A DNA stretch of 62,218 nucleotides, counting the filler, from Hausera hauseri (lineage: Eukaryota): NCBI GenBank assembly GCA_046269625.1. It is 11 parts of 11 records of this genome, joined end to end, with 100 filler letters (N's around TTAATTAATTAA, not from the genome) between each part and the next. Parts side by side here need not be neighbours in the genome. Positions count along the whole stretch, not along the records: positions 32,077 to 38,682 come from JBJURY010082214.1; 10 more parts are not named here. The stretch is one strand, 5' to 3'. The notes beneath the pieces are model-generated. The model saw nothing but the letters and a program-made list of their open reading frames with translations. It ran no database searches and was not told where the DNA came from. The position numbers and the translations under genes are program-made. Shown piece after piece: positions 1 through 62,218 of the stretch (positions within the stretch are counted from its first letter, which is position 1; each line of letters begins with the position of its first letter).

Positions 1-18
1 CCATTTTACATACAGGCA

Positions 19-198
19 CTAGTCTTCAGCATCCTGGACTACCACATACTCGCACTTTGTTCTTCATAGCGGACAAGATATTTTACTGCTTAGCCATTTC
101 TGCAGACAACCTATACAGAACGTATGTGCATCACATGTCGCCATTCGCTTTGTTTTATCAGGCACCTGCTCCCAACAAATCGGACAAGTTTTCGACAT
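19..198 (-). pseudogene. Small C3HC4 RING-finger protein with premature stop
   Basis: Manual translation MSKTCPICWEQVPDKTKRMATCDAHTFCIGCLQKWLSSKISCPL*RTKCEYVVVQDAED*; TGA at 64-66 replaces the last RING cysteine; too short for the ORF track. Confidence 0.8.
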
Positions 199-434
199 TT
201 TGAAATAATGAACGATTAATGCAAGTAAATGTCACACTGTATTGATTTTTTATTCAAATTTCAAATTTATTGATTTTATTGATCTTACTTGGTCTTAATC
301 TATATAGTACTTACTTAGTTTTACTTGGCCTTATCCTATATTCCACATTATTTGATCAATAAGACAACACGATATTTCTATACAGGATTTATTACAACAA
401 CAAAGCATAACAAAGAATAACAATATGTACATAT

Positions 435-775
435 TTACAGTATCACATGTTCATGAGGTAGTGTGTGGACTCCATCGCTCATGATCTGCCGTTTGTCGTC
501 TATCCAATCTAGGCTGTTCTTTTGCAGTTCTACTGTTTGGATATAATGATCTTCAGATAGGATCCTTCGCATTTCCGATATTATGTGAGTCCTCTCCTGC
601 AAAACTATCACATAGTCCGCAAAACTGATCTTTTTGGCCAATGTAGTTCTTTAAACGCCTTTTGCTCCTTTTTTGATTTGGCCACATACGTCTAGAGCAT
701 ACATTTTTGAAAAGGTTGATGATCTTCCCATTCACCTCGTCTTTAAATTTCCCGAGGACTTTTGTTGGAACCTGA
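435..775 (-). mobile_element. Maverick/Polinton protein-primed DNA polymerase B, C-terminal remnant (frameshift and stop)
   Basis: KVLGKFKDEVNGKII / SKMYAL...KKGAKGV*...KISFADY / H-IQTVELQKNSL..DDKRQIMSDGVHTLPH, the characteristic Polinton PolB C-terminal motifs. Confidence 0.8.
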
Positions 776-1133
776 CTGATTAGTTGGGGAATCCGGCCAA
801 CATCAAGAAGATTAAGTGAAGAAGGGTAGGGGATGTATATAGTGTATATATAAATATATAGTGTAGATATATAGGAGTGTATGTATGTATATAAATGTAT
901 GAGTGTTCATAGGTTGGTTGCATTGTGCATGATAGTTGTATAAAAATAAGGGTTGTATGGAATGTATAAAATGTTGAATGAATGTGCGTGATATAAAAAT
1001 AGAATGTGTAAAATAATGGATGCATGACCCTGGCGGGGTTCGGAAAACTGAGAAGGCAAGAGTGATCATGGTTAACCGTGAGTTGATAGCTGTTAGTCGG
1101 TTTTTACAAAACTATTGTTTTATAATTGCATGA

Positions 1134-1540
1134 ATGAGTAACATTCATGTAACTGAACCATCAACAATTGGGAAAGTTGTTTTAAATACTACTTGTGGAG
1201 AAGTAGAAATAGAAATATGGTCAAAAGAAGCTCCTATGGCATGTCGGAATTTTGTTCAACTCTGCCTAGAAGGATATTATGACAATACGATATTTCACCG
1301 AGTTGTGAAAAGGTTTATGCAAGGTGGTGATCCAACAGACAGAAATACACAGTCGACTTAGATTTAACAGACGCGGTTTAGTGTGCATGCATTCAGTAGA
1401 AAATCAAGTTATCAGAAGTCAGTTCTTTTTCACTCTCAACCAAACTCCAGAACTGCAAAATAACTACAAAATATTCGGAACGGTTGTTGGGATCACGATA
1501 TAATATGATTAATCTTGCTGAAGGTGAGATTGACAAATGT
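1134..1540 (+). pseudogene. CWC27: Spliceosomal cyclophilin CWC27, N-terminal PPIase-domain fragment, frameshifted and intron-less
   Basis: [64 protein letters not shown]; continues in other frames as [14 protein letters not shown] and QFFFTLNQTPELQNNYKIFGTVVGITIYNMINL. Confidence 0.85.
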
Positions 1541-1847
1541 CATATTGAATCCTGTTAAAGACGTCGATATAACTGATTATGCTAAAACGAAGAATCTAAA
1601 AACTATTCGACGACAGAAGACAATTGAAAATGTAATACATGTATTTCCAGAATTGAACGTACGAGGAGATCGGGAATTGTCTGTGGAAAAGAAAAAGTCA
1701 ATTAATGTCCAAATTGAAAAGTTAACCAATCGAAAGCTGAAGCAATCAATAACAGACCGAAAGAATAAAATGAAGGATTTACGAGAAAAGGCAAAACAGA
1801 ATTAGGCAAAATTTAAGTCGGAAATTGAATTTGTAAAATCTGTCGAA

Positions 1848-2615
1848 TTGAATAACGTAATTTTCAACGACACAATTTCGATGCTAAAGGCTGAAAACAA
1901 ACTTAACGTTATGCTTGACGAATTAAATCTCAATGATAAGGAGAACGTTAATAGCGATATTCAAATGACTCAAATTTCAAATGAAACAAATGCCGTACAA
2001 ACCAACATAGACGTTTTTTTGGATTTAATGAACGAACATATACCGACCGAATTTTCTTCGGATGATGTCATTGGTCTTATAAAATACTTAAACAATGTCT
2101 GTCTACAGATGCAAACACGACCTGTTGAACTTAACAACACATGGGATGAAACAGACCATACTGACTCGTCTTTTCATTTTGAATTATTGCGTTTATATGA
2201 TGAATTGAACAGTGTTTTAGTACAGTATGAAAGATATGATAGAACGTTCGCCAGTTTAGCTAATAAAGCGGAAAAGAATCATGACATTGAAGAAATGTCT
2301 AATGTTAACCATACGGATAATTATGCTGCTCGAAATAAAGCATTGCTTAACATTTGGGGCAAAATGACACCATTGGAAAAGATTTCTATTGTGACTGCTC
2401 GACACATAAAAACCTATCCCCATTTTCCACAACGCAACAAGATACTGACAATCGTGGATAATCCAGTACAGGGCAAGGTACGATTCATCTTTGTGTATTG
2501 TTCTATCGGCGATTTTTTTTTCTATTTTTTATCCACGATATATTTTATCTACTTTTCCCTTATTACCTTGCCCATTATTTTGCCGGCACAATGTTACCTT
2601 CCCGTGGTTTTGTAA
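1848..2615 (+). pseudogene. ORF containing a TOM1/GGA-family GAT-domain fragment (~1983-2241) joined to unrelated sequence
   Basis: VQTNIDVFLDLMNEHIPTEFSSDDVIGLIKYLNNVCLQMQTR...ELLRLYDELNSVLVQYERYDR matches the TOM1 GAT pattern (L..L...C..MQ.R...ELL..ND.LN.V...YER); no VHS domain visible. Confidence 0.65.
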
Positions 2616-3691
2616 GTAGGGAAATATCTCAATCTTATTTACCTAGACACAACAGTGGTTTCTGATTCACTATATTTATATAAGCATTTAGCCCATACCA
2701 TCCGTTGTAAGATATCCAACTACGTGTTCACGACCTTTCTTAGATCATTTTTTAAAACAATATTCCGATCCCTAAGATTCGTCGAAAACAAACCGATTAT
2801 AAACTTCCTTAACTATTCCGTAAAAATTAGGAATTTAATTGTTACAAACAGGCACATCAAAATTATATTTAAAAATAACCCGTCGAATAGTACGCAATTT
2901 AGTGGAGTATTTAGTTTAACTTTCCGAGATTTTGTGAGTGATTTGATAAACATTACATCATGGGGGAATTCGGATTATTCAGAGATGGTATTCGTCATTT
3001 TATATTGGTCCACTTGAGCAGCTTTACCTTTTCTCTTCATTTATGATCCAGCCTGTTTGTGGTCGTCTCAAGTATTTGACCTACCACCTTTATCCAGTGA
3101 AACCATCTTTGGGTAATGTCTATTGCTATTATTCTGACAGGATTCCTGCCACTTCTGGAATTTTAAATAATTTCAGCCAAACATTTCCTTTTAATCCTGA
3201 AATGATAAATTTCGTCTATTCTATTCAACAGTTGTTGCACTTTACTCACAGTCCACGACATGCTTTTTCGAGATACCTCGCACTCGCAAGAATTTATGAA
3301 CTTCATGACGGCAACATAGAAATGAAAGAAGTGGTACAGGCATCTCATTCTCTTGAGTTGCAGACAAATCATGACATGATAAACCAATCAACCTTCTCTA
3401 CTACATCAATGAGTCCCACGCCATGGTGTGTTTCGTCACCACAACAACCACTTGAGTTTATGCCAACTATCTCTCTTTTACTCTTCCAACAACCACCATT
3501 TACTAACACATAGAATGACAACTTCGATTGACGCATCATACCTACACAACTACGTACTACACGCCATCAACATTTCTGATTTTTATCTAACATACAATAA
3601 TATACCAATAATTAACACCAACCTCTGTAACCTTTCTGTATCTTCAACACACTGCATCATTATTCACATACACATTCGCATACGTGGTGTA

Positions 3692-4786
3692 ATGGAATCA
3701 TCACCTACCATTAACACTACTGACCGAAATACCTCCAAAATATCACATTTGGCTTTCAACCAAAAATCTTCGATTGTTACCACGCCATATTCTTTCAGTA
3801 GTTATGCTTCTACAATCTCGCCAGTCAAACACACTTCTCAGTGCACAGAATATTTTATTGACCACGAACAGTCTAACAAAACGTGGCTTAGCTTCCACCA
3901 ACTCTGGTTGCAATCAAACAATATCACTGATCCGCTAACCAAGGCCCATAACCTGCTTTGTCTTCTTCTAACAACGGTAAAAACGGTAATTCATGATTTG
4001 CTCGATATCTTCCAGAAACCTGATCCATATACGCATCTTTACAACGCAGTTTTGAAACTTACCGAACCATCTATGGACTCAATAATTTACCGTTTCTTCA
4101 ACGACAATGCAATGGGGGAGCAGAAACAATATGATTTTCTTAGAACGTCACTCGTGCAACTCCAAACACTTGGCGTAACGAAACAACATAACGCCGATCT
4201 TTTGCGACGTTACTTCCTAAATGCATTGTCCATACAAATTAGGGCCTTGCTTACTGTCGTTGAAGAATCGACAACATTGGATAAATTAGCCAAACTGGCG
4301 GATAAAACATATGAAATTATGAACATACACACTCAACCAGTCATTTCTGCAACAGTTTCTACCAAAAATGTTTCACTTGAATAGCAGTTAAACGAATTAC
4401 GCGTCGAAAATGCAGCACTCCACCACACCATCAACTTTATCAATGATAAATTGAATAATCTTTCTTTAGAGCGTCGTAATGTGCCTCCATCTAATCGAAC
4501 ACGTTCTCCTGCTAGAAGTCGAACACCGTCACCTACGAGGTCTCTCGTATGCTATTACCACACCAAATTTAGTAACAACGCAAATAAGTGTTGCTTAGGG
4601 TGTAAATATTATTCGCCAAATCTAGATTCAAGTAATATAATTTGCGTCTATCATTCAAAATTCGGTCCTAATGCTAGGAGTTGTATTACTGGCTGTACAT
4701 ACAAAACTAACAAAAACTATTCCATCGACAGACGTACCAACATCTCTAATAGCAGCCGTTCTAGTTCACCAATCCAAAAAAACTGA
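3692..4786 (+). pseudogene. gag: gag of CsRn1-type element, premature TAG at 4382-4384, two CHCC fingers
   Basis: ORFs 3428-4384 and 4451-4786 are in the same frame; CYYHTKFSNNANKCCLGC and CVYHSKFGPNARSCITGC fit Cx2Hx9Cx3C. Confidence 0.88.
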
Positions 4787-7687
4787 TGTCGCAGCCAGTA
4801 TCCTCGGCAGATACTGGCAAATGTAACCTATCTAATTCCTTTAGCCAACACGTTTCATTTGCCGTTTTCACATTAAAAGCTACTATCTCCAATTTTAACA
4901 TCCAGTCCATAGATTTTCTCATTGACACTGGTGCAGCGATATCACTGCTTCCATTTACCTTTCTGGTTCAACATGCTCCATCTAAACTGAAACCTTTATA
5001 CACTGCATCTGGTCAAGCTCTTCGTGTCGCCGGAACCTGCAAACTTTCTTTCACTTTACAAAATTTTTCCTCGCCATTTCATTGGACATTTACAGTCGCT
5101 AACGTCCGGACTGCAATACTTGGCTCAGATTTCCTTTCACATTACAATTTACTAGTTGATTGTAAATGACTCTGTTTGAAAGCAAATACATCTGAAAACC
5201 TTAATACAAAAATAGACAGCATTACAACGACAACACAGTCCACATTAAATAAACCATCTATTTTAAAACACTCGGTACTTCGTTCTAATCCCAATAACAA
5301 TATGGTATTTTCTGTAAAAATACTGAACACTAACATTTACTCAAACATGGTTCCGGACCAGACCATCTTACTTCAGGCCCAACTTGATTTTTCTTCAACA
5401 ACTAATCATCATATATCAAGTACTTCTATCAATCTCGGTTCATCATCAGTTACAACATTCCAACAACTACCGACAAGTTTACAACAATTCTTTCATACCT
5501 CTTGTCCTCGGATACTTCAGAAAGATAGGAATTTCACTTCAGTAAATAGCATTTACCACCATATAAATACAACACATCAAAGGCCAATAAGACAAAAGGT
5601 CCGTCCATTGTCACCGCGACGAAGACAGGCAGTAGAAGCTGAATTTATGGAACTTGAACAATCAGGTATCGTCCGCAGATCTAAATCACCATGGTCTTCG
5701 CCTCTTCACGTCGTACAAAAAAAGATGGATCTTTCCAACCATGCGGCGATTACCGCCAACCTAATACGTTAACAACAATGGACGCATACCCACTACCATT
5801 AATTATGGACATATTACATCAACTTAATACTTTCTCAGTTTATTCGACAATCGATTTAGCTAAGGCTTACCATCAAATACCTGTCGCACCGGAAGACATC
5901 GAAAAACAGCAGTCACCACGCCTTTTGGACTTTACGAGTATTTATATATGCCTTTCGGTCTCCAGAATGCAGCGCAGACGTTTCAAAGACACATTGATTC
6001 AATACTTTCAGACTTCACTTTTGCGCATCCCTACATTGACGATATCTTGGTTGCCTCCTCATCAGTTAAACAACACAAAGAACATCTACGATCCATCTTC
6101 AAACGCCTTAACCAGTTCAATCTACAAATCAATTTTTGCGAAATGCAACTTCTTTAAAAAACGCGTTAATTTCCTCGGACATATTGTCTCAACAGATGGC
6201 CATTCGCCTCAACCTGATTGAGCTGAGACTCTTAAAAATGTTTAACTACCAAAGACAACAACAGAAAAGAGCAATTTCCTAGGTACATTACACTTCGTCC
6301 ACAAATATATTCCGTATTGTTCGGAACTAACGGCACCGTTTGCACACTTAAGTGGAGGAAAGAAACATCAGAAAATCATGTGGACGCCACAGCTGGTCAA
6401 TGATTTCGACAAGTTACGCGAAGGACTAAAGACTGTGGAAATACTGGCATTCCCTAAACCTGACGCTGAGTTAATCTTAACAACAGATGCGTCAAACACC
6501 GCAGTAGGAACTGTACTACACCAATTATACAAAGAAGAAAACCAACCTTTAGAATTTTTCTCCCGCAAACTCATTGCACCTGAAACAAGATATTCCACGT
6601 TTGATCGAGAACTATTGACAACCGTTCTCGCCTTAAAGCACTTTTCACATCTACTCGTCGCTCGTCATTTCACTCTGCAAACTGACCACAATCCTTTACT
6701 TAACATCATGGCCATGAAACACCCCTCCACACGCCAAGAACGGCAAATATCATACTTATCGACGTTTAATTTTGATATTAAACATATTAATGGAGTTAAC
6801 AATTTAGTCGCTGATTTTTTATCTAGGTTAGTTAGTTCTATTAATTTTTCTCCAATTTTTACTGAAGAACAACTCCAACAAAACCAACCACTTCCAGACA
6901 TGCTTAAGTCTTTCAAATCTTGCACAATCGTTGACGGCGTGGCTTTGGACACCTCCAAATTGGGTCATTCAGTAATCATTTTAGCACCTCCATTGCAAAG
7001 ACAAGCCTTTCATCACGTGCATTCATTACACCATCCTGGTGCTAAAGCCACTTTTTGTCTCCTCCATTGACAAGTCCTATGGCCGTCGATGCGTTCTGAC
7101 GTGCAGGCATGGATTAAGGAGTGTGTGGCATGCCAAAAATACAAAACAACTAAGCATTTAATCAACCACTATTCCACTTTCCCTGCACATCGCGTTTCAA
7201 GTCCGTGCATATCGACATTGTTGGCCCTCTTCCTCCAGACAGCAGTCATAAATTTATCCTCACCATGATAGACCGTTCCTCGCGATGGCCAGAAGCCATC
7301 TCTCTGAGGAGTACTAACATCGACACCATTGCTGACGTTTTCATTTGCACATGGATTAGCAGGTTTGGATCACCCGTTTTATTATCATGGACCAAGGTCC
7401 ACAATTTGAATCCAACCTGTTCAAATCTATTGTTAACCGATTGGGGATCCACCACATTCATACTACGCCTTATTATCCCCAATCAAACGGCCTCCTAGAA
7501 CGCTTCCACCGCACACTGAAAACGTCACTACGCATTCTCGCAGAGTCCAACAGAAGTTGGACCAATCTTCTTCCGTTCGTCCTGCTCGGTTGGTGAAACA
7601 CTCCGTCCACTTCCATAGGATGTTCGCCTACCAAAGCCCTATTTGGAACACCTGTTTGCTCCTTGTTCGAATTAACCGCACTAGATA
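4786..7687 (+). pseudogene. pol: pol (PR-RT-RNase H-IN) in -1 frame relative to gag, several stops and frameshifts
   Basis: Domain motifs spread over ORFs 4786-5169, 5176-5772, 5691-6221, 5948-6157, 6378-7070, 7205-7498, 7387-7596. Confidence 0.92.
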
Positions 7688-7787
7688 NNNNNNNNNNNNN
7701 NNNNNNNNNNNNNNNNNNNNNNNNNNNNNNNTTAATTAATTAANNNNNNNNNNNNNNNNNNNNNNNNNNNNNNNNNNNNNNNNNNNN
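7688..7787. other. Artificial contig-joining spacer (44 N + TTAATTAATTAA + 44 N); identical spacers at 12986-13085, 17619-17718, 22013-22112, 26539-26638, 31977-32076, 38683-38782, 45639-45738, 49819-49918, 56581-56680
   Basis: Ten identical 100-nt blocks; the core TTAATTAATTAA puts a stop codon in all six frames, which is an assembly concatenation linker. Confidence 0.98.
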
Positions 7788-7844
7788 TTTAGATACTAGA
7801 TAGACAAAGACCGGCAGAAGTAAAAACCAACACCTTTTTCCTTA

Positions 7845-10800
7845 ATAATGAATTTAGGGGATCCAAACCTGATGAACCAAGTGCGCATAAAAACATCGGC
7901 TTTTGTGTCCGTGTTAGTACTCCGTAGAGGGACGGCTTTTGGCCATCGTGAGGAATGATCCATCATGGTTGAAATGAACTGATGACCGTTGTCAGTGGGA
8001 ATTGGGCCGATAAGATCAATATGTACGGACTCGAAACGCGATGTACAAGGGCAATGATACAGTGGTTGCTTCAAATGCTTGATGGTTTTAAATTTTTGGC
8101 AGGTTACACATGCCTTAACTTACGTTTGCACATCAGAAAGCATAGTCGGTCATATTACTTGCCGGTGAAGTAAACGAAAAGTCGCCTTAGCACCAGGATG
8201 GTGTAGTGAATGTACACTGTTGAATGCCTGTTTTTGCAAAGCAGGAGCCAAGATTATTGTAGCCTGTCCAGGATTAGATGTGTCGAAAGCTATGCCGTCA
8301 ATAATGTTGTTAGATCAAAAAGATTTAAGCATGTCCGTAGGTAGTTGGTTTTCTTGCAGCTGAGCTTGTGTGAAAATGGGCCGAAATTTAATGAAGCTAA
8401 CAGATATGGAAAGAAAATCAGCGACTAAGTTATTTACATTGTTAATGTGTTTCATCTAAAAACTGAACGTCGACAAGTATGAGATCTGTCGTTCTTGTCG
8501 AGTAGATGGGTGTTTTATTCTCATGACATTTATTAGGGGTTTATGGTCCGTTTGTATGATGAAACGTCGAGCAGTGAGTAAATGTGAGAAGTGTTTTAAG
8601 TCAAGGACTATCGCTAGTAGTTCTAGGTCGAACGTGGAGTATCTGGTTTCAGAGGTGTTAGTTTGCGTGAAAAGAACTCCAGTAACTGATTTTCACCTTC
8701 ATGAATTTGATGCAGTACGGCGCCCACAGCAGTGGTGGAGGCGTCTTTTGTGAGGATTAGCTGTGCATCATGTTTGGGGAAAGCTAATATTTAGACAGTT
8801 TTTAAACCTTATCTTACCTTTTTGAATTTGTTAACTAGTTCAAATGTCCATTGTATTGACTGGTGTTGTTTTTAACTACTGAGATGAGCAAATGGTGCGG
8901 TAAGTTCGGAGCAGTACGGCACATACCTGTGAACGAAGTGCAAAGTGCCCTAAAAGCACCTCATTTCTGTTGTTGTTCGAGGTAGTTGCACGTTTTTGGG
9001 GCTTCAACTCGATTGGGCTGAGGTGAGTGACCTTCAGATGAAGTGATGTGACCACGGAAATTTATACGTTTCTGGAAAAAGTTATATTTGGCAAAATTAA
9101 TCTGCAGGTTATTCTGATATCGGCGTTAAAAGATTGATCTTAGATGTTCTTCATGTTGTTTGGTTGAGAAAAAAACAAATAATATGTCGTCGATGTAGGG
9201 GTGAGCATATGGAAAATCTGAAAGAATAGCAGCGATGTGATGATGAAAGGTCTGCGCCGCGTTCCGTAGGCCGAATGGTATATATAAATATTCGTAAAGG
9301 CCGAAAGGTGTTGTAACGGCGGTGTTTTTGATATCTTCGGGTACCACCGCGATTTGGTGATAAGCCTTAGCCAGGTCAATAGTTGAATAGATTGTGGTGG
9401 AATTGTAACGATATAATGTCTTTTATCAAGGGTAAAGGTACATGTCCATTACAGTCAAAGAGTTTAACTTCAGGTAATCACTACATGGTCGCCACGATCC
9501 ATCCTTTTTTGAACCACATGCAAAGGAAAAGACCACGGAGACTTTGATCGACGTACAATTCCGATACATTCAAGGTCAGCGAAATGGGCTTCGATCGCCT
9601 GTCTGCGTCTGAGCGAAAGTGGTCGTACCTTTTGACAAATGGGCCTTTGGTTTTGCGTAATGATGCGATATAAAGTATTATTTTCTGGTGTGAAAGACCT
9701 ATCTTTCTTAAGTACACGAGCGCATTATATAATAAGGTACTGTTGCAAATTTTTCGGCAATTGTGAAAGATCAGGCGGAATGGTTGTGTCATGAATAGTT
9801 GAAATTTAAAAGGTACTCAGTGGCTTAACATCTTTACGATTTTTAGATAGATTGGATGTGCCGAAAAATGGATAAGAGGTATTGATTCTATCCGATGTGC
9901 GTATTATGTTAAAGAAATCGCACTTGTCATTGTTTAATCTTGTTTTGTTGTCAGCATCGTATTTGATTAATTTACGAAATATATTGTGGTTATTAGAAAT
10001 TGCTGGTTTAATAGTCGGTAATTTCAAAATAGACTTCCTTGGGCCGTTCGTTCGTTTGATGGTTGAGACACTATTCATCAGTTCGGTTTGATTTTTATTA
10101 ATGGTGTTTTTCAAACAACGGTGTTTACAATCCACCAGGAGATTGTAATGCGGCAGAAAATCGGACCCAAGGATAGTCGTTTGGACATTTGCGACTGTAA
10201 ATGTCCAATGAAATTTAGAGGAGAAATTTAGAAAGGTGAAAGAAAGTGTAGAAGTTCCGGAAACATGTAACGGTTGTCCGGAAGCTGTGAAGAGATTTTA
10301 CTTTAGATGTAACGTTGTAGACGGGAAAGGTGAGTGGTAGAAGTGATATTGCTTCAACTGTGTTGATAAGGAAGTTTATATGTTGGGGTCTCGGGGCGAT
10401 GGTAGAAGCTTTCAACGTGAACACAGCGAGAGAAATTTTTCGGCTATTAGCAAGTGGAGAAAAGCCTTCGCCAGTGCGTGCCGAAAGCTCTGTCAGCGAA
10501 ATTAGTTTTTAAAAAAAGGAGAAACAGGGTGGCTGTTAGAAGGCAGGTTTGTGCGTTCGCCATTTGCATGATGAGATTTGTTGTTAAAAGTGCAATCAGA
10601 GATGCATCTGCGTGCATTGTCTGAATTTTGCATGATATATGCAAATGACGTTGTCTGTATGGTATCTTTGATTATAAAATTTGCACCCTAGGTGGCATTT
10701 TTGTGCATTATTATCAAACCTACCGTGGTAATAGCAAATCAGTGATCGTCCGGTTGAGGATGACCCATTACGAGATATGGAACGGTTACGGTCAGGAATG

Positions 10801-11593
10801 AAACCATCCCCCCGTCGAGTCAATGAAATCTCGTTCATTTTATTATTGATATTACTTATTGTTGTTTGTAAGGCCGCATTTTCGGCTCGTAGTTGATTTA
10901 AATGCTATTTGAATGTAGCGTTGTTGGTAGTAACGACTGCAGGAATGGGTGGTTGGGTGTGTACATTCAAAGCCTCGTATGTTTTGTCTGCCATTTCGGC
11001 TAATTTATCAAGCATCATCGGTTCTTCGACGACAGTAAGGACCTATTTTGTATGGGCAGTGCGTTCAGGAAGTAATGTCTCAAAAGATCGGCATTATGTT
11101 GTTTAATGACGCCAAGTGTTTGAAGTTGAACGAGTGAAATTCTAATGAAATTTGACGGTTTTTGCGTCCCCATATCATTGTCGTTGAAAAACCAATGAAC
11201 TATGGAGTCCGTAGATGATTCGGTAAGTTTTAGAACGGCGTTGTAAAGATGGGTGTATGGATCAGGTTGTTGGAAGATGTCTAGCAAATCATGAATGGAC
11301 GTTTTAACTGTAGTCGGTAAAAGACAACGTAGGTTATGAGCTTTGGCTAGAGAATCAGTAATACCATTAGACTGCAGCCAAAGTTTGTGAAAACTAAGCC
11401 AGGTTGTGCTGGACTTTTCATGATCGATAAAATATTCTGTGCGCTGGGAAGAAGTGTATTTGGCTGGCGGAACGGAAGGTGTATAAGTGGTGAAAGTAGA
11501 TGGTGTGGTGACAGTCGACATGTGGTGAAAAGCAAAATGTGATGGTTTAGAGGTAGTCTTGTCAGTGGTGTCAATGGTGGGTGAAGAGTCCAT
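7845..11593 (-). mobile_element. CsRn1-type Ty3/Gypsy copy 2 (heavily decayed, truncated inside integrase)
   Basis: Gag MDSSPTIDTT...LWLQSNGITD, CYYHGRFDNNAQKCHLGC; [24 protein letters not shown]; IN VHIDLIGPIP; colinear with copy 1. Confidence 0.93.
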
Positions 11594-11849
11594 GCCACAA
11601 CGTATGCGCAAATGTACATGGATAACAAGATGTGAGGTTGAAGGAGATAAAAAATTGTAGACATTGGTATTAGCGAGTGGTAGATTATTAAGAGTTAAGT
11701 AAAAGTCTGAAAGAGCAGTAAAATGTACATATTTGTGTAAGACAGTGAGTCTATATTGTATGTTATATTGTGCGTCAGTATTTGAGAGTTATTTAGTAAA
11801 AAGTAAAGCGAAAGAGGTGTCACAGACCCTATTGAGTGATGTTCTAACA

Positions 11850-12583
11850 ACGAAGACACTGACGCAATTCTGTAACAGCGAATGTTAATTAACTGCCTTT
11901 CATGTTTTCGAGGTACGAATTGTATTAGTGCCGATTTTCCGCAACCTGGAGGGTTAGAGAGAAGCTCATTGTAGACGTTTGGATCAGTTAATGAGTCGAA
12001 TAGGGCTATAACTGTCTCGTTGCCTACCACTTCACATTCTCTATCGATGTCATCACAACATAACCAAGAATTAATAGCATTATGTTTGTGAACGTTTAAA
12101 ATGTTCAGCAAACATTCTTTATTTAAAGAATGACATTCGACTGAACTCTGTATGAATTTATACAGACTTTCAACGTAACCCATTTCATAGCCAGGAAAAT
12201 AGTCGGATATTTCCTCGATTCCAAATTAAATTTCAAAACTGTCGCAATAAACAAAGTAGATAAGTTGAAATGGGACAGTAAGTTTCCATACTTCTCTGAT
12301 AACGTTTCGACATTTTGCCAGAAGTTATTATTACTGAATTGTTGGATAAAATAATGTCTAACTTCAACGAATTCATAGTCGGGTTTTCGGCAAACCATTT
12401 CACTAACTTCGATTTACCACATTGAGGATGACCAGACCTTTCTTGGGTTTCAGAAACTATTTCAAGCTGAATCAATCTGGCAGCTAGATGTAATACCGAT
12501 GGTAGTAAAACATTTATTAAGTCGGTATCTACCATTTGGAGTAAAGGTGATATTGTTCCGAGTAGCAGACCGATGACATGCAT
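11850..12583 (-). pseudogene. Fragments of a multi-AAA P-loop ATPase, possibly midasin-like
   Basis: Two Walker A motifs in neighbouring broken ORFs: SGHPQCGKSKLVKWFA and LLSNPPGCGKSALIQF; family assignment is tentative. Confidence 0.4.
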
Positions 12584-13085
12584 TGATTTGAGAGCATACG
12601 TTTATTCCACCAATAACAACATTGTTCTATTCCGCCTTGATGATCCAGAATTATTTGCTTTAAAATCGTCCAACAAATGAGGAACATCTTATTAACTCGC
12701 AAACAATAACCTCAAGACAAGCAAATACACTTGACGTTGTCAATCAATTTACAGTTTTTAAATCAGCACATTTGAAAGATTCAAAATCGTGATTTTGCTC
12801 ACGAGGAACATCAACTACTAGTTAAATAAACGATGGGATTGTAACTGAATATCGGTACTATCTCTTGTAAGGAAAACTCTATGAATCACATTAAACGACT
12901 CAACTGGAATTGAAGCTGTTTGTGCAAGAAGGCGTCGAATGCATTGTTTTGATAAAAGAGTATTACAGGCCTTTAGACAATACATNNNNNNNNNNNNNNN
13001 NNNNNNNNNNNNNNNNNNNNNNNNNNNNNTTAATTAATTAANNNNNNNNNNNNNNNNNNNNNNNNNNNNNNNNNNNNNNNNNNNN

Positions 13086-13330
13086 CCCGGATCCCACGCG
13101 TGGGACCCCTCCACGTGGAGGAATGAGATGTGGGTAGAGTGATTCTACTGGCAGCGACCCGACTGCAAACGTCCCTCGCGTGGGGGGGCGACTGTCGGAT
13201 GCCTGGATCCCTCGCGTGGGGGCCGTGGCGACGAGGGACCCGACTGTGGAATACCTGGAGCCCTGGTGGAGGGCGTGACCTCCGACTGCAAAAATACCTG
13301 GCCCTCTCGTGGGGTGGGGGGGCGAAGGAA
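13086..13330. repeat. GC-rich, palindrome-rich repeat region (resembles viral homologous-repeat regions)
   Basis: Perfect 14-bp palindromes TCCCACGCGTGGGA (13092-13105) and CCTCCACGTGGAGG (13108-13121); recurring CCCTCGCGTGGGG and CGACTG(CAAA) units; CGACTGCAAAAATAC-TGG shared with 15868. Confidence 0.75.
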
Positions 13331-13377
13331 ATAAAGTCATAAATATTCTATTATATAACATATATTTNNNNNNNNNN

Positions 13378-13403
<26 letters not shown>

Positions 13404-13448
<45 letters not shown>

Positions 13449-13458
13449 GCTATATAAG
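13404..13458 (+). promoter_or_regulatory. poly(dT) tract plus TATA box (TATATAAG) upstream of the 584-aa ORF
   Basis: T42 at 13404-13445, TATATAAG at 13451-13458, ATG at 13530; same layout upstream of the RNR gene. Confidence 0.6.
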
Positions 13459-13529
13459 GCGGTCCCTTCCCTCATTCCCTCCGGACCTTTGGACGATCAA
13501 CACCAAGGCTCTCTCGTATTTTTTCAAAG

Positions 13530-15284
13530 ATGTCAAAGCATTCGCGGGTAATTTCAACAATGAGATGCAAGTTGATCAGTTATCAAAGAAGAGTGCGCTT
13601 ATGCCAAACTCGAGTAACGTGCCCTCGATGTGACCACATTTTGTTGCCTTCGCAATTTGTAGACCATCTCTTGGATGAGCACGATATTCAAATTAAAAAT
13701 GCATGTCCGTGGTGTTTGGGTCATCATACATGGAAATCTAGAGAAAAACATCTTCACGAGGATCATTTGTCGCTTTGTTTTAAATTGTTTATCGATGCTT
13801 ATCGGGTATCGATACCACTCGGAGAAGAGGTACCAGTCAGAGAAGAGATACCATGCAATCGCGGCCAACCCATCTTTGACATGACTCCCATGTGCCCAGA
13901 GAGGGATTTTTTCGGCCATCGGAAATTGACCCACCTCTGTCCGGAAGCGTACGATCGATTCGGTGGTAGCAGCGACGACGACACGGAATACATGTTCCTC
14001 GGCCACGTGGGACTCGCCGCTCACTACGTGAAAATGTACTCGGAGGAACCCTCCTCCTCCTCCACCGAATGGTTCCACGTCATGGTCCGCGCCGAGACTT
14101 TCGACAATTTCGTGTCCGCTTTTCGACACTACGACGGCCAGGCGACCCTCTTACCGTTTTCCTGTTGGTGCGACGGCGGAAGGAAGAATCGGAAACCCGC
14201 GGAACACAGGCACATGATCATCGTGGCCGACGACGGAAAGGATTTCATGAAGCGGTGTTGGAATAAAATCAAAAATAAATTTGGGAAATGCAGACGCATC
14301 CAATCCTTCATGCACCTGATCAACACGATCGGTTACGTGAGCGGTCGCCGATCTTGCTGCCAGTTTACCTTCGAAGGCCGCAGGTCGTCCGACAACCATT
14401 ACTACATATTCTGCTCCTTGCCCAAATCGTTTAAGAAATGCTTGGCCCTCTGCTACCCCGACGGTTTGAAGGCGGTCTTCACCCAAGAAAAGGGAAGTGT
14501 TTCCATGGCAGACGTTCCGCACGCCGTCAGGGTCCACGAGCAGTGGAAAATTCCGGTGGGCGATCTGCTCCGCGACGAAGACGAGAGGAATATCGTTTTG
14601 CCCCTGCAGAAGCACTGGAGACCGTCGGCGATCGTCGAGTACGATCCCAAATTAAAGGACCGAACCTTTTTACACTTGATGAACGGTAAAGTCTGGTTGC
14701 TGGAGAAAGATCCGTCCCTCGAAGCCTTGGACGAGAGCGAGTGGGTCGAGGAACAGGCCAAGTCGGGCAACCGATTCTATTCCATCGTCGAGAACGAATG
14801 GTGGACGCCCACCAAAAACCAGCAAAAGTGCCTCAACGACATCCAATCCCTCCGGGATCGTGCCAGGGTACTGGAATGTCGGCTCAGCGTCCAATCGAGA
14901 GAGGCTCGACACCACGAGAAAGCGAATCGAGATTTGAGAAAGAGGGAACGGCAATATCGGGAAGAAATCGACAGATGTCGTGTGGAAATCGCGGAATTGA
15001 AAGTGGAAAACGACAGATGTCGTGTGGAAAACACGGAAAACGCCAGATGTCGTGTGGAAATCGCGGAATTGAAATTGGAAAACGACAGATGTCGTGCGGA
15101 AAACGCGGAATTGAAAGTGGAAAACGACAGATGTCGTGTGGAAAACGCGGAATTGAAATTGGAAAACGACAGATGTCGCGTAGAAATTGCTCGTCTAAAG
15201 GTTGAGCAGAGGGAAAAACGACTCGTCGAGGAAAATGCTCGGCTCAATAACCTCTTGTGGATAAAGAGGGCGCGACGAGAATGA
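13530..15284 (+). CDS. 584-aa intact, intron-less protein: C2H2 and C2HC zinc fingers, putative HUH-endonuclease-like core, C-terminal coiled-coil repeats
   Basis: CPRC-x11-HLLDEH, CPWC...HLSLC; WFHVMV / EHRHMIIV / HLINTIGYVS arranged like rolling-circle motifs I-III; 14-aa repeat ENDRCRVE(I/N)AELK(V/L); ORF is solid, HUH call is inference. Confidence 0.75.
   Translation: MSKHSRVISTMRCKLISYQRRVRLCQTRVTCPRCDHILLPSQFVDHLLDEHDIQIKNACPWCLGHHTWKSREKHLHEDHLSLCFKLFIDAYRVSIPLGEEVPVREEIPCNRGQPIFDMTPMCPERDFFGHRKLTHLCPEAYDRFGGSSDDDTEYMFLGHVGLAAHYVKMYSEEPSSSSTEWFHVMVRAETFDNFVSAFRHYDGQATLLPFSCWCDGGRKNRKPAEHRHMIIVADDGKDFMKRCWNKIKNKFGKCRRIQSFMHLINTIGYVSGRRSCCQFTFEGRRSSDNHYYIFCSLPKSFKKCLALCYPDGLKAVFTQEKGSVSMADVPHAVRVHEQWKIPVGDLLRDEDERNIVLPLQKHWRPSAIVEYDPKLKDRTFLHLMNGKVWLLEKDPSLEALDESEWVEEQAKSGNRFYSIVENEWWTPTKNQQKCLNDIQSLRDRARVLECRLSVQSREARHHEKANRDLRKRERQYREEIDRCRVEIAELKVENDRCRVENTENARCRVEIAELKLENDRCRAENAELKVENDRCRVENAELKLENDRCRVEIARLKVEQREKRLVEENARLNNLLWIKRARRE
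14964..15200 (+). repeat. Coding tandem repeat, 42-bp unit (two heptads), about 5-6 copies
   Basis: Repeated GAAAACGACAGATGTCGTGTGGAAA(A/T)CGCGGAATTGAAA(G/T)TG, one unit shortened in frame. Confidence 0.95.
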
Positions 15285-15294
15285 GATGTTGGTA

Positions 15295-15308
15295 TAGAGT
15301 GACTCTAC
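15295..15308. terminator. Conserved palindrome (G)TAGAGT-G-ACTCTAC just after an ORF stop; other copies at 13134-13148 and 16381-16395
   Basis: Three copies, each 5-10 nt downstream of a TGA (13124-26, 15282-84, 16373-75); whether it is a terminator, origin or element end is unknown. Confidence 0.5.
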
Positions 15309-15867
15309 TAATTACGTGGCTTAAAAAAAAAATTTTAAATAATAATTTTTTAAATAATAATATTTAAATTTTTCTTTTTTAAAATGTTGATTTCCTTTCG
15401 GACCTTTGGACGATCAACGCCCACCAGGATCTCCAGTATTATTTTCATTTCTTTTTTTTACGAATGCAAAGATACAAATATACGGCAGCGTGGGCGCAGG
15501 ATGCAAAGCTAGGATCTCCCACCCCTCGCTCGCCGAGACGCACCGCCCGGCCTGGTCGCCGGAGCCTCGAGCAAAAGAAAATGGATCCCCTCCCCCCGAG
15601 GATTGAGATTTGGATGCCGAGGACTTGGAAGACCCCCCCCCCGATTGAGATTTAGATGCCGAGAACTTGGACGTGAATTTCCCCACCTCAGATCCCCGGC
15701 TGACGCGGTGGTGGGAGGCGCAAGGAGGAGAGGAAACTCTCGAAGCCACCGTCCCCGGCGATCGCCGTCGCAGGTTTGAGGAGAGGGAGCCGCCATCCAA
15801 ATTCCAGAAATGACCAGCGAGGATGATGAAGCAGAGTGCCTCCGTCGGTCGGGGGGGTAGTAGCAGC

Positions 15868-16196
15868 CGACTGCAAAAATACTTGGAGCGCCGGACCCCT
15901 TGTGAATAAAAAATAAAATAAAAAACGGGGAGTAGGGGAATGCCCACAATCGGTGGGGGTTGTAGCACGTCCGGTACCGCAATCTCTTCCTGCCCACAAA
16001 CTTTTGCGGTACCAACGCGGTCACTGTGACAGTCGACTGCAAAATACTTGGAGCGCCGGACCCCTTGTGAAATAAAAAAATAAAAAAAACAGGGAGTAGG
16101 GAAATGCCTACAATCGGTGGGGGGTTGTAGCATGTCCGGTACCGCAATCTCTTCCTGCCTACAAACTTTGCGGTAGCAACGCGGTCACTGTGACAG
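15868..16196. repeat. Direct tandem duplication, 166-bp unit x2
   Basis: Units start at 15868 and 16034 with CGACTGCAAAA(A)TACTTGGAGCGCCGGACCCCTTGTGAA and end GCGGTCACTGTGACAG. Confidence 0.95.
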
Positions 16197-16571
16197 AGGT
16201 CCTCGTCCGGAAAAAACTACGAGCTCGTCGACGACGAAACAATAAACACCACAAGACCCGATATGAAAAGGAACCCAACCCAGAATCTGGCCGAACATTT
16301 GGATTAAAATTAAATTATGACCCAACCCTGAATCTAAAGGGAATTTATAAAAAAGATGTGGGTAATGTCGGGTGAGGGTGGTAGAGTGACTCTACTGATC
16401 GAATATTTGGATTTAAAATTAAATTATATGAAAATGGTGGTNNNNNNNNNNNNNNNNNNNNNNNNNNNNNNNNNNNNNNNNNNNNNNNNNNNNNNNNNNN
16501 NNNNNNNNNNNNNNNNNNNNNNNNNNNNNNNNNNNNNNNNNNNNNNNNNNNNNNNNNNNNNNNNNNNNNNN

Positions 16572-17522
16572 AAATTTATGGTCATCTTTTTTAGACATGA
16601 CACCGCATTTTTGGTATTCTCCCACTTTTTTCTCAAAAAAGTTTGTTTTGCCTTCGAGACTTATATGTTCCATGAAATCAAAAGGGTTGTCCACATCAAA
16701 AAACTTGTCGCAATTTAATTCCACCAGTAACCTGTCGGCTACAAACTGAATGTACCGTTTCATCAATTTGGTGTTCATCCCGATTAGATCCACTGGTAAA
16801 GCTTCGGTGAGAAACTCTTGTTCGATTGCAACCGCGTCCGCTATTATCTGGAGAATTCTTTCTTTGGACGGTTTGTTAACCAAATGGTTGTTAAATATCA
16901 GGCATGCGAAATCACAATGTAAGCCCTCGTCTCTGCTGATCAATTCGTTGCTAAAGGACAGACCAGGCATCAATCCTCGTTTCTTCAACCAGAAAATAGC
17001 CGCGAATGAACCCGAGAAGAAAATTCCCTCCACGGCGGCAAAGGCTACCAATCTCTCGCCAAACGAGGCATCATTGTTAATCCAAGAGAGAGCCCATTCC
17101 GCCTTCTTCTTCACACAAGGTAGGGTCTGGATCGCGTTGAAAAGTTTTTCTTTTTCTTGGCTGTCCCTGATATACGTGTCGATGAGAAGGCTATACATCT
17201 CCGAGTGCACGTTTTCGATAGCTATTTGAAATCCATAAAAACAACGCGCCTCGGAAATTTGAACCTCGGCCGAAAATTTCTCAATCAAGTTTTCATTGAC
17301 GATCCCATCGCTGGCTGCGAAAAATGCCAAGACGTGGGAAATGAAATGCTTTTCCCCAACTGAAAGATTTTCCCAGTCACTTAAATCTTTGGATAAATCT
17401 ACCTCTTCGGCGGTCCAAAAGGAGGCCTCGGCTTTTTTATACATTTGCCAGATGTCTGGATACTCGATCGGAAATATTACAAATCTATGAGGATTTCTAC
17501 GCAGCAGTGGTTCCTCGTTCAT
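16572..17522 (-). CDS. RRM2: Class Ia ribonucleotide reductase small subunit (R2), intron-less, no N-terminal extension; last few codons fall in the N gap 16442-16571
   Basis: [16 protein letters not shown]...[34 protein letters not shown] (radical Tyr), [30 protein letters not shown]; all di-iron ligands present. Confidence 0.97.
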
Positions 17523-17551
17523 TCTTAAATAAATTCAAAGTATCTTTGGGG

Positions 17552-17560
17552 CTTATATAA

Positions 17561-17618
<58 letters not shown>
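17552..17618 (-). promoter_or_regulatory. poly(dT) tract plus TATATAAG box upstream of RNR R2
   Basis: A52 at 17567-17618 (+ strand), CTTATATA at 17552-17559, about 30 nt upstream of ATG 17522. Confidence 0.6.
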
Positions 17619-17718
17619 NNNNNNNNNNNNNNNNNNNNNNNNNNNNNNNNNNNNNNNNNNNNTTAATTAATTAANNNNNNNNNNNNNNNNNNNNNNNNNN
17701 NNNNNNNNNNNNNNNNNN

Positions 17719-18293
17719 TTTCACTGAGATATAACTGTAGTAATAATATAGGGGGCGCACTCGAGTCAAACTTTACCCAACAATATCAATGCGTTAAGAA
17801 CTGCTCACTGATGATGCACAATAAATCTGGTACAGATCAGATGATGTGTCACTGAGATCTAACAGTTTGAATAATCTAGGGGGATTGATATATAACTGTT
17901 GGAATAATGTAGTGGGGCACTAGAGTCAAAGGTTAAGTAACATTAAAATTTGTGTAAAAGTGTTCACTAATGACGTACAATAAATGTGGTGCACATTGGA
18001 TGATATATCTCTGATCTGTAACTGTTGGAATAATGTAGGAGCACACTAACGTAAAATGTTAAAGAACAATACCACTATGTATACAAGTTCTCACTAATGA
18101 TACATAAAACCTGGTGCAGATCAGATGATATATAATTGAAATATAACTGTTAGAATAATGTAGAGAGCACACTTGAATCATATGTTAAACCACAAAATGA
18201 ATGTGTGTGGAAGTACTCACTGATAACACACCAAAAATCAGGTACACATTGGCTGATATTTCACTGAGATATAGCTGTAAGAATCATCTAGGG
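17719..18293. repeat. 128-bp satellite, left arm (more diverged units)
   Basis: Units contain TCACTGAGATATAACTGT...GGGGCGCACT(G/C)GAGTCA...TGATGATGCACAATAAATCTGG, same as 21001-21850. Confidence 0.88.
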
Positions 18294-21000
18294 CAGGGGT
18301 GGGCAAACTTTTTGACTCGTGGGCCACAGAGGGTTCTAAAATTTGACAGAAGGGCCAGACCAGGAGCAGATGGATGGAGTGTTTTGGTAATTCATCTCAT
18401 TAGAGAAAAAAATAACATATACTGTATGTAGAAAACTTGCTTTAATTTCAATAGAAAATTAACAGAAGCATTACAACAAAATATCTCTTCCAAGTCCCAC
18501 AGAATTTCTTACTGAAATGACTCTTAAAATACTGAAAATTCAATTAACAAAATACAGCTTTTTAAAAGTACTAACAGTTACCATATTGAAGCATTTAAAG
18601 TTTTGATATCCTTCAGGACATTATCATCACTCTCCTCCTGAACATTTCAGAAATGGATGGAGATGCAGATCATCGGAACAGTGACAGCATGCCAGTATGT
18701 GGCCATGTTATATATATCTGGTGCGCATTGTTTATATAAAGGCAGTGCACCTGCACACCACTTATGTGCGCACCTTAACAGAAATGACATGTAACATGTA
18801 AATCCATTTTTTACAGCAGAGGATGTAACACGTAGAGCCGAGAAACTTACTTTTGATTTCAGTGGGAACAGTGTTGTTGGTGTCCCTTTTTAAGCAGCCC
18901 ATCAAAGTCTGGAGTCAGTTTTGTCATGGCGATTCTCAGGATGGATCCGAGGTGTTGGTCAGTCAACTTGAATCTGTGACTGGCTTTGTTGAAGTTCATG
19001 ACGCTGAACGTCTGTTCACACACGTAGGTTGAGCCGAACAACGCAGCATCTTCTGTGCCATCCTCCGGAGGTTTGGAAACACCGCTTCATTAAGTGAAGC
19101 ATAAAAGTCATTCAGTTTAAGAGACTTGAACTTCTCTTTTAGGACAGCGTCAGCCTGAAGGTCGATCAGTTCTAGCTGTAGTGCTTCTGGTGCTGTTTCG
19201 GGGTCTTGTGACAGGGGACAGGCCACCAACTGAAGTGACTTGTTGATTTTCTCAAAATCAACAAAGCGACGGCAGAATTCATTGTTGAGTGCATCCAGTG
19301 ACTCGCTGTATTTCTTCACTTTTGCGCCAGCCTCCTCTTTCAGTGTGGCTAGTGTGGGGAAATGAGTGAATGACACATTTAAGATTTGCTTGGAAAATAA
19401 AGCCAGCTTGGCTTTGAAGGCTTTCACACTTGTGTACAAGTCATGCACAAATCGATCCTTCCCCTGTATGTTCACGTTCAGCTCATTCATGTGTGAAAAT
19501 GTATCCACAGCAAACGCAAAGTCACAAAGCCAGTTCTTGTTGCTCAGCTCGGGAAATTTGTCGGCCTTCCCCAGTAGCTCCAAAAATGCACCTATCTCCT
19601 CTTTGAGGTCCCACACTCGTTGAAACACTTTGCCCAAGCTTAACCAGCGGACACTGGAGTGATAAAGTAGGTCCTGGTGCTCTGCATCAGTTTCCTCCAA
19701 GAACGCAATGAACTGACGGTGCTGAAGTCCCCTTGCACGTATAAAGTTGACAAGTTTTACGACAGGATTCCAAACATGATTCGGCTGTAATACAGATTGA
19801 CACAGAGATTCCTAGTGGATGATGCAATGAAGGAAAATAACATCCTGGTCAGGATTTTCTTCTTTCACTTTATCCTGGATTGTCCTCAGCAGGCCAACAT
19901 TTTTCCCTGTTAAATTAGGAGATCCATCTGTGGTGATGTTGATAAGTTTACTCCAAGGCAGCTTCATATTTTCTATGATAGCAGACACCCGGTTATACAA
20001 GTCCTCCCCCCGTGTTTTTCCTTTCATAGACTCCAACGTCAAAAACTCCTCTGTTATTTCAAAAGCATCGTTAATTCCTCGGATAAAAATGAGGAGCTGA
20101 GCAGTTGAATTTACATTGTTGCTTTCATTCAGCGCTAATGTATAAAACGTGAACGACTCTGCCGTTTTCTTTAAGTTGCTAGTTAGATCTTCGTCTATCA
20201 GTTCCACACGGCGAGTCACTGTCTTGCTTGATAGACTGATTTTCTCAAACTTGTCTTTGGCCTCTGGACACAAGACACCTGCTGTCTCCACCATACATTC
20301 CTTTAAAAACTCACCTTCAGACAGAGGCTTGCTGGCCTTTGCTATTTGAATGATAGCATAAAACTCGCCTTGGTACTTGACTCTTGGATGGCACTTTGAT
20401 GATGAAATAAATTGTGTTGAGCTTGTAAATTAGCTACCAACCTCTGAGCAGTAGCTTCCTGTTCTTTCTCAGACTGCTTGCTAGCATAGTTGGCATGTTT
20501 TGTAGTAAAGTGACAGCTGATGTTATACTCTTTAAAAACCGCCACAGTCTCTTTGCATATCAGGCATACAGCAGTTGATCTGTGTTCGGTAAAAAAAATA
20601 TTTAGTTGTCCACTTCTTATTAAACACTCGACATTCTCTGTCCACTTTTCTTTTTTTTAGCTCCGCTCATCATTACAGAAGGGTTGAGCTGTCAAAGAGG
20701 GAAAATGCTGAGTAATGATGCATTCATAGGGTGTCAGAATGATCGTAAAAATCACTTTCCCACTGGGAAAAACAACTCGGCAAGCCGAATCTTCCGACAC
20801 CACTTGAATGCAGCATAAGACAGTGCACCTCAACAAAGGTCAGTGTATCAGAGTGTGCCATCTATCGAGAAACACCACAATTGCAGAGAAAATAAAACAT
20901 TAACAAGGTTTACCATTATAATTGATTCTGATTCGGGGGACCGGATTAAAACGCTTAACGGGCCGCATACGGCCCCAGGGCCGCAGTTTGCCCATCCCTG
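18294..21000 (-). mobile_element. Full-length hAT DNA transposon, Buster/Charlie (GTF2IRD2/SPIN-like) group, 2707 bp
   Basis: TIRs CAGGGGTGGGCAAACT (18294) and AGTTTGCCCATCCCTG (ends 21000); exact 8-bp TSD ATCTAGGG at 18286-18293 and 21001-21008 with central TA. Confidence 0.97.
18859..20673 (-). pseudogene. hAT transposase (BED finger, DDE core, dimerisation domain), disrupted
   Basis: CLICKETVAVFKEYNISCHFTTKH; LALNES (catalytic D to N); TTDGSPNLTG; HCIIH*; VRWLSLG; FGSTYVCEQTFS; stops at 20342 and 19812, frameshifts near 20650 and 19040. Confidence 0.93.
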
Positions 21001-21850
21001 ATCTAGGGGGCACACTGGAGTTAAATTTTAAACAACAACACCAATGTGTGTAGAAGAGCTGACAGATCATGCACAATAAATGTGGAAAAGATCTGATGAT
21101 ATATCAGTGAGATATAACAATTTGAATGATGTAGAGTGCGCACTGGAGTCATATGATAAACTACAGTCACTGACATCTAACAATTTGAATATACTAAGGG
21201 GCGCACTTGAGTCAGACGTTAACCCACCATATCAATGTGTACACAAGTGCTCACTGATGATGCAAAATAAATCTGGTTCAGATAGGATGATGTATCACTG
21301 AGATATAACTGTTGGAATAATGTAAGGGGCGCACTGGAGTCAAAATTTACACAACAATATCAATGCATTTAGAATTGCTCCCTGATGATGCACAATAAAT
21401 CTCGTGCAGATCGGATGATGTTTCACTGAGATATAACTGTAGTAATAATATAGGGGGCGCACTCGAGTCAAACTTTACCCAACAATATCAATGCGTTTAG
21501 AACTGCTCACTGATGACGCACAATAAATCTCGTGCAGATCGGATGATGTTTCACTGAGATCTAACAGTTTGAATAACCTAGGGGGCGCACTCGAGTCAGA
21601 TGTTAACCCACCATATCAATGTGTCCACAAGTGCTCACTGATGATGCACAATAAATCTGGTGCAAATCGGATGAAGTATCACTGAGATATAACTGTTGGA
21701 ATAATGTAGGGGGCGCACTGGAGTCATATGTTAAAAACCAAAATATGAATGTGTGTAGAAGTGTTCAGTGAGGAATCACACTAAGTTTCGTCCAGATCGG
21801 ATAATGCATCAGTGAGATATATCTTTAGTAATGATATAGGGGGCGCTGTG
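21001..21850. repeat. 128-bp satellite, right arm
   Basis: The CAC of GGCGCAC falls at 21204, 21332, 21460, 21588, 21716 (exact 128-bp spacing). Confidence 0.93.
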
Positions 21851-22112
21851 GAGAATATTGGCCACTTATCATGGATGCCTGTTGAAGTGGTGGACAATGA
21901 TCAATCTTTGCAATTTTGGTGCACCTCGGTTCAACTGTGTGGAATTTAGAGCCAAACGTATGGGGACGGCGTCACATCTGAGATTGTCACGCCACCACGC
22001 CCACATCCTCCANNNNNNNNNNNNNNNNNNNNNNNNNNNNNNNNNNNNNNNNNNNNTTAATTAATTAANNNNNNNNNNNNNNNNNNNNNNNNNNNNNNNN
22101 NNNNNNNNNNNN

Positions 22113-23200
22113 TGTCTACAAATCATCAGCATTATCATGTTCCTTTGGTGGCTTTGTAGTGTTGTAACGATAGTTGTATAGGGAAATGTTGACTTTTTAA
22201 TGTCTTGGTAACGTTGTAGTGGTAGGGGAATGTGGTGGTGGGTTATTTTTTATTAATAATTATCATCATTATCATGTACCGTTGGTGGATTTGTAGTGTT
22301 GTAATGTCGTTTGTATAGGGAAAGGTAGTATTGTTTTGTGTCTCGTTAAAGTTTTAGGGTTAGGGGAATGTGTCTAGTTAGTAATCGTGTGTCGTTGGTC
22401 GGAAGTTTGGTGGTTTGTGGGTAATGTTGTTCATGTATCTTGATAAGTTGTAGTGACATGTTTTATTAGTAAGCGTGTGTCAGTCGACTTTCAGCCGTAA
22501 ACAAAACTGACTTTTTGTTCATATGTTGTCCGTTAGCGACGGCCATGTCGGCTTTTTAGTGTAAAAGTCCTCGCTTTAATGACGGACAGGTCGGCCTTTT
22601 AGTGAAAAAGCCTTGTCGTTACACTATATAATTATATATACAAATGCCGGATGAGCCGGACTTTAGTGAAAAAATGTTGTCCGTTAGCGACGGCCATGTC
22701 GGCTTTTTAGTGAAAACGTCCTTGCTTGAATGACGGATGAGTTGAACTTTTAGTGAAAAATGTCGTTAGCAAATGGGCTTTGTTGCTAATCTTTTCCTCG
22801 TGACAAAGGTCACGTCTTTTCCACGTGATTGATGTTACGGATCACAGATCAAGGGCACAGGTTACGACTGGTCGTTGTTCCACCCGATTGTCGTTACGGG
22901 TCACTGATCAAGGTCGTCGAGCCCGTGTTGTATACAAAAACGTTGACTCGGTTTTGTCTGTAAACGCTTACGAAAACAAGTTACAAGGTCAGTGATATTA
23001 AGAAATAGAATTTATGTTAGTGAAACGTTAATGTTGTAAAAGAATCTATCTTTAGTATTTGTATTAGTGAAACGTTAGTTTTGTAAAAAAAAAATGTATA
23101 GTTGTAAAAAGAATTTATGGTTAGTGAGCCGTTAGTGTTGTAAATAAATCTATCTTTAGTATTCGTATTAGTGAAATAGTAGTAAAAAGTTAGTGGTTTT
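22113..23200. repeat. Complex interspersed repeat, same family as in contig 38783-45638
   Basis: TGTAGTG..AGGGGAATGTGG blocks, ~43-bp ACGG..A.GTCGGC.TTTAGTGAAAA subrepeats and TCTTTTCCTCGTGACAAAGGTCAC / TTTGTCTGTAAACG / GCTTACGAAA(A)CAAGTTACAAGGT shared with 38783-39060 and 42600-43588. Confidence 0.85.
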
Positions 23201-25269
23201 AAAAAAAAAGGCTTTCAAATCTGGCATTATTTTGAATAAAAGATGGTCCGCTGAATAACACCAGACATAATGGCAAATGTTTTAAAAGAAGTGTTACGTA
23301 GTTTGCAACAAAGGAGACGATCAAGGATTTCACATTCAAAAAATACATATTTTTTCCTATCAATAATTAAATGAGTATTTCAATCGTTTCGTGTTTATAT
23401 CTTTATTGACAGTTTCTGGTATTTAAGACCTGTACACTTTATTTACTGTGCAAATTCGTCGGGACTGCGGGGAAACGGCCTAAATTAAACTTATGTTTTC
23501 GTGAAGCAGTCTAGGTAACCAAAATAAACCCCTGCACGCCACTGCTTTTCACTCCTAAAGAGTTAGAGCAAACCGACGTCAACAATGCTGGTTGCAGAGC
23601 TCGATGTACGAGACACCTTGCACACCAAGCCACTAAGCGAATCTGAAATATCTCATTTACATGACTTAGCAATGGAGAGCTCCTTAATAAATGACCAACA
23701 CTGAGAACCGGAGACATGAGTGAATGGCCAAATGACACAGTATATATGACTGAGCACCGCTGAACAATCTCGGTTTCATGAATAAATGAGCGTCAAAGAA
23801 CTACATAAATGCTGACCATCGCATGACTGAACTACACGATAATGTTTCATGCATATGCCATTGCAGGCAGTATCCATGACATACTACCATACAAGAAATG
23901 GGGTAGGGAGTCTTGATTATCAAAGTATTGCTAATTAACCACATTTTTTGACACATTCTGCTTTTTTTAGCCGGTTACATGCGTATATAAATTATATGCT
24001 TTTTAATCATGATTAATAAATATTACTAAAGTTTCGCATGGATCCTAACTTCCAAATGTATCACATGCAATCTCTTAGAAATTATGAGAGGATATTCTGT
24101 CATATTGGCGGAAAAAAATAAATATCATTTTAAAAACAAATATAATGAATACCACAGCTGTATACAATATCAATCGCAGAAATCACTGGTTAATAATGGT
24201 TTCGATATAGTTCACAAATTAGTTCTCACTCAGCAACGAAACTTGATACACTGACTTTCGATTTACTTTATACGAATTTCCAACGCTAAGGTCGAATTTA
24301 CTCTGTTGAATTAGACGACGCTACAATCGAATTAGAAGTGTTCTCCCACTCTCATTTAGCTACGCCTTATATATCAATGTGGTACGTAGGCGTCATAGCA
24401 GATCTAACATTTTTCTTTATTTTCTATCCATTTGCAATTAATTCGCTACCATAAATCACCATTTCTTTCTACAAACTAATATAATCAATATCATTTATAG
24501 TTTTTCCTACATGGCACATACTAAATAATATTCATTTTAATATTTACAACGACAGCTGTTCACTGGATTGGCATTTATCGTTCGGCTATTTACAACATGC
24601 GTATACATATTGAAACTTCATATGACATTATCGGACAGAACTTTCCGGTAGACCTACTATTTTATCTTGTTGTGATGTTTGTTAGAGTTGTATATAAATG
24701 GTATAGAATTATATAGTTTTAGAAATCGCTAAATGAACGGTTTCTTCTAATTAGTATAGTTAGATTCGTCATTTAAAGCTTTAAAATGAAATAAATGTTG
24801 ATAAATAAAGTAGAAACATTGACTAGAACATTTCATATCAGATATTATATTACATACAATTGTTTTTATTTTTCTTCTTGTTTTCCATTAACTTTCTTTG
24901 TGATTAATGACAGTTATTAATTTTTATTCTCCTTTTGATTGGAAACCAGGCAGGAAATCTTTTGTTGGCAAAAGTAATTCAGATAATTAGAGAGTACTGA
25001 GGATGATTTTTTCTTAAATTTGAATTGTTCGTTAATTTAAAATCTCGATTTAATTCTGAAGTATTTTTGTGAGAAATAATTATTGTCAGGCAAAATTATT
25101 CGTTATACATTTTTTATTAATAATAACGAGAGCGGGGGATACTTTGTTGAAGAAGCAAATTTCAATATTATCAAGGTTTATGTTTCTTGCAATGGACCGT
25201 TAAATTTTTGGCATCTTGCCGTATCCCATGGGCAAAATTAAAACTTTATGCATACAACTGTAATAATCT

Positions 25270-25600
25270 TGTGAGACATGTCAACGAAACAAGACCATAA
25301 CAACAGGTACGAAGGAAGAGACTCTGAGACTCACTGCAAACGAACCATTCGAGAAGATCTACATTGACATTTGCGGACCGTTAAAAGAAACCTGGAAAAA
25401 GAAAAAATATATATTGGCCATGATAGACCAGTTTAGCAGATATATATCACTATCAGCAATAGCAAAACAGGATAAAGTAACAATAAAAGATACCGTGTTA
25501 AAGACATGTATTCTTAAATTCAGTGCACCGAAAGAGACACACAGATTGAGGAAAAGCATTTGAATCTAGGGTATTTAGACATGACGGCGTCAATGGACAT
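25270..25600 (+). mobile_element. Ty3/Gypsy integrase fragment
   Basis: Manual translation CETCQRNK...EPFEKIYIDICGPLKETWKKKKYILAMIDQFSRYISL...KFSAPKE. Confidence 0.85.
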
Positions 25601-26012
25601 CAAGATGTGCTTGTGGTACTCGCGTCAATCGTCGCCCTCTGGCCCATTCGGTTAGGCACGGCCGGGTTTCCGCTACCGTCGTGTTGGGCACATAGGCAGG
25701 ACCCAGAACGGATCTTCAGTTATTACCAGAATGGCCTTATCAAGATACATTTCTTTGCCATATAAAAGCTAGTCGCACTAAACCCATCATTCGTTTAACA
25801 TGGTCGTTATATAAAGACAAAAAGCAATTCACTTTAGATGAGTTTCATGATGAAGTTTGAACGAAATAGTCAAACCGCTATTTGTCAAAGAGATCCATGC
25901 ATGTTAACCCCATTCACGTTGAATACAGATGTAATCGATGAAGAATTTTTACAGCAATACCAAATTAAATATTTCTTGTCCGGTCGTCGATTTTTAGAGA
26001 AAATTCAGGGTA

Positions 26013-26405
26013 GTGGATGACCATAAAATTACGTATTCCCCAATAATCTGGAACATTCTTGATCCATTTTTGAATGAAGGAGTTCTGATCGAATTTTATT
26101 TACAAATACCTGCAAAGACAACTGGAACATTAATGACTGTGGAGGCTACCGACTTAAAGATGATTGTTGTTTTAAAGTCTACGATTTTGAAAATGAAAAT
26201 ATTGGACAGTGATCAGGACTATGAATTTCTAATTAGTAAGAACGCCATGCAAATAAATAAATGGTACAAGATTTTAATAAAACTTAATGCTTCGAAAATA
26301 TTTCTACTCGTTAATTGTCAACTACAAAATGAGATTGAAAATTCTTATATTGTGGACTGGACACAATTGAAATATTTGTACTTGTTTACTGGTTCGTCTA
26401 AGTAG
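26013..26405 (+). CDS. Thrombospondin N-terminal / laminin-G-like (TSPN) domain exon or fragment
   Basis: LQIPAKTTGTLMTV...NKWYKILIKLNASKIFLLVNCQ fits the TSPN W(H/Y)K-L-L...L-V(D/N)C pattern. Confidence 0.55.
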   Translation: MDDHKITYSPIIWNILDPFLNEGVLIEFYLQIPAKTTGTLMTVEATDLKMIVVLKSTILKMKILDSDQDYEFLISKNAMQINKWYKILIKLNASKIFLLVNCQLQNEIENSYIVDWTQLKYLYLFTGSSK

Positions 26406-27002
26406 GGGGAAAATGGCGGTTCTGGCCCACACCCCCGGGGGGTAATCGATAAATCGATTTCGCACATGTGCCAATCGGTAGTGCACATTGTGCACTATCG
26501 ATCCATAAAGTGCTAGGCAACGGTGCCGTTAGGCACCGNNNNNNNNNNNNNNNNNNNNNNNNNNNNNNNNNNNNNNNNNNNNTTAATTAATTAANNNNNN
26601 NNNNNNNNNNNNNNNNNNNNNNNNNNNNNNNNNNNNNNAATCGAAAAAAGAGTAGGCCTAACGGCCGCTGTCAGGGTAAACTATTAGGAAAAAACCTAGC
26701 AAACAAAGCTCTTCATGCTGATTTCATGACAGAAAAGGTCGGAGGATGGTTTATGTATTTGAATAGCGCTTTTCTCATAAAATCTTTAGATTTATGCCAA
26801 GGTGTTGTTATTTTATGATTCTAGAGATATTAAATTACATGAATACGTAAAAAGAAATGTCTTTCGGAGCGTAAAATTAACTATTTTGCCACCAACTACA
26901 CCCCTTAATATCATAGGATGGTAGCCCATGGCTGACAGAAACAAACTTGAAAGACATCATTCAAAACTTTATACAGATGACAAGAATTAAAAAAAAACCA
27001 AT

Positions 27003-27050
27003 GGGCTTGGTGGTCTCGTGGAACGATGTCCGCCTCGAGTGCTAGAGGTC
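27003..27050 (+). repeat. 5' half of a tRNA(Pro)-like SINE head; 3' half at ~29047-29100 after an RTE insertion
   Basis: GGGCTTGGTGGTCTCGTGGAACGATGTCCGCCTCGAGTGCTAGAGGTC (A box) plus CGGGTTCAAAT (B box, 29051-29061) rebuilds a tRNA-Pro-like sequence. Confidence 0.6.
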
Positions 27051-29046
27051 ATCATCATGTGGCCTGTCCTTTGCAGAACGTCGCCCTCATCACAGCCTGT
27101 CTGAAAGATTCACTGTCACTTGTGAGCTCAGTCCGTCTCTCTCAAGTTCACATCAAAGTTTTCTTGATGTCTTGTGACCAGCGTCGTCTTGGTCTTCCCT
27201 TGCCTCTTTCTCCAGGAAAAATACCTTCCAATACTAGTTTCTCCAGGCCATCATGACGATTAATGTGACCAACATATTCAGTTATTGGAGTATATATTTT
27301 TTTCCACCACTTTTTAGCCCATGATATTGTTAGGACTTTTCTAAGTATACTGTAGCACTTTAATTCGAATGTGTCTATATTTTTTTTTTACTGCTTGTGT
27401 AATAGTCCATGTTTCGCTTCTGTAAGTCGCCACAGGGAATATAAATTATATTTGAAGTTTTATTTTGATTGAGTTGCTGGTGTCGTGCCATAGATTCTTC
27501 ATACTATTTAATCTCTGCATTGCTATGCCTTATCTCCTTGAGTAGTCTCCTTTGTTGTAAATTATAGACTCCAGATATTCAAAATTTGAGACATTCTCTA
27601 TTAATTGTCGTTCGTGATTTTGGGTTGACGACTAGCTTTGTTGGTTATCATTATTTTGTGCGCGCTTGTGCGTGTGTATGTGTATGTGTGTTTTCAAGAA
27701 AAGGTTCTGTTCTTCGCTGTATTTTTTAACCGGAAGTATGAGTTGATCTTGACCTTCAGGACTATTTGAAAGTAGGACTGTATCATGAGTTCTGGAAGAA
27801 TGTTACCAACCATTGTGAAAGGATGACAGTTTGCACTGTTTTCATCTCCTCTGACATTTCTCATTTTAATTTCGGCAAAGATGGTGAACAGATATGGAGA
27901 GAGTATACATACTTGTCTTACTTCCTTTAGTATCTCAAATCATTATGATGTTTCTCCCGATATTCCTACAGTTGCTTGTTGTTCTTGATGTAGTGATTCA
28001 GTTAGATGTATTATATATGTTGGAAGACCCCTATGTCTCCCATGATTTCCATAACTTTTTATGCTGCATACAGTTAAAAACCTTGGTGTAATCATTAAAA
28101 CAAGTGTGAAGGTCCACGTCGTACTCTCTGCAATTCTTGAATTTGTTACACAAGTAGAATATATGGTTCCTGGTGCCCCTACTTTATCGAAAACCAGCTT
28201 GTACTTCGTGTATTTCTTATTATAGTTTATTTTTTATTCTCTTCATGATGATGTCTAAGAGGATTTTGCTGGCACGGCTTATTAGAGCGATGGTGCGATA
28301 ATTTGTGCAAAATCTTAGATTTCCTTTCTTTGGTATGGGAACATAATCTGAACTTTTCCATGGTTGGGCCAGTCAGCACTGTTCCAGATTTTTAGACACA
28401 ATGCTTAATAGACTCGGGCGCTGGCTTCCCCTCCTGCTTGATTTCCTTATTTAAGACTATTGACTTATTTTAGACTATTGCCGAGATTACTTCATCTATA
28501 ATAGGTTCTTGTTCTTTACTTCATCTATAATAGGTTCTGGTTCTTTATCTTCGCCTTTCATTGCTGATTCTGTATTATGTTTGGTGTCTTACGCATTTCC
28601 CAACAGTATTCTACCATCTTGCTAGAATGTCTTTGCTTTCTGTAGTGCGTATCCTTCTTTGTCATCTATTACTTGTAGTTGTGGTTTAAAATCGCTAGTT
28701 AATGCTTTATTTAAGCTGAACATTTCTCCATCTTGTCCTCGTTTCCGAAGATCTTCCATTTTGTTGCATGTATTTGTAATGTACTTTTTTTTATCTTTTA
28801 CTATTTTCTCTTCAGTTCTTTCTGGTACAGTTTCTGTAGTTGTCGCTGTTCCGTTTTGCCCCTTCTCAGCTTTATTATCTTCTTTCTTTTATGAGTTTCA
28901 GTGTTTCGTTTGTGATGTTGTTCTGTTTCTTATTTTTCTTGGTAACATGTTTTGTGCTGTTGAAATAAGGACATCTCTTGCGTGCGGGGCAATAGAATTT
29001 CGAATTTATTTTAAACTTTGGTGTTGTATTCTGGTGGTGCCCTAGA
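27049..29046 (-). mobile_element. RTE-clade LINE, 5'-truncated and decayed, with (TGA)n 3' tail
   Basis: Minus strand: VPIPKKGNLRFCTNYRTIALISRASKILL, QAGFR, YVGHINRHDGLEKLVLEGIFPGERGKGRPRRRW; tail TCATCATCAT on + at 27049-27058. Confidence 0.88.
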
Positions 29047-29439
29047 CATACGGGTTCAAATATTGGCGGAAGTACTTAGGATTTTTTCTCCAGGGTCTTC
29101 TACTAAAATTTCCTTGCGTGCTGAGATCGAACGTCTGTGTACATTGCCGTGCACGTTAAAAATGTCTTGGAATCGAAGAAAAAGTTACCCTAAATGTCGC
29201 GGAACATTCTAGGCAAAATCTATGTAAAACAAAGAAAACCGACCTGTTTCTGATTTGTAGACGTAACTGAGACGTAACAGACACAAACTTTATAAATCAT
29301 TAGAGCATATTAGATATCCACTACAGTTGCTCCGGATAATTATTATATATCATGATAATATGAAGGCCAACATCCAGTTTGATGGCGCCATGTCTGAAGG
29401 TTTGATGTAAAATTTAAAAAATAAAACATTGTGCCATAC

Positions 29440-29583
29440 AAATTGACGTGCGTAGGGCGTCGAGAGAGCCGCCAACGTTTCAAAGGCCCCACGAAATCTC
29501 ACAACAGATGGCCAGTCCTACGTGGTCTCGAACCCCTTAACATCGTTTCCGAGGTGAGCGTTCTTAACCACTGAGCCACAGAT
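29440..29583 (-). repeat. tRNA-derived SINE head
   Basis: Minus strand A box TGGCTCAGTGG (29578-29568) and B box GGTTCGAGACC (29534-29524); no matching acceptor stem, so not a tRNA gene. Confidence 0.65.
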
Positions 29584-30049
29584 GACCCCTTTTGATGTAA
29601 ACAGCGATTTTATTAAGGATGTGTTCTTATTCCAAGGCTCATGGGAATTTACCTCTCTGCCCAGCCGCCATGTTTTTTTAAAAAGACAACATATCTTTAT
29701 TCTCACAATATCAGATCGATCGATGTTCACAGCTGAAAGCAAAGAAAAACACTCTGGCAATCCTCATTAGGGATCTACTTTTTGCAGTAGTTACAGCCCT
29801 TGTTGCCCATAACATCAGTCATTAATAAACAATTTACCAAAGGTTTTTGAATTTTTCTCTTTGACCATTAATATTTAAAAAAAAAAACTATAATTCAACA
29901 GGATGAGATCACACCATTAAATTTCAGTCAGAATGGAAATAAGCTTGAAAGTGTAAGAGTTTATTATTTAGCTTCAACAGTAACTCGAACGCTTTCTTAG
30001 GATGTGGAAATCAACACACCAGATGGAAAGGAATCCGAAAATTTTGGAA

Positions 30050-30560
30050 AACTATCAAAGAGAGTATATAATACATAGTTAGAATCTCAAGTCTAACACG
30101 TCTATTTACCAGGAGTGCGTACCCTGTTCTCTCTGAAACTTGGACAACATAAACAGTCCAAGAGAAAGAGCTTTTAAGCTTCCATCTACGCTTCTTTTGT
30201 AGAATAATGGATACCAAATGGCAGTACAGAACGACCGACACAGAAGTATTGTAGCGTGATAAGTTACAATTTATAATGGCATTACTTTATTTTTCAAAAC
30301 AAATGTTCGGGATATGTTTGGAGAATGATCGACAGCCGCATATTTTACGAGGTGAATTCTCATTTGAGACAAAGACCAAGCGGGAGACCAACAATAACAT
30401 AGAAAGATATCCGCAACACATCAATCTGGAGACTTTCTCATTGATGTTAGTAACTGCTGAAAGACTGTACCAAATTGCTTGACATTCGATACTACATTTA
30501 TCAACCAGCTGGAGAACAAAAGACATTAAAGCATTAATAGATATAATAGTAACGAAAGAA
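30050..30560 (+). mobile_element. Decayed 3' fragment of an RTE/BovB-like LINE
   Basis: Broken frames give SETWT, FHLRFFCRIMDTKWQYRTTDTEVL and LENDRQPHILRGEF, typical of the RTE C-terminal region. Confidence 0.55.
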
Positions 30561-32089
30561 GCAGTTCATGGAGACAGCAACCAACATTGTCGGATTCAAA
30601 CATTTACATATACACTTTTAAGATTATTTTATCTTTTTTGTGATACATCTCTATTTCATCCACTCAATATCTACTACTCCCATGGCCCATTCCGTTTATC
30701 ACATTCTTTTTGATATCTGAGATTTCTGAGGTTAATGTAAAAAAAAAAAAAAATACAGATTTTAAACTGGTTTTCATATCAGTGTCACGCTTTGTTCATA
30801 CATTTGAATGGTGGTGGTAGATCTCCGTGTGACTGTGAGTTATGAGTTCTAGGCAGCTGATGCCACGGTCAAGCAGTTATTGAGTTATTGTAAGTAAACT
30901 GTTACCAATTGTTGGGTACACTGGAAGGTATATACATTTTAATAAAGAAATTTTCATTATAACATAAAAGGCGTGTAACATTGCTAGGTTTATATAGATA
31001 ATACCACTTCACTAATTATAAAAAGAGGGAAGGAACAAATACACATTTTAAATGTACGTAACTCATTTCTACCTATAATATAAGCTTGTGTCTTGGAAGT
31101 GACATTTGACACAATGAATGCATTTTATCATAATGTCACAGCAAGAAGGTCTTTCATTATTTTATTATCATACTAATTTTCGTCTGGCTTTTCAAATTAC
31201 TAAAGGTAAATTCTTTTGTCCTGTCTGATTCAGATATTTCCAAATGCCAAACTAGCTGACCCTTATCAGGTCGAGACACAGCTAGAATACAGGAACAATA
31301 GAATAAACTGTCGCGTGAAACAGCTTTCAAAATTAGGAGTGGTCGTTGCCGCTTTAAATGTCACCGGCAATCAGCTGTGTTATAGATAAGCACATACTGA
31401 TGTTCTCTATTTCTTTTGTGCTTTCATATTCTTTCTCATCAGGTGACAAGACGAATTCTGGAAAATTTAAAAACCAATTCATGGGGTTTTTTTTTAAAAT
31501 TATGTTTAATTTTTACAGAACTTGTGATGATATATTACTCATTAAAGTTAACAGGATGTTGCCCGTAACCATATGTTTACATGTGATGATAGAGACACTA
31601 ACATTTCTGTAGACCATATATTCAATGTTTTCCAGAGTATGTGATTATATATTTCATAATGGAGACAGTATGGAAATCTTGAGTGTGGAAAATACAAACA
31701 TTCTTACTAGGGACAGCACAGACATTCGTACTGCAGACAATACAGACATCCTCAATAGAAACATTGCAATTATTGTAGCTGGGGACAGTGCTGTCAGAGG
31801 CAACACAAATTCGTGTATTTCTGTAACAAACAAAAAATATACAGTTATTTCAAACTGGAGTCAGATTATTCATCTCATGGAAAGAAGGCACACTATATTC
31901 CTGTTTAGTTTAGTCAAAGGGTCGACATCTTTTCACATGGATACGTATCCATAAGTGCTCACACTACATTCCTGATNNNNNNNNNNNNNNNNNNNNNNNN
32001 NNNNNNNNNNNNNNNNNNNNTTAATTAATTAANNNNNNNNNNNNNNNNNNNNNNNNNNNNNNNNNNNNNNNNNNNNTACTAGGTGGTAG

Positions 32090-32760
32090 CTTGATACGTC
32101 TAAAAAATATGGCATGGAAATTAATTCACACAAGACACAGTTGAGGCAAATAGAAACAGAGGATTCATATAATCTTTTAAATTAATAGACAAAACCTAGA
32201 AATAGTTGCATTTCAAATATCTGGGATCCATGTTAAGTGATGCTGAAACATAACCAGCTAAAAGAGCAAAATAGCAGTTTCAGTTGTGGCAAATGGGCTA
32301 ATCTGGAGAGATAAATGTATCAATCCAAAGACAAAGTTGATGCACACATATTTCTGTATGCTTGCATAGTATAGATATTAACTAACAAACAAGAAAGCAA
32401 GATAAAATCAGTTGAAACAAGAATGATCCTTAGACAGTCATTCATATGTCATGTTACAAATATTGAGACTGAGACGGTGTAGAATATAATAAGAAGAAAT
32501 GCCAGGCATACAAAGACCTGATTTCAAAATTAAAGGACAACAAAACTGCAGTTTTAAGGTTGTGTGACAAGAAGCACTTACCTGACCAACACCTTGCTAA
32601 AATAGAAAGGAAAAAGAGAGGTAAAAACAACATGCAATGAAGAGATAATGTCTGGAAATCGACATGAAAAGTCCCTTAAAGGATTGCAAAGGTTTGTTCA
32701 AGAGACAACAATAGAGAAATACAGTACAGTTCAGCATCTGACTGTTAATGCCCTAATAAT
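32090..32760 (+). mobile_element. Decayed RTE-like LINE fragment
   Basis: KYGMEINSHKT, FKYLGS, IWRDKCINPKTK in broken frames. Confidence 0.6.
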
Positions 32761-32831
32761 AACTTACTTTATGGCACACACAAAGGAAGTTATTTTTTCA
32801 TGTTCAGATTGTTTTCTAGCTGGAATGGAGG

Positions 32832-33236
32832 ATGAGATCCATGCCCACAAGGCATACATTTCCACATGATGACTTATCTCCAAATGCTTTAAAACGTACA
32901 CTTATACAAGACACAATAATTTTTAAGTTATTAGATGATAAAGACAAAGTAATTTCTAACAAAATAATGACAGCAATTACGAAAACAAATTACGACGCAG
33001 AGGTACCACCTAAAACTAACATAATCAACCATAAAATGACACCTAAACCCACACGAGCGGTGTATAAATATTCACGATTAGAAATAATATGCATAGGATC
33101 AATAACCCCTGTAGTTTTGATAATAATATTGTTAATAATGGTTAAAATTTTATACAAGCGACACAAACCAAGAAGCTGGGTTAGAATCGATATGCGAAAT
33201 CTAACGAATCCGTTAGACACAGATAACCCTAGCTGA
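32832..33236 (+). CDS. Membrane-anchored ORF remnant in the 3' internal region of an LTR retroelement
   Basis: Single hydrophobic helix IICIGSITPVVLIIILLIMVKIL followed by basic YKRHK tail; the true 5' end is probably lost near 32866. Confidence 0.5.
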   Translation: MRSMPTRHTFPHDDLSPNALKRTLIQDTIIFKLLDDKDKVISNKIMTAITKTNYDAEVPPKTNIINHKMTPKPTRAVYKYSRLEIICIGSITPVVLIIILLIMVKILYKRHKPRSWVRIDMRNLTNPLDTDNPS

Positions 33237-33305
33237 CGATTACAGTTAGGGATTGCAATATACGCAACCCTAGGTAAAGAGATAACCAAACGACATAGAG
33301 TTATC

Positions 33306-34673
33306 TTGTGTAATAAAAATAACAATAGTAAAACCACAACGATTACCTCCCTGATTTGTCTGATAACCGTTGTGCTGTGTCTAAGTATCGTGATAAATAA
33401 TGTATTGACTCTTGTTTTTACAGTCTCAACTGCTACGTTCCACCAGATCCAGTCTATCAACCGCTCGAAACATTGGTACAGTAACGTCAAGAACCACATG
33501 ATCAATGCTAACCCCTCTAATCAATACTTCGTATCCCACAATGATAACATGACTAGTTTAAACTATCCACAGACTCCGCAAATTCCTAACAATATTAAAG
33601 GATACAGTATGGCAAATCGATCTTTCGCCATAATGCAACTCACTAAAGCTACGTCGTTTCTGCTAGAGGACATAATAATATTACCCGATCGGTTCCATTC
33701 TATGAACCTGTATGGTGTGGTGGGTCAAATCCAGATAAAGACCACAGACAAAAAAACCTCCATCAAAGGCGATCTAATTAATGTCGATCCTGAACACGCC
33801 TTAGCGTTCGACTATACCTTTCTTCAAACCAATAATTTCAAAATCCGTTCATGCACAAATCGTGTAATACTGGCAATAGAAATAATTAAACGAGAGAAAT
33901 TTTACCCCACCCTACCAGAAGGAAGATGTTTCAATCTCCCAGAACCTGACTATGTCAAGTACAAAAACATTCCCTACAGAAGATTGGAAAAAGTCACAGA
34001 TAAGGACATGGTCATAGCAGCCGTAAATCTGGCCTATGACCAGTGGAATCAGCTTCAACCCATCGAAGCTTCGATTCTAACGTTAAACGGAGATACTTTA
34101 CTATATGGAATTATTACACCGAGGCAGCGTATCAATAATTTCGACACGCATATAACTGGCCTCACAGAATCCAGTATTAATAATCAAATCGATCCCATGG
34201 ATTTTTATCGGAAGGTGACAGAAGTAATAACGGACAAAGTGATTATCGGAGCCGAAGTGGTTGAAATGGTTGTGAACCATTTCAAATGTCCAATCCGACG
34301 GATAGCTGGAGTGCGTGATATATTATATCACGAGGATGTTATCCGTCGGTACCAGTTATCATCTAATACTTATAAAGAATTGGCCCGAAAGTTTTATGAT
34401 ACCAAGGGCTTCTCTCTTCGAAGCACTGCCTTAGCGCAGTGCTATCAATCCATCTACAAGCAACTAAAATGGTCTGATGAGTATATTACTCAAAGTACGG
34501 CCTCCGATACGGTGCGAAAAGCACCAACAGCATCACAATGCGGAAGAAAGCGAAAAATCCAAGTGGACGAAACTATTATACTAGACGAGGAGATATACGA
34601 ACCAGATTCCATACGGTACAAATCCAGAACCACAGACAAATACATCCACATGCCTCTAATGTTGGATCAGTAA
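33306..34673 (+). CDS. Accessory ORF: degenerate retropepsin-like segment plus REX4/ISG20-like DEDDh exonuclease fold, apparently catalytically altered
   Basis: EASILTLNGDTLLYGIITPRQRINNFDTHITGLT...FYRKVTEVITDKVIIGA...IAGVRDIL parallels REX4 (RVSIVN..G.VLYD..VKP...V.DYRT..SGI...V..LLK.RILVGH...RDT); ExoI D-x-E not visible; first ATG at 33498. Confidence 0.6.
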   Translation: MCNKNNNSKTTTITSLICLITVVLCLSIVINNVLTLVFTVSTATFHQIQSINRSKHWYSNVKNHMINANPSNQYFVSHNDNMTSLNYPQTPQIPNNIKGYSMANRSFAIMQLTKATSFLLEDIIILPDRFHSMNLYGVVGQIQIKTTDKKTSIKGDLINVDPEHALAFDYTFLQTNNFKIRSCTNRVILAIEIIKREKFYPTLPEGRCFNLPEPDYVKYKNIPYRRLEKVTDKDMVIAAVNLAYDQWNQLQPIEASILTLNGDTLLYGIITPRQRINNFDTHITGLTESSINNQIDPMDFYRKVTEVITDKVIIGAEVVEMVVNHFKCPIRRIAGVRDILYHEDVIRRYQLSSNTYKELARKFYDTKGFSLRSTALAQCYQSIYKQLKWSDEYITQSTASDTVRKAPTASQCGRKRKIQVDETIILDEEIYEPDSIRYKSRTTDKYIHMPLMLDQ

Positions 34674-34709
34674 TAAATTGAGGACAATTTCTCAAAACCC
34701 CCGTCGAGT

Positions 34710-35433
34710 TGTTGATGAACTTCGTGTCTTAATAACTTTGAACTTTGTCTTAATAACTTTACCAACGAATGATCATGTGTAATAACTGTGCAATGATTTA
34801 TTTTATAAATGATCACGTATTATATAACTGATCGTACTATGTAACGTATATTTAATTTTGTAAAATGGAAACTGACATGTGATTTTCCTTTGTGATTCAT
34901 GATTTTTACGTGATTCTAACGGAATTTTTCATGCGAACGTTGTTTTATTTATATTATGTCATACAATTGGAATACTATATAAAGTGTGATTTTGTTCATT
35001 AAAATCAGAAACTTTTTATTGACAATGACATCACGTAAGTGTACTCATTCCTTCTTTGTATATGCTTGTTAAATTCTTGATTGTTATATGGTATTTGAAT
35101 AGAGTTATCATTTTATTTTTCAAGTATTGTTGTGTTTTTATCAATTAATAAAAGTAAATAAATAAGTTTCAATAATATTGGAAATTCTTCGTCCAGGTAA
35201 AAGCGACCTGACGGAGGCCTCATTAAAACCCGTTTAACGTATAAGATAGTAAACCATAAGTCAATAAACGAGATAAAATATTCTTGAGTATTCTTGTAAC
35301 ACATCACCTACTCACGATTAAGTAAGATCATATACGACTCCTACACGTTAAGACGCAAATTGTTCTACTCAATAGTTGACGAAAAGCTTATTAAATTGAT
35401 ATTATAGCCCGACCAATATTGAGTAACTGAACA
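34710..35433 (+). repeat. Long terminal repeat (~724 bp)
   Basis: TGTTGA...TGAACA termini; preceded by PPT-position sequence TTGAGGACAATTTCTCAAAACCCCCGTCGAGT; TATATAAA ~34976, ATTAAA ~34998; followed by a PBS. Confidence 0.75.
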
Positions 35434-35436
35434 AAC

Positions 35437-35454
35437 TGGTTCCGTGACCCGGGA
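35437..35454 (+). promoter_or_regulatory. Primer-binding site (tRNA-His- or tRNA-Glu-like)
   Basis: TGGTTCCGTGACCCGGGA begins 3 nt after the LTR-terminal CA. Confidence 0.75.
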
Positions 35455-35584
35455 TTACATAAATTTATTAGGACTTTAGGTTAAAGAAAGCAATATAACC
35501 ACTAGAAAAGGAACAGTATACCAACGAGAAGAAAGTATACCCTTTGGATTAGAATATATAGATAATTTAAGCGAAGAAGAACCC

Positions 35585-38500
35585 ATGGCAAGTAATAAAG
35601 TAGAACAGGTGATTCAGTCTAAGGCTGACTTCACCCTCCCCATGAAGAAGTTTTCCGGTAAAGAAGATATCCAAGATTTTATGATGGAATACGAAGTATA
35701 TTCCAAAAGTTTTGGCTGGGATGACAAACAAAGAGTAGAAAGGTTACCCCTTCATTTGAAAGGGACGGCTCTTATGGTTTATTTCCAATTACCTGAAGAA
35801 GATAAGAAAGACTGGAAGGAAATTAAAGATAAGTTGCCTCAAAAGTTTCTAATAGATCCCTCTGGAAAGGGGAGAATCGAAGAATTTATAAGACGGAGGC
35901 AACGGAAAGACGAATCCGTCCAGGACTTTGTATGTGCATTGGAAAAACTTGCAGCGAGAGCATACCCCGACGTAACGATACGAAACAATGCATTGTTAGC
36001 CCAGTTCCAATACGGATTAGAAGAAAGATTACGAACAATAATTTCTCAAGCAGACCCGCCTACGTTCCAAGAGGCAATAAGAAAGGCACGAAAAGCCGAA
36101 CGGGATGCGGAACTGTATAGGTGGAATAAATCCAGAAACAATAATAATGGCTACGATAAAAGACGAAATAATAGTACACAAAAGTATCAACGGTACGACA
36201 GAAATAGAAGCCCATCACAAACATCAGCAACCGAAGCTGAATCAGATGGAGAAAAGAAAGTGAGATTCAATTTACGGAATGACGGAGAAAAAGCAAGTTA
36301 TAAGAAGAAATATAAGAAAGATGGAAGATCATTACCCAGTATAGATTCTGAAGGAAGATTAAAATGTTTCAATTGTAATAAATATGGACATATAGCGAAA
36401 TCATGTAGATCACGCAAAAGGGACTCTTCAAAGCCAAATGATAAAAATAAACAGAGGAAAGATAATGTATCAGCAACGTCGGACGAATCGTCCGACAGAG
36501 AATATGAAACAGATGATAGTGCCAGTGAACGAGAAGTCAAAAAGAAAGATAAGAAGAAAGAAAGTATTAACTATATAAATGATTCATTACCCTCACGTAT
36601 GAAGAAACAGCTAGAAATAGAAGTAAAGGAGTATAAAAGACAACAGCAAAGGTTGAAAGAGAGTAATATTTACATGGTAGGTGATCCATCGGAGAAACAG
36701 ACATCTCGCAAAGGAAAAAAGAAAAGTAATAAGAAAATAATTGATGTAGAAGTTGGATCAAGAGAAACGTCGACAGAGAGGAAAGATGTAGTAAATGAAA
36801 AGAAAAGAGGAAGAAAGAAGAGTAACATCAGCACACCCTCACCCTCATTTAGTCCGGGAGAATCCCAAGACATGCCAATATTTGACGAAGCTATATTAGA
36901 TCAGGTAATAAGGAACCCTGGTGTAGACTTAGACGAAGAAGATGACATTATAGAAGCATTAATGATTATTGATCCTAATAATATAGTCGATATAGACAAA
37001 ACAACTACGACGATATTGAAGATAATCACCAGTAAAATAACGGCAAAAAGAATGAATGAAATTCTACCCCAATTGGTATTACTAGCCCAAGACACTAGCC
37101 CCGTAAGAGAGATGGCTAGAACTGTGTTAGCCAAAGCTGCGGAGGAAGAAAAAGGAAGAAATGAAGCCATTAGGATAACAATAAAAGAAGGAAACCAAGA
37201 CATGAGGGTCATCCGGATGAATGAAATTGATGACATACAAACCTTACGAGAAAGGATAGAGGAGCTGGAACCATTTTATCAAGCCAGTCCCTATGGATTA
37301 AGTTATTGTGGAAGGACACTATACGGTTACGACAGACTACTAAGAATCGGATGCAGAAGTGAGAATTATAATCCAATAAATATAACTGAAATACATCCAG
37401 AGGCAAGAGCACAAGCAACTGTGGAAGAAATCATAAGAGAAATGGAACCACGGGAAGTAGAAAATCCCATGGGTGATACGCAAGACGTTACGGTCCAAAC
37501 GGAAGCCAAGAGAAGAGGCAGGCCAAGAGGGACAAAGATAAGCGACATTCGCAATAGGAAAGATAGAAATGAAGAAATAGTAAGACGTTTATTACTAGCA
37601 GGAACAGATGGCACTCCTGAATCGGTGGACATAGATCCATTACTAAGAACGTTATTGGCCAAGATGCACACGTCATTTGCCTCTTTTGACATGCAGGCAG
37701 TAATCCCAGATGAAGTATTTAATACGTTACGTAATAATATGCTGTAGACAATAAGTAGACAATTCTACGAGAATCTAGAGGAAGAAAGGATAAATGAGTT
37801 ACATTAAGTAGATATTTTGGAAAGGATGTTCGCTACAAGCATCACACGAGAAAAAACCCAAACAGCTATATATTATTTTTTATATAAGATAATAGTAATT
37901 AACCATCAGACTCAAAATCTAGAGGACATTGAACGAAACATAAAGACAGTGGTAAAAATTATGAAAGATACTCTGGGAAATTGGGCTCAATGTAGAGGTG
38001 GCTGGCTGAACAGCCTAACGACTAATATAGATAGGACAGAAGAACGAGAAAGAATAAGAGATAAACCAGTCGGGACGCAACCAACTACGTCTCGATCAGG
38101 CATAACAGGTATGTCAATAATGGCGATTATACAAATCCTACTAATAACATCATTACTAATGTCAAAAGCCGTAGGTATAGTGGCATATGACTGTTCTAAA
38201 CCCAGTGAAGGACAAAAGTATTCTCTAGTTGACTTAGAGAAATGCCCAAAAGCCGACCCAGAGTAATTGACAACTACTGGTGGCCTTACATATTGGGTGT
38301 ACCAACAGTCTGAATTCATAAAGGCAAAGATTAGAGAACGTTACGTGAAAAGATCTTTCTTTCTATTCAATTGTGCCTATTATTCAGGAAATTCAGCCAT
38401 AATTGAGACTACAACACCTTTCGAGCCAATAATAATATCCCGAGCAGAATTTCAGGATAAATTTAAGATTGACATCATAACTATACAAAATGCACATATA

Positions 38501-38682
38501 CCTGCAGTAAGAAATAGAATAAAGTACATGAGAATTTTTAGAGCTGGAAGGATAGATAAGACAATGGAAGGAACCTGTAAAGGAGTGGATTACGATGTCG
38601 GAGGCACCATAGCACCTAGAACGGTAGCCATAGAAGATTATCAGGTACAGCTGAAAGAATACGAGGGATTATTCGATTCCCA
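35585..38682 (+). mobile_element. gag: Single reading frame Gag - ubiquitin-like domain - AT-hook - signal peptide - chuvirus-like glycoprotein; three in-frame stops; runs off contig end
   Basis: ORFs at 35585, 37817 and 38267 are in one frame; Ty3/Gypsy capsid (KFSGKEDIQDF...RRQRKDESVQDF), CCHC CFNCNKYGHIAKSC (36365-36406), hydrophobic MAIIQILLITSLLMSKAVG then IVAYDCSKP...YSLVDLEKCP. Confidence 0.82.
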
Positions 38683-38782
38683 NNNNNNNNNNNNNNNNNN
38701 NNNNNNNNNNNNNNNNNNNNNNNNNNTTAATTAATTAANNNNNNNNNNNNNNNNNNNNNNNNNNNNNNNNNNNNNNNNNNNN

Positions 38783-41594
38783 CGAAAATCTTTTCCTCGT
38801 GACAAAGGTCACGCGTCATTAGACAAATAGGTCACGAAGCTTTGACAAACATGTCAAATCTTTTCCTCATGATTGCCGATACGGGTCACTGACCACGGTC
38901 ACTGACAAAGGTTACGATTGGTAATTGTCGAAAGCTTTTCCTCGTGATTGCCAATACGGGTCACTGCCCAAAGTCATCGATCACGTGTCGTGTACAAAAA
39001 ACGCTGATTCGACTTTGTCTGTAAACGGTGTTGCTTACGAAACAAGTTACAAGGTTACTAAAAGTTAGTGTTGTTAAGAATATATAGCTATAAAAGGTCG
39101 GTTAGATTAATGTTAAAAGACGTGTTTTATTTGAGTGAACAACGGAAACCTGTATCTACCACGTTTAACCTCTGGTCACAAATGGGCATTTTTAAAAAAA
39201 AAAAATAGGAGGTACCAATAGCCTGGCAGCCATCCTGTCGGGGTAAGGGGCGTGACTAAGGCCAATTCAGCGGGTTTTCTTCATCATCATTCTTTTTTGA
39301 TGATGAAATTTCTTTAGTTATGTATAGTAAGGGGGCTGTGGTGGTGACGTGTCTTTGTATCGGTAACATGTTTGGTATTATTAGGTGCCATAAAGAATGG
39401 GTCAAGGAAGGGTCATACTAGCTGTTAATGTCGCAGTTCTCAAAGGGGTTGGGAGTGGTGTAGGTGATCTTCTTTGTGCTTAGGGACACAGAAGCGGGAT
39501 ATTTTCTGTTATGGTCGTGTTTCTTAGAGTGCTTGTTATAGTTTTGGTCAACTTCGTCGCGCTTGTGCGTGTCTTTGCGAGTGAATCGGGGTAGCGCAGG
39601 GCGAGATTTTCTGGAAAAGTCGCGTTTCTTAGAGTGCTAGTGGTGGTTTTGGTCGATTTCCTCACATTTGTTGATGTCTTTGGGAGCGAGTAGGGACAAG
39701 GAACGGTGATATTTTCTGTTATGGGCGTGTTTCTCAAGCGTGCTGCCGGTGGTGTAACTCGATTACCTCATGCTTGTGCGTGTTTTTGGGAGCGAGTCGT
39801 GACAAGGGACAGTGATATTTTCTGTTAAAGTCGAGTTTCTTATGGTTGCGGCTGTGGTTTAGGGCAACGTTTGCATGTTTAAGGACACGAAAAGGGAGAT
39901 ACTTTCTGTTAAACTCGCGTTTCTTAGAGTGCTGCCGGTGGTTTTGGTCGACTTCCTCGCGTTTGAACAGGTCTTTGCGACTGAATCGGGGTAGGGAAGA
40001 GGAATATTTTCTGTTAAAGTCGCATTTCTTAGAGTGCTCGTGGTTGTTTAGGTCGGCTTCATCGTGCTTGGACGTGTCTTTGTGAGTGAATCGGGGTAGT
40101 GCAGGGCGAGATTTTCTGGTAAAGTCGTGTTTCTTAAGGGTACTGCCACTGGTTTAGGTCGACTTCCTCGCACTTGTGGCTGTTTTTGGGAGCAAGTTGG
40201 GGTAAGGAACGGCGAGATTTTCTGTTCCAGTCACGTTTCTTAGACTGCTCGTGGTGGTTTAGGTCTGCTTCTTCGCGCTTGTGGACGTCTTTGGGAGCGA
40301 GTCGGGACACAGAAGCGGGGATATTTTTCTGGTAAAGGTCGTGTTTCTTACGGGTACGGTCAGTGGTTTTGGTCGGCTTTTTCGCGTTTAGGGACATATC
40401 TTTGCTGTTATGGGTGTGTCTTCAAGGACAAGGGCGAGGGTTTAGGACAGGTTGTTCATGCTTAGGGGCATAAGTTTTCTGTTAAAGGTGGGTTTCTTAC
40501 GGACGCAGGTGTGGTTTAAGTCGTGTTTAGGGGCATGTAAGTGGGGTATTTTCTGTTATGGGCGTGTTTCTCAAGCATGCTGCTTGTGGTTTAGGGCGAC
40601 TTCATCGCGTTTGTGGGTGTTTTTGGAAGCGTCGGGGCATGGAACGGCAATATTTTCTGTTATGGTCGTGTTTCTTAGAGTGCTGGCGGTGGTGTTGGTT
40701 GGCTTCATTATGTTTAGGGACATGTCGGGACACGGAAGCGGGGATATTTTCTGTAAAGGTCGCGTTTCTTACGCCTGCAGGCGGTGGTTTAAGTCGTGTT
40801 TAGGGGCACATAAGTTGATATTTTTCTGTTAAAGGCAGGTTTCTTACGGACACGAGCATGGTTTAGATCGTGTTCAGGGACATGTAAGTGGGATATTGTT
40901 TAGTTGTCGTGTGTATCTTAATGCTGTATACTGATTCTAATAGCGAATGCATATTTACCCAAGTAAAAATCTACCAACATTTTCACATTTTATCACCCCT
41001 TAGACGAATATAGAAATATTATTCTTAAGTTTATCCGACAATGAGTCCAAGACTCCAATATTTATCCGCGTACAATGGCTTCCTTTATCCAGCAGAGCGC
41101 TCAAGCAAAACATTTTAACATTCATCTAACCAACATTCCAGCATTCGTCCATGATAACATCTCGCTTGTTCGCTGTCCAGCAAAGCAAAACAAAACCATA
41201 TGGCTGAGTGCCTGTTTCTGACCAGAGGTTAAACGCGGTGGATAAAGGCTTCCATTGTTCACTCAAATAAAACACGTCTTTTAACATTCATCTAAGCGAC
41301 CTTTTACAGCTATACATTCTTAACAACACTAACTTTTTGTAAGCAACACCGTTTACAGACAAAGCAAGATCAGCGTTTTTTGTACATGACACGTAATCGA
41401 TGACCTTGGGCAGTGACCCGTATCGGCAATCACAAGGAAAAGCTTTCAACAATGACCAATTGTAACCTTTGTCAGTGACCTTGGTCAGTGACCAGTATTG
41501 GCAATCACGAGGAAAAGATTTGACATGTTTGTCAAAGCTTCATGACCTATTTGTCTAATGACGAGTGACCTTTGTCATGAGGAAAAGATTTTCG
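38783..41594. repeat. Inverted pair of ~400-bp repeat copies (38783-39190 vs 41208-41594) enclosing a 105-bp array
   Basis: CGAAAATCTTTTCCTCGTGACAAAGGTCAC...TTTAACCTCTGGTCA is the reverse complement, with substitutions, of TGACCAGAGGTTAAAC...GTGACCTTTGTCATGAGGAAAAGATTTTCG. Confidence 0.92.
39480..40900. repeat. Degenerate tandem array, ~105-bp unit with 74-76, 84 and 94-bp variants
   Basis: Anchor TTTCTG recurs with its C at 39506, 39611, 39716, 39822, 39906, 40011, 40116, 40222, 40329, 40405, 40479, 40553, 40657, 40751, 40826. Confidence 0.9.
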
Positions 41595-41679
41595 ACCAAT
41601 CGTAACCATTGTTAGTAGCCTTTGGCATGACAAACCCCATTCGTTAACGATAAAATTACACGCCCGTTTCTTAACCGGA

Positions 41680-42010
41680 TGCGTTTTCCACTATACGGAC
41701 ACATCATCTGTTATCGGACTAATTTTCACTATAAGTCCAACTCGCCCGTTTTTTAACGGGATACATTTTCCACTATAAGTCCGACTCGTCCATCATTAAA
41801 GGGAAACCTTTTTCACTATAAGGCCGACTCGCCCGTCATTTATGTATACAATTACATAGTATAGAGGGAAACCTTTTTTCACTAAAAGGCCAACATGGCG
41901 GTCGTTAAAGGGAAACCGTTTGCACTATACGGCCGACATGCCCGTCGTTAAAGGGAAGCCGGACACACTGTAAGGCCGACATGTCCATCGTTAAAGGGAT
42001 AACTTTTTCA
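41680..42010. repeat. ~43-bp tandem subrepeat
   Basis: CACTA/CACTG anchor at 41689, 41727, 41771, 41814, 41880, 41923, 41966. Confidence 0.85.
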
Positions 42011-43588
42011 CGACAACGACACGCGTTTGTTAACGGACATAAACAAGACGTTGTTACAACCGACATCTTTGCTGTCGACACGAACGTTGTTCCAGTCGAC
42101 ACGCGATTACTGATAAAATATTTCCATGTCACTACAAGTTTACCATGACACGCGATTACTAATAACGACGCGCATTTCAGGGGAAGGGCCAAGGGGGAGG
42201 TATATACGGTATATAAGAAAATACTCCCTCCCCCTTCAAGGGGGAGGACGTTGAGGTAAAGGGGAGGTTACTCTTTTAGGAAAATGTTTTAAGTGGCAGA
42301 TACATTGTGTATGTTCTTAATTAGGTAATTAAGGGTAAGGGAGGTGTAACGGGAGATAATTTATGGGGGAGGGGGCCCCGTTTTTGTCTACTATACTACT
42401 AATTGGAGGCGCATAATTACGCGAGTTCTTGCTTGTTTTTTCTTGTGTCAAGTGTGTCAATACTTGCTATAGGGCTTTATTGAGCTAGTCAAGTGGTCAT
42501 TTGGGCCCATTGTGGCCCCTTTCTTCTAATTATGCGTCGTCGAAGTCACTCTTTTTTTAAATTATATATTTTGGTAAAGTTGTATAGGGACATGTTGGAT
42601 AGGGGAAATGTTGTTGCTTGTTCGTGTATCTTGGTAAAGTTTTAGTGATAGGGGAATGTGGTGATGGGAAAATGGTTTGTTAGTTATCATCATCATCGTG
42701 TGCCGTTGGTGGACGGTTCTGTACTTTTAGTAGTATAAGGGTATGTTAGATAGGGAGATGTTGCTTTTTTAGTGACTTGGTAAAAGTTGTAGTGATAGGG
42801 GAATGTGGTGATGGGGAAAATGTTTTATTAGTTATCATCATCGTGTGCCGTTGGTCGGAAGTTTGTTGGTTTGAGTGAAATGTTGGTTGTATTGGGAGTC
42901 TGTTGCTTATTTAGTGACTTTGTAAAAGTTTTAATGATAGGGGAATGTGGTGTTGGGGAAAAATGTTTTATTAGTTATCGTCATCATCGTGTGCCATTGG
43001 TGGTCGGTTCTGTACATTTAGTGTTGTATGGATAGTTGGATAGGGAAATGTAGTGATTTTTAGTGTCTTGTCTCTTGTTGTGTTGGTCTATCAGTCAACA
43101 TCATCATTGCTTGTCTACAAATCAACATCATCAGCAAGTGCCGTTGGTAGGAAGTTTGGTGGTTTGTTGGAAACATGTGGGGTGGAGAAAATGCTGTTGC
43201 TTGTTTTGGGTCTTGTTGTTCATGTATCTTGATAAAGTTGGACTTGTATTGGGGAAATGTCACTTGTCAGTCGTCAACACTATCGTGGGTCGTCGTAAAG
43301 TTGTATTTGGGAAATGTTTTATTAGTAATCGTGTGTCATGGTAAAGTTGTAGTGACATGGAAATGTTTTATTAGTAAACACGTGTCGACTGGAACAACGT
43401 TCGTGTCGACAGCGAAGATGTCGGTGATAACAACGTCTTGTTTGTGTCCGTTAACAACAAACGTGTGTCGTTGTCATGAAAAAGTTATCCCTTTAACGAT
43501 GGACATGTCGGCCTTATAGTGTTTCCGGCTTCCCTTTAACGACTGGCATGTCGGCCTTATAGTGCAAACGGTTTCCCTTTAACGACGG
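41900..43588. repeat. Second inverted pair (41900-42165 vs 43319-43588)
   Basis: Minus ORF 41905-42192 and plus ORF 43175-43519 give near-identical pseudo-peptides (CHGK.VVTWK.FIS..VSTGTTFVSTAKMSV.TTSCLCPLT). Confidence 0.92.
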
Positions 43589-44999
43589 TTGTCGTAGCTT
43601 TTATAATACACTACGACTGTGTGATACATCATTAGTGGATTCGTATATCTATTCAATATGACGGTGGTAAACGATATACTCCAGGAGTCGTGTATTCACC
43701 ACACCATCGACAATAACGGCACGGATAACAACCATAAGCAACACAACCCACACCAACTCTATACTTCCGCAATTATATGGGTAACGAACATTCAGCACGA
43801 CTACAATATACGGGAGAATGCCTGGCCGTTTAAGAAATAGTCAACTTTATTTACAGTAAATATTTACAGGCATGATAAAGCATATGCATATGATAATCTT
43901 ACTTCGAAACGCCTCTTCATGTGTCAATTCTTCTGAGGCTAAATATCTAACTAAACATGTGTTGGCTCGCTTTACACATACAAACACATCGACGGTTGAT
44001 TGTCACACTAGTGGGACGTCCGTCTAACAACACACTACAACTGGGAGAGGAGCTCTAGCCGGTCTTAGGCGAGCCTCAATCCTTGTGTGCAAAAGGGGAA
44101 CATATAGACAAGTCTACAAACAATATACGTGAGCCATCATTACATTTAAACACGTGATATAGCTAAGATGTGCACATCGTCCGTATAACTACCAATGTAG
44201 TCTATGAGCAATGTTCATTATAGGTATATCTGGTAATCTATACCCCGTTCTATATCGTTCATTAGTCTTTTACGTTCAATGTCTTGATGTGCACACAAAA
44301 TCCCGAGATCCTTAAACATCAATCATAGTTAACATACTCACAGTTTGTCTGAATTCCTACACAGCGCTGGGTCTCCGATAAAACATCGCTATCCAGTAGT
44401 GAAGTGGCTGATACGCCATTTTAACGAATCCTTGAAGTAAACTCTTCGTGATTCTCAAACTTCCGTTGATATAAGATAACATATGAATTAGGAGGCACGT
44501 ACCTTTTGATTGCAGAAGAACGATACTGCAGTTCTACTGCTGCAACAAACGTTGGTGGTTCTATATAAACCACGTTGATTTTTAACGTTGAAGCTGAAGC
44601 ACAATTTTAACACAATTAAACTCTGCATCTAGCAGAGATAATCCAGTAGAACGCAAACGACATGAGCTCAAAACCGGCTCATCACATTTTCGAAGTCCTA
44701 GGAATACCAATAATTCCACTGAAACTGAGCACATCTGCTCACACTGAAGTTCTAACAAAAAATGCCCTGCGTTTCTATGTTTCCATTCGTTTTGTTGTTT
44801 CTGTCCCACGCCTACGCAATTCGCGTTCCTTTTGTCTCGCCCCCACCTTCCGGCCTATCGTTTCAAGTGGTCGTTCCTCACTTCCATCCTGTGCAGGTGT
44901 GTTTTTGGCGTTTGTCTTTTGTGTCGCCACCTGCCTTTTAAGTTTTATGCAGCTGCATCCGCTGGCGGTGTATGTAAAGTTTGGCGTTTCATTTCCTAT

Positions 45000-45485
45000 G
45001 ACACGGATCCTGGAATGGTGATATTTTCTGTTAAAGTCGCGTATCTTAAGGTTGCTGGTGGTGGTTTAAGTCGTCTTCATCAGACTTTAGTATGTCTTTG
45101 GGAGCAAGTCGGAACATGAAAGCGGCACAATTTCTGCTAAAGTCGCATTTCTTAAGGTTACTGGAAGTGGTTTAGTTCGTCTTCATCATGTATATGGTAG
45201 CAAATTGGTCATGGAAGAGGTAAATTTTCTGTTAAGGTCGCGTATCTTAAGGGTGTTGGAGGTGTTTTAGGTCGTCTTCCTCAGACTTTAGTATGGTTTT
45301 GGGGCCAAGTCGGTCACAGAAGGGTCATAATTTCTGTCAAAGTCGTGTTTCTTAAGGGTGTTGGTGGTGGTTTAGCTCGTCTTCATCAGACTTTAGTATG
45401 GTTTTGGGTCCAAGTTGGTCATGGAAGGGTCATAATTTCTGTTAAAGTCGTGTTTCTTGGGGTTGTTGGAGGTGGTTTAGTTCGA
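45000..45485. repeat. Second array of the 105-bp family
   Basis: Anchor C at 45028, 45134, 45229, 45334, 45439. Confidence 0.88.
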
Positions 45486-47160
45486 GCTAGAGGCTGACTT
45501 GAAAGGTCTTGATCAGTAATGATGATGATCCGCTACACTCTATTGCCGATCCTAAGAAGAGACCTGTATCGTCCCACTAGGCTCACATGTCAAAGATGGA
45601 GGTTTTGGAAGGTTTCGTTCACTATACGGCACATGCTGNNNNNNNNNNNNNNNNNNNNNNNNNNNNNNNNNNNNNNNNNNNNTTAATTAATTAANNNNNN
45701 NNNNNNNNNNNNNNNNNNNNNNNNNNNNNNNNNNNNNNCAGGGCGCAATCAAACCCCTGAAGTCAGACAATTATTATTTTAAGATTTCCTGTCAAATGAT
45801 TCAGTGAAAATTCACATTCCGTTTGGAACTAACAGTATTATTCGTTGACTAATTGTCTGACACGTACTGCATAACCTGAGCTATAAATTATTGTGAGAAG
45901 CGATAATACCATCAACATGCAACTTTTGTAACTCATCTAAGACTAACTATTCGTAAATGATGAATTTTCAGAACGTTATCGTTTCTAATTATTTTATATG
46001 TAATTCAGTATTTTTATGAATAATATTAGATTTTATCTGAGATAAAATTTTAATTAATTTGCAGAAAATTTTTATAGGTCGATGTACTTAAATATATACA
46101 AAAAAACGATTATATTTTGACCGATTTTTGACTTAATTGTGGGGATAAATTAATTAGCGGCGGCATTGTTTCATATATGTTTAAGTCAATAAATATCATC
46201 TTTACGCATTATGGTACAAATTAAAATCTATCAAAAATCAAAGCACAACTTACATATTGACTTAATACTGGATAACAGTTGATAGAACAGCTGTAAGACT
46301 TAAGGTGACCAAAACAAAACTACTGACAAAACGTTTCATAAATTATGTGAACATTGTCGAGTCATTTTGCACTTGCGTTTCTAGACTCCAATTAATTGGA
46401 GTCTACACTGAAGTATACAACAACTCGCATAACCGAAATGTACTTTTCTTCAACTTTTCGGAAATTTGTCAATCTTCTGTTACCGATTGTACATAGTAAT
46501 TAGCTGTATTGTAATTAGATATTGTTAAAATAATTAATGGGAATATTTGTCGATTGATTCAAATTATTAGTTGTTTATTTGATATTTCTGCGATAACAAT
46601 TGTAAAAAGAATGTGCAGTGATGTAAAGAATGTGCAGTAATTGATAAAAAAGAAAAAATCTGATTATTGGTATATCAATTGTGACAGAACGACGAAAAAT
46701 GACGTAATCATTGAATCGCTAGTATATAAACAAGTGAGATTTTTAGTTGAACAACAACTACCAAACTACCGAATTAGAACTACCGAAACTACCGGACTAC
46801 AGAATTACAGAACTTCAGAGTTTAGAAAAGTGTATTTAGGAGTGAAATCCAATACGACGATTTGCGAAGAAATTGATGACATTCTATTCGAAGTTGAAGA
46901 TAGAATCGAAGTTATCGCGAAAGTTTGGGAATTCGATAAATTCAGAAGTCAGTGATCACGAAGTTAATCAGCGTTATTGATATTGGTATAAATTACATTT
47001 TTGTTATTGAATTGTCTTAATTTGCTATATAGTTTCCATCGATTCTTAAAATCGATTAGACGACACTAGGTTTTAAATTCTGGGCGTAAATTATATAGTT
47101 AAGAAAGAACCGTTTGTTAATTTGACGCACAGGATAACGCACGCAGTACCTGCATTCGTT

Positions 47161-47307
47161 TATATAAAGGTCTATAAGGTACACCCTGATTTACCGAGAA
47201 CGGTAAACCGCACCTGCGATATTTTAAATTCATAATAAACTATTATTAGATAGTTGGAGACGTTAGGGCCCAACCCAAAATCTAACATTTGGCGACCCCA
47301 TTAGGAC
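47161..47307 (+). promoter_or_regulatory. 3' part of a 5' LTR (TATA, AATAAA, terminal CA at 47287) and tRNA-Arg-like PBS
   Basis: TATATAAAGG at 47161, AATAAA ~47234, TCTAACA-TT-TGGCGACCCCATTAGGAC (PBS from 47290). Confidence 0.7.
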
Positions 47308-47694
47308 AGTTTGTGCCTCGCTAGACTATTATTTCAGCTCAGAGTCAATTAATGCAACACACCCGCGATTAGCGCATCACACCAATTAATTGAATCAACT
47401 AGGATATAAAATTCGGGATATAATGTCCTATTTAAATAAATGGGTTTTAAAAGCACAATTATTGACAGGCATAGTAAATCCGAATATTTAAAGCTAAACG
47501 GTAAAGTGAATTTAATTACAAGACGAACTCGCAGTAAAGCAAGAACAAATCCGAACGAAAAACGTACATGATCTGAATGACGTGAAAACTTAACAAATTT
47601 ATCAGACCAGAATCAAGAAGAAAATTTTAAAGTCCCAGCTAAACTAACCGACGGACGTAAAGTAAAAAACAAAATAGACACAAATACGGCTACA

Positions 47695-49500
47695 ATGACA
47701 ACTGGTAGACAGAAATTAGATATTTTCACGTACGAGTCGTTGAACCTACCGGCATATGATGGTCAACCGGAATGATTAAACGAATTTCTCCAAACTTACA
47801 AACTTCACGCCGAAGGCATAGGATTAGAACCTCAGCAGATGATCAGACGATTATCACTTTAATTGAAGAATTTGGCCGCAGATGCCTATGCTGAGTTGAC
47901 GGACGAAGAGAAAAGAGATTGGTCGTCATTAGTAGGCGCATTAAGTAGGAAATTACTACGACAGTAACTCCACAACAAAAGTTAATGGTACTTCAAAATA
48001 GGATGCAACAGAAGGGCGAATCGGTCACCCAGTTTGCGTTTGCCTTAAAAAGTTTGCAAACAGCTACACTAGTATACTGAAAATTTCAAACATGGCTAAG
48101 GCAAAAGACGACGCCGAACGTAGAGCCGCGGAAAAAGCAGTTCCGTCAGATTTGGATGTAATGATGACAACACAATTAATTAATGGTATCTGGTCCAGAG
48201 ACCTGGTGGAACAATTAATTTTAGCGAGACCAGAAAACTTTGAGAGAACATTACAATTGGCACAAGACCTAGAAATGGCGTTAGACAGATATGCTAGGCA
48301 GAATGAACGATACAACAAGAATGTCGAACGAAATGAGCGCAGCGATAGAAATAGAAACCGTGGACGATTCCACAAACATAGTTGAAATTAATATTTCGAT
48401 AATATGATGAATAAAAATGCGCGTCATGGGAACAAAAGCTTCGACAATAATCGGAATTTAAATAACGTGAACGCGAAGCCGAACTACAACTTGAACCAAG
48501 ATGGTTACAAAAACAATAACAAAAGTTTTAAATATAAGGACGGAAATAGATATCATGATTTTAGAAACAACGAAAGCAAATATAGCGGAAGTAGTCGGAT
48601 AGAATCCTCAAACCCAGGCTATTCTAGGAGCGACAACGGATTGGTAGAAACGGAATCTTAATATGCTATACATGTGGCAAAGAAGGTCATATAGCTAGAT
48701 CATGCCCAAATCCGCGAAGCGTTTTATTTACCGAACCAACTAAGACAAGTATGATTAAGACATAAGAAGATCTAGAAGCGAAATATGGTCCCAGAGGTGA
48801 CATAGACGCAATTTTGGATATTCAAAATTTATGTTGATACTTGAAAAGCCAACGAGAAACAAATAATCCGCAAATCCTGAAAGCTCGAAAGGAATATAAA
48901 GATAACGTCCGAATATTAGAAGTATATCATGGACTAGTTGAACCTCGAACAAAATATGAGTACTTAATAGCGCTACACAATAGTAATATGGCTCGCAAGA
49001 AGAATGTGCCTGAAAAACCCGCGCAGACAAAAGAGGTGAACGAAGTCGAAATAGCAGCAGTATCACCCAGTGTAGACGTGGACGCTGAATCTGAACACCT
49101 GACGGAAGGACGTCAAGATGTCAAAATAACAAAAAATAAAAGTCGTAGTCCATCCCTTAAAAAGAAATCAAAGGGTCGATCAAGATCGCCATTAAAAAGA
49201 GACAATGCAGAGAAAACTCATGCTCAAGATGCGGACATAAAGGACATTCCGAACTTAGACACTCCAGACGTGGAGCTTACCGAAGTTCCGGATGTTCAAA
49301 GTGTAACTGTAGGAAACGCGAACAGCAAGATAAACAAGACATGTCCGCTGTCCGAGAGCGAAGACGAGGTGGATGGCACGGAACGAATCAAAAAGTTAGA
49401 TGGAAAAGTGTAGAGGATCAGAAAATCCTGGAAAAATGCAGAGAAATTGAAAGAAATTAGGATGGCACCAACAAATACGGAGACGATACGTCACAACCTA
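47695..49500 (+). mobile_element. gag: Decayed Ty3/Gypsy gag with long post-knuckle extension, related to the gag at 35585
   Basis: LPAYDGQPE*LNEFL...RRLSL*LKNLAADAYAELTDEEKRDW, RMQQKGESVTQF; CCHC CYTCGKEGHIARSC at 48664-48705. Confidence 0.8.
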
Positions 49501-49918
49501 AAAGAATTCAGACATATAAAAACTCAAGTAGATGTGTCAGGAAAAGAACAGCAATTCTCCAAAAGAATGTATAAAGAATACAAATAATATCTTGAGGAAG
49601 ACGTTAACAAGGAGAATGATCAAGAGCAAATGTATGTGTAAGGTTTCTCCTTACAACAAACTTAAAAATAAATTTCCTAAACTTAAAATCGTAATACTTA
49701 AAATAAATAACAAATTCAAAATTTACTGACAAAAATCACATAAAATTGAAAATAAAACACTAATTTGCTAATGATTAAAATTTAAACCTCAAAATCCAAA
49801 TTTTACGGATTCACCACANNNNNNNNNNNNNNNNNNNNNNNNNNNNNNNNNNNNNNNNNNNNTTAATTAATTAANNNNNNNNNNNNNNNNNNNNNNNNNN
49901 NNNNNNNNNNNNNNNNNN

Positions 49919-52900
49919 GAGTAGTTTCAGCTGACGTGGTATCGTCAATAAAGAAAGCTGGTTTTAAGTTATTAATATGGACTGGTTGTTCTTTGTTGTC
50001 CTTAAGAATGACCGCGTGATGGGAACGAAGTGAAAGAAGTTTATAGGGGCCCGTGTACCGTGGCTGAAAACCGACCGGAGTTTGGTTTTTTAACCAAACG
50101 AATTTAGCTGAGTAAAGGTCGTTAGGAATATATGGTCGCTTACTGTGTAGAACTCTGCAAAAAGTGTCTTTGCTAATGGCAACAAAATGTTCCTGGGCTG
50201 CCCGAAGTGTTTCATCAGTAGGTGAGTTGTCTCGCTCAGTTAACTCGAAAAGGGCACGTAGTGGTGTGCCAAATAGGGCCTCCGACGGGGAGCAACCGGT
50301 TTATGTGGATAGGGTGTTGCGCCATCCGAGTAAGACAAAAGGTAAAAGGTTTACCGATTGGGGGTTGTGTTCAGCTAGGATTCTGAGGGAGGTTTTCATT
50401 GTACGATGAAAACGTTCTAAAAGGCTGTTCGACTGGAGGTGGTAGGGTGTTGTGTCGATGTGAGATATGCCCAGTCGATTTACTAATGATTTAAAGAGAC
50501 TCAACTCGAATTGTGGGCCTTGGTCGGTGATGGTGTGTTTGGGTGAGCCAAATCGGCTGAGCCATACACGTATAAAGGCGTCAGCTATATACCCAGTGTT
50601 TGTGGATTGAAGTGGAACTGCTCCTGGACATCTAGACGAATGGTCCATTATTGTGAGGATAAATTGGTGACCGTTGTCTGGTGGAAGAGGACCGACGATA
50701 TTGAGATGGACAGTATCAAAGCGTGACGTACAAAGAAAATGATAAAGTGGCGGCTTTAGTTGTTTAGTGATTTGGAATTTTTGGCATGCCGCACACTCCT
50801 TAGCCCATGTCTGCACGTCTGTTTTCATTGATGGCCATGTAACTTGGCCTTTTAAGAGGTGTATGTGGCCTTAGATCCTGGATGGTGTAAGGCATGAATA
50901 TTTGTGAAGGCTATTTTTTGGAGAGATGGAACTAGTATGACTTTAGGCCATCCAGGGTCGGTGGTATCGAATGCCACGCCATCAATGATTTTGACAGATT
51001 TATAAGAAGTGAGAGCTTCATCATTCGGTTGATTCCGTCGAAGCGTCTCATTATCTAGAATTGGTTTAAAAGTTATCGAGTCAACTGAACGTGACAAAAA
51101 ATCAGCCACGACGTTGTTTATGCCATTTATATGTTTTATTGTAAAATTGAAAGTTGACAAATAGGATATATGTCTTTCTTGACGTAGAGAGGGGGATTTC
51201 ATGGTAAAAATGTGTAGCAGCGGCTTATGGTCCGTTTGAATTGTGAAGGTGCGTGATACTAAGAGGTGTTTAAAATGTTTGACTACGAGGACTATTGCTA
51301 AAAGTTCTCTATCGAAGGTAGAGTACTTTTGTTCTGTTGTAGTAAATTTTCTAGAAAAGAACTCTAAAGGTTGATGCGTGTTATTTTTAAATTGGTGGCG
51401 TACTGCGCCTGCGGCGATAGTTGATGCGTCTGTTGTAAGAAAAAGTTCTGATGTAGAATCTGGATAGGCTAATATTTCTACTGTTTTGAGATTTGTTTTT
51501 AGGTGTTCGAAAGCATTAACAAGTTCAGGTGTCAAATAATAGGTTGTTTCTTTTGACCAGAACTTAAGGTAGCGAATGGAGCGGTTAAGGTCGAACAATG
51601 CGGCACGTATTTATGAATAAAATGCAAAGTACCGAGTAAGGAACGCATTTCTGAAGTTGTGCGTGGTAATTGAATGTTTTTCAGTTGAATGATGCAGTCT
51701 TGCTGTGGAGCATATCCGGTTGGAGTAATAATGTGTCCGAGGAAATTGATTTTTTTTAAAAAGGAGCATTTTGCGAAGTTTATTTGGAGAATGTTTTGCT
51801 GGAGTCGTTTGAAAACGATGCGTAGATGCTCAGTATGCTGTTTAGGTGATGAAGAGGCAATTAAAATATCGTCGATGTAGGGATATGCGAAGTCTAAGTC
51901 TGCAAGGACGGTGTCTATATGCCTCTGAAAGGTTTGGGCTGCACTGTGTAAGCCAAATGGCATATATAGATATTCAAAAAGTCCGAAAGGAGTTGTTACT
52001 GCCGTTTTTGGAATGTCAGCTGGTGCTACAGGGATTTGGTGGTATGCCTTATGGAGATCAATGTTTGAGAAAATGGTGGAGCCGTGAAGTCTATGTAGGA
52101 TGTCATTGATTAAAGGCAAAGGGTAGGCATTTATGGTTGTGATCTGATTCGGTTGCCTGTAGTCACCGCATGGGCGAAAAGATCCGTCCTTTTTAGGGAC
52201 AACATGTAATGGCGAAGCCCATGAAGATTTCGATCTTCTGATAATGCCTAAGCGTTGTAGTTCTGAAAATTCGGCTTCGACTGCCCGCCTGCGACGTGGA
52301 AATAAAAGTCGTACCTTTTGTCGTATTGGTCGTTGGTGTTCTGTAACAATATAATGAAAGTGTGCATGGCTGGTTTAAAGGTTTTGTCTTTTTGCAACAA
52401 ACGAGTACAAGAAGAAAATACATAGGATTGCAACTCCAGTGGAAGTGATGATAAAATGGTTGACGGTGATGCTCATGTTGCGATTTGCTTAGCGTCGGTT
52501 AGGGAAAATGTTGCACTATCAAGACTAGGTGGAATTTGGTGAAATATTTTGGAATTGAAAATGGTGTTGCGAGCGGTTTCGTTAGCAAAAGGTGTCAAAG
52601 AGTTGGCGTTATCATATTCGTCAACTGCATTATAGTAGTCTCTAAATATGGGATGATTATAATAATACTTTAAATTAATGTGGTATTTTAAGAACAGGTT
52701 TACAACCAGTGATCGTCCGTTCGGTCGTCGAAATGATATTCACGGAATTAGGTTGTTCAAATTGGTTTGAGTTAATCAAGCAGCGGCGTTTGCAATCTAC
52801 CAGTAGATGGTAATGGGACAGAAAGTCTGATCCCAATATATACGTGTTTGGACATTGGTAACTGTAAATGTCCAATTGTATGTGCTTTTTTGTGTGATAA

Positions 52901-54207
52901 TGTAAAGGTAATATTGGTAGTGCCGAAGATGTTTAATTCTGCCCCTGATGCAGTGAATAATTTTTGTGTAAATGTGTTTTGTTATGTACCTCATGTTCAG
53001 GAGGAAGCAGAGAGACAGCTGCTCTTGTGTCTATGAGGAAGTTAATGTTATGTTTTATTGGGATAACAACAGTTGCCTCCAACGTAAAAACTGCAAATGT
53101 TGTGTTTCGGCTGTCATTTTGCAAAGTGGTACCTTCGCTAGAGATGGCCGATAACTCTAGCGGCGTTAATAGTTTTTTTGCTGTGTTTGGTGTTGTTTGT
53201 TAGTTGAGGGTTGCCTAGATTCATATGTGTTAAAATTGCAGCCTCGTAAACATTTTATTGCCTTAGTGTTGAATTTAGAATGGCAGATGCAAATGGTGCT
53301 GCTTAACTTGAATTTAGGTTCAAAAAATTTGCATCCGATGCAACATTTGTGTGCATTGTTTTTAAAATTGGTATGGTAATAACAAATCGACGATCGTACG
53401 GGCGATGGCGATCGTCTGTTGCGCAGTGGTTGTGTATTGGAATGGGCTGCACCAGGGAAATTTCGTTGTGAGAGTCAGTTGGTTTAACTTAGTGTTTATG
53501 CTGTTGATGGTTTCTAGCAGCGCTTTATTGTCTGCTTTAAATTGAGCTATTTGTTCCTGCAATGTGTTTTGTTGTGTATCGTATGGTGTGGTGGTAGTAG
53601 AGATAAGTTGGGGAGTATGCATCTGCAATAATTCATATGATTTGTCAGCTAACTCAGTTAGTTTGTGAAGATCTAATGATTCTTCAACCACGGTTAACGG
53701 ACCCCTAATTTGTAAAGGTAGAGCATGGAGAAAATAACGTCTTAAAAATCTGCGTTGTGTTCCTGTTACTCCGAGTGCTTTCAAGTTGTTTAGAGCTATT
53801 TGTAAGAATTCGGAGGGCTTTTGATTGCCTGTGGTGTTCTCATTGAAGTAGCGTTGAATAATAGAATCCAAAGACGGCTCTGTAAGCCTAAGAACAGCGT
53901 TGTATAGCTCCTTGTAAGGATCAGGATGTTCGAAGAGTTGTAAAAGGTTGGGTATTTAAGTTTTAATTGAATTTGTTAGATAGTAGAAAAGACTATGGGC
54001 CTTTGGAAGAGATTCGGTGATGTTTGCAGATTGCAGCCAGAGTTGATGGAATTGAAGCCAAGTTTGGCTTGAGTTCTGACTGTCAATGAAGAATTCGTTA
54101 CAGTGATGGTCGAAAGGGAGGTCTGAAGGTGTGACTGTACCGGCGCAATATAATATCGGAATAGATTTTGGCTTTTCCGTTGTATCAATCGAAGATGGAG
54201 AGTTCAT
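49919..54207 (-). mobile_element. CsRn1-type Ty3/Gypsy copy 3 (gag-PR-RT-RNase H-IN with GPY/F motif), decayed
   Basis: Gag LWLQSANIT, double CHCC; FLIDTRAAVSL; DLHKAYHQIP, MPFGL, YPYIDD; TTDAS, YSTFDREL; TDQGPQF, ERFHRTMK; PRYTGPYKLL at ~50040-50065. Confidence 0.95.
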
Positions 54208-54722
54208 GCTGCCAAGAATTTTGAAATTGATTTGCATAAGGAATTGTACCTGAAAAGGAGAAGATCATAAAAGTTGTGGATGATGAGACCGTTGTAGGCT
54301 AAGAAAAAGCTAGAAGTGCCAAGGAGGTTAGCAAGGTGGTGGTAGATGCGTGTTGCGTGTAGTGTGTCCTTCCACGTGTGTATATTTTTTATTATTAATT
54401 AAAAAAAAAGATAGGGGGTATAGACAACGGGTGGGCACTGCGGCGCGCGATGCAAGCGCGCCCGGCGCTCGGACGGCGTTGGCACCACAGCCCGACGCGT
54501 GGCACCACTGCGCCGGCGTGGCAACCTCTGGGCGGCCCAATCTCCGTAACCAGATCTGGCAACTGCTCGACGGTTTTTTCGGTAAAGTGTATTATGGTAG
54601 ATAAGGCTACCATCTAAAGCAACTGGAACCATTTGAGTATTTAGTACAGCGAACATTTTGCACGGTGACGGAGCGACGCGTTGTTGCGCGAAATATGCAA
54701 CTTGATTGGGTGTTGCACTAAC

Positions 54723-55230
54723 TCAATCAACTATAGCTTTCAACATCGAAAGAATCAATAGACGCAGTTCAATAATTATGTCATTTTCCTCAAACTCTAA
54801 CACAACAAATATTTTGACTGCCGCATTACGAACTAGTATACTTTGTTTTCGTCCATTCCCAGTCATCTCATTCAAGCACTTGCCCAATGTCGTTCCAATA
54901 ACCTGTAGATTATTGTGTCCACTCAATGGAAGCATTGTTGGAACAGATATAAACAACTGAAGTCCACAGACCTTCAAATTTTCATCCTGACCACATGTAC
55001 AAACATTAAAAGCAAAGTTTAATATTTCGGGCCAAAGAAAATTTCTTTCATCATCAAATTGTCGTTTCGTTATTTCTGATGTTACGTCTATGAACTTTCT
55101 AGTGACAACTAGGTTATTGGACGTACAATCAAGTAATAAGTTTTGGAATAAATCCAAAATTGTATTGACATCGACAAGTGTTACTGTCAGTATTTTTGGT
55201 AACTCGTCGGAAAACGATTTAATAATCACA
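54723..55230 (-). pseudogene. IPO5: Importin-5 (karyopherin beta-3 family) HEAT-repeat fragment
   Basis: RKFIDVTSEITKRQFDDERNFLWPEILNFAF...GLQLFISVP...LQVIGTTLGKCL parallels IPO5 [32 protein letters not shown]...ALHIFWNFP...LDVIKRMLVQCM. Confidence 0.65.
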
Positions 55231-55289
55231 TCGTGTTCGGATAAGTCATAAGTAAGAACTTTAACTTTATACTTACGATTTCCGGACGT

Positions 55290-55700
55290 ATGTGGAATCC
55301 AACCTGACGTGTATCGTGGATTGCAAACGATGATATCGTAAGCACCGACATTCTCTAAATAAATGTGTTGATCGAACAGAAAATTTATAGCTTTGTCAAC
55401 GTTAATTAAACAATGAATGCGCATTTTGTCCCTTGTCGGCTTTAAGAGTTTTTTGCAAACTAATATATTTAACAATTTAATCGACCTCTTACCGTCACAT
55501 AAATCCAAATAGAGAGCGTCAACAGCTTCTGGTACTTTAACCTAATGGGAATACATCCACTTCGTAAATGTTTTTCTTTGAACCATTTCACGTTCCTCGG
55601 GTAGTGCTTTAGTTCGAGACTTTTCGTACGATTTGGCAATGTCATCTCCTTCATTGCAAGAAAAAATCCCATTGGCATTGTCATTTGCGTCCCATTTCAT
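55290..55700 (-). pseudogene. Beta-spectrin N-terminal CH1 domain fragment with in-frame TAG at 55542-55544
   Basis: YEKSRTKALPEEREMVQRKTFTKWMYSH*...LYLDLCDGKRSIKLLNIL...KPTRDKMRIHCLINVDKAINFLFDQHIYLENVGAYDI. Confidence 0.9.
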
Positions 55701-57229
55701 ATTTTGTGGCATAATTTGAACTTTCATTGTGTTTGGAAAATGCATCTGACACGAAAACCGACAAAATAGAAGCAATAAAATCACGGGAATAAAATCAGTA
55801 ATGTTTCTGTCTGACACCAATTATTAGTATTATGTATGTCAAATAAGATTGAAAATGCAGCGATATAATTACAACAATACGGAGTAAGATAAAATCCAAA
55901 ATTAAGTGGCTTAAATCGTAGGAATAAATTCTAAATATACCAAACCAAAGTTAAAGATCAGCAAAAAAAATCCAATATGGCAATATAATCAATCTATTAT
56001 TATTTACGTATACAAAAACATTTTTGTATGAATATTAAAACAAATGTCTATTTTAAATCAGAAATCACATTTATAAAACGATAGTTTGATGATGGAACAC
56101 GATGGAACAAGTTTTGCTGAAGAGTTCTGAATTTTTTATCCATTCATTAATAGACATGGGGTTTTCACTGGCCAATTTATGTTAGTTCATCGGTCTCCAA
56201 TTCTAAAAATGCGGATTCTGGAAATCTTTTTTTGATGGTTATGAATTGTCGTTAAAATACGGACACCAGTGATATTTTGCAAATTTATAAACTTCACACT
56301 GGATTTCAGGTCTTGCAAATCTCTATACCTTAGCTTGTGATGAATAACATCTAAGTCAAATCGTTTCTTTTTTGCCAACTCGGAAATAAAGTATGCTGAC
56401 TTAATTTCCACAATTCACCAGAGAAAGTTGTTTTGGATGATGGAACAGACGGATCGTCTTGTTTTGATATTTTGTCAAGATCTAGTCCTTCATCAGTAAT
56501 ATCACTATGTTTATTTGATTGCAAAGTCTGACTGTAAAATGCTGAAACTGGTGTTATCAGTGTTTTTTTGGCCTGATATTNNNNNNNNNNNNNNNNNNNN
56601 NNNNNNNNNNNNNNNNNNNNNNNNTTAATTAATTAANNNNNNNNNNNNNNNNNNNNNNNNNNNNNNNNNNNNNNNNNNNNGGTACAGCGTGTCCTTATCT
56701 GAAAGCAGTTATGGGATTTAAAATGAAATATCTATTTATAGAAGGAGCATTGGATAAGACTATAGAGTGGCACTTTTTGTATGAGTCTTTTTGAGAACGT
56801 GTATATGAAAGAAAATCAGTCACTGGGAGTTAACTGTGGATCGCCGTTCTTTACCAGCATGATTTCATCAGTAATAAGTCTTGTCTTCTGTCTAAGTTTA
56901 TATATTTCCTTGTCTCTGCTTTTAGCTGAATTTGATATGGTGATATGAATCAAATCTGCTAGGCTGACCTAAATATGTGATTTTATATAAGAAAAAAAAA
57001 AGCAACTTAAAATCTAATCCTACTGAATAAGAACAATTGTCCTCAATATCAAGATGCAAGTTTTCAAGACATTAGGCATTAAATATAAATACAGTATATA
57101 TACATACAGACAAAAAAAAAAGAATGCTGCTTGCACGGGGACAGTTAATGACGTTTTATGTAATAGTACCGGCAAGAATTTAAAACTACTTTCACCCCTG
57201 CCTTTATCTCTGTCTCCGAGTCTGTCTGT

Positions 57230-57660
57230 TGCCGACCTGCTTATCTTTGACAAACCTGCTAAACCTGATAGTATGCTTCAGCCAGACGACCTGTCAAAGA
57301 GCAGTGCCGGTAGCGGACAGACCACAGGTTCCCGTGGCGTCAGTGACACTCGCTTACAAGAGCATGAAAATCTGTTTCAACAATTATTTCAGTTACAGCA
57401 AGCCACCAGCACCCTGTTGAATCAAGTTACTCACCATATTGTCGCTATAGATGACAAATGAGGTACTTTGCTTCCCACCTGTTGTCCTACCTGCTGCTGC
57501 CCCCCAGAGGCTTCAGACTGCTACTCCTGTTCGTGAACCAGACCTCAAACCTTCAGAGTTATTTGAAGGTAATCCAGACCATTGTGGCGGATTTCTCCTT
57601 CAATGTAAACTGGCTTTTTCTCGTTCCCCATCTGTTTCTTACTCACTCCTCTCGTATTAC
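57230..57660 (+). mobile_element. Teleost-type (sushi/V-clade) Gypsy gag fragment
   Basis: PVREPDLKPSELFEGNPDHCGGFLLQCKLAFSRSP, the P..F.G.P..C.GFL.QC motif of sushi/PEG10-like Gag. Confidence 0.75.
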
Positions 57661-57740
57661 TTACAGGCCTATAGAGGTCAACAATTTTCTCCCTGATTTG
57701 TAGGTTCACTTCTTTGATTTTCTCTGAGGTGTCACACAAT
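57660..57740 (-). mobile_element. Tc1-like transposase N-terminal remnant
   Basis: EKIKEVNLQIREKIVDLYR resembles fish Tc1 MGKTKELS.D.R.KIVDLHK. Confidence 0.5.
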
Positions 57741-60700
57741 GAAACCGTAACTAAAGGGTCTGAAAACTTGCTAAATATAGCAACAAAGTTGCTAAATTGG
57801 CAGCGCTGTGTTCTGCAATCCACCAACTCTTGTGTCAGAAAGCCGTGTGTTAATTTATCCATGCATTGAAACGGTCACATTTTTAACCATGGGATTATTG
57901 GAATTATCATACATGGATGATAATTACACATCTGGCAATGCTGACTACTGCTCCCTTTATACTGAACGCCTACATTGCTGTAAAGGAAAGTTCACGGATG
58001 TGAAACGTAAATCTGTTGATCTCTGTTTGATTACTCTGGCTTTCTCAAGACCCAGGTGTGTGACACAAAACATTAATTTTAGAACTGAAACTGAATTATA
58101 GCACTGAAAGTGAAAGTAGTCAAATGGAACTTTTAATGCAACAAAATACAGTTTCAAAGCAAATTAATTCAGATTCAAAACTTTAAATTCAGATTTAAAC
58201 CATTGATCATTTTCAATGTAGTGAAATTCACTTTCAAACCAATGCATTAACTTCAGATTCTGCAAATACAGAATCATTCTGAGCAATTCAGTTTCTGATT
58301 GCACAGGTTTGTTCCATACCTTTGTTTACAGCTGCAACACAAATCTAAACATTTCATAAAAAAGAATCATACATTTTACTACCTATTTTATTTTCAAACC
58401 TTATACTTTAGAAAAATAAACACATTTCAAATGTAAAATAACTATTTATAGTCAGATAAAAAGACTAAAAATCTGCATTTTCATGTATGTTTTTCTCATT
58501 TTAATACAATTATTTTGATTCTTTATATTTCTGAATTCATTCACATATTCCTACAACTGTTCATATTAGGTTAAAAAGGTTAGGGTTAGGTAAATTAGAA
58601 TTAGAGTAAAAATAATTGAAATCATAAAAATGATGTGAACATCTTCAAACTGTCTAACATTTAACTTGAACAGAACATTCAGATAAAACCTGGACCTAGA
58701 TGACAAGAGGTCTGGAGTCATCTGAGTCATGTTTTAGAACAAAACATGAACTTTAACAATAAATTCACACATATGATTGTGAGAAATAAAAACACATCAG
58801 TTACTGAAAAACATCCACGCTACACATTTATCACTAACACCTGGAAATGAGCAGATTACATTTGGTAACAACCATTTTATTCTGTTTGACAATAAATCAG
58901 ATCAAACATTTTCTGTTGGTTGTGGTGGTTGAAGTAAAAAAGGAGACGATGGTTTAAAGTAAAACTAATAATTCCAGCAACTAATGATAGTAATTTTATT
59001 GAACACATCTCTTTCTGTATTCTACTGTCCATCCTAACAGTCTCTTCAGCTCTACATCCTGACGAGGAGCAAATGACAACAACCAAAAAGAACATCTAAT
59101 GCAGTCAGAGGTTTTCAGACATGTTCTTAGTATTTGCTATCTTGCTTTTAAACTCTTCAAACTTGAGTCTAAGTTTTGGGTATCCTGCAGCAAGTTTCTC
59201 TCAGTAGTTTGCTAGAATTTAGTCCTGTTCTCCCTGATAGAAGTGACTCAGGTTTGTAGGCTGCTCTGCTCACACAGCTTGTAAGCTCTGACTATAATCC
59301 CTAATTTACACTACATGCAGTTGTGTATGCACATCCTGCATGTTGCCATCTGCTTCCCAAACAGAACAATACATTTTGACAGTATTGAGTATAAATATAC
59401 TCATATATTTACTAATATAGCTCAGATTTGACTAAATCAAGCTGCCTTTGGTCATTTATTTTGAAAATACGGATGTTGTGCTTTTTCCTTTTCCTGTTGG
59501 TGGAATGTGATGTTTATAGATCGACTATGGAGCAGCGCGACGTCCGGCAAAAGTAGAATGTAATTTTGGTGGATCTCCATCTGCTCAGCGTGGCCCTGCA
59601 GAGCCAGTGTAAATATTCTCATTGATTATAATGGTTGTGTATTTGCTGCGGAGGGCGGACCGGAGCGGAACTGCCTGTAGTGTAAATTAAGGGTCAACTT
59701 TGGGGTTGATCCACACACCCCAGGATGAACCAGAGTTGGGGAACAGTTTGATTTTGAACAGCTTTTCCGTAGTTTATATTTGTCATTTTAGTGTTTTTAA
59801 TATATTTAATAAAAAAACATTTTTGTCAAGACTTGAGTCAGATATAGTCATACGAGTATTTAACCATCTCCATAACTTTTCAGTGCAAACACATTATGTA
59901 TGTATGTACTATAATTGTATATTTAAAAAATATACCAAATATGTCTTTTGTACTGCACAAAATAACTTAACTACATTTTTTATGTGTTAGACTGACTGAT
60001 TTCTCTATTAAAATAACTATTTCTTTCAAAAAGATTATATTATTCAGAGAGCTCATGAAATCATTTAATACTATTTATTCTTCACGTTTGATCTTTTATT
60101 GAATCACAGAGCAGTTCAGTCACAGTATGGTTCTAAATATAAGCAAGCTAGATTGTGAAGAATGAAATTTGCAGATATTTATGATAAACTACAAAAAGAA
60201 CAAAACAGGGTTGTTGTTTTTTGGGGGAGGGGGTGTAACGCTAAGCGGAGACTCATCTTTTCTATAATATGGGGCAAACAATTGTTCATCTGTTAGAGTT
60301 AATATTGTTTCATTGGAAGAGCTGAAACAGCGGCTCTCACAGAACAACTCGGCCTGTGCGCGCCGCAGCGTGCTCCACTAACAGCGCTGTCTTTACGAGG
60401 AGAGGAGTTTGGTCACGCGAGCAAAGTTGGATATCTGTTAGATAACGACGCTCTGAACACATAAACTTATAGTGCGTTAGATTTTAGATACCAACGTCTC
60501 CAGAAGCTCGGGAGTGAAGTTTGGAGGACGGGGTTTGCTCTCTCAGGACAGGAGCTGCAGGCTGACCAGTCTTTATCCTGCAGACTGCTGCACCTGGCTT
60601 CACCGACATCAGAAAGACCCGCCCTGCTCTGCTCTGATTGGATAAAGCTGTGGGGTTTGTTTGATTTGTTGAAAGCAGTGTCTACTTAAACCTGTATCAG

Positions 60701-60854
60701 ACTGGGCGGCTTTAACGAGACCGCAACAGAAAACAAGCAGGTTTGTCTTTTCCTCATTTTTTTAATTACCCAAAATATTCAAATCATTAGTGTAAAAAAT
60801 AATGTAAAGTTTAGCAATCCTGCTGTTTATCTTGAGGAAGTATGTTGGAACAGT

Positions 60855-60970
60855 TGGCAGTAAGAAGGTTGCAGCATTGCATCCTGCTTTTCTCCCTGTG
60901 CACACAAGTTTTTTTCCAAGTACTCTAGTTTCCCCGCAAAAACCAAAAACATGCATTGTAGAGTTAGGGA
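60855..60970 (+). repeat. V-SINE central-domain remnant
   Basis: TTCTCCCTGTGCACACAAGTTTTTTTCCAAGTACTCTAGTTTCCCCGCAAAAACCAAAAACATGCA resembles the conserved V domain. Confidence 0.6.
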
Positions 60971-61220
60971 TCAACAACAACAACAGTTGCGAAGTTAATG
61001 CGTACGGTTCACATGGCGTGCAGTGTGCGGCAGGGCTGTGCTGTGGTGCCATTCATTTGCAGCTCTTTGCTCATTGTTCCCGTGCAAGATTGCATTTACA
61101 AATCTTGTGCGGTAGAAATGCATGCTTATTTGACCGTACACAAAGAAGCCGATGCGGTTTGTACCTGGACCGGAACACCAAAGATTCAATGAAATTTTTT
61201 GTTGTTATTGTTATTATAAT

Positions 61221-61830
61221 TTAGATTAACGAGATGACAGCTATTCTGTATGAACCCTGAAAAGGTGAAAAGGGATTTGTTTTTTTAGTTTTAAGGAGGG
61301 CTGTGAGGGCGGGGGCGGGATAGCTGAGTTTTCTTGTCATCCCTTTAATGTCTAGGAGGTTAAGAGGTGAACCAAGGTTCTCCAGACGATAGTGCAATGC
61401 TTGGCTTCCTAGAAGTGATCCACCAATCAAAATGGAACTATCTGGAGTCTCCGCCCATCTGTATTCCATCCGCACCTCTTGTCTTTGATCCACAGTAATC
61501 GAGCGTCAGCTCTTGTTGAATTCGCTCCTCAAGGGTTGGCTTGATTATATATAGAAGACGCAGCCGCCTTCTAATCTCCACCACAAGTATTAACTTGTGC
61601 AGACGATGGTCTAAGTAATTCAACACGAAACGCTTCTATCATCTGATTTGAGGTTCGTGTGTTCGAATCCTGTATGTCATTCACAAAATGTATTAATTAT
61701 TAGCTCTATTATCAATGGGTTGAGAAATGGGCAGGTACCCGTCTTGCATTCTACCCTTCATGGTTCTCACAATAAAATGAAGTCTTTACCTGCTATCCTT
61801 CTCGTCGTTCGGTGGCAAGATCAGGTGTCT
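61221..61830 (-). mobile_element. Possible decayed C-terminus (restriction-like endonuclease) of a non-LTR retrotransposon
   Basis: Broken frames with PDL...FYCEN and terminal GSLLGSQALHYRL; weak. Confidence 0.3.
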
Positions 61831-62218
61831 GGCATTAGTGAATGAATGGAAGCATTACAAATGAGCAGTATCAAATGCATATGTTGAAAAAAGAAAAAAA
61901 AAAGAAATAAGTCGTATTCTTCTCTTTTAACGAATAGAGGAAAATAATCCCGTGCTTTGTATGACTAGTCCTGTTTCGTCCAATACTTAATGTTCAGGTT
62001 CTTCATTTGTATAGCTTTCTTAATTGAATCCTTTGTAAATTTTTTTCTTGATAAATTCCCGAATAAGGGGTGTCATATTTTGTTATAAGCTGATTTTCTC
62101 CGCATCATCCAGCTCTTATCATTTGGTAGGACTGTCTTGTTATGTTATAAGCTGATTTCACATGCCCTCCACCCAAAGTCCTAACCATTTTTTATCATCC
62201 GGTGTCTTATGTGATAAG

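What the first reader, a model, noticed from the sequence alone, without database searches (positions are those of the whole stretch)
13121..16398. Conserved palindrome GTAGAGT-G-ACTCTAC placed after TGA codons three times
Seen: copies at 13134-13148 (one mismatch), 15295-15308 and 16381-16395, each 5-10 nt after a TGA. The first two share GAATGAGATGT upstream. Each ends in C-T-R-R (CTGG, CTAA, CTGA). The third also lies just downstream of the convergent RNR gene. Inference: a transcript-end hairpin signal (as in the Mimivirus hairpin rule), a dimeric protein site, or the cleavage/termination end for the adjacent HUH-like protein (hairpin plus CTRR recalls Helitron 3' ends, although the spacing is atypical).
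Basis: partly seen in the sequence, partly recalled or inferred. Interest (0 to 1): 0.72.

Follow-up and report, generated by a model that had tools for sequence, protein, structure and literature searches.

The report
Spider-virus palindrome beside HUH-fold gene
A short mirror-image DNA signal repeats three times around an undescribed gene with a DNA-nicking-type fold, in what looks like a piece of a large spider DNA virus; it is most likely one of the repeated origin/enhancer sites such viruses carry, but it could mark the ends of a new kind of self-copying element that lives inside these viruses.

Summary
The three copies are real and beyond chance (0 of 1000 shuffles), all on one 4.5-kb contig (13086-17618) of a concatenated window. 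The 'after stop codons' reading fails: only copy 2's TGA ends a gene, the TGA is part of the repeat, the hairpins are weak, and Helitron geometry and helicase are absent. The contig looks like a fragment of a spider naldavirus (Lefavirales). The 584-aa ORF has 102 homologues, including spider proteins, one on a scaffold the length of the published viral insertion AvEVE2. Its predicted fold matches several tsetse hytrosavirus proteins (E down to 3e-19) and, weakly, Rep HUH nucleases. The intronless RR2 groups with N-truncated, long-branch copies nested among spider RRM2. In a public run, other contigs show copy 1 inside head-to-tail repeats, as in homologous regions (hrs). Best reading (0.5): an hr-like double-stranded protein-binding site. 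Live rival (0.25): the direct-repeat ends of a helicase-less, Replitron-like HUH module (2,160-bp unit plus a 1,087-bp non-coding unit). No binding, nicking or mobility was shown.

The parts
13086..17618 (.). The contig holding the finding (one of 11 joined by N44-TTAATTAATTAA-N44 linkers); virus-like: gene-dense, intronless, CpG not depleted (o/e 1.0-1.3)
13086..13330 (.). Left repeat region: palindromes TCCCACGCGTGGGA (13092-13105) and CCTCCACGTGGAGG (13108-13121, holds CACGTG), C(A/T)CGCGTGG-type repeats, CCGACTGCAAA motifs (13159, 13282); seen as head-to-tail units in other contigs of run X1
   Evidence: (table 5c)
13121..13150 (+). Copy 1: GAATGAGATGTGG + palindrome 13134-13148 (one mismatch, G-T wobble on + strand) + T; no gene upstream
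13368..13445 (.). 10-N scaffold gap followed by A27/T41; the link of copy 1 to the ORF rests on this join
13451..13501 (+). TATATAAG (TATA overlapping ATAAG) and the leader CGGACCTTTGGACGATCAAC (13482-13501), repeated exactly at 15399-15418
13530..15284 (+). 584-aa ORF: N-terminal zinc-finger-like region, HUH-like core (H183, C212-x-C214, H226-R-H228, Y269, C277, H290), C-terminal coiled coil from a 42-nt repeat; no helicase; multigene family shared with spider genomes and hytrosaviruses
15279..15310 (+). Copy 2: GAATGAGATGTTGGT + palindrome 15294-15308 + T; its TGA (15282-15284) is the ORF's stop
15399..15655 (+). Second copy of the leader (15399-15418) after an AT-rich stretch, followed by a 63-codon basic, repetitive frame (15464-15655); no homologue was sought
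15864..16196 (+). Two 165-bp tandem repeats starting with CCGACTGCAAAAATAC, the motif shared with the left repeat region
16350..16397 (+). Copy 3: degenerate (A)GATGTGGGTA-type repeats + perfect palindrome 16381-16395 + T, lying between two copies of a 28-nt AT-rich repeat (16292-16318, 16400-16427); no gene ends at its TGA
16442..16571 (.). 130-N gap holding the RR2 stop
16572..17559 (-). Intronless ribonucleotide reductase small subunit (ATG at 17522, TATATAAG at 17559-17552), lacking the 30-81-residue N-terminal extension of most homologues in the tree; 82-84% identical to its best named hits, all spider RRM2

Best explanation
The palindrome is the conserved core of an hr-like (homologous-region-like) repeat of an unnamed spider naldavirus (order Lefavirales), here probably endogenous. 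It is read as double-stranded DNA: two GTAGAGT half-sites around one base, bound by a symmetric protein pair, and it serves as replication origin, enhancer and recombination site as baculovirus and filamentovirus hrs do. The TGA before it belongs to the repeat; the HUH-fold ORF simply runs into copy 2 and takes its stop there. The neighbouring HUH-fold protein is a candidate binder or nicker but need not be. Shown: copies, context, family links. Inferred: viral origin of the contig, protein binding, origin/enhancer function.
For: Virus context: homologue P0040 (Araneus ventricosus GBN19754.1) lies on a 79,615-bp contig, the exact length of AvEVE2, BGPR01006520.1, which has 20 baculovirus-core homologues (PMC12219104 Table 1). 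This link is by length only. Two independent models (window protein, P0040) both return GpSGHV and MdSGHV proteins as best viral matches. RR2 sits in an 11-row clade (97/84) of long-branch rows, 9 of them (the window's included) N-truncated, inside a 20-row spider-containing clade (98/93); AvEVE3 also encodes an RR2 (supplement row, E 5.5e-7). Both genes have TATATAAG. hr-like anatomy: contigs of run X1 return from 13190 to 13121 and from 13222 to 13118, i.e. tandem units of about 78 and 114 nt that contain the palindrome (table 5c, one entry each). Copies sit among AT-rich tracts, direct repeats, other palindromes and a CACGTG box, features listed for baculovirus hrs (PMC4535591 passages), and hrs are virus-specific in sequence (PMC11013392, PMC12548425 passages). 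Sequence rather than pairing is conserved: 14 of 15 positions in each pair with copy 3 while 3' flanks are unrelated. DNA hairpins are weak (-1.6 to -3.4 kcal/mol; 5 of 6 strands with z above -2).
Against: In the window each copy is single and 1-2 kb apart, not a cluster of 3-8 palindromes, and 15 bp is shorter than the 24-28-bp baculovirus palindromes (single-palindrome hrs are mentioned there for CpGV). Hytrosaviruses, which hold the closest structural relatives of the ORF, are reported to lack hrs. No viral core gene (pif, lef) is on the contig. The motif was not found in viral context in IMG/VR: 32 loci, single hits or a coding repeat; 0 for the extended pattern. The copies bracket the HUH-fold ORF exactly and in direct orientation, which this reading leaves as coincidence. 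The RR2 grouping may be long-branch attraction.
Confidence: 0.5

Rival explanations
1. The roughly 30-nt repeat is the nick/termination site of a helicase-less HUH (Y1 Rep-like) self-copying module. Copy 1 to copy 2 (2,160 bp: repeats, AT tract, promoter, HUH gene) is an autonomous unit. Copy 2 to copy 3 (1,087 bp, same leader and CCGACTGC repeats, no HUH gene) is a non-autonomous unit. The protein nicks one copy, viral or host machinery displaces a strand up to the next copy, and the released circle re-inserts. This would expand the gene family inside naldavirus genomes and their spider insertions: a Replitron-like parasite of large DNA viruses.
For: Direct repeats flank the gene on both sides, with a sharp 3' homology edge right after ...CTACT. 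Replitrons are defined by short terminal direct repeats, a Y1 Rep and no helicase (PMC10288648 part 1 and passages). Model residues 176-295 align over most of the nanovirus Rep nuclease (6h8o, Z 6.3, rmsd 3.2, 90 residues), pMV158 RepB and circovirus Reps. Named rows among ranks 13-47 of the viral search are small-virus Reps. Tyr269 occurs across both main clades of the family tree. Multi-copy: 309 contigs of run X1 laid on the contig at 99+/95-99/90-95/under 90% = 76/93/94/46; the 40 best-supported variant sites all lie in 13174-15544, none in RR2 (164 more not shown). Of 30 ORF variants tested, 10 are synonymous, 0 nonsense, none at the 9 conserved residues (p 0.075 against neutral). Several paralogues per spider species and 6 GpSGHV-labelled entries at E <= 0.001. 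The shared leader is followed by other sequence in other contigs (loose ends at 13515, 13524).
Against: The HUH call is weak on its own: Z under 8 and tied with ferredoxin-like folds; no Foldseek PDB match at E <= 0.001. The middle residue is Arg, not hydrophobic (103 of 114); YxxK is present in 8 of 77 and Tyr is missing in 28 of 77 long homologues, so many members cannot be canonical Y1 nucleases. One GpSGHV match is labelled 'virion protein'. None of the 6 listed loose ends (78 not shown) or 8 listed joints falls at a palindrome's 3' edge. Copy 1 sits inside short tandem units elsewhere. Its link to the ORF crosses a scaffold gap. No empty site was seen.
Confidence: 0.25
2. No function of its own: the palindrome is part of a repeat unit copied by local duplication and recombination in a repeat-rich intergenic region, and it looks conserved because the copies are recent or palindromes seed rearrangements.
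For: The contig is full of local duplications (165-bp, 42-bp, 28-bp, shared leader), and run X1 shows many rearranged versions (joints). Only three copies, one contig, one organism.
Against: Flanks 3' of the motif are unrelated while 14 of 15 core bases are kept in each pair with copy 3; the changes in the core fall at one position each; the symmetry itself is retained.
Confidence: 0.13
3. RNA hairpin that marks transcript 3' ends for cleavage and polyadenylation (Mimivirus-type rule), serving both convergent genes.
For: Copy 2 lies 9-10 nt after the ORF stop, with no AATAAA between the stop and 15905. Copy 1's mismatch is a tolerated G-U on the + strand and folds at z -2.99 as RNA.
Against: Only 1 of 3 copies follows a gene. 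Copies 2 and 3 fold no better than shuffles on the + strand (z 0.32, -0.30). The Mimivirus signal is not sequence-conserved and is tied to cytoplasmic transcription; naldaviruses replicate in the nucleus.
Confidence: 0.07
4. Helitron 3' end (hairpin plus CTRR) of a captured or non-autonomous Helitron.
For: A CTRR follows each copy.
Against: Helraiser has a 19-bp palindrome 11 nt before CTAG, a 5'-TC end and a RepHel protein. Here the C of CTRR is the palindrome's own last base, and no helicase or Helitron Rep family matches.
Confidence: 0.02

Closest known systems
Homologous regions (hrs) of baculoviruses, Filamentoviridae and ant labial-gland viruses
   Same: Repeat with an imperfect palindrome core, dispersed and tandem copies, AT-rich tracts, CANNTG box, virus-specific sequence, assembly breaks beside it
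   Different: Shorter (15 bp, odd dyad), single copies here, and placed at both ends of an HUH-fold gene; function untested
Spider endogenous Lefavirales (nrEVEs, Hu et al. 2025, PMC12219104)
   Same: The gene family occurs in Araneus, Argiope and Oedothorax, one member on a contig of AvEVE2's length; RR2 is present in AvEVE3
   Different: The main text has 0 occurrences of 'palindrom', 'HUH' or 'homologous region'; no core gene on this contig; class unknown
Uncharacterised multigene family of Glossina and Musca hytrosaviruses (A0A0Y0KBN0, B0YLT5, A0A0Y0JE62, A0A0Y0JA16, B0YLU6, B2YG19)
   Same: Predicted fold over most of the length (TMq up to 0.54-0.61; E to 3e-19) from two independent models
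   Different: 10-17% identity; their catalytic residues and genomic neighbourhoods could not be examined
Replitrons (Craig 2023, PMC10288648)
   Same: Helicase-less HUH protein, single candidate Tyr, short direct repeats at both ends, palindrome, autonomous plus shorter derivative
   Different: Reported from algae, plants and protists; here arthropod-virus context, HRH instead of HUH/HUQ, N-terminal zinc fingers, extra Cys/His set, coiled coil; no mobility shown; relatedness of the proteins not tested
Helitrons / Mimivirus hairpin rule
   Same: Palindrome near a gene end; CTRR letters
   Different: Geometry, helicase, sequence conservation and compartment do not fit

Membership tests
Naldavirus homologous region (hr) | Repeated unit with an (imperfect) palindrome core | tested here: met
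   3 copies of a 15-bp dyad with a shared 5' flank
Naldavirus homologous region (hr) | Tandem clusters at several dispersed genome sites | tested here: inconclusive
   Tandem units holding the palindrome in run X1 joints; single copies in the window; no whole genome
Naldavirus homologous region (hr) | Located in a naldavirus genome (pif/lef core genes) | tested here: inconclusive
   No core gene on the 4.5-kb contig; indirect links through homologues, fold and RR2 tree
Naldavirus homologous region (hr) | Origin and enhancer activity, binding by a viral transactivator | not testable with these tools
   Needs experiments
Rep-type HUH endonuclease | Rep nuclease fold | tested here: inconclusive
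   Best VIA match is a nanovirus Rep, Z 6.3, rmsd 3.2, 90 aligned, tied with ferredoxin-like folds
Rep-type HUH endonuclease | His-hydrophobic-His motif on a strand | tested here: inconclusive
   H226 and H228 on strand 226-233, conserved in 74 of 77; the middle residue is Arg, not hydrophobic
Rep-type HUH endonuclease | Catalytic Tyr in YxxK on a helix | tested here: inconclusive
   Y269 at the end of helix 260-269; Tyr in 49 of 77, Lys at +3 in 8 of 77; the window protein reads YVSG
Replitron | Short direct repeats at or near both ends | tested here: met
   Copies 1 and 2 flank the gene in direct orientation, 2,160 bp apart, across a 10-N gap
Replitron | No fused helicase | tested here: met
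   No helicase family among Pfam matches of 53 members
Replitron | Transposase related to Replitron Rep family | not tested
   No Replitron profile or sequence was available
Replitron | Interspersed copies with definable ends or empty sites | tested here: inconclusive
   Many variant contigs, but no listed joint or loose end at the motif edge; most rows not shown
Helitron | RepHel protein with SF1 helicase | tested here: not met
Helitron | Hairpin about 11 nt upstream of terminal CTRR | tested here: not met
   CTRR overlaps the palindrome
Mimivirus hairpin rule | Hairpin at gene 3' ends, not conserved in sequence | tested here: not met
   1 of 3 copies at a gene end; sequence conserved; weak folding
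Mimivirus hairpin rule | Poly(A) site inside the hairpin | not testable with these tools
   No RNA holder listed

The most novel reading that the evidence does not exclude
Naldaviruses (spider Lefavirales, hytrosaviruses) carry a previously unrecognised, helicase-less HUH rolling-circle element. A zinc-finger/HRH/Tyr protein nicks a palindromic direct repeat at each end of its own module, copying it and non-autonomous derivatives within viral genomes and their host insertions. This would explain the unexplained multigene family in GpSGHV and could tie hr-like repeats to a dedicated initiator: a fifth independent group of HUH transposons, the first living in large animal DNA viruses.
Probability: 0.25. 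Interest if true: 0.85.

Novelty: new variant of a known kind. Interest (0 to 1): 0.55.

Why it matters
Spider naldaviruses are known only from core-gene fossils; no cis-acting signal is described for them in the text I read. This gives a candidate origin/enhancer motif. It also assigns a probable HUH-nuclease fold to a large uncharacterised gene family shared by spider insertions and tsetse and housefly hytrosaviruses. If the protein nicks the palindrome, it would be either a new group of HUH mobile elements inside large DNA viruses or a handle on how these viruses start replication, recombine and integrate into host chromosomes. Either way the claim is directly testable with one protein domain and a 40-nt oligonucleotide.

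Tried and rejected
No whole genome is held, so the genome-wide motif scan could not be run. IMG/VR scan for the 15-mer: 32 loci, 31 with a single site in unrelated-looking context and one (L010) with 6 sites inside a coding repeat (RVTL); treated as chance. Extended motif: 0 hits. Relatives of the ORF in viral contigs: 0 confirmed in 3 scans. Metagenomes: 0 and 1 short locus, L033, which lacks the motif in about 450 nt upstream and ends inside the gene, so flanks of homologues could not be compared. Pfam, NCBIfam, PHROGs and PDB sequence searches gave only zinc-finger and coiled-coil hints. ESM Atlas: no usable hit; for P0046 only hits under 0.9, one named 'rep protein family' at 0.78, a lead only. 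The VIA search of the P0040 model was filled by its coiled coil. Homodimer prediction: no verdict, not counted. Rfam: 2 matches far below gathering scores, rejected. Sequencing runs: one holder, no RNA holder listed; it may be the window's own source. Summed contig depth in X1 is higher over the ORF (about 110-340) than over RR2 (13-40) and only 9.75 at 15278. The tool warns this is no copy number and cannot rank parts, so it is used neither for amplification nor against shared ends. Earlier findings: 4 look-ups, nothing. Literature: no paper linking HUH to hytrosaviruses or spider insertions in searches 46 (20 of 146 listed, none with all three terms), 47, 48, 85, 99; the UniProt accessions are in no paper. 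The GpSGHV annotation paper was not held, so the positions of its paralogues relative to its direct repeats are unknown. In PMC12219104, Supplementary Data 10, the supplementary PDFs and one other file could not be read; its 11 spider-specific conserved proteins (Fig. 5e) might touch this family. A slow tree did not finish and was replaced by FastTree.
Full report
OBSERVATION. The window is a concatenation of 11 contigs; the finding lies on contig 13086-17618. The three copies are at 13134-13148, 15294-15308 and 16381-16395, all in one orientation, with no other copy in the window at up to 3 mismatches. At 1 mismatch or fewer, 0.01 matches are expected and 0 of 100 shuffles reach the count. 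Asking, after the fact, for any dispersed family of three 7-1-7 near-palindromes gave 0 of 1000 shuffles, and the other 10 contigs have none. The TGA triplets lie 7, 9-10 and 5 nt upstream, but only copy 2's ends a gene. Copy 1's closes 12 codons without Met and copy 3's closes 91 codons without Met. The 5' flank is part of the repeat (GAATGAGATGT in copies 1 and 2, degenerate GATGTGGGTA units in copy 3); the 3' flanks are unrelated after ...CTACT. Copy 1 is linked to the ORF across a 10-N gap and copy 3 to RR2 across a 130-N gap.

ANATOMY. In order: left repeat region with further palindromes and CCGACTGCAAA motifs; copy 1; AT tract; TATATAAG; 20-nt leader; 584-aa ORF; copy 2; AT tract; the same leader; a 63-codon frame; two 165-bp repeats beginning with the same CCGACTGC motif; copy 3 between two 28-nt repeats; gap; convergent RR2 with its own TATATAAG. 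The spacing is 2,160 and 1,087 bp. As single strands the copies fold weakly in DNA (-1.6 to -3.4 kcal/mol); in RNA copy 1 (+) reaches z -2.99 and copy 3 (-) z -2.25, while copies 2 and 3 on the + strand fold no better than shuffles. A dyad with a one-base centre and conserved sequence fits a duplex protein site better than a hairpin (inference).

THE PROTEIN. No curated family matches above cut-off. A full HMMER search finds 102 relatives at E <= 0.001. Of 30 looked up, 4 clusters carry names, all spider hypothetical proteins (Araneus, Argiope, Oedothorax twice), several with paralogues. Conserved columns in an alignment of 126 rows: H183 96 of 104 filled, C212 104 of 110, C214 112 of 113, H226 106 of 114, R227 103 of 114, H228 107 of 113, Y269 70 of 107, C277 97 of 102, H290 91 of 103. 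Among the 77 rows of 380 aa or more (shorter rows dropped), HxH is in 74, Tyr in 49, Lys at +3 in 8, and Tyr is spread over both main clades. The model (pLDDT 90) puts HxH on a strand and Tyr at a helix end. Against solved structures the best match is the nanovirus Rep nuclease (Z 6.3, rmsd 3.2, 90 residues), with RepB and circovirus Reps nearby, but ferredoxin-like folds tie and Foldseek finds nothing at E <= 0.001. The HUH fold is therefore likely, not proven. Against viral models, 6 GpSGHV-labelled entries and 1 MdSGHV entry match at E 3e-19 to 2e-6, followed by weaker Rep matches; a separate model of the Araneus homologue gives the same top set. I did not check whether all GpSGHV entries are separate genes of one isolate.

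VIRAL CONTEXT. Hu et al. 2025 (PMC12219104; I read parts 1-3 of 8, term passages, supplement 5 part 1, supplement 7 and searches in the others) describe endogenous Lefavirales across spiders. Their AvEVE2 scaffold is 79,615 bp with 20 core-gene homologues, the same length as the contig carrying homologue GBN19754.1; the accession itself is not in the supplements searched, so the link is by length. AvEVE3 has an RR2 match. The window's RR2 is intronless, lacks the N-terminal extension, is 82-84% identical to its best named hits, which are spider RRM2, and falls in a supported clade of long-branch rows, mostly truncated, nested among spider sequences (46 rows chosen from the 120 listed; long-branch attraction is possible). 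I conclude (inference, about 0.8) that the contig is a fragment of a spider naldavirus. Whether it is integrated is not shown; the many divergent variants favour it.

OTHER COPIES. One public run holds the stretch and may be the window's own source. 309 of its contigs lie on the contig, at 99+/95-99/90-95/under 90% = 76/93/94/46. The 40 best-supported variant sites lie between 13174 and 15544 and none in RR2 (164 not shown). Joints 13190 to 13121 and 13222 to 13118 show head-to-tail units of about 78 and 114 nt that contain copy 1. No listed joint or loose end falls at a palindrome's 3' edge (6 of 84 loose ends shown). Of 33 listed ORF sites I tested 30 (three in one codon were left out): 10 synonymous, 20 missense, 0 nonsense, p 0.075, so selection on the copies is only hinted.

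MECHANISM. Best (0.5): an hr-like duplex site. Passages read on baculovirus hrs (PMC4535591), filamentoviruses (PMC11013392; PMC5381508) and ant viruses (PMC12548425) describe virus-specific repeats with imperfect palindromes, AT tracts and CANNTG boxes acting as origins, enhancers and recombination sites; the local anatomy and the tandem units match. Against it: the site is short, single in the window, no core gene is present, and hytrosaviruses are reported to lack hrs, though they have direct repeats (PMC4553466 passage). Rival (0.25): ends of a helicase-less HUH module. Replitrons (PMC10288648, part 1 of 7 and passages) have a Y1 Rep, no helicase and short terminal direct repeats. Here direct repeats bracket the gene and a second, non-coding unit shares the leader and repeats. 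Against it: non-canonical motifs, Tyr loss in over a third of homologues, and no empty site seen. Lesser rivals: neutral duplication (0.13), transcript-end hairpin (0.07; PMC4402537 passages), Helitron end (0.02; PMC4778049 passages). PMC6251100 (passages) added nothing on this family; one IE1 preprint was seen as outline and abstract only and not used.

NOVELTY AND VERDICT. Palindromic repeats in naldaviruses are a known kind. This motif, its placement around an HUH-fold gene, and the HUH reading of a family spanning spider insertions and hytrosaviruses were not found in searches, nor in the three most relevant papers ('HUH' 0 times). Unreadable supplements of PMC12219104 and subscription papers on GpSGHV could bear on this. 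The evidence comes from one contig and one run; flanks of homologues could not be obtained. Rated a new variant of a known kind, interest 0.55, with a 0.25 chance of a new group of HUH mobile elements inside large DNA viruses (0.85 if true).

Noticed in passing
window 1-62218: The window is 11 unrelated contigs of 4-7.7 kb joined by N44-TTAATTAATTAA-N44 linkers; CpG o/e ranges from 0.15 to 1.5 between contigs, so they may come from more than one organism.
   Followed up: partly
window 13482-13501 and 15399-15418: An exact 20-nt leader repeat after AT-rich tracts; in run X1 it is followed by other sequences in other contigs, suggesting a shared promoter cassette used by several genes.
   Followed up: partly
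window 16572-17522 (-): RR2 groups with about 10 unnamed, mostly N-truncated, long-branch sequences nested among spider RRM2: a possible virus-captured clade of a spider gene.
   Followed up: partly
fold search of the 584-aa ORF: A 355-aa uncharacterised protein labelled Emberiza spodocephala parvoviridae sp. (A0A8A4XEA3) and an unnamed 901-aa protein (A0A0K1Y883) also match at E about 1e-6 to 6e-5; the family may reach parvo-like and other filamentous viruses.
   Followed up: no
window 3043-7070 (+), 9481-11664 (-), 35585-37747 (+), 50301-52119 (-): Frameshifted Ty3/gypsy-type gag/pol fragments; the ORFs at 3515 and 11015 look like two copies of one family.
   Followed up: no
window 18996-20294 (-): Broken hAT/SPIN-like (GTF2IRD2-type, label recalled) transposase on a CpG-depleted contig.
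   Followed up: no
window 1881-2615 (+), 11695-12583 (-), 54723-55508 (-): Intron-poor eukaryotic genes (GAT domain, AAA-like, importin-5-like) that do not look spider-like at a glance; possibly a protist or parasite in the bin.
   Followed up: no
L010 2744-4246 (-): A giant-virus contig encodes a 500-aa repeat protein whose RVTL repeats happen to contain the same palindrome six times; coding coincidence.
   Followed up: yes

Follow-up and report, generated by a model that had tools for sequence, protein, structure and literature searches.

The window, a 62,218-nt stretch of Hausera hauseri DNA (filler included), contains at positions 32,077 to 38,682 a contig (JBJURY010082214.1) with a series of open frames on either side of an LTR-like segment. 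The features considered here are all on the plus strand:

32907..33236 (+), 5′-truncated open frame with a Thr/Pro-rich stalk, one transmembrane (TM) segment and a 32-aa tail (from hydropathy and copy cover)
33237-34673 (+), accessory ORF, stop-to-stop frame of 478 aa
33405..33446 (+), candidate 3′ splice acceptors (AG ending 33423 and AG ending 33446)
33438..33929 (+), N-terminal domain, predicted AlkB-like double-stranded beta-helix without conserved iron triad (model residues 1-164)
34005..34484 (+), C-terminal domain, predicted ISG20/REX4-type DEDDh exonuclease fold (model residues 190-349)
34485..34673 (+), ORF tail, of low confidence in the predicted model, with a short basic cluster and then the stop codon
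34674..34709 (+), 36-nt spacer with a PPT-like, LTR-adjacent motif common to related loci L001-L005
34710..35433 (+), LTR-like segment of 724 bp, TGTT...AACA, one copy in the contig
35437..35454 (+), primer-binding site (PBS), first 12 nt complementary at 11 of 12 positions to the 3′ end of tRNA-His(GUG)
35585..37747 (+), gag frame, Ty3 capsid-like, with a CCHC knuckle and a long extension (Pfam, BLAST)
37808..38020 (+), C-terminal part of a BCL2-like domain (PF00452, E 3.4e-4)
38102..38682 (+), start of a chuvirus/Monjiviricetes-type (gB-like) env, behind a signal-like hydrophobic segment

The accessory ORF stops 36 nt before the LTR-like segment (stop ending at 34673, TG at 34710), as the first-pass annotation had stated. 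The intact 455-codon ORF that it had described on the strand of the LTR is also present; that count starts at TTG 33306 and not at an ATG, and from ATG 33498 the frame encodes 391 aa. The feature start given there, 32866, is incorrect since the ATG at this position opens an 8-codon frame only and not the membrane frame. A second hydrophobic stretch is found at ORF residues 35-53. Pfam, scanned with only the ORF of the window, matched neither a nuclease nor a protease family (MRP-S23 at E 0.012 only), and phmmer against the PDB returned no match up to E 10.

Multiple copies of the ORF exist, and its sequence shows coding constraint. Between 33424 and 34670, 16 of the 22 listed differences fall at third codon positions (p 1.8e-4) and 15 are synonymous, against an expected fraction of 0.22-0.27; this codon test uses the 40 best-supported of 696 differences, each treated as a single change. 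Multi-copy contig cover and the element-like context of the relatives support the view that the gene is element-borne and not single-copy host DNA.

The C-terminal half of the ORF is predicted to adopt an ISG20-like DEDDh fold without catalytic residues, its exonuclease activity being predicted lost. The REX4/ISG20 likeness that had been proposed for this half was borne out by profile, Foldseek and structure matches: in structure comparison the predicted domain aligned with ISG20 over 156 residues (Z 17.6, rmsd 2.6), Foldseek of the protein model against ISG20 gave E 1.2e-8 and the family profile matched ISG20L2 at E 1.6e-24. The best sequence-profile and structure matches were human ISG20/ISG20L2, Arabidopsis SDN1 and PAN2 (PDB 1wlj, 7yw5, 5z9x, 4czw), with 13-20% identity; the pseudo-nuclease Exuperantia, a dead DEDD fold that retains RNA binding, was matched at Z 10.6. 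The full-length protein, searched in the Atlas, matched RNase_T clusters at no more than 0.90, which serve as a lead only, and a weak arenavirus NP row at 0.85.

When the catalytic residues were mapped, the five DEDDh positions of the window protein were found to be Ala, Asn, Met, Leu and Leu. The ExoI D-x-E, whose absence had already been noted, is indeed gone (Ala at 34020, Asn at 34026), but that claim was too narrow, as the ExoII and ExoIII residues are lost as well. At the ExoII Asp position, which we take to lie where it does in REX4-type enzymes, Met is aligned (34266) with a Glu one residue earlier, so that the register is uncertain by one; in many relatives this Asp is a Glu. The ExoIII H-x4-D is replaced by Leu at 34416 and Leu at 34431. 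The conserved non-catalytic columns of the nuclease domain are retained. In the tail, pLDDT falls below 50 at model residues 352-391 and 404-411.

The N-terminal half, as judged by the predicted model, matches AlkB-type dioxygenases without a conserved iron triad. It forms a block with pLDDT 79-98 over model residues 1-150, and among the matches listed the five best were ALKBH6, ALKBH7, OsALKBH1 (11.3), ALKBH5 (10.9) and Ofd2, with Z 13.3-10.7 (ALKBH6, Z 13.3, rmsd 4.5, 151 aligned; ALKBH7, Z 11.6, rmsd 2.9, 143 aligned). Only slightly lower scores were obtained with plain cupins and other 2OG enzymes (Z 9.3-9.9, the highest for a plain cupin-type row being 9.9), and the AlkB likeness is one of fold only, at 6-9% identity. 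A model of L007, an intact relative, behaved similarly (ISG20 Z 20.6; N domain, Ofd2 10.8 and ALKBH6 10.3; coronavirus ExoN Z 10.2), the two models being built from overlapping alignments. AlkB-type 2OG-Fe(II) dioxygenases carry an H-x-D...H iron triad. With the triad positions placed by secondary structure instead of residue-level superposition, no conserved H-x-D was seen: just one well-filled column is mostly His (20/25 rows) and is Tyr in the window protein, and the sole H-x-D of that protein (residues 34-36) falls within an insertion that is poorly shared and that the homologue P0001 lacks. An Atlas search with the N domain of family member P0005 gave no usable match.

This half had first been read as retropepsin-like. 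Instead, it aligns with a non-retropepsin fold over 140-151 residues, the ORF contains no D[ST]G motif (33438-34670), and the 15-mer quoted as a retropepsin closure (33801-33845, model residues 122-136) sits inside the beta-helix domain. No aspartic protease was present among the 50 structure-comparison matches listed nor among the Foldseek matches listed, although such lists may omit families.

Homologue searches by word index returned 1 and 4 proteins only. The family comprises 28 matches, each spanning both domains, with P0001 sharing 55% identity with the window protein over 414 aa. RNase_T was matched at E <= 0.01 by 15 of the 28 members, 12 of them above cut-off. A profile built without the window protein and P0001 recovered both window domains (C domain E 5e-32, N domain E 5e-16); in the reversed-sequence control the same profile gave 0.017 for the N domain, and the C domain was not among the matches listed. 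The full catalytic set is present in 19 of the 29 aligned rows, with the ExoII Glu (DEED variant) in 15 of these 19, and 10/29 rows are dead. The window protein and P0001 retain none of the five residues. The description ‘catalytically dead’ thus holds for the window lineage and not for the family. On a tree of the 29 rows, where long branches were flagged, three changes are needed for catalytic loss and a single origin is possible; from these sequences, the loss appears to have been repeated or early, with the frame kept. We infer that a host nuclease of the ISG20/REX4 type and an AlkB-type domain were acquired by an ancestor. One member, P0019, has a RING at its C-terminus. Longer fused forms (1524-4350 aa) numbered 0 among 3364 candidates, which is weak evidence, and scans of viral contigs gave no confirmed match to the nuclease family and none to the L007 RT.

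The gene was also found at seven related loci in element-like context, all under one dataset prefix and with L001-L004 close kin. In five of the seven (L001-L005) it stands directly before a PPT-like motif and the TGT of the LTR start, so the 3′-terminal position next to the LTR described for the window recurs in relatives; in the other two (L006, L007) it lies behind an env-pol polyprotein. There, env (PF24664, E 9e-84 and 5e-94) precedes PR-RT-RH-IN in a single frame, with ordinary aspartyl proteases in pol. The L006 frame reads ubiquitin-like, env, PR, RT, RH, IN (ubiquitin E 0.008, Rad60-SLD E 0.03), and its helical region before env matched no Pfam family, with weak dynein light chain matches only. 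Neighbouring cargo in L002 and L004 is TRAF/MATH- and RING-like.

In the window, the LTR call is based on the TG...CA ends, the PPT-like motif before and the PBS and gag after the segment, and not on a pair; the 20 repeat families listed include no second copy. Positions 34686-35206 are spanned by a 521-nt contig that shows no differences. The PBS was compared by hand with a tRNA-His 12-mer from supplement 1 of PMC13524379, a source available in part, and no tRNA genes were found in the window. A Troyka identity was considered and dropped, the ends here being TG...CA and not CG...CG as given in the available part of PMC12440569.

Downstream, gag matched PF00098 above cut-off (E 8e-5) and PF19259 below it (E 3.5e-5), and L001 gag at 29% (E 4e-18). 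The BCL2-like stretch scored 21.6 bits with PF00452, below the curated cut-off of 31.4, and no ubiquitin domain was matched in the window stretch tried. The env start (PF24664, E 0.0027; 37% over 196 aa to L007, E 6e-35; 30% over 298 aa to L006, E 1e-30) carries an in-frame stop in this copy and is cut by the contig end. Env directly follows gag, and the contig holds no pol and one LTR; what links the 3′ ORF to gag/env is therefore the LTR-like segment that they share, together with the relatives. This gene order may reflect assembly collapse.

Upstream of the accessory ORF, the membrane frame has a hydrophobic segment at about 33084-33140 (Kyte-Doolittle 2.98) and in-frame ATGs at 32832, 32841, 32967 and later. 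Towards its 5′ end it passes into flanking sequence: cover by a single-copy-like contig stops at 32825, bin 32838-32906 is covered by no contig and multi-copy cover begins in bin 32907-32975. Multi-copy contigs bridge the frame to the accessory ORF. A TM segment is likewise found near the C-terminus of the L006 and L007 polyproteins, 94 and 84 aa before the stop; BLAST of the membrane frame against these tails gave no similarity (best E 3.8). Among its 14 listed differences, 6 are at third positions and 5 are synonymous (p 0.31). The single hydrophobic segment of the single-pass membrane ORF first described here thus stands, but a separate gene is doubtful: position and hydropathy suggest that the frame is probably the 5′-truncated C-terminal end of an env-pol polyprotein.

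The accessory gene has its own ATG in all seven related loci. In the window, P0001 homology begins within 33405..33446, upstream of the first ATG. The candidate acceptor at 33423 has 10/12 pyrimidines upstream and would start the exon at codon position 2, whereas that at 33446 is in frame for an upstream AUG. In relatives, a YAG acceptor lies 0-4 nt upstream of 15/19 accessory ATGs vs 21/1050 other ATGs, under a rule relaxed after the data had been seen; with the first, stricter rule the values were 7/19 within 16 nt vs 4.7% of random places within 15 nt. From these sequence signals the accessory gene is probably expressed by splicing, and the pattern suggests that several 3′ ORFs of the element group are expressed via splicing, as in complex retroviruses.

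Taken together, we lean towards the following reading. The ORF would be the final gene, next to the LTR, of a gag-env-pol gypsy element that is multi-copy and likely Burro-type. It would encode a predicted fusion of AlkB-like and ISG20-like domains, both without catalytic residues; this protein, translated from an mRNA that is likely spliced, would likely bind RNA and serve in counter-defence. Intact relatives would trim the 3′ ends of small RNAs, double-stranded RNA or element by-products; the window lineage, having kept the fold, would bind, shield or sequester such RNA without cutting. Splicing at 33423 or 33446 would bring in the start codon, either from a spliced leader or from an exon further upstream, and the upstream membrane frame would be the tail of the env-pol polyprotein. 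In a bolder version, which we consider rather improbable, Burro-type elements would be complex proviruses whose 3′ accessory cassette is spliced or trans-spliced, and the protein would be devoted to suppressing small-RNA defence, its dead AlkB-like domain recognising methylated RNA and its nuclease domain trimming in intact lineages or capping and sequestering in the window lineage.

Alternatively, the two-domain protein could work in element replication, on genomic RNA, primer tRNA or cDNA ends in the particle, instead of countering silencing. DEDD nucleases process structured RNA 3′ ends, and the gene was in element-like context at each of the loci found; Rodriguez et al. 2017 proposed 3′-end processing of element RNA for the rotifer DEDDy ORF3s (PMC5408684, available part). 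We regard this role as less probable, though a serious competitor: repeated or early catalytic loss with the frame kept (in the 10 dead rows) fits binding or an arms race better, and the TRAF- and RING-like neighbours in L002 and L004 are host-manipulating cargo. The loss of both active sites and the basic cluster in the tail would suit a protein-interaction decoy, for example a mimic of a host REX4/ISG20L2 or AlkB protein in the nucleus or nucleolus with RNA binding lost in the window lineage, and the co-cargo domains of the element group are protein-interaction modules. Nevertheless, both folds come from nucleic-acid-processing families, the nuclease domain keeps its conserved non-catalytic columns and no partner was identified, which makes a decoy unlikely. 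Very unlikely is that the ORF is made by read-through from the membrane frame: one TGA (33234-33236) separates the two in their common frame and contigs of other copies bridge both, but of the 4 differences listed for 33237-33423 none is at a third position and 1 is synonymous (a small number), the related loci have their own ATGs and the second hydrophobic stretch would complicate topology. Finally, we give next to no credence to a degenerate retropepsin fused to a nuclease beside a stand-alone membrane gene, a likeness of motif by eye together with an ATG (32967) that could start an 89-aa single-pass protein, given the missing D[ST]G motif, the long beta-helix alignment and the ordinary proteases already in L006/L007 pol.

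Transposons of animals can be expected to counteract control by piRNA and RNAi, and to our knowledge few counter-defence proteins are known from them. The RNA-binding counter-defence reading would provide a candidate counter-defence family with natural active and dead members, and would extend the Burro cargo list to RNA-processing folds; if the small-RNA-suppressor version were true, this would be a transposon-encoded anti-piRNA factor in an animal. RNAi knock-down is routine in planarians. Burro-like elements are abundant there and under PIWI control, according to the available part of PMC8532177.

The comparisons below draw on the available parts of the cited papers. Burro/GYPSM1 are giant planarian gypsy-like elements, with ubiquitin/SUMO-like and BCL2-like motifs between gag and env (Arkhipova & Yushenova 2019, PMC6431247). 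They share with the window a gag with CCHC knuckle, a candidate BCL2-like motif and then a mononegavirus-type env, which in L006 and L007 stands ahead of pol, and with the relatives the L006 order env-PR-RT-RH-IN behind a candidate ubiquitin-like motif and the TRAF/MATH and RING cargo of L002/L004. The window element is therefore likely Burro-type, an assignment made from layout for a contig without pol. By eye only, the env rows of Smed_errantivirus_1-6 also resemble the window env start (PMC13524379). In contrast, the available description of Burro/GYPSM1 includes no exonuclease or AlkB-like ORF, and the TRAF and RING ORFs of the relatives are located 3′ of pol rather than within the polyprotein or ahead of it. 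The literature passages searched described no Burro ORF that combines an AlkB-like with a DEDDh domain, although the supplements and figures of Grohme 2018 and Repbase entries may annotate one; the terms ‘exonuclease’, ‘RNase_T’ and ‘AlkB’ are absent from the seven supplements of PMC13524379.

Other gypsy elements are already known to carry a DEDDy or an AlkB ORF. A DnaQ-like exonuclease is listed as a known accessory domain, citing Rodriguez 2017 (PMC6338049). The ORF3s of the bdelloid Juno/Vesta LTR and Athena/Terminon elements are captured DnaQ-like 3′-5′ exonucleases of DEDDy type behind pol, with the DEED variant that is common in the window family too (PMC5408684). However, these are RNase D-like, catalytically intact and replace env, whereas the window family is DEDDh, coexists with env, carries an N-terminal beta-helix domain and includes dead lineages. 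Giant gypsy elements of Phalaenopsis have an AlkB/2-ODD accessory ORF, for which a role against RNA surveillance by the host was proposed (Alvarado-Marchena et al. 2022, PMC9289625). The product of that ORF closely resembles plant m6A demethylases and was active in vitro, while the window N domain is a remote fold match without iron triad, fused to a nuclease, in an animal element.

Compared with ISG20/ISG20L2, SDN1 and PAN2, the window protein lacks the catalytic residues and has a different N-terminal partner. Maelstrom, EXD1, Exuperantia, arenavirus NP and coronavirus ExoN are distant fold relatives only, with no close homology; the arenavirus NP and coronavirus ExoN DEDDh domains are active enzymes. 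Maelstrom and EXD1 are dead DEDD folds that keep RNA binding (PMC5408684).

The frame stopping at 34673 lies on one contig of the window, with the following layout.

Features of the contig
32078-38682: contig carrying the feature
33237-34673: open frame of the nuclease ORF, 478 codons open
34710-35433: LTR-like segment, from TGTT to AACA
from 35437: primer-binding site, 11/12 bases matching the end of tRNA-His(GUG)
3′ of the primer-binding site: gag, capsid-like plus CCHC
after gag: BCL2-like stretch (E 3.4e-4, below the cut-off)
after the BCL2-like stretch: start of a Monjiviricetes-type env

The tRNA-His(GUG) 12-mer used for comparison came from the PMC13524379 supplement. The first-pass annotation had described an intact ORF of 455 codons; the frame is indeed intact, but this count begins at TTG 33306 and the first ATG occurs only at 33498. 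The 36-nt spacer it placed before the LTR is present, with TGTT following at 34710. Only one LTR-like segment is present in the contig, which means that the order 3′ end-LTR-5′ end, also observed in the related metagenome locus L001, arises either from a tandem copy or from collapse during assembly. Downstream of this segment, the copy carries in-frame stops ending at 37747, 37807 and 38266. Its gag matches that of L001 at 29% and its env start that of L007, another such locus, at 37% (E 6e-35). Within the gag extension, 37160-37420 looks ubiquitin-like by eye, at the same place as a weak ubiquitin match in L006, and Pfam matched no ubiquitin-like family there.

The AlphaFold model of 33438-34670 has a mean pLDDT of 81.5 and a pTM of 0.75, with disordered linker and tail. 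The proposed REX4/ISG20-like DEDDh character of the C-terminal half was borne out by the predicted fold, since model residues 190-349 match ISG20 with Z 17.6 (rmsd 2.6, 156 aligned). For residues 1-164 the leading match is ALKBH6 (Z 13.3, rmsd 4.5, 151 aligned), followed by ALKBH7 (11.6), OsALKBH1 (11.3), ALKBH5 (10.9) and Ofd2 (10.7), plain cupin-type structures appearing from Z 9.9 downward. Foldseek agrees with both matches. The model of an intact relative at L007 (pLDDT 93.1) matches ISG20 (Z 20.6), Ofd2 (10.8) and ALKBH6 (10.3) and, in BFVD, viral exonucleases, plant-virus replicases and named Fe2OG/alkylation-repair proteins; the two models have most alignment rows in common and are not independent. 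AlkB-type dioxygenases carry an H-x-D...H iron triad, and no such triad is conserved across the family, as judged by alignment columns. The supposed retropepsin-like closure (residues 122-136) is part of the beta-helix domain, and D[ST]G occurs nowhere in the ORF. Because of these fold matches and the lack of a conserved triad and of D[ST]G, the protein is best described as a predicted pseudo-AlkB joined to an ISG20-like nuclease, here a double pseudo-enzyme. We hold the modelled pairing of AlkB-like and ISG20-like folds with high confidence.

An exhaustive HMMER search returned 28 proteins at E <= 0.001, many aligning across both halves. Pfam RNase_T was found at E <= 0.01 in 15 of the 28, and above the cut-off in 12. 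A profile of 16 relatives matches ISG20L2 (E 1.6e-24) as well as ISG20, SDN1 and PAN2, and a profile built without the window protein and P0001, its relative with 55% identity over 414 aa, still picks up each domain of the window protein (E 5e-32 and 5e-16). The catalytic set D-E-(D/E)-H-D is kept in 19/29 rows of family alignment A5 and in 17/30 rows, three fragments included, of alignment A2. The ExoI D-x-E noted as missing is missing, and the loss is fuller: all five catalytic residues are gone from the window protein, and P0001 likewise keeps 0/5 (alignment A5). On the family tree the dead state needs three changes, with long branches flagged; catalytic loss may have had a single origin. 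Another dead member, P0019 (870 aa), ends in a RING finger.

For coding constraint, the 40 best-supported differences out of 696 were used, each treated singly. Of the 22 that fall within 33424-34670, third codon positions hold 16 (p 1.8e-4), and 15 leave the amino acid unchanged, versus 22-27% expected. Third positions account for 0/4 differences in 33237-33423 and 6/14 in the open membrane frame just upstream (p 0.31). This partial codon-position test and the P0001 match together show that the dead version of the ORF is being kept.

The window build links short contigs through N spacers. The flank 32208-32825 is covered by a single low-depth contig with zero differences, no contig covers 32838-32906, and multi-copy, diverged cover starts beyond, in two public runs. 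These runs placed 1659 and 212 contigs on 32700-34760, most of them <95% alike, and depth there is not readable as copy number. Because many diverged contigs cover it, the region is a repeat and not single-copy host DNA, the alternative that the first-pass annotation had itself raised.

The membrane frame (stop 33234-33236) starts in or beside the flank and comprises a Thr/Pro-rich stretch, one TM segment (about 33084-33140) and a 32-aa tail. It belongs to the element, since contigs of other copies join it to the nuclease ORF. The single-pass feature of the earlier description stands; a stand-alone 89-aa gene starting at ATG 32967 may account for it, but by position and hydropathy the frame is more simply, and quite probably, the end of an env-pol polyprotein. 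No sequence match was found between it and the L006/L007 polyprotein tails.

Scanning metagenomes with eight intact family members gave seven loci (L001-L007), which share one dataset prefix and include close kin (L001-L004), and are not seven independent cases. L006 and L007 have polyprotein frames >3000 aa with env, PR, RT, RH and IN and, 94 and 84 aa before their respective stops, a TM segment. In L007 the nuclease gene comes next, after a gap of 335 nt, and in L006 one small ORF intervenes. Downstream of the gene, L001-L005 show the same PPT-like motif and TGT that the window has. TRAF-like and RING ORFs lie upstream of the gene in L002 and L004, where the 3′ accessory run (L004:300-4640, L002:54-2478) reads RING-H2, unknown, C3HC4 RING, TRAF-like and coiled-coil ORF; the TRAF-like protein is complete (RING, zf-TRAF, coiled coil, MATH), and most of these ORFs have a splice acceptor immediately 5′ of the ATG. 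Extra type I membrane modules, with sites between env and protease and beyond integrase, occur in the env-pol polyproteins, one in L006 (7820-9022) and two in L007 (3661-4230, 7963-9189). Pfam assigned them no family; they are possible receptor decoys or attachment proteins. The env-RT interval of both polyproteins holds more than one aspartyl-protease-like stretch (2-3 by Pfam).

A T-rich YAG lies 0-4 nt 5′ of 15/19 accessory ATGs in the relatives versus 21/1050 other ATGs under a rule loosened post hoc, the earlier stricter rule having flagged 7/19; without L001-L003 the count is 8/11. Two AGs in the window look like acceptors, one ending at 33423, 187 nt after the membrane frame, and the other at 33446. 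Homology starts here, with no ATG after: alignment with P0001 already begins about 25 codons 5′ of ATG 33498, and P0001 carries Val in place of this Met. A leader exon or a flatworm spliced leader, which terminates in AUG and can contribute an initiation codon (PMC9851317, in part), could supply the start; the 33446 candidate is in frame for such an AUG. Two donor-like GT sites were read right after the gag ATG (35585-35620), one in phase for 33423 and the other for 33446.

In intact members the protein would shorten RNA from its 3′ end, in an ISG20- or SDN1-like manner. In the window lineage RNA would be bound, not cut, because catalysis is lost but the fold retained, as in Maelstrom/EXD1, noted in the portion of PMC5408684 consulted. 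The accompanying apoptosis, ubiquitin and TRAF modules suggest manipulation of the host, and PIWI control of Burro elements is reported in PMC8532177. Overall we lean slightly towards an RNA-binding role in counter-defence; the main rival is a role of the protein in replication of the element.

Elsewhere in the window, an intronless ORF at 16419-17534, on a short contig beside repeats, looks by eye like a ribonucleotide reductase small subunit and could be viral or Polinton-like. A GC-rich 608-aa ORF (13458-15284) has a 14-aa coiled-coil repeat close to its end. Decayed ordinary gypsy-like gag-pol pieces were recognized by eye at 3413-7070, 9806-11788 and 50301-53955, two of them inverted across a contig gap.

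Within the parts of the sources consulted, the element and its relatives resemble the giant planarian Burro/GYPSM1 elements in their order of gag, candidate ubiquitin-like and BCL2-like stretches, env and pol and in TRAF/RING cargo (PMC6431247). According to Chary and Hayashi (PMC13524379), gB-type elements with the order GAG-ENV-POL occur in nematodes, bryozoans and flatworms; by eye, the window env looks like the Schmidtea rows of that study. The host is thus probably a flatworm. Already described are rotifer LTR elements with DEDDy ORFs (PMC5408684) and orchid gypsy elements that carry an active AlkB ORF (PMC9289625). The literature searched contained no fused AlkB-like/DEDDh 3′ ORF whose lineages are partly active and partly dead; Grohme 2018, figure panels or Repbase may mention one. 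Within the literature searched, Burro, DEDDy ORFs and AlkB ORFs are known singly, and the fused AlkB-like/DEDDh 3′ ORF is apparently new.

Follow-up and report, generated by a model that had tools for sequence, protein, structure and literature searches.

A decayed gag-env retroelement copy in Hausera hauseri joins a class III-type envelope to Gag through ubiquitin-like and probable Bcl-2-like domains

The gag-env order of genes has already been published, both for Burro (PMC6431247) and for errantiviruses of flatworms (PMC13524379). Ty3/gypsy elements with a GAG-ENV-POL layout and an envelope protein of the gB type are reported from Nematoda, Bryozoa and Platyhelminthes (Chary and Hayashi, PMC13524379). 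Burro/GYPSM1, a giant gypsy-like element of planarians, encodes Gag, a Ubi2/SUMO-like domain, a BCL2-like domain, env and pol in one ORF (Arkhipova and Yushenova, PMC6431247); this ORF spans ~4900-5100 aa, has 2-3 knuckles and includes MATH, BIR and ankyrin motifs; the authors describe its env as homologous to gypsy Env and to the fusion proteins of baculoviruses and paramyxoviruses (F-like). A chuvirus glycoprotein is found in the BEL/Pao elements called Anakin (PMC7642597, cited in PMC12440569 and PMC13524379), and the bdelloid LTR elements Juno and Vesta carry, in the env slot, an ORF3 that encodes a DEDDy exonuclease with its catalytic residues intact (Rodriguez et al., PMC5408684). In the literature on gag-env-pol retrotransposons we found no stated link between the gB-type GAG-ENV-POL elements and Burro, and in that on Bcl-2, ubiquitin-like and envelope domains of planarian elements, or on processing at internal signals, nothing that joins these subjects. 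Here we set beside these systems a locus from the genome assembly of Hausera hauseri (GCA_046269625.1).

The window, by which we mean the whole stretch of 62,218 nucleotides that was analysed, consists of short contigs with N spacers between them, and the frame of interest lies on the contig at 32077-38682 (Table 1). When the frame was re-translated from 35585 to 38680 (X at stops), it held stops at 37745, 37805 and 38264 only, against ~76 expected from base composition (Poisson P ~1e-28); the remaining five frames of the same stretch hold 30-103 stops each. This agrees with a preliminary description of the locus, which had reported more than 1030 codons interrupted three times, and each of the motifs quoted there is found in the translation. 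It had also stated that no D(T/S)G protease lies between the knuckle and the glycoprotein, and a scan for the motif [LIVMFW]D[TS]G was empty over the entire frame. The sequence stops at 38682 because the contig runs into an N spacer there, inside env, and about one quarter of Env is present. Of the earlier wording that the glycoprotein lies "before any pol", the part that stands is that env comes directly after gag; as the contig ends in env, the window shows no further. Other pol pieces of the window were considered as parts of the Gag-Env element and rejected, as they are on separate contigs and match the pol of the relatives at 22-40%.

Table 1. Features of the contig that holds the Gag-Env frame, in window coordinates
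Feature	Position	Strand	Basis or remark
TM-like frame end with basic tail	32930-33236	+	inside frame 32820-33236; 5' edge approximate
ORF X	33237-34673	+	478-codon open frame; 3' end of preceding element
Polypurine-tract position, TGAGGAC motif	34676-34709	+	sequence; just before LTR-like stretch
LTR-like stretch, TGTT...AACA	34710-35433	+	724 bp; ends and adjacent PBS
PBS starting TGG	35437-35455	+	3 bases after LTR-like stretch; sequence
Gag-linker-Env frame	35585-38682	+	1032 codons, truncated at contig end
Ty3/Arc-type capsid	35609-36106	+	dArc2 capsid 6taq E 2.6e-08; Ty3_capsid E 6e-05, under cut-off
Single CCHC zinc knuckle	36362-36409	+	PF00098 above cut-off
Four-helix domain	36929-37150	+	conserved in relatives; model pLDDT ~90
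Ubiquitin/SUMO-like domain (Ubl)	37163-37393	+	model pLDDT ~90; fold and profile matches
AT-hook-like RGRPR motif	37511-37531	+	sequence
Bcl-2-like helical domain, probable	37718-38017	+	weak repeated matches; BH2-like W....GGW
Signal-like hydrophobic segment, internal	38111-38176	+	hydropathy 2.69 over 11 residues
Class III (chuvirus-like / HSV-gB-type) Env, N-terminal quarter	38177-38682	+	PF24664

The beginning of the frame is a Gag of the Ty3/gypsy (Metaviridae) kind, as its matches to the dArc2 capsid, Ty3_capsid and zf-CCHC indicate. An alignment with nine relatives reveals conserved blocks between the knuckle and Env, and a structure model of this linker has a mean pLDDT of 70.5, rising to ~90 across the first 160 residues. 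Here two domains can be told apart. The four-helix domain had no match in fold searches, whose rows were filled by the ubiquitin fold. The domain behind it superposes on SUMO-2 (VIA-align Z 12.2, rmsd 1.6 over 73 residues) and has a profile match to the UBL of ubiquilin (E 2e-04); Foldseek on the linker model returned rows for ISG15 and ubiquitin, none at E 0.001 or better. The RGRPR motif that follows, which we take to be AT-hook-like, keeps its GRP[RK] core in the relatives P0003, P0007, P0008, P0011 and P0018 and is absent from P0005, P0014 and P0032.

The last domain of the linker is probably Bcl-2-like. PF00452 matches the region at E 7e-04 and matches the relatives P0084 and P0006 at E 8e-05 and 1e-03, all under the cut-off; profile matches extend to a viral Bcl-2 homolog (E 0.009) and to Bcl-xL (E ~0.03; range 0.009-0.04), and Foldseek pairs the region with human Bcl-2 at E 4e-03 and an rmsd of 8.7. 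ESM Atlas gave no usable match for the region, and a wide fold search of the linker had only ubiquitin folds among its rows. To the eye BH1 looks degenerate, and the BH2-like motif occurs in only 8/19 relatives. An E3-ligase-like motif, an idea formed by eye at W....GGW, was given up for Bcl-2 BH2. Two of the three stops of the frame fall inside this domain.

Downstream of the signal-like segment, the frame matches PF24664 (Monjiviricetes_fusion) at 42.7 bits, against a cut-off of 27, over profile positions 5-183 of 653. The same family is present at full length in relatives, for example at positions 5-616 of 653 in P0005 (E 2e-90). The chuvirus-like glycoprotein that had been proposed in the Gag frame is thus predicted by a profile above its cut-off. 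Env of the window copy is 50% identical to that of P0003, its sister in the Env tree (support 95/95). Of the 24 inner branches of that tree 14 are open, and it supplies no order of events. Six Env cysteines are invariant in 26/26 relatives, and the window copy lacks two of them. Used as a profile against the PDB, the Env alignment (A4) matched only proteases and Ty3 Pol and no solved fusogen; searches of viral and prokaryote contigs returned nothing, either with A4 or with P0012, and metagenome contigs yielded two A4 loci among 594 pattern matches.

The relatives carry the argument beyond the end of the contig. The closest of them, P0003, is a stop-free protein of 1130 aa that is colinear with the whole frame (35% over 1047 columns, E 3e-174); it keeps the capsid, Ubl, Bcl-2-like region, signal and Env in one frame and, like the window copy, ends in env. 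A protein search with P0003 found 1369 proteins at E <=0.001, of which the best 150 were listed and 23 scanned for domains. In five of the 23 scanned (P0008, P0012, P0019, P0024 and P0037), one chain carries Env and, after it, protease, RT and RNase H; all but P0037 have the integrase as well. The locus L002, read from DNA, is a single ORF of 2693 codons with knuckle, Env, protease, RT, RNase H and integrase, and the order protease, RT, RNase H, integrase is the same in P0008, P0012, P0019, P0024 and L002. Where measured, the pol-bearing relatives are 21-38% identical in Env. P0005 runs from the Bcl-2-like region through Env to a protease; the chains of P0006 and P0014 stop close to the Env TM. 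The polyprotein order gag-env(-pol), put forward in the preliminary description, gains from both the stop-free P0003 and the relatives with env, protease and RT in one ORF. Upstream and downstream parts were counted in the 33 stored relatives with a match to the start of mature Env: at least 80 in-frame residues precede Env in 18/33, a CCHC knuckle lies upstream in 7/33, a protease motif lies downstream in 10/33, and 6/33 have both. By analogy with these proteins, protease, RT, RNase H and integrase likely continue past the contig end in the window family as well.

The breaks in the frame appear to be private to this copy. We compared the stop positions with the contigs of two public runs, of which one, X1, is possibly the window's own source. 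Depth differing from the window copy amounts to 1274/1305 and 45/45 in the two runs at 37805, to 244/244 and 25/25 at 38264, and to 350/406 and 23/23 near 37745. Because its breaks are not common to other copies, the window copy is a decayed one. Taking these observations together, we put at roughly 84% the probability that a multi-copy element of the Ty3/gypsy type has left a decayed copy here, and that Gag, Ubl, a probable Bcl-2-like domain, a signal and a class III-type Env share one frame in it, with pol likely beyond the contig.

A frame of this kind raises the matter of how Env is made. We surveyed the signal in 19 sequences, namely the locus L001 and the 18 relatives whose frame is open far upstream of Env. 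A hydrophobic segment stands 17-29 residues before the YDC motif in 19/19, and in 17/19 the residue predicted at -1 is small; in the window copy the segment ends with small residues at both -3 and -1. A Met ahead of the signal is found in 8/19 and in none of P0003, P0005 and L001. Since the signal is present in 19/19 and the Met in 8/19, an internal signal used by host signal peptidase fits better than a separate start. The strongest competing explanation, which we nevertheless consider unlikely, is that Env is made apart from Gag. A spliced or internal transcript might let it start at the ATG at 38111, or a stop ahead of the signal might be read through in a regulated way. Such read-through would hold Gag in excess over Env and Pol. 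Equal yields of the three, as expected from a single ORF, are unusual among retroelements and count against the polyprotein reading. In the window copy the signal does begin with an ATG, and in L001 a single TGA interrupts the frame after the Bcl-2-like domain and before the signal, flanked by long open frames. Moreover, fewer than 80 residues lie upstream of Env in 15/33 relatives (<=45 residues in 13/33), and these short upstream parts may reflect truncation or separate ORFs. However, the junction is open in 18/33 relatives, the window copy has no stop at the site of the L001 TGA, and the absence of the Met extends to the closest relative. Expression from an ATG at 38111, which the preliminary description had offered beside a cleaved polyprotein, is accordingly the weaker of its two suggestions.

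The region upstream of the frame bears on whether the element has a pol at all. An LTR and PBS had been reported there, and both are recognised by signature: the LTR-like stretch by its ends and the adjacent PBS, not by repeat, as it is present in a single copy in the contig and has no second copy in the window. The PBS may pair with a His or Glu tRNA. The stretch at the polypurine-tract position is not purine-rich; the TGAGGAC motif that it holds is common at gypsy 3' ends. A contig of run X1 with a depth of 66 covers 34497-34739. We infer that the LTR-like stretch is common to the 3' end of a preceding element and the 5' end of the one downstream, in a tandem or collapsed arrangement, and because the LTR would be shared, the two halves would represent one element type. 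Summed contig depth is 3-11 on the flank, at least 144 in the bin 32741-32961 and 77 to 40,000 from ~32,900 onward, a rise that is consistent with a multi-copy family and does not amount to a copy number. The frame end before ORF X has one transmembrane-like segment and no significant sequence match among 153 stored proteins; it likely forms the C-terminal end of an accessory ORF or of the polyprotein that the preceding element encodes.

ORF X has a hydrophobic N-terminus and a single homolog, P0002, which is 55% identical. In ESM Atlas, the features of P0002 lead to PF00929 (RNase_T, 0.91), and the top named matches are 10/10 in that family or clan. As a lead only, the C-terminal half of ORF X may resemble a DEDDh 3'-5' exonuclease that is catalytically disabled, the loss of acidic residues being judged by eye. 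ORF X itself has no Pfam match and no PDB sequence match, and its fold model, at pLDDT 31, provides no usable fold. There was no longer, fused homolog among 7990 candidates (weak evidence), no ORF X locus in metagenome contigs, and no match in a profile comparison with P0014 (probability 0.3).

With this 3' end in view, the element could be read as non-autonomous and lacking pol, ordered LTR-gag-env-ORF X-LTR and dependent on an autonomous partner for RT and integrase. Upstream of the LTR, the 3' end does consist of ORF X and a frame with a TM segment, integrase being absent, and no pol is linked to the window family within the contig or in P0003, both of which end in env. But only ~1.8 kb of this 3' end is present, and in P0008, P0012, P0024 and L002 the integrase is followed by TM-bearing accessory regions of ~300-1100 residues, so that pol would lie further upstream; the continuation of 10/33 relatives into a protease motif also speaks for pol, and we judge a pol-less element to be somewhat less probable still than a separately made Env. 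The preliminary description had allowed that everything from 38100 onward might be an unrelated insertion, and Jingchuvirales glycoprotein fossils are indeed common in arthropod genomes (PMC10084718) and the assembly is fragmented, with no listed contig covering the whole stretch, but a chuvirus-derived insertion or an assembly chimera in frame with gag by chance is effectively refuted by P0003, an independent protein with the same junction at 35% identity; the linker-to-Env order repeated in P0005, P0006, P0014, P0055, P0084 and L001 also speaks against it, and its chance is negligible.

On the polyprotein reading, the working of the element can be proposed as follows. A cytosolic Gag, an ectodomain in the ER, a TM helix that stops transfer and a cytosolic Pol together make up a topology familiar from general membrane biology. 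The genomic RNA would be translated as one polyprotein, whose Gag and linker would remain cytosolic while the internal hydrophobic segment directed the Env ectodomain into the ER. Host signal peptidase would cleave just before the YDC motif, the Env TM helix would stop transfer and bring the chain back to the cytosol, and there the element's own protease or proteases would release the Pol enzymes. After the cut, the Gag-Ubl-Bcl-2 piece would keep the signal at its C-terminus and be anchored by it in the membrane, which would put the capsid beside Env at one membrane. Intact members might then pass from cell to cell; for the label "infectious-type", used in the preliminary description, Env homology is the sole ground, and the window copy is broken.

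The position of the cut signal suggests a further, more speculative idea. In the 8/19 relatives that have the BH2-like motif, it lies 34-65 residues upstream of the signal (44 in the window copy), and the cut signal would therefore lie where Bcl-2 proteins have their tail anchor. It is conceivable, if on balance doubtful, that the Ubl-Bcl-2-signal linker is a portable cassette of flatworm-type retroelements that takes either F-like fusogens, as in Burro, or class III fusogens, as in the window element, with the Env signal doubling as the tail anchor of a Bcl-2 protein in the manner of viral ones. If this is true, one host cut would produce both a mature fusogen and a membrane-bound, capsid-linked regulator of cell death.

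Compared with the described systems, three traits of this locus may be new. A Ubl/Bcl-2 linker of the Burro type stands before an Env that is of class III and not F-like; the Env signal probably serves a second time, as membrane anchor of the Bcl-2-like domain; and the accessory ORF at the 3' end may resemble a DEDDh exonuclease that has been disabled. The last of these recalls Juno and Vesta, where a DEDD-family exonuclease is likewise an extra ORF of an LTR element (PMC5408684), as far as the lead on ORF X holds; ORF X differs in three ways: by eye it seems to be disabled, its N-terminus is hydrophobic, and it stands at the 3' end of a type of element that carries an env too. With Anakin, the element shares the broad glycoprotein family (PMC7642597). 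In contrast to Anakin, its capsid is Ty3/Arc-like, the pol of its relatives is of the Ty3/gypsy type by profile, env comes before any protease, and no BEL-type Pfam domain is present in the 23 scanned relatives. The preliminary description had named BEL/Pao elements as captors of such a glycoprotein; the closest known elements are instead the Ty3/gypsy GAG-ENV-POL errantiviruses and Burro.

Like the GAG-ENV-POL errantiviruses of Platyhelminthes (Smed_errantivirus_1-6, of the cysteine type C1a; PMC13524379), the window element likely has env before pol, as far as its relatives indicate, and an Env of the gB/chuvirus type: a class III-type Env by profile match lies directly after gag with no pol between. 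The motif VYQES, found in P0003 and other relatives and replaced by VYQQS in the window copy, occurs three times in the supplementary Env file of PMC13524379, always in Smed C1a rows; these rows, located by a text search for the motif, resemble P0003 along their length when compared by eye. Such likeness of Env to planarian elements makes a flatworm host likely. The main text of that paper does not mention a polyprotein, ubiquitin, Bcl-2, an exonuclease or Burro, and its figures or bait sequences may show a fused frame. Relative to the Smed errantiviruses as described in that main text, the fused frame and the linker domains are therefore additional, and the window copy is broken.

The resemblance to Burro/GYPSM1 (PMC6431247) lies in the layout. 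In both, Env is in frame after Gag and is preceded by a Ubl, recognised here by fold, and by a BCL2-like domain, recognised here by weak, repeated matches. The window element differs in having 864 residues before Env and one knuckle, and no Pfam match to MATH, BIR or ankyrin domains was found in its frame up to E 1. Its Env matches only PF24664 and is set apart from the F-like Env of Burro by the published description of the latter. The gB-type GAG-ENV-POL elements and Burro would thus share a building plan, namely a single polyprotein with Ubl and Bcl-2-like domains before an internally signalled Env. This makes two matters testable: how a one-ORF retroelement delivers Env to the ER with Gag and Pol kept cytosolic, and whether such elements steer host cell death. 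Within that plan, the window element belongs, as a decayed member, with the gag-env-pol polyprotein elements already described in flatworms, Burro-like in layout and distinct from Burro by its size and its class of Env.

In several protein relatives of the main retroelement copy, D[TS]G protease-like domains lie in tandem, in two to four copies, C-terminal of the chuvirus-like Env (P0005, P0007, P0008, P0011 and P0027), and P0008 carries one additional such domain beyond its integrase. By eye, stretches of two other relatives, at residues ~110-290 of P0024 and ~370-790 of P0014, resemble DEDD exonucleases, each within the polyprotein and upstream of Env; Pfam gave no support for either stretch.

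In the relative L001, a lone in-frame TGA (L001:3058-3060) separates the Bcl-2-like domain from the signal of Env. It is flanked by 999 open codons on one side and 402 on the other, and the signal has no preceding Met. This TGA may reflect either decay or a read-through site. Another relative, the CCHC-env-pol polyprotein P0012 (HBK71150.1), is annotated in a Flavobacteriaceae MAG, where it is most likely eukaryotic contamination.

The window holds other gypsy-type remains. The first two in the table are 72-80% alike and lie in inverted orientation with an N spacer between them. The Importin-5-like piece, which also has a weak CH-domain match, shares its contig with a gypsy pol, on the upstream side of that pol. 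Several satellite-like arrays, with periods of ~105, ~128, ~43 and ~146 bp, occur at 39400-40900, 45000-45500, 17700-21800 and 41700-43600, and the region around 38783-41594 contains long inverted repeats.

Other features of the window
Feature	Position	Strand	Match or remark
Decayed gypsy-type pol or gag-pol stretch	1806-7647	+	
Decayed gypsy-type pol or gag-pol stretch	7796-12601	-	
584-aa ORF	13530-15284	+	Zinc-finger-like start; HRH-hydrophobic motif, HUH-like by eye
Ribonucleotide reductase small subunit, intronless	16419-17522	-	PF00268, E 1e-117
Decayed gypsy-type pol or gag-pol stretch	49863-54264	-	
Importin-5-like TPR piece	54726-55541	-	E 8e-15

The 584-aa ORF and the ribonucleotide reductase gene face each other on a single, GC-richer contig; this arrangement may reflect a retrocopy or a DNA element of virus-like type.

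What the first reader, a model, noticed from the sequence alone, without database searches (positions are those of the whole stretch)
37169..37531. Ubiquitin-like domain and AT-hook embedded between Gag and Env
Seen: IRITIKEGNQDMRVIRMNEIDDIQTLRERIEELEPFYQASPYGLSYCGRTLYGYDRLLRIGCRSENYNPINI follows the ubiquitin pattern (I.VK...I.LEV..SDTI..VK.KI...E...Q.LIF.GK.L....L..Y.I). It has no terminal GG and is followed by KRRGRPRG (37508-37531). Inference: an integral UBL plus minor-groove hook in a retroelement structural polyprotein could serve budding (ESCRT recruitment), processing or chromatin tethering. I do not know of this as a standard Gag component.
Basis: partly seen in the sequence, partly recalled or inferred. 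Interest (0 to 1): 0.7.

Follow-up and report, generated by a model that had tools for sequence, protein, structure and literature searches.

The report
Ubiquitin-like domain in Burro-type retroelement
A broken copy of a virus-like jumping gene carries, between its capsid and envelope parts, a conserved domain predicted to fold like ubiquitin, a short basic AT-hook-like motif and a likely Bcl-2-like domain; this layout is already published for the planarian "Burro" elements, and the domain likely works as a docking surface for host proteins rather than as a budding signal.

Summary

Gag, Ubi/SUMO-like, BCL2, in-frame Env is published for planarian Burro/GYPSM1 (PMC6431247), and this scan noted compact relatives in other genomes. 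This is a new compact member. ESCRT budding and ubiquitin-protease processing are disfavoured: no diglycine, no late-domain motifs, and the Ile44-equivalent is serine. I did not find the four-helix partner or the AT-hook described. Function is untested.

The parts
32820..33236 (+). Short ORF ending in a transmembrane segment and tail; likely 3' accessory gene of the same element family (its start is uncertain)
   Evidence: multi-copy cover; no tblastn match to three Env proteins, so not the Env C-terminus
33237..34673 (+). ORF X, likely 3' accessory gene; weak DEDDh (ISG20/REX4-like) exonuclease resemblance
   Evidence: only PDB-sequence hit at E<=10 for the core 33990-34460 is ISG20L2, E 1.6; no hit for 33900-34670; no exonuclease Pfam hit
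34710..35433 (+). Putative LTR (TGTT...AACA ends, TATA-like and AATAAA sites); only one copy on the contig, no target-site duplication visible
   Evidence: inferred from termini and its position before the PBS
35437..35448 (+). Primer-binding site, one mismatch to the tRNA-His(GUG) 3' 12-mer
   Evidence: against the His_GUG 12-mer listed in PMC13524379 supplement file 2; the related locus L002 has the exact match
35585..37747 (+). Gag ORF: Ty3/Arc-like capsid (about 35639-36100), CCHC knuckle (36362-36409), long charged linker, accessory module
   Evidence: Pfam Ty3_capsid E 3.8e-5 (below cut-off), zf-CCHC E 8.6e-5; dArc capsid hits
36929..37144 (+). Conserved four-helix domain directly before the UBL; family not identified
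   Evidence: Model helices 4-15, 25-37, 42-56, 63-75, pLDDT 71-83; leave-one-out 22.6-73.5 bits against shuffle maxima 6.5-13.6 in all 6 rows; no family hit
37169..37390 (+). Integral ubiquitin-like (beta-grasp) domain, no diglycine; Ile44-equivalent is Ser at 37301-37303
37508..37531 (+). AT-hook-like motif KRRGRPRG in a predicted disordered linker
   Evidence: RGRP after the UBL in 4 of 6 proteins at 40, 49, 105 and 172 aa; pLDDT below 50
37631..38020 (+). Bcl-2-like helical domain with a GGW (BH2-like) motif and degenerate BH1; broken by stops at 37745-47 and 37805-07
   Evidence: Pfam Bcl-2 E 4.5e-4 when read with X, E 0.021 in L001, E 0.055 in P0001, all below cut-off; most of the 60 shown PDB hits of profile A6 are Bcl-2/Bax/Bcl-xL but best E is only 0.12; model pLDDT about 50-62
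38096..38194 (+). Internal hydrophobic signal/anchor segment before Env
   Evidence: Only stretch of the frame 35585-38680 with 19-residue hydropathy above 1.5
38126..38680 (+). N-terminal part of a gB/chuvirus-type (Monjiviricetes-like) Env; stop at 38264-66; cut by the contig end
   Evidence: Pfam Monjiviricetes_fusion weak in the window, E 6.3e-19 in P0001 and 7.1e-43 in L001; tblastn 47% to P0001 Env, 37% to L001 Env

Best explanation
This is a conserved domain, predicted to have the ubiquitin fold and lacking the diglycine needed for conjugation, built into the Gag-Env reading frame of a compact Burro-like Gypsy element, where it likely serves as a cytosolic docking surface for host proteins together with the four-helix domain in front of it. 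Shown: order and frame (capsid, knuckle, linker, four-helix domain, UBL, RGRP, Bcl-2-like, hydrophobic segment, Env), conservation in five distant relatives, mostly synonymous variation among copies, three stops in this copy. Inferred: one old capture of a host UBL (ubiquilin/Rad23/SUMO-like class) by the ancestor of this lineage; the internal hydrophobic segment would send Env into the ER and leave the cassette in the cytosol, membrane-held until the element's protease frees it; the UBL would then bind ubiquitin-proteasome factors as adaptor or decoy, working with the Bcl-2-like domain to keep the producing cell permissive. In the window's sub-lineage the Ile44 patch is lost, so a different face, or the joint surface with the helical domain, would do the binding.
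Against: No binding was tested. The window's UBL is only 13-20% identical to four of five relatives (35% to P0001), so the best PDB class (ubiquilin) does not fix the donor or partner; structure hits tie among SUMO, ubiquitin, ISG15 and others. The variant rows are the best-supported 40 of 57, are not independent events, and run X1 may be the source sample. The tree group is unstarred and the shuffle test for UBL clustering was not significant (181 of 500). Pol is not on the contig. The Bcl-2 call rests on sub-threshold hits.
Confidence: 0.6

Rival explanations
1. The four-helix domain, UBL and AT-hook form a chromatin-tethering unit that is released from Gag and guides the pre-integration complex to AT-rich DNA, like MLV p12 or the host factor LEDGF (both recalled).
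For: RGRP is kept across unalignable linkers of 40-172 aa in 4 of 6 proteins; expected count by composition 0.0003-0.004 each. By eye the helical domain resembles TFIIS-N/LEDGF-IBD bundles (recalled, untested).
Against: No search linked the helical domain to that family (fold lists were filled by the UBL). P0010 lacks RGRP in 327 aa after the UBL. A basic motif can also be an NLS or RNA-binding site.
Confidence: 0.15
2. The UBL is mainly structural: it packs against the four-helix domain as one folding unit or acts as a solubility and spacing element in a very long polyprotein.
For: Strict co-occurrence with a short linker; only 4 invariant columns (L, G, G, N), mostly structural; the surface Ile44-equivalent varies (Ser, His, Val, Val, Ile).
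Against: Burro-type cassettes are rich in apoptosis and ubiquitination domains, which points to host-directed functions; any spacer would not need a ubiquitin fold.
Confidence: 0.22
3. The UBL is a built-in late domain that recruits ESCRT for budding.
For: Ubiquitin fused to Gag can replace a late domain (PMC2958808 passages); none of the 6 proteins has PPxY, P(T/S)AP or YPx1-3L, so a substitute could be needed; a hydrophobic Ile44-equivalent is kept in P0003, P0027 and P0030.
Against: That activity needs L8/I44; the window has Ser there, a listed copy variant is also polar, and P0001 has His.
Confidence: 0.1
4. The UBL marks a cleavage site for host deubiquitinases, as ubiquitin inserts do in pestivirus polyproteins (recalled).
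For: BVDV polyprotein ubiquitin inserts appear among viral fold hits, showing only the shared fold.
Against: No GG near the domain end in 6 of 6 proteins.
Confidence: 0.03

Closest known systems
Burro1-4 / GYPSM1 giant Gypsy elements of planarians (Arkhipova and Yushenova 2019, PMC6431247; section 7 read in full; Grohme 2018 and Jurka 2007 only as cited there)
   Same: Gag with CCHC, then a Ubi2/SUMO-like motif, a BCL2-like motif and an Env with hits to mononegavirus fusion proteins, all in one frame before pol.
   Different: Much more compact: about 175 aa of linker between knuckle and helical domain, one knuckle, no MATH, BIR or ankyrin hit. The section does not mention a four-helix partner or AT-hook. 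Pol not seen here (contig ends in Env).
GAG-ENV-POL HSV/gB-type errantiviruses, Smed_errantivirus_1-6 (Chary and Hayashi, PMC13524379; abstract, section 5 part 1, word-search passages, rows of supplement files 2 and 3)
   Same: Gag-Env order and gB-type Env; by eye the window's Env start shares the motif pattern of the six Platyhelminthes_C1a rows (not aligned by tool).
   Different: The main text has 0 occurrences of 'ubiquitin', 'AT-hook' or 'Bcl'; no PBS type is given for the Smed elements, whereas this copy has a tRNA-His-like PBS.
Integral UBLs of ubiquilin, Rad23, BAG6, UHRF1
   Same: Best profile hits; beta-grasp without diglycine.
   Different: Internal in a retroelement polyprotein; Ile44-equivalent lost in the window's sub-lineage; no UBA partner.
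Engineered Gag-ubiquitin fusions (PMC2958808, passages)
   Same: Ubiquitin fold attached to Gag.
   Different: Those need the L8/I44 patch of true ubiquitin; this domain is 8-19% identical to its fold matches.

Membership tests
Ubiquitin-like beta-grasp domain (integral, type II) | Beta-grasp fold | tested here: met
Ubiquitin-like beta-grasp domain (integral, type II) | Sequence-profile similarity to the ubiquitin clan | tested here: met
   Family profile E 1.3e-6 and 8.9e-6; P0003 domain Pfam ubiquitin E 4.1e-5, just under cut-off. The window alone has no hit.
Conjugatable ubiquitin-like modifier | C-terminal diglycine | tested here: not met
   No GG at the domain end in 6 of 6.
Ubiquilin/Rad23-type proteasome-binding UBL | Hydrophobic Ile44-equivalent patch | tested here: not met
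   Ser in the window, His in P0001; Val, Val, Ile in P0003, P0027, P0030; P0010 has an insertion there.
Ubiquilin/Rad23-type proteasome-binding UBL | Binding to proteasome receptors | not testable with these tools
   No binding job was run.
AT-hook | RGRP core flanked by basic residues in a disordered region | tested here: met
   KRRGRPRG; kept in 4 of 6 (P0030 ends 28 aa after the UBL, P0010 lacks it).
AT-hook | Pfam AT_hook match | tested here: inconclusive
   No hit at E<=10; very short motifs are often dropped by the filters.
AT-hook | Minor-groove binding of AT-rich DNA | not testable with these tools
   Needs an assay.
Burro-like GAG-ENV-POL Gypsy elements | Gag with CCHC, then UBL, BCL2-like and Env in one frame | tested here: met
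   Same frame in the window with three stops; open in P0001; one stop before Env in L001.
Burro-like GAG-ENV-POL Gypsy elements | gB/mononegavirus-type Env | tested here: met
Burro-like GAG-ENV-POL Gypsy elements | Protease-RT-RNase H-integrase after Env, and pol phylogeny | not testable with these tools
   Contig ends at 38682; no genome held. P0102, in the sister group, runs from Env into a protease.
Burro1-4/GYPSM1 proper | Giant ORF1 with MATH, BIR, ankyrin cargo | tested here: not met
   No such Pfam hit in the 755-aa ORF; Env begins about 850 codons after the Gag start.
Bcl-2 family | Profile match above cut-off with intact BH1 (NWGR, recalled) and BH2 | tested here: inconclusive
   Sub-threshold hits in 3 of 3 proteins, GGW kept, BH1 degenerate; model region low confidence and not in the fold lists.
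TFIIS-N / LEDGF-IBD helical bundle | Profile or fold match for the four-helix domain | tested here: inconclusive
   No hit with weak queries; domain not folded alone.

The most novel reading that the evidence does not exclude
This retroelement lineage carries a three-part module (four-helix bundle, ubiquitin fold, AT-hook) that is its own built-in chromatin tether and integration-targeting factor, doing inside Gag what LEDGF does for HIV, and in the window's sub-lineage the ubiquitin fold has switched away from the canonical Ile44 surface to a new partner.
Probability: 0.13. Interest if true: 0.65.

Novelty: new member of a known kind. Interest (0 to 1): 0.27.

Why it matters
It confirms by fold, profile and selection that the ubiquitin-like motif briefly noted in giant planarian Burro elements is a real, old, conserved domain, and shows it in a minimal cassette (four-helix domain, UBL, RGRP, Bcl-2-like) small enough to express and test. 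That makes the open question of how these enveloped retroelements manipulate host ubiquitin and cell-death systems more approachable. The architecture itself is not new.

Tried and rejected
Single-sequence searches and fold of the UBL: no ubiquitin match; overturned by the alignment-based tests. Word-index homologue searches found no new relatives; weak evidence, since one search missed P0001 and one search missed P0027. ESM Atlas gave no answer. Viral contigs: no relative; metagenome scan with window-like patterns: none, with P0003-like patterns: 2 loci. No RNA holder listed; no statement on expression is made. Two low-depth single contigs skip part of the UBL; taken as rare deleted copies or artefacts. 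The idea that the upstream transmembrane ORF is the Env tail and that the element lacks pol was dropped: no match to three Env proteins. Helical-domain family not found; its absence from fold lists means nothing, as the UBL filled them. No complex prediction was run, as no specific partner is claimed. Grohme 2018 was not held, so its text and supplements on Burro domains were not seen. The Env rows of the eLife supplement were compared by eye only, so the closeness to Smed errantiviruses is not quantified. Literature searches for a prior description of the hook or the cassette; only PMC6431247 was relevant in the listings; Repbase entries were not searched.

Full report
1. The observation. The quoted peptide starts at 37169 in the frame of a 755-codon ORF (35480-37747, first Met 35585), and KRRGRPRG lies at 37508-37531 in that frame. 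The ORF is a Gag: Ty3 capsid (E 3.8e-5, below cut-off) and a CCHC knuckle. Upstream are a primer-binding site one mismatch from the tRNA-His 12-mer and a putative 724-base LTR. Downstream in the same frame lie a hydrophobic segment and the start of a gB/chuvirus-type Env, cut by the contig end. Three in-frame stops interrupt this frame, so the copy is broken.

3. Conservation among copies. Contigs of three public runs cover 29 of 29 bins of the domain (853, 124 and 7 contigs), with no indel listed at the 15% level. Of 40 listed variants (57 in all), 28 are synonymous against 21-29% expected, a rough dN/dS of 0.11-0.17; 16 of 25 listed rows elsewhere in the frame, stop positions excluded, are synonymous. 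These rows are not independent events, and X1 may be the source sample. In a quick capsid tree of 149 rows (2 of 151 left out as too short) all six UBL-bearing Gags fall in one 17-row group (SH-aLRT 91, unstarred; shuffle test not significant), whose other 11 rows are fragments ending before the module is expected. The sister group holds P0102, a Gag-Env-protease protein without the module. One old capture is the simplest reading, not a proven one.

4. The hook and the neighbours. RGRP follows the UBL in 4 of 6 proteins across linkers of 40-172 residues that do not align; P0030 ends 28 residues after the UBL and P0010 lacks it. This argues for selection on the motif but not for DNA binding. 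Directly before the UBL, all six carry a four-helix domain of no identified family. After the hook, the window, P0001 and P0003 carry a Bcl-2-like domain: sub-threshold Pfam hits in all three and Bcl-2-family chains dominating a weak PDB search. P0001 has the whole order open in one frame.

5. What is known. Arkhipova and Yushenova 2019 (PMC6431247, section 7 read in full) describe planarian Burro/GYPSM1 as Gag with knuckles, MATH, a Ubi2/SUMO-like motif, BCL2, and an Env with mononegavirus hits in frame before pol, and suggest meddling with host apoptosis and ubiquitination. Chary and Hayashi (PMC13524379; abstract, section 5 part 1, passages, supplement rows) list GAG-ENV-POL gB-type elements in flatworms, nematodes and bryozoans and do not mention ubiquitin, Bcl or AT-hook in the main text. 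The window's element is a compact relative without the MATH/BIR/ankyrin cargo; its pol could not be seen. Earlier notes on this genome suggest a flatworm host; I did not test that. I found no description of the four-helix partner or the hook, but Grohme 2018 and Repbase were not available.

6. Mechanism. Inferred: the hydrophobic segment would insert Env into the ER and leave Gag plus the cassette in the cytosol, to be released by the element's protease. Without diglycine (6 of 6) the UBL cannot be conjugated and is unlikely to be cut by ubiquitin proteases. Fused ubiquitin drives budding only with its L8/I44 patch (PMC2958808 passages); by the alignment to ubiquilin-2 that position is Ser here and His in P0001, though hydrophobic in three other relatives, so ESCRT recruitment is unlikely for this sub-lineage. 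I commit to a docking role toward host ubiquitin-proteasome factors, jointly with the helical domain (about 0.45), ahead of a structural role (0.22), chromatin tethering (0.15) and ESCRT recruitment (0.10). None was tested by binding.

7. Verdict. Real and conserved, correctly spotted by eye, but part of a published architecture: a new compact member of the Burro-like kind. Interest 0.27; the undescribed helical partner and hook are what remains worth following.

Noticed in passing
window 33237-34673: ORF X before the LTR resembles a DEDDh (ISG20/REX4-like) exonuclease; the first acidic motif is not recognisable by eye. Only hit ISG20L2, E 1.6. Earlier notes report an exonuclease and a second membrane protein at the 3' end of compact Burro relatives.
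   Followed up: partly
window 32870-38682: The contig reads 3' accessory region, LTR, gag, env: either tandem copies sharing an LTR or a collapsed assembly of a high-copy family.
   Followed up: partly
L001 3058-3060: A single TGA separates the Bcl-2-like end of the Gag ORF from an in-frame Env that has no Met at its start: decay, or a possible read-through site.
   Followed up: no
window, ten gaps from 7688 to 56680: Each 100-base gap holds a six-frame-stop linker, and pieces are 4-7 kb; neighbours across gaps may not be true neighbours.
   Followed up: no
window 16419-17534: Uninterrupted ORF that looks by eye like a ribonucleotide reductase small subunit, cut by a gap.
   Followed up: no
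window 13458-15284: 608-aa ORF with Cys/His motifs and a C-terminal 14-residue coiled-coil-type repeat; not searched.
   Followed up: no
window 3413-7070, 9806-11788, 50301-53955: Decayed gag-pol pieces, by eye of another Gypsy family, partly as inverted repeats around the gap at 7688.
   Followed up: no
window 18996-20429 (minus strand): Broken ORFs that look by eye like a hAT/SPIN-type transposase.
   Followed up: no
P0001 residue 307, P0002 residue 369; window about 36800: A second basic GRP-like or KKRGRKK motif lies in the linker before the helical domain.
   Followed up: no
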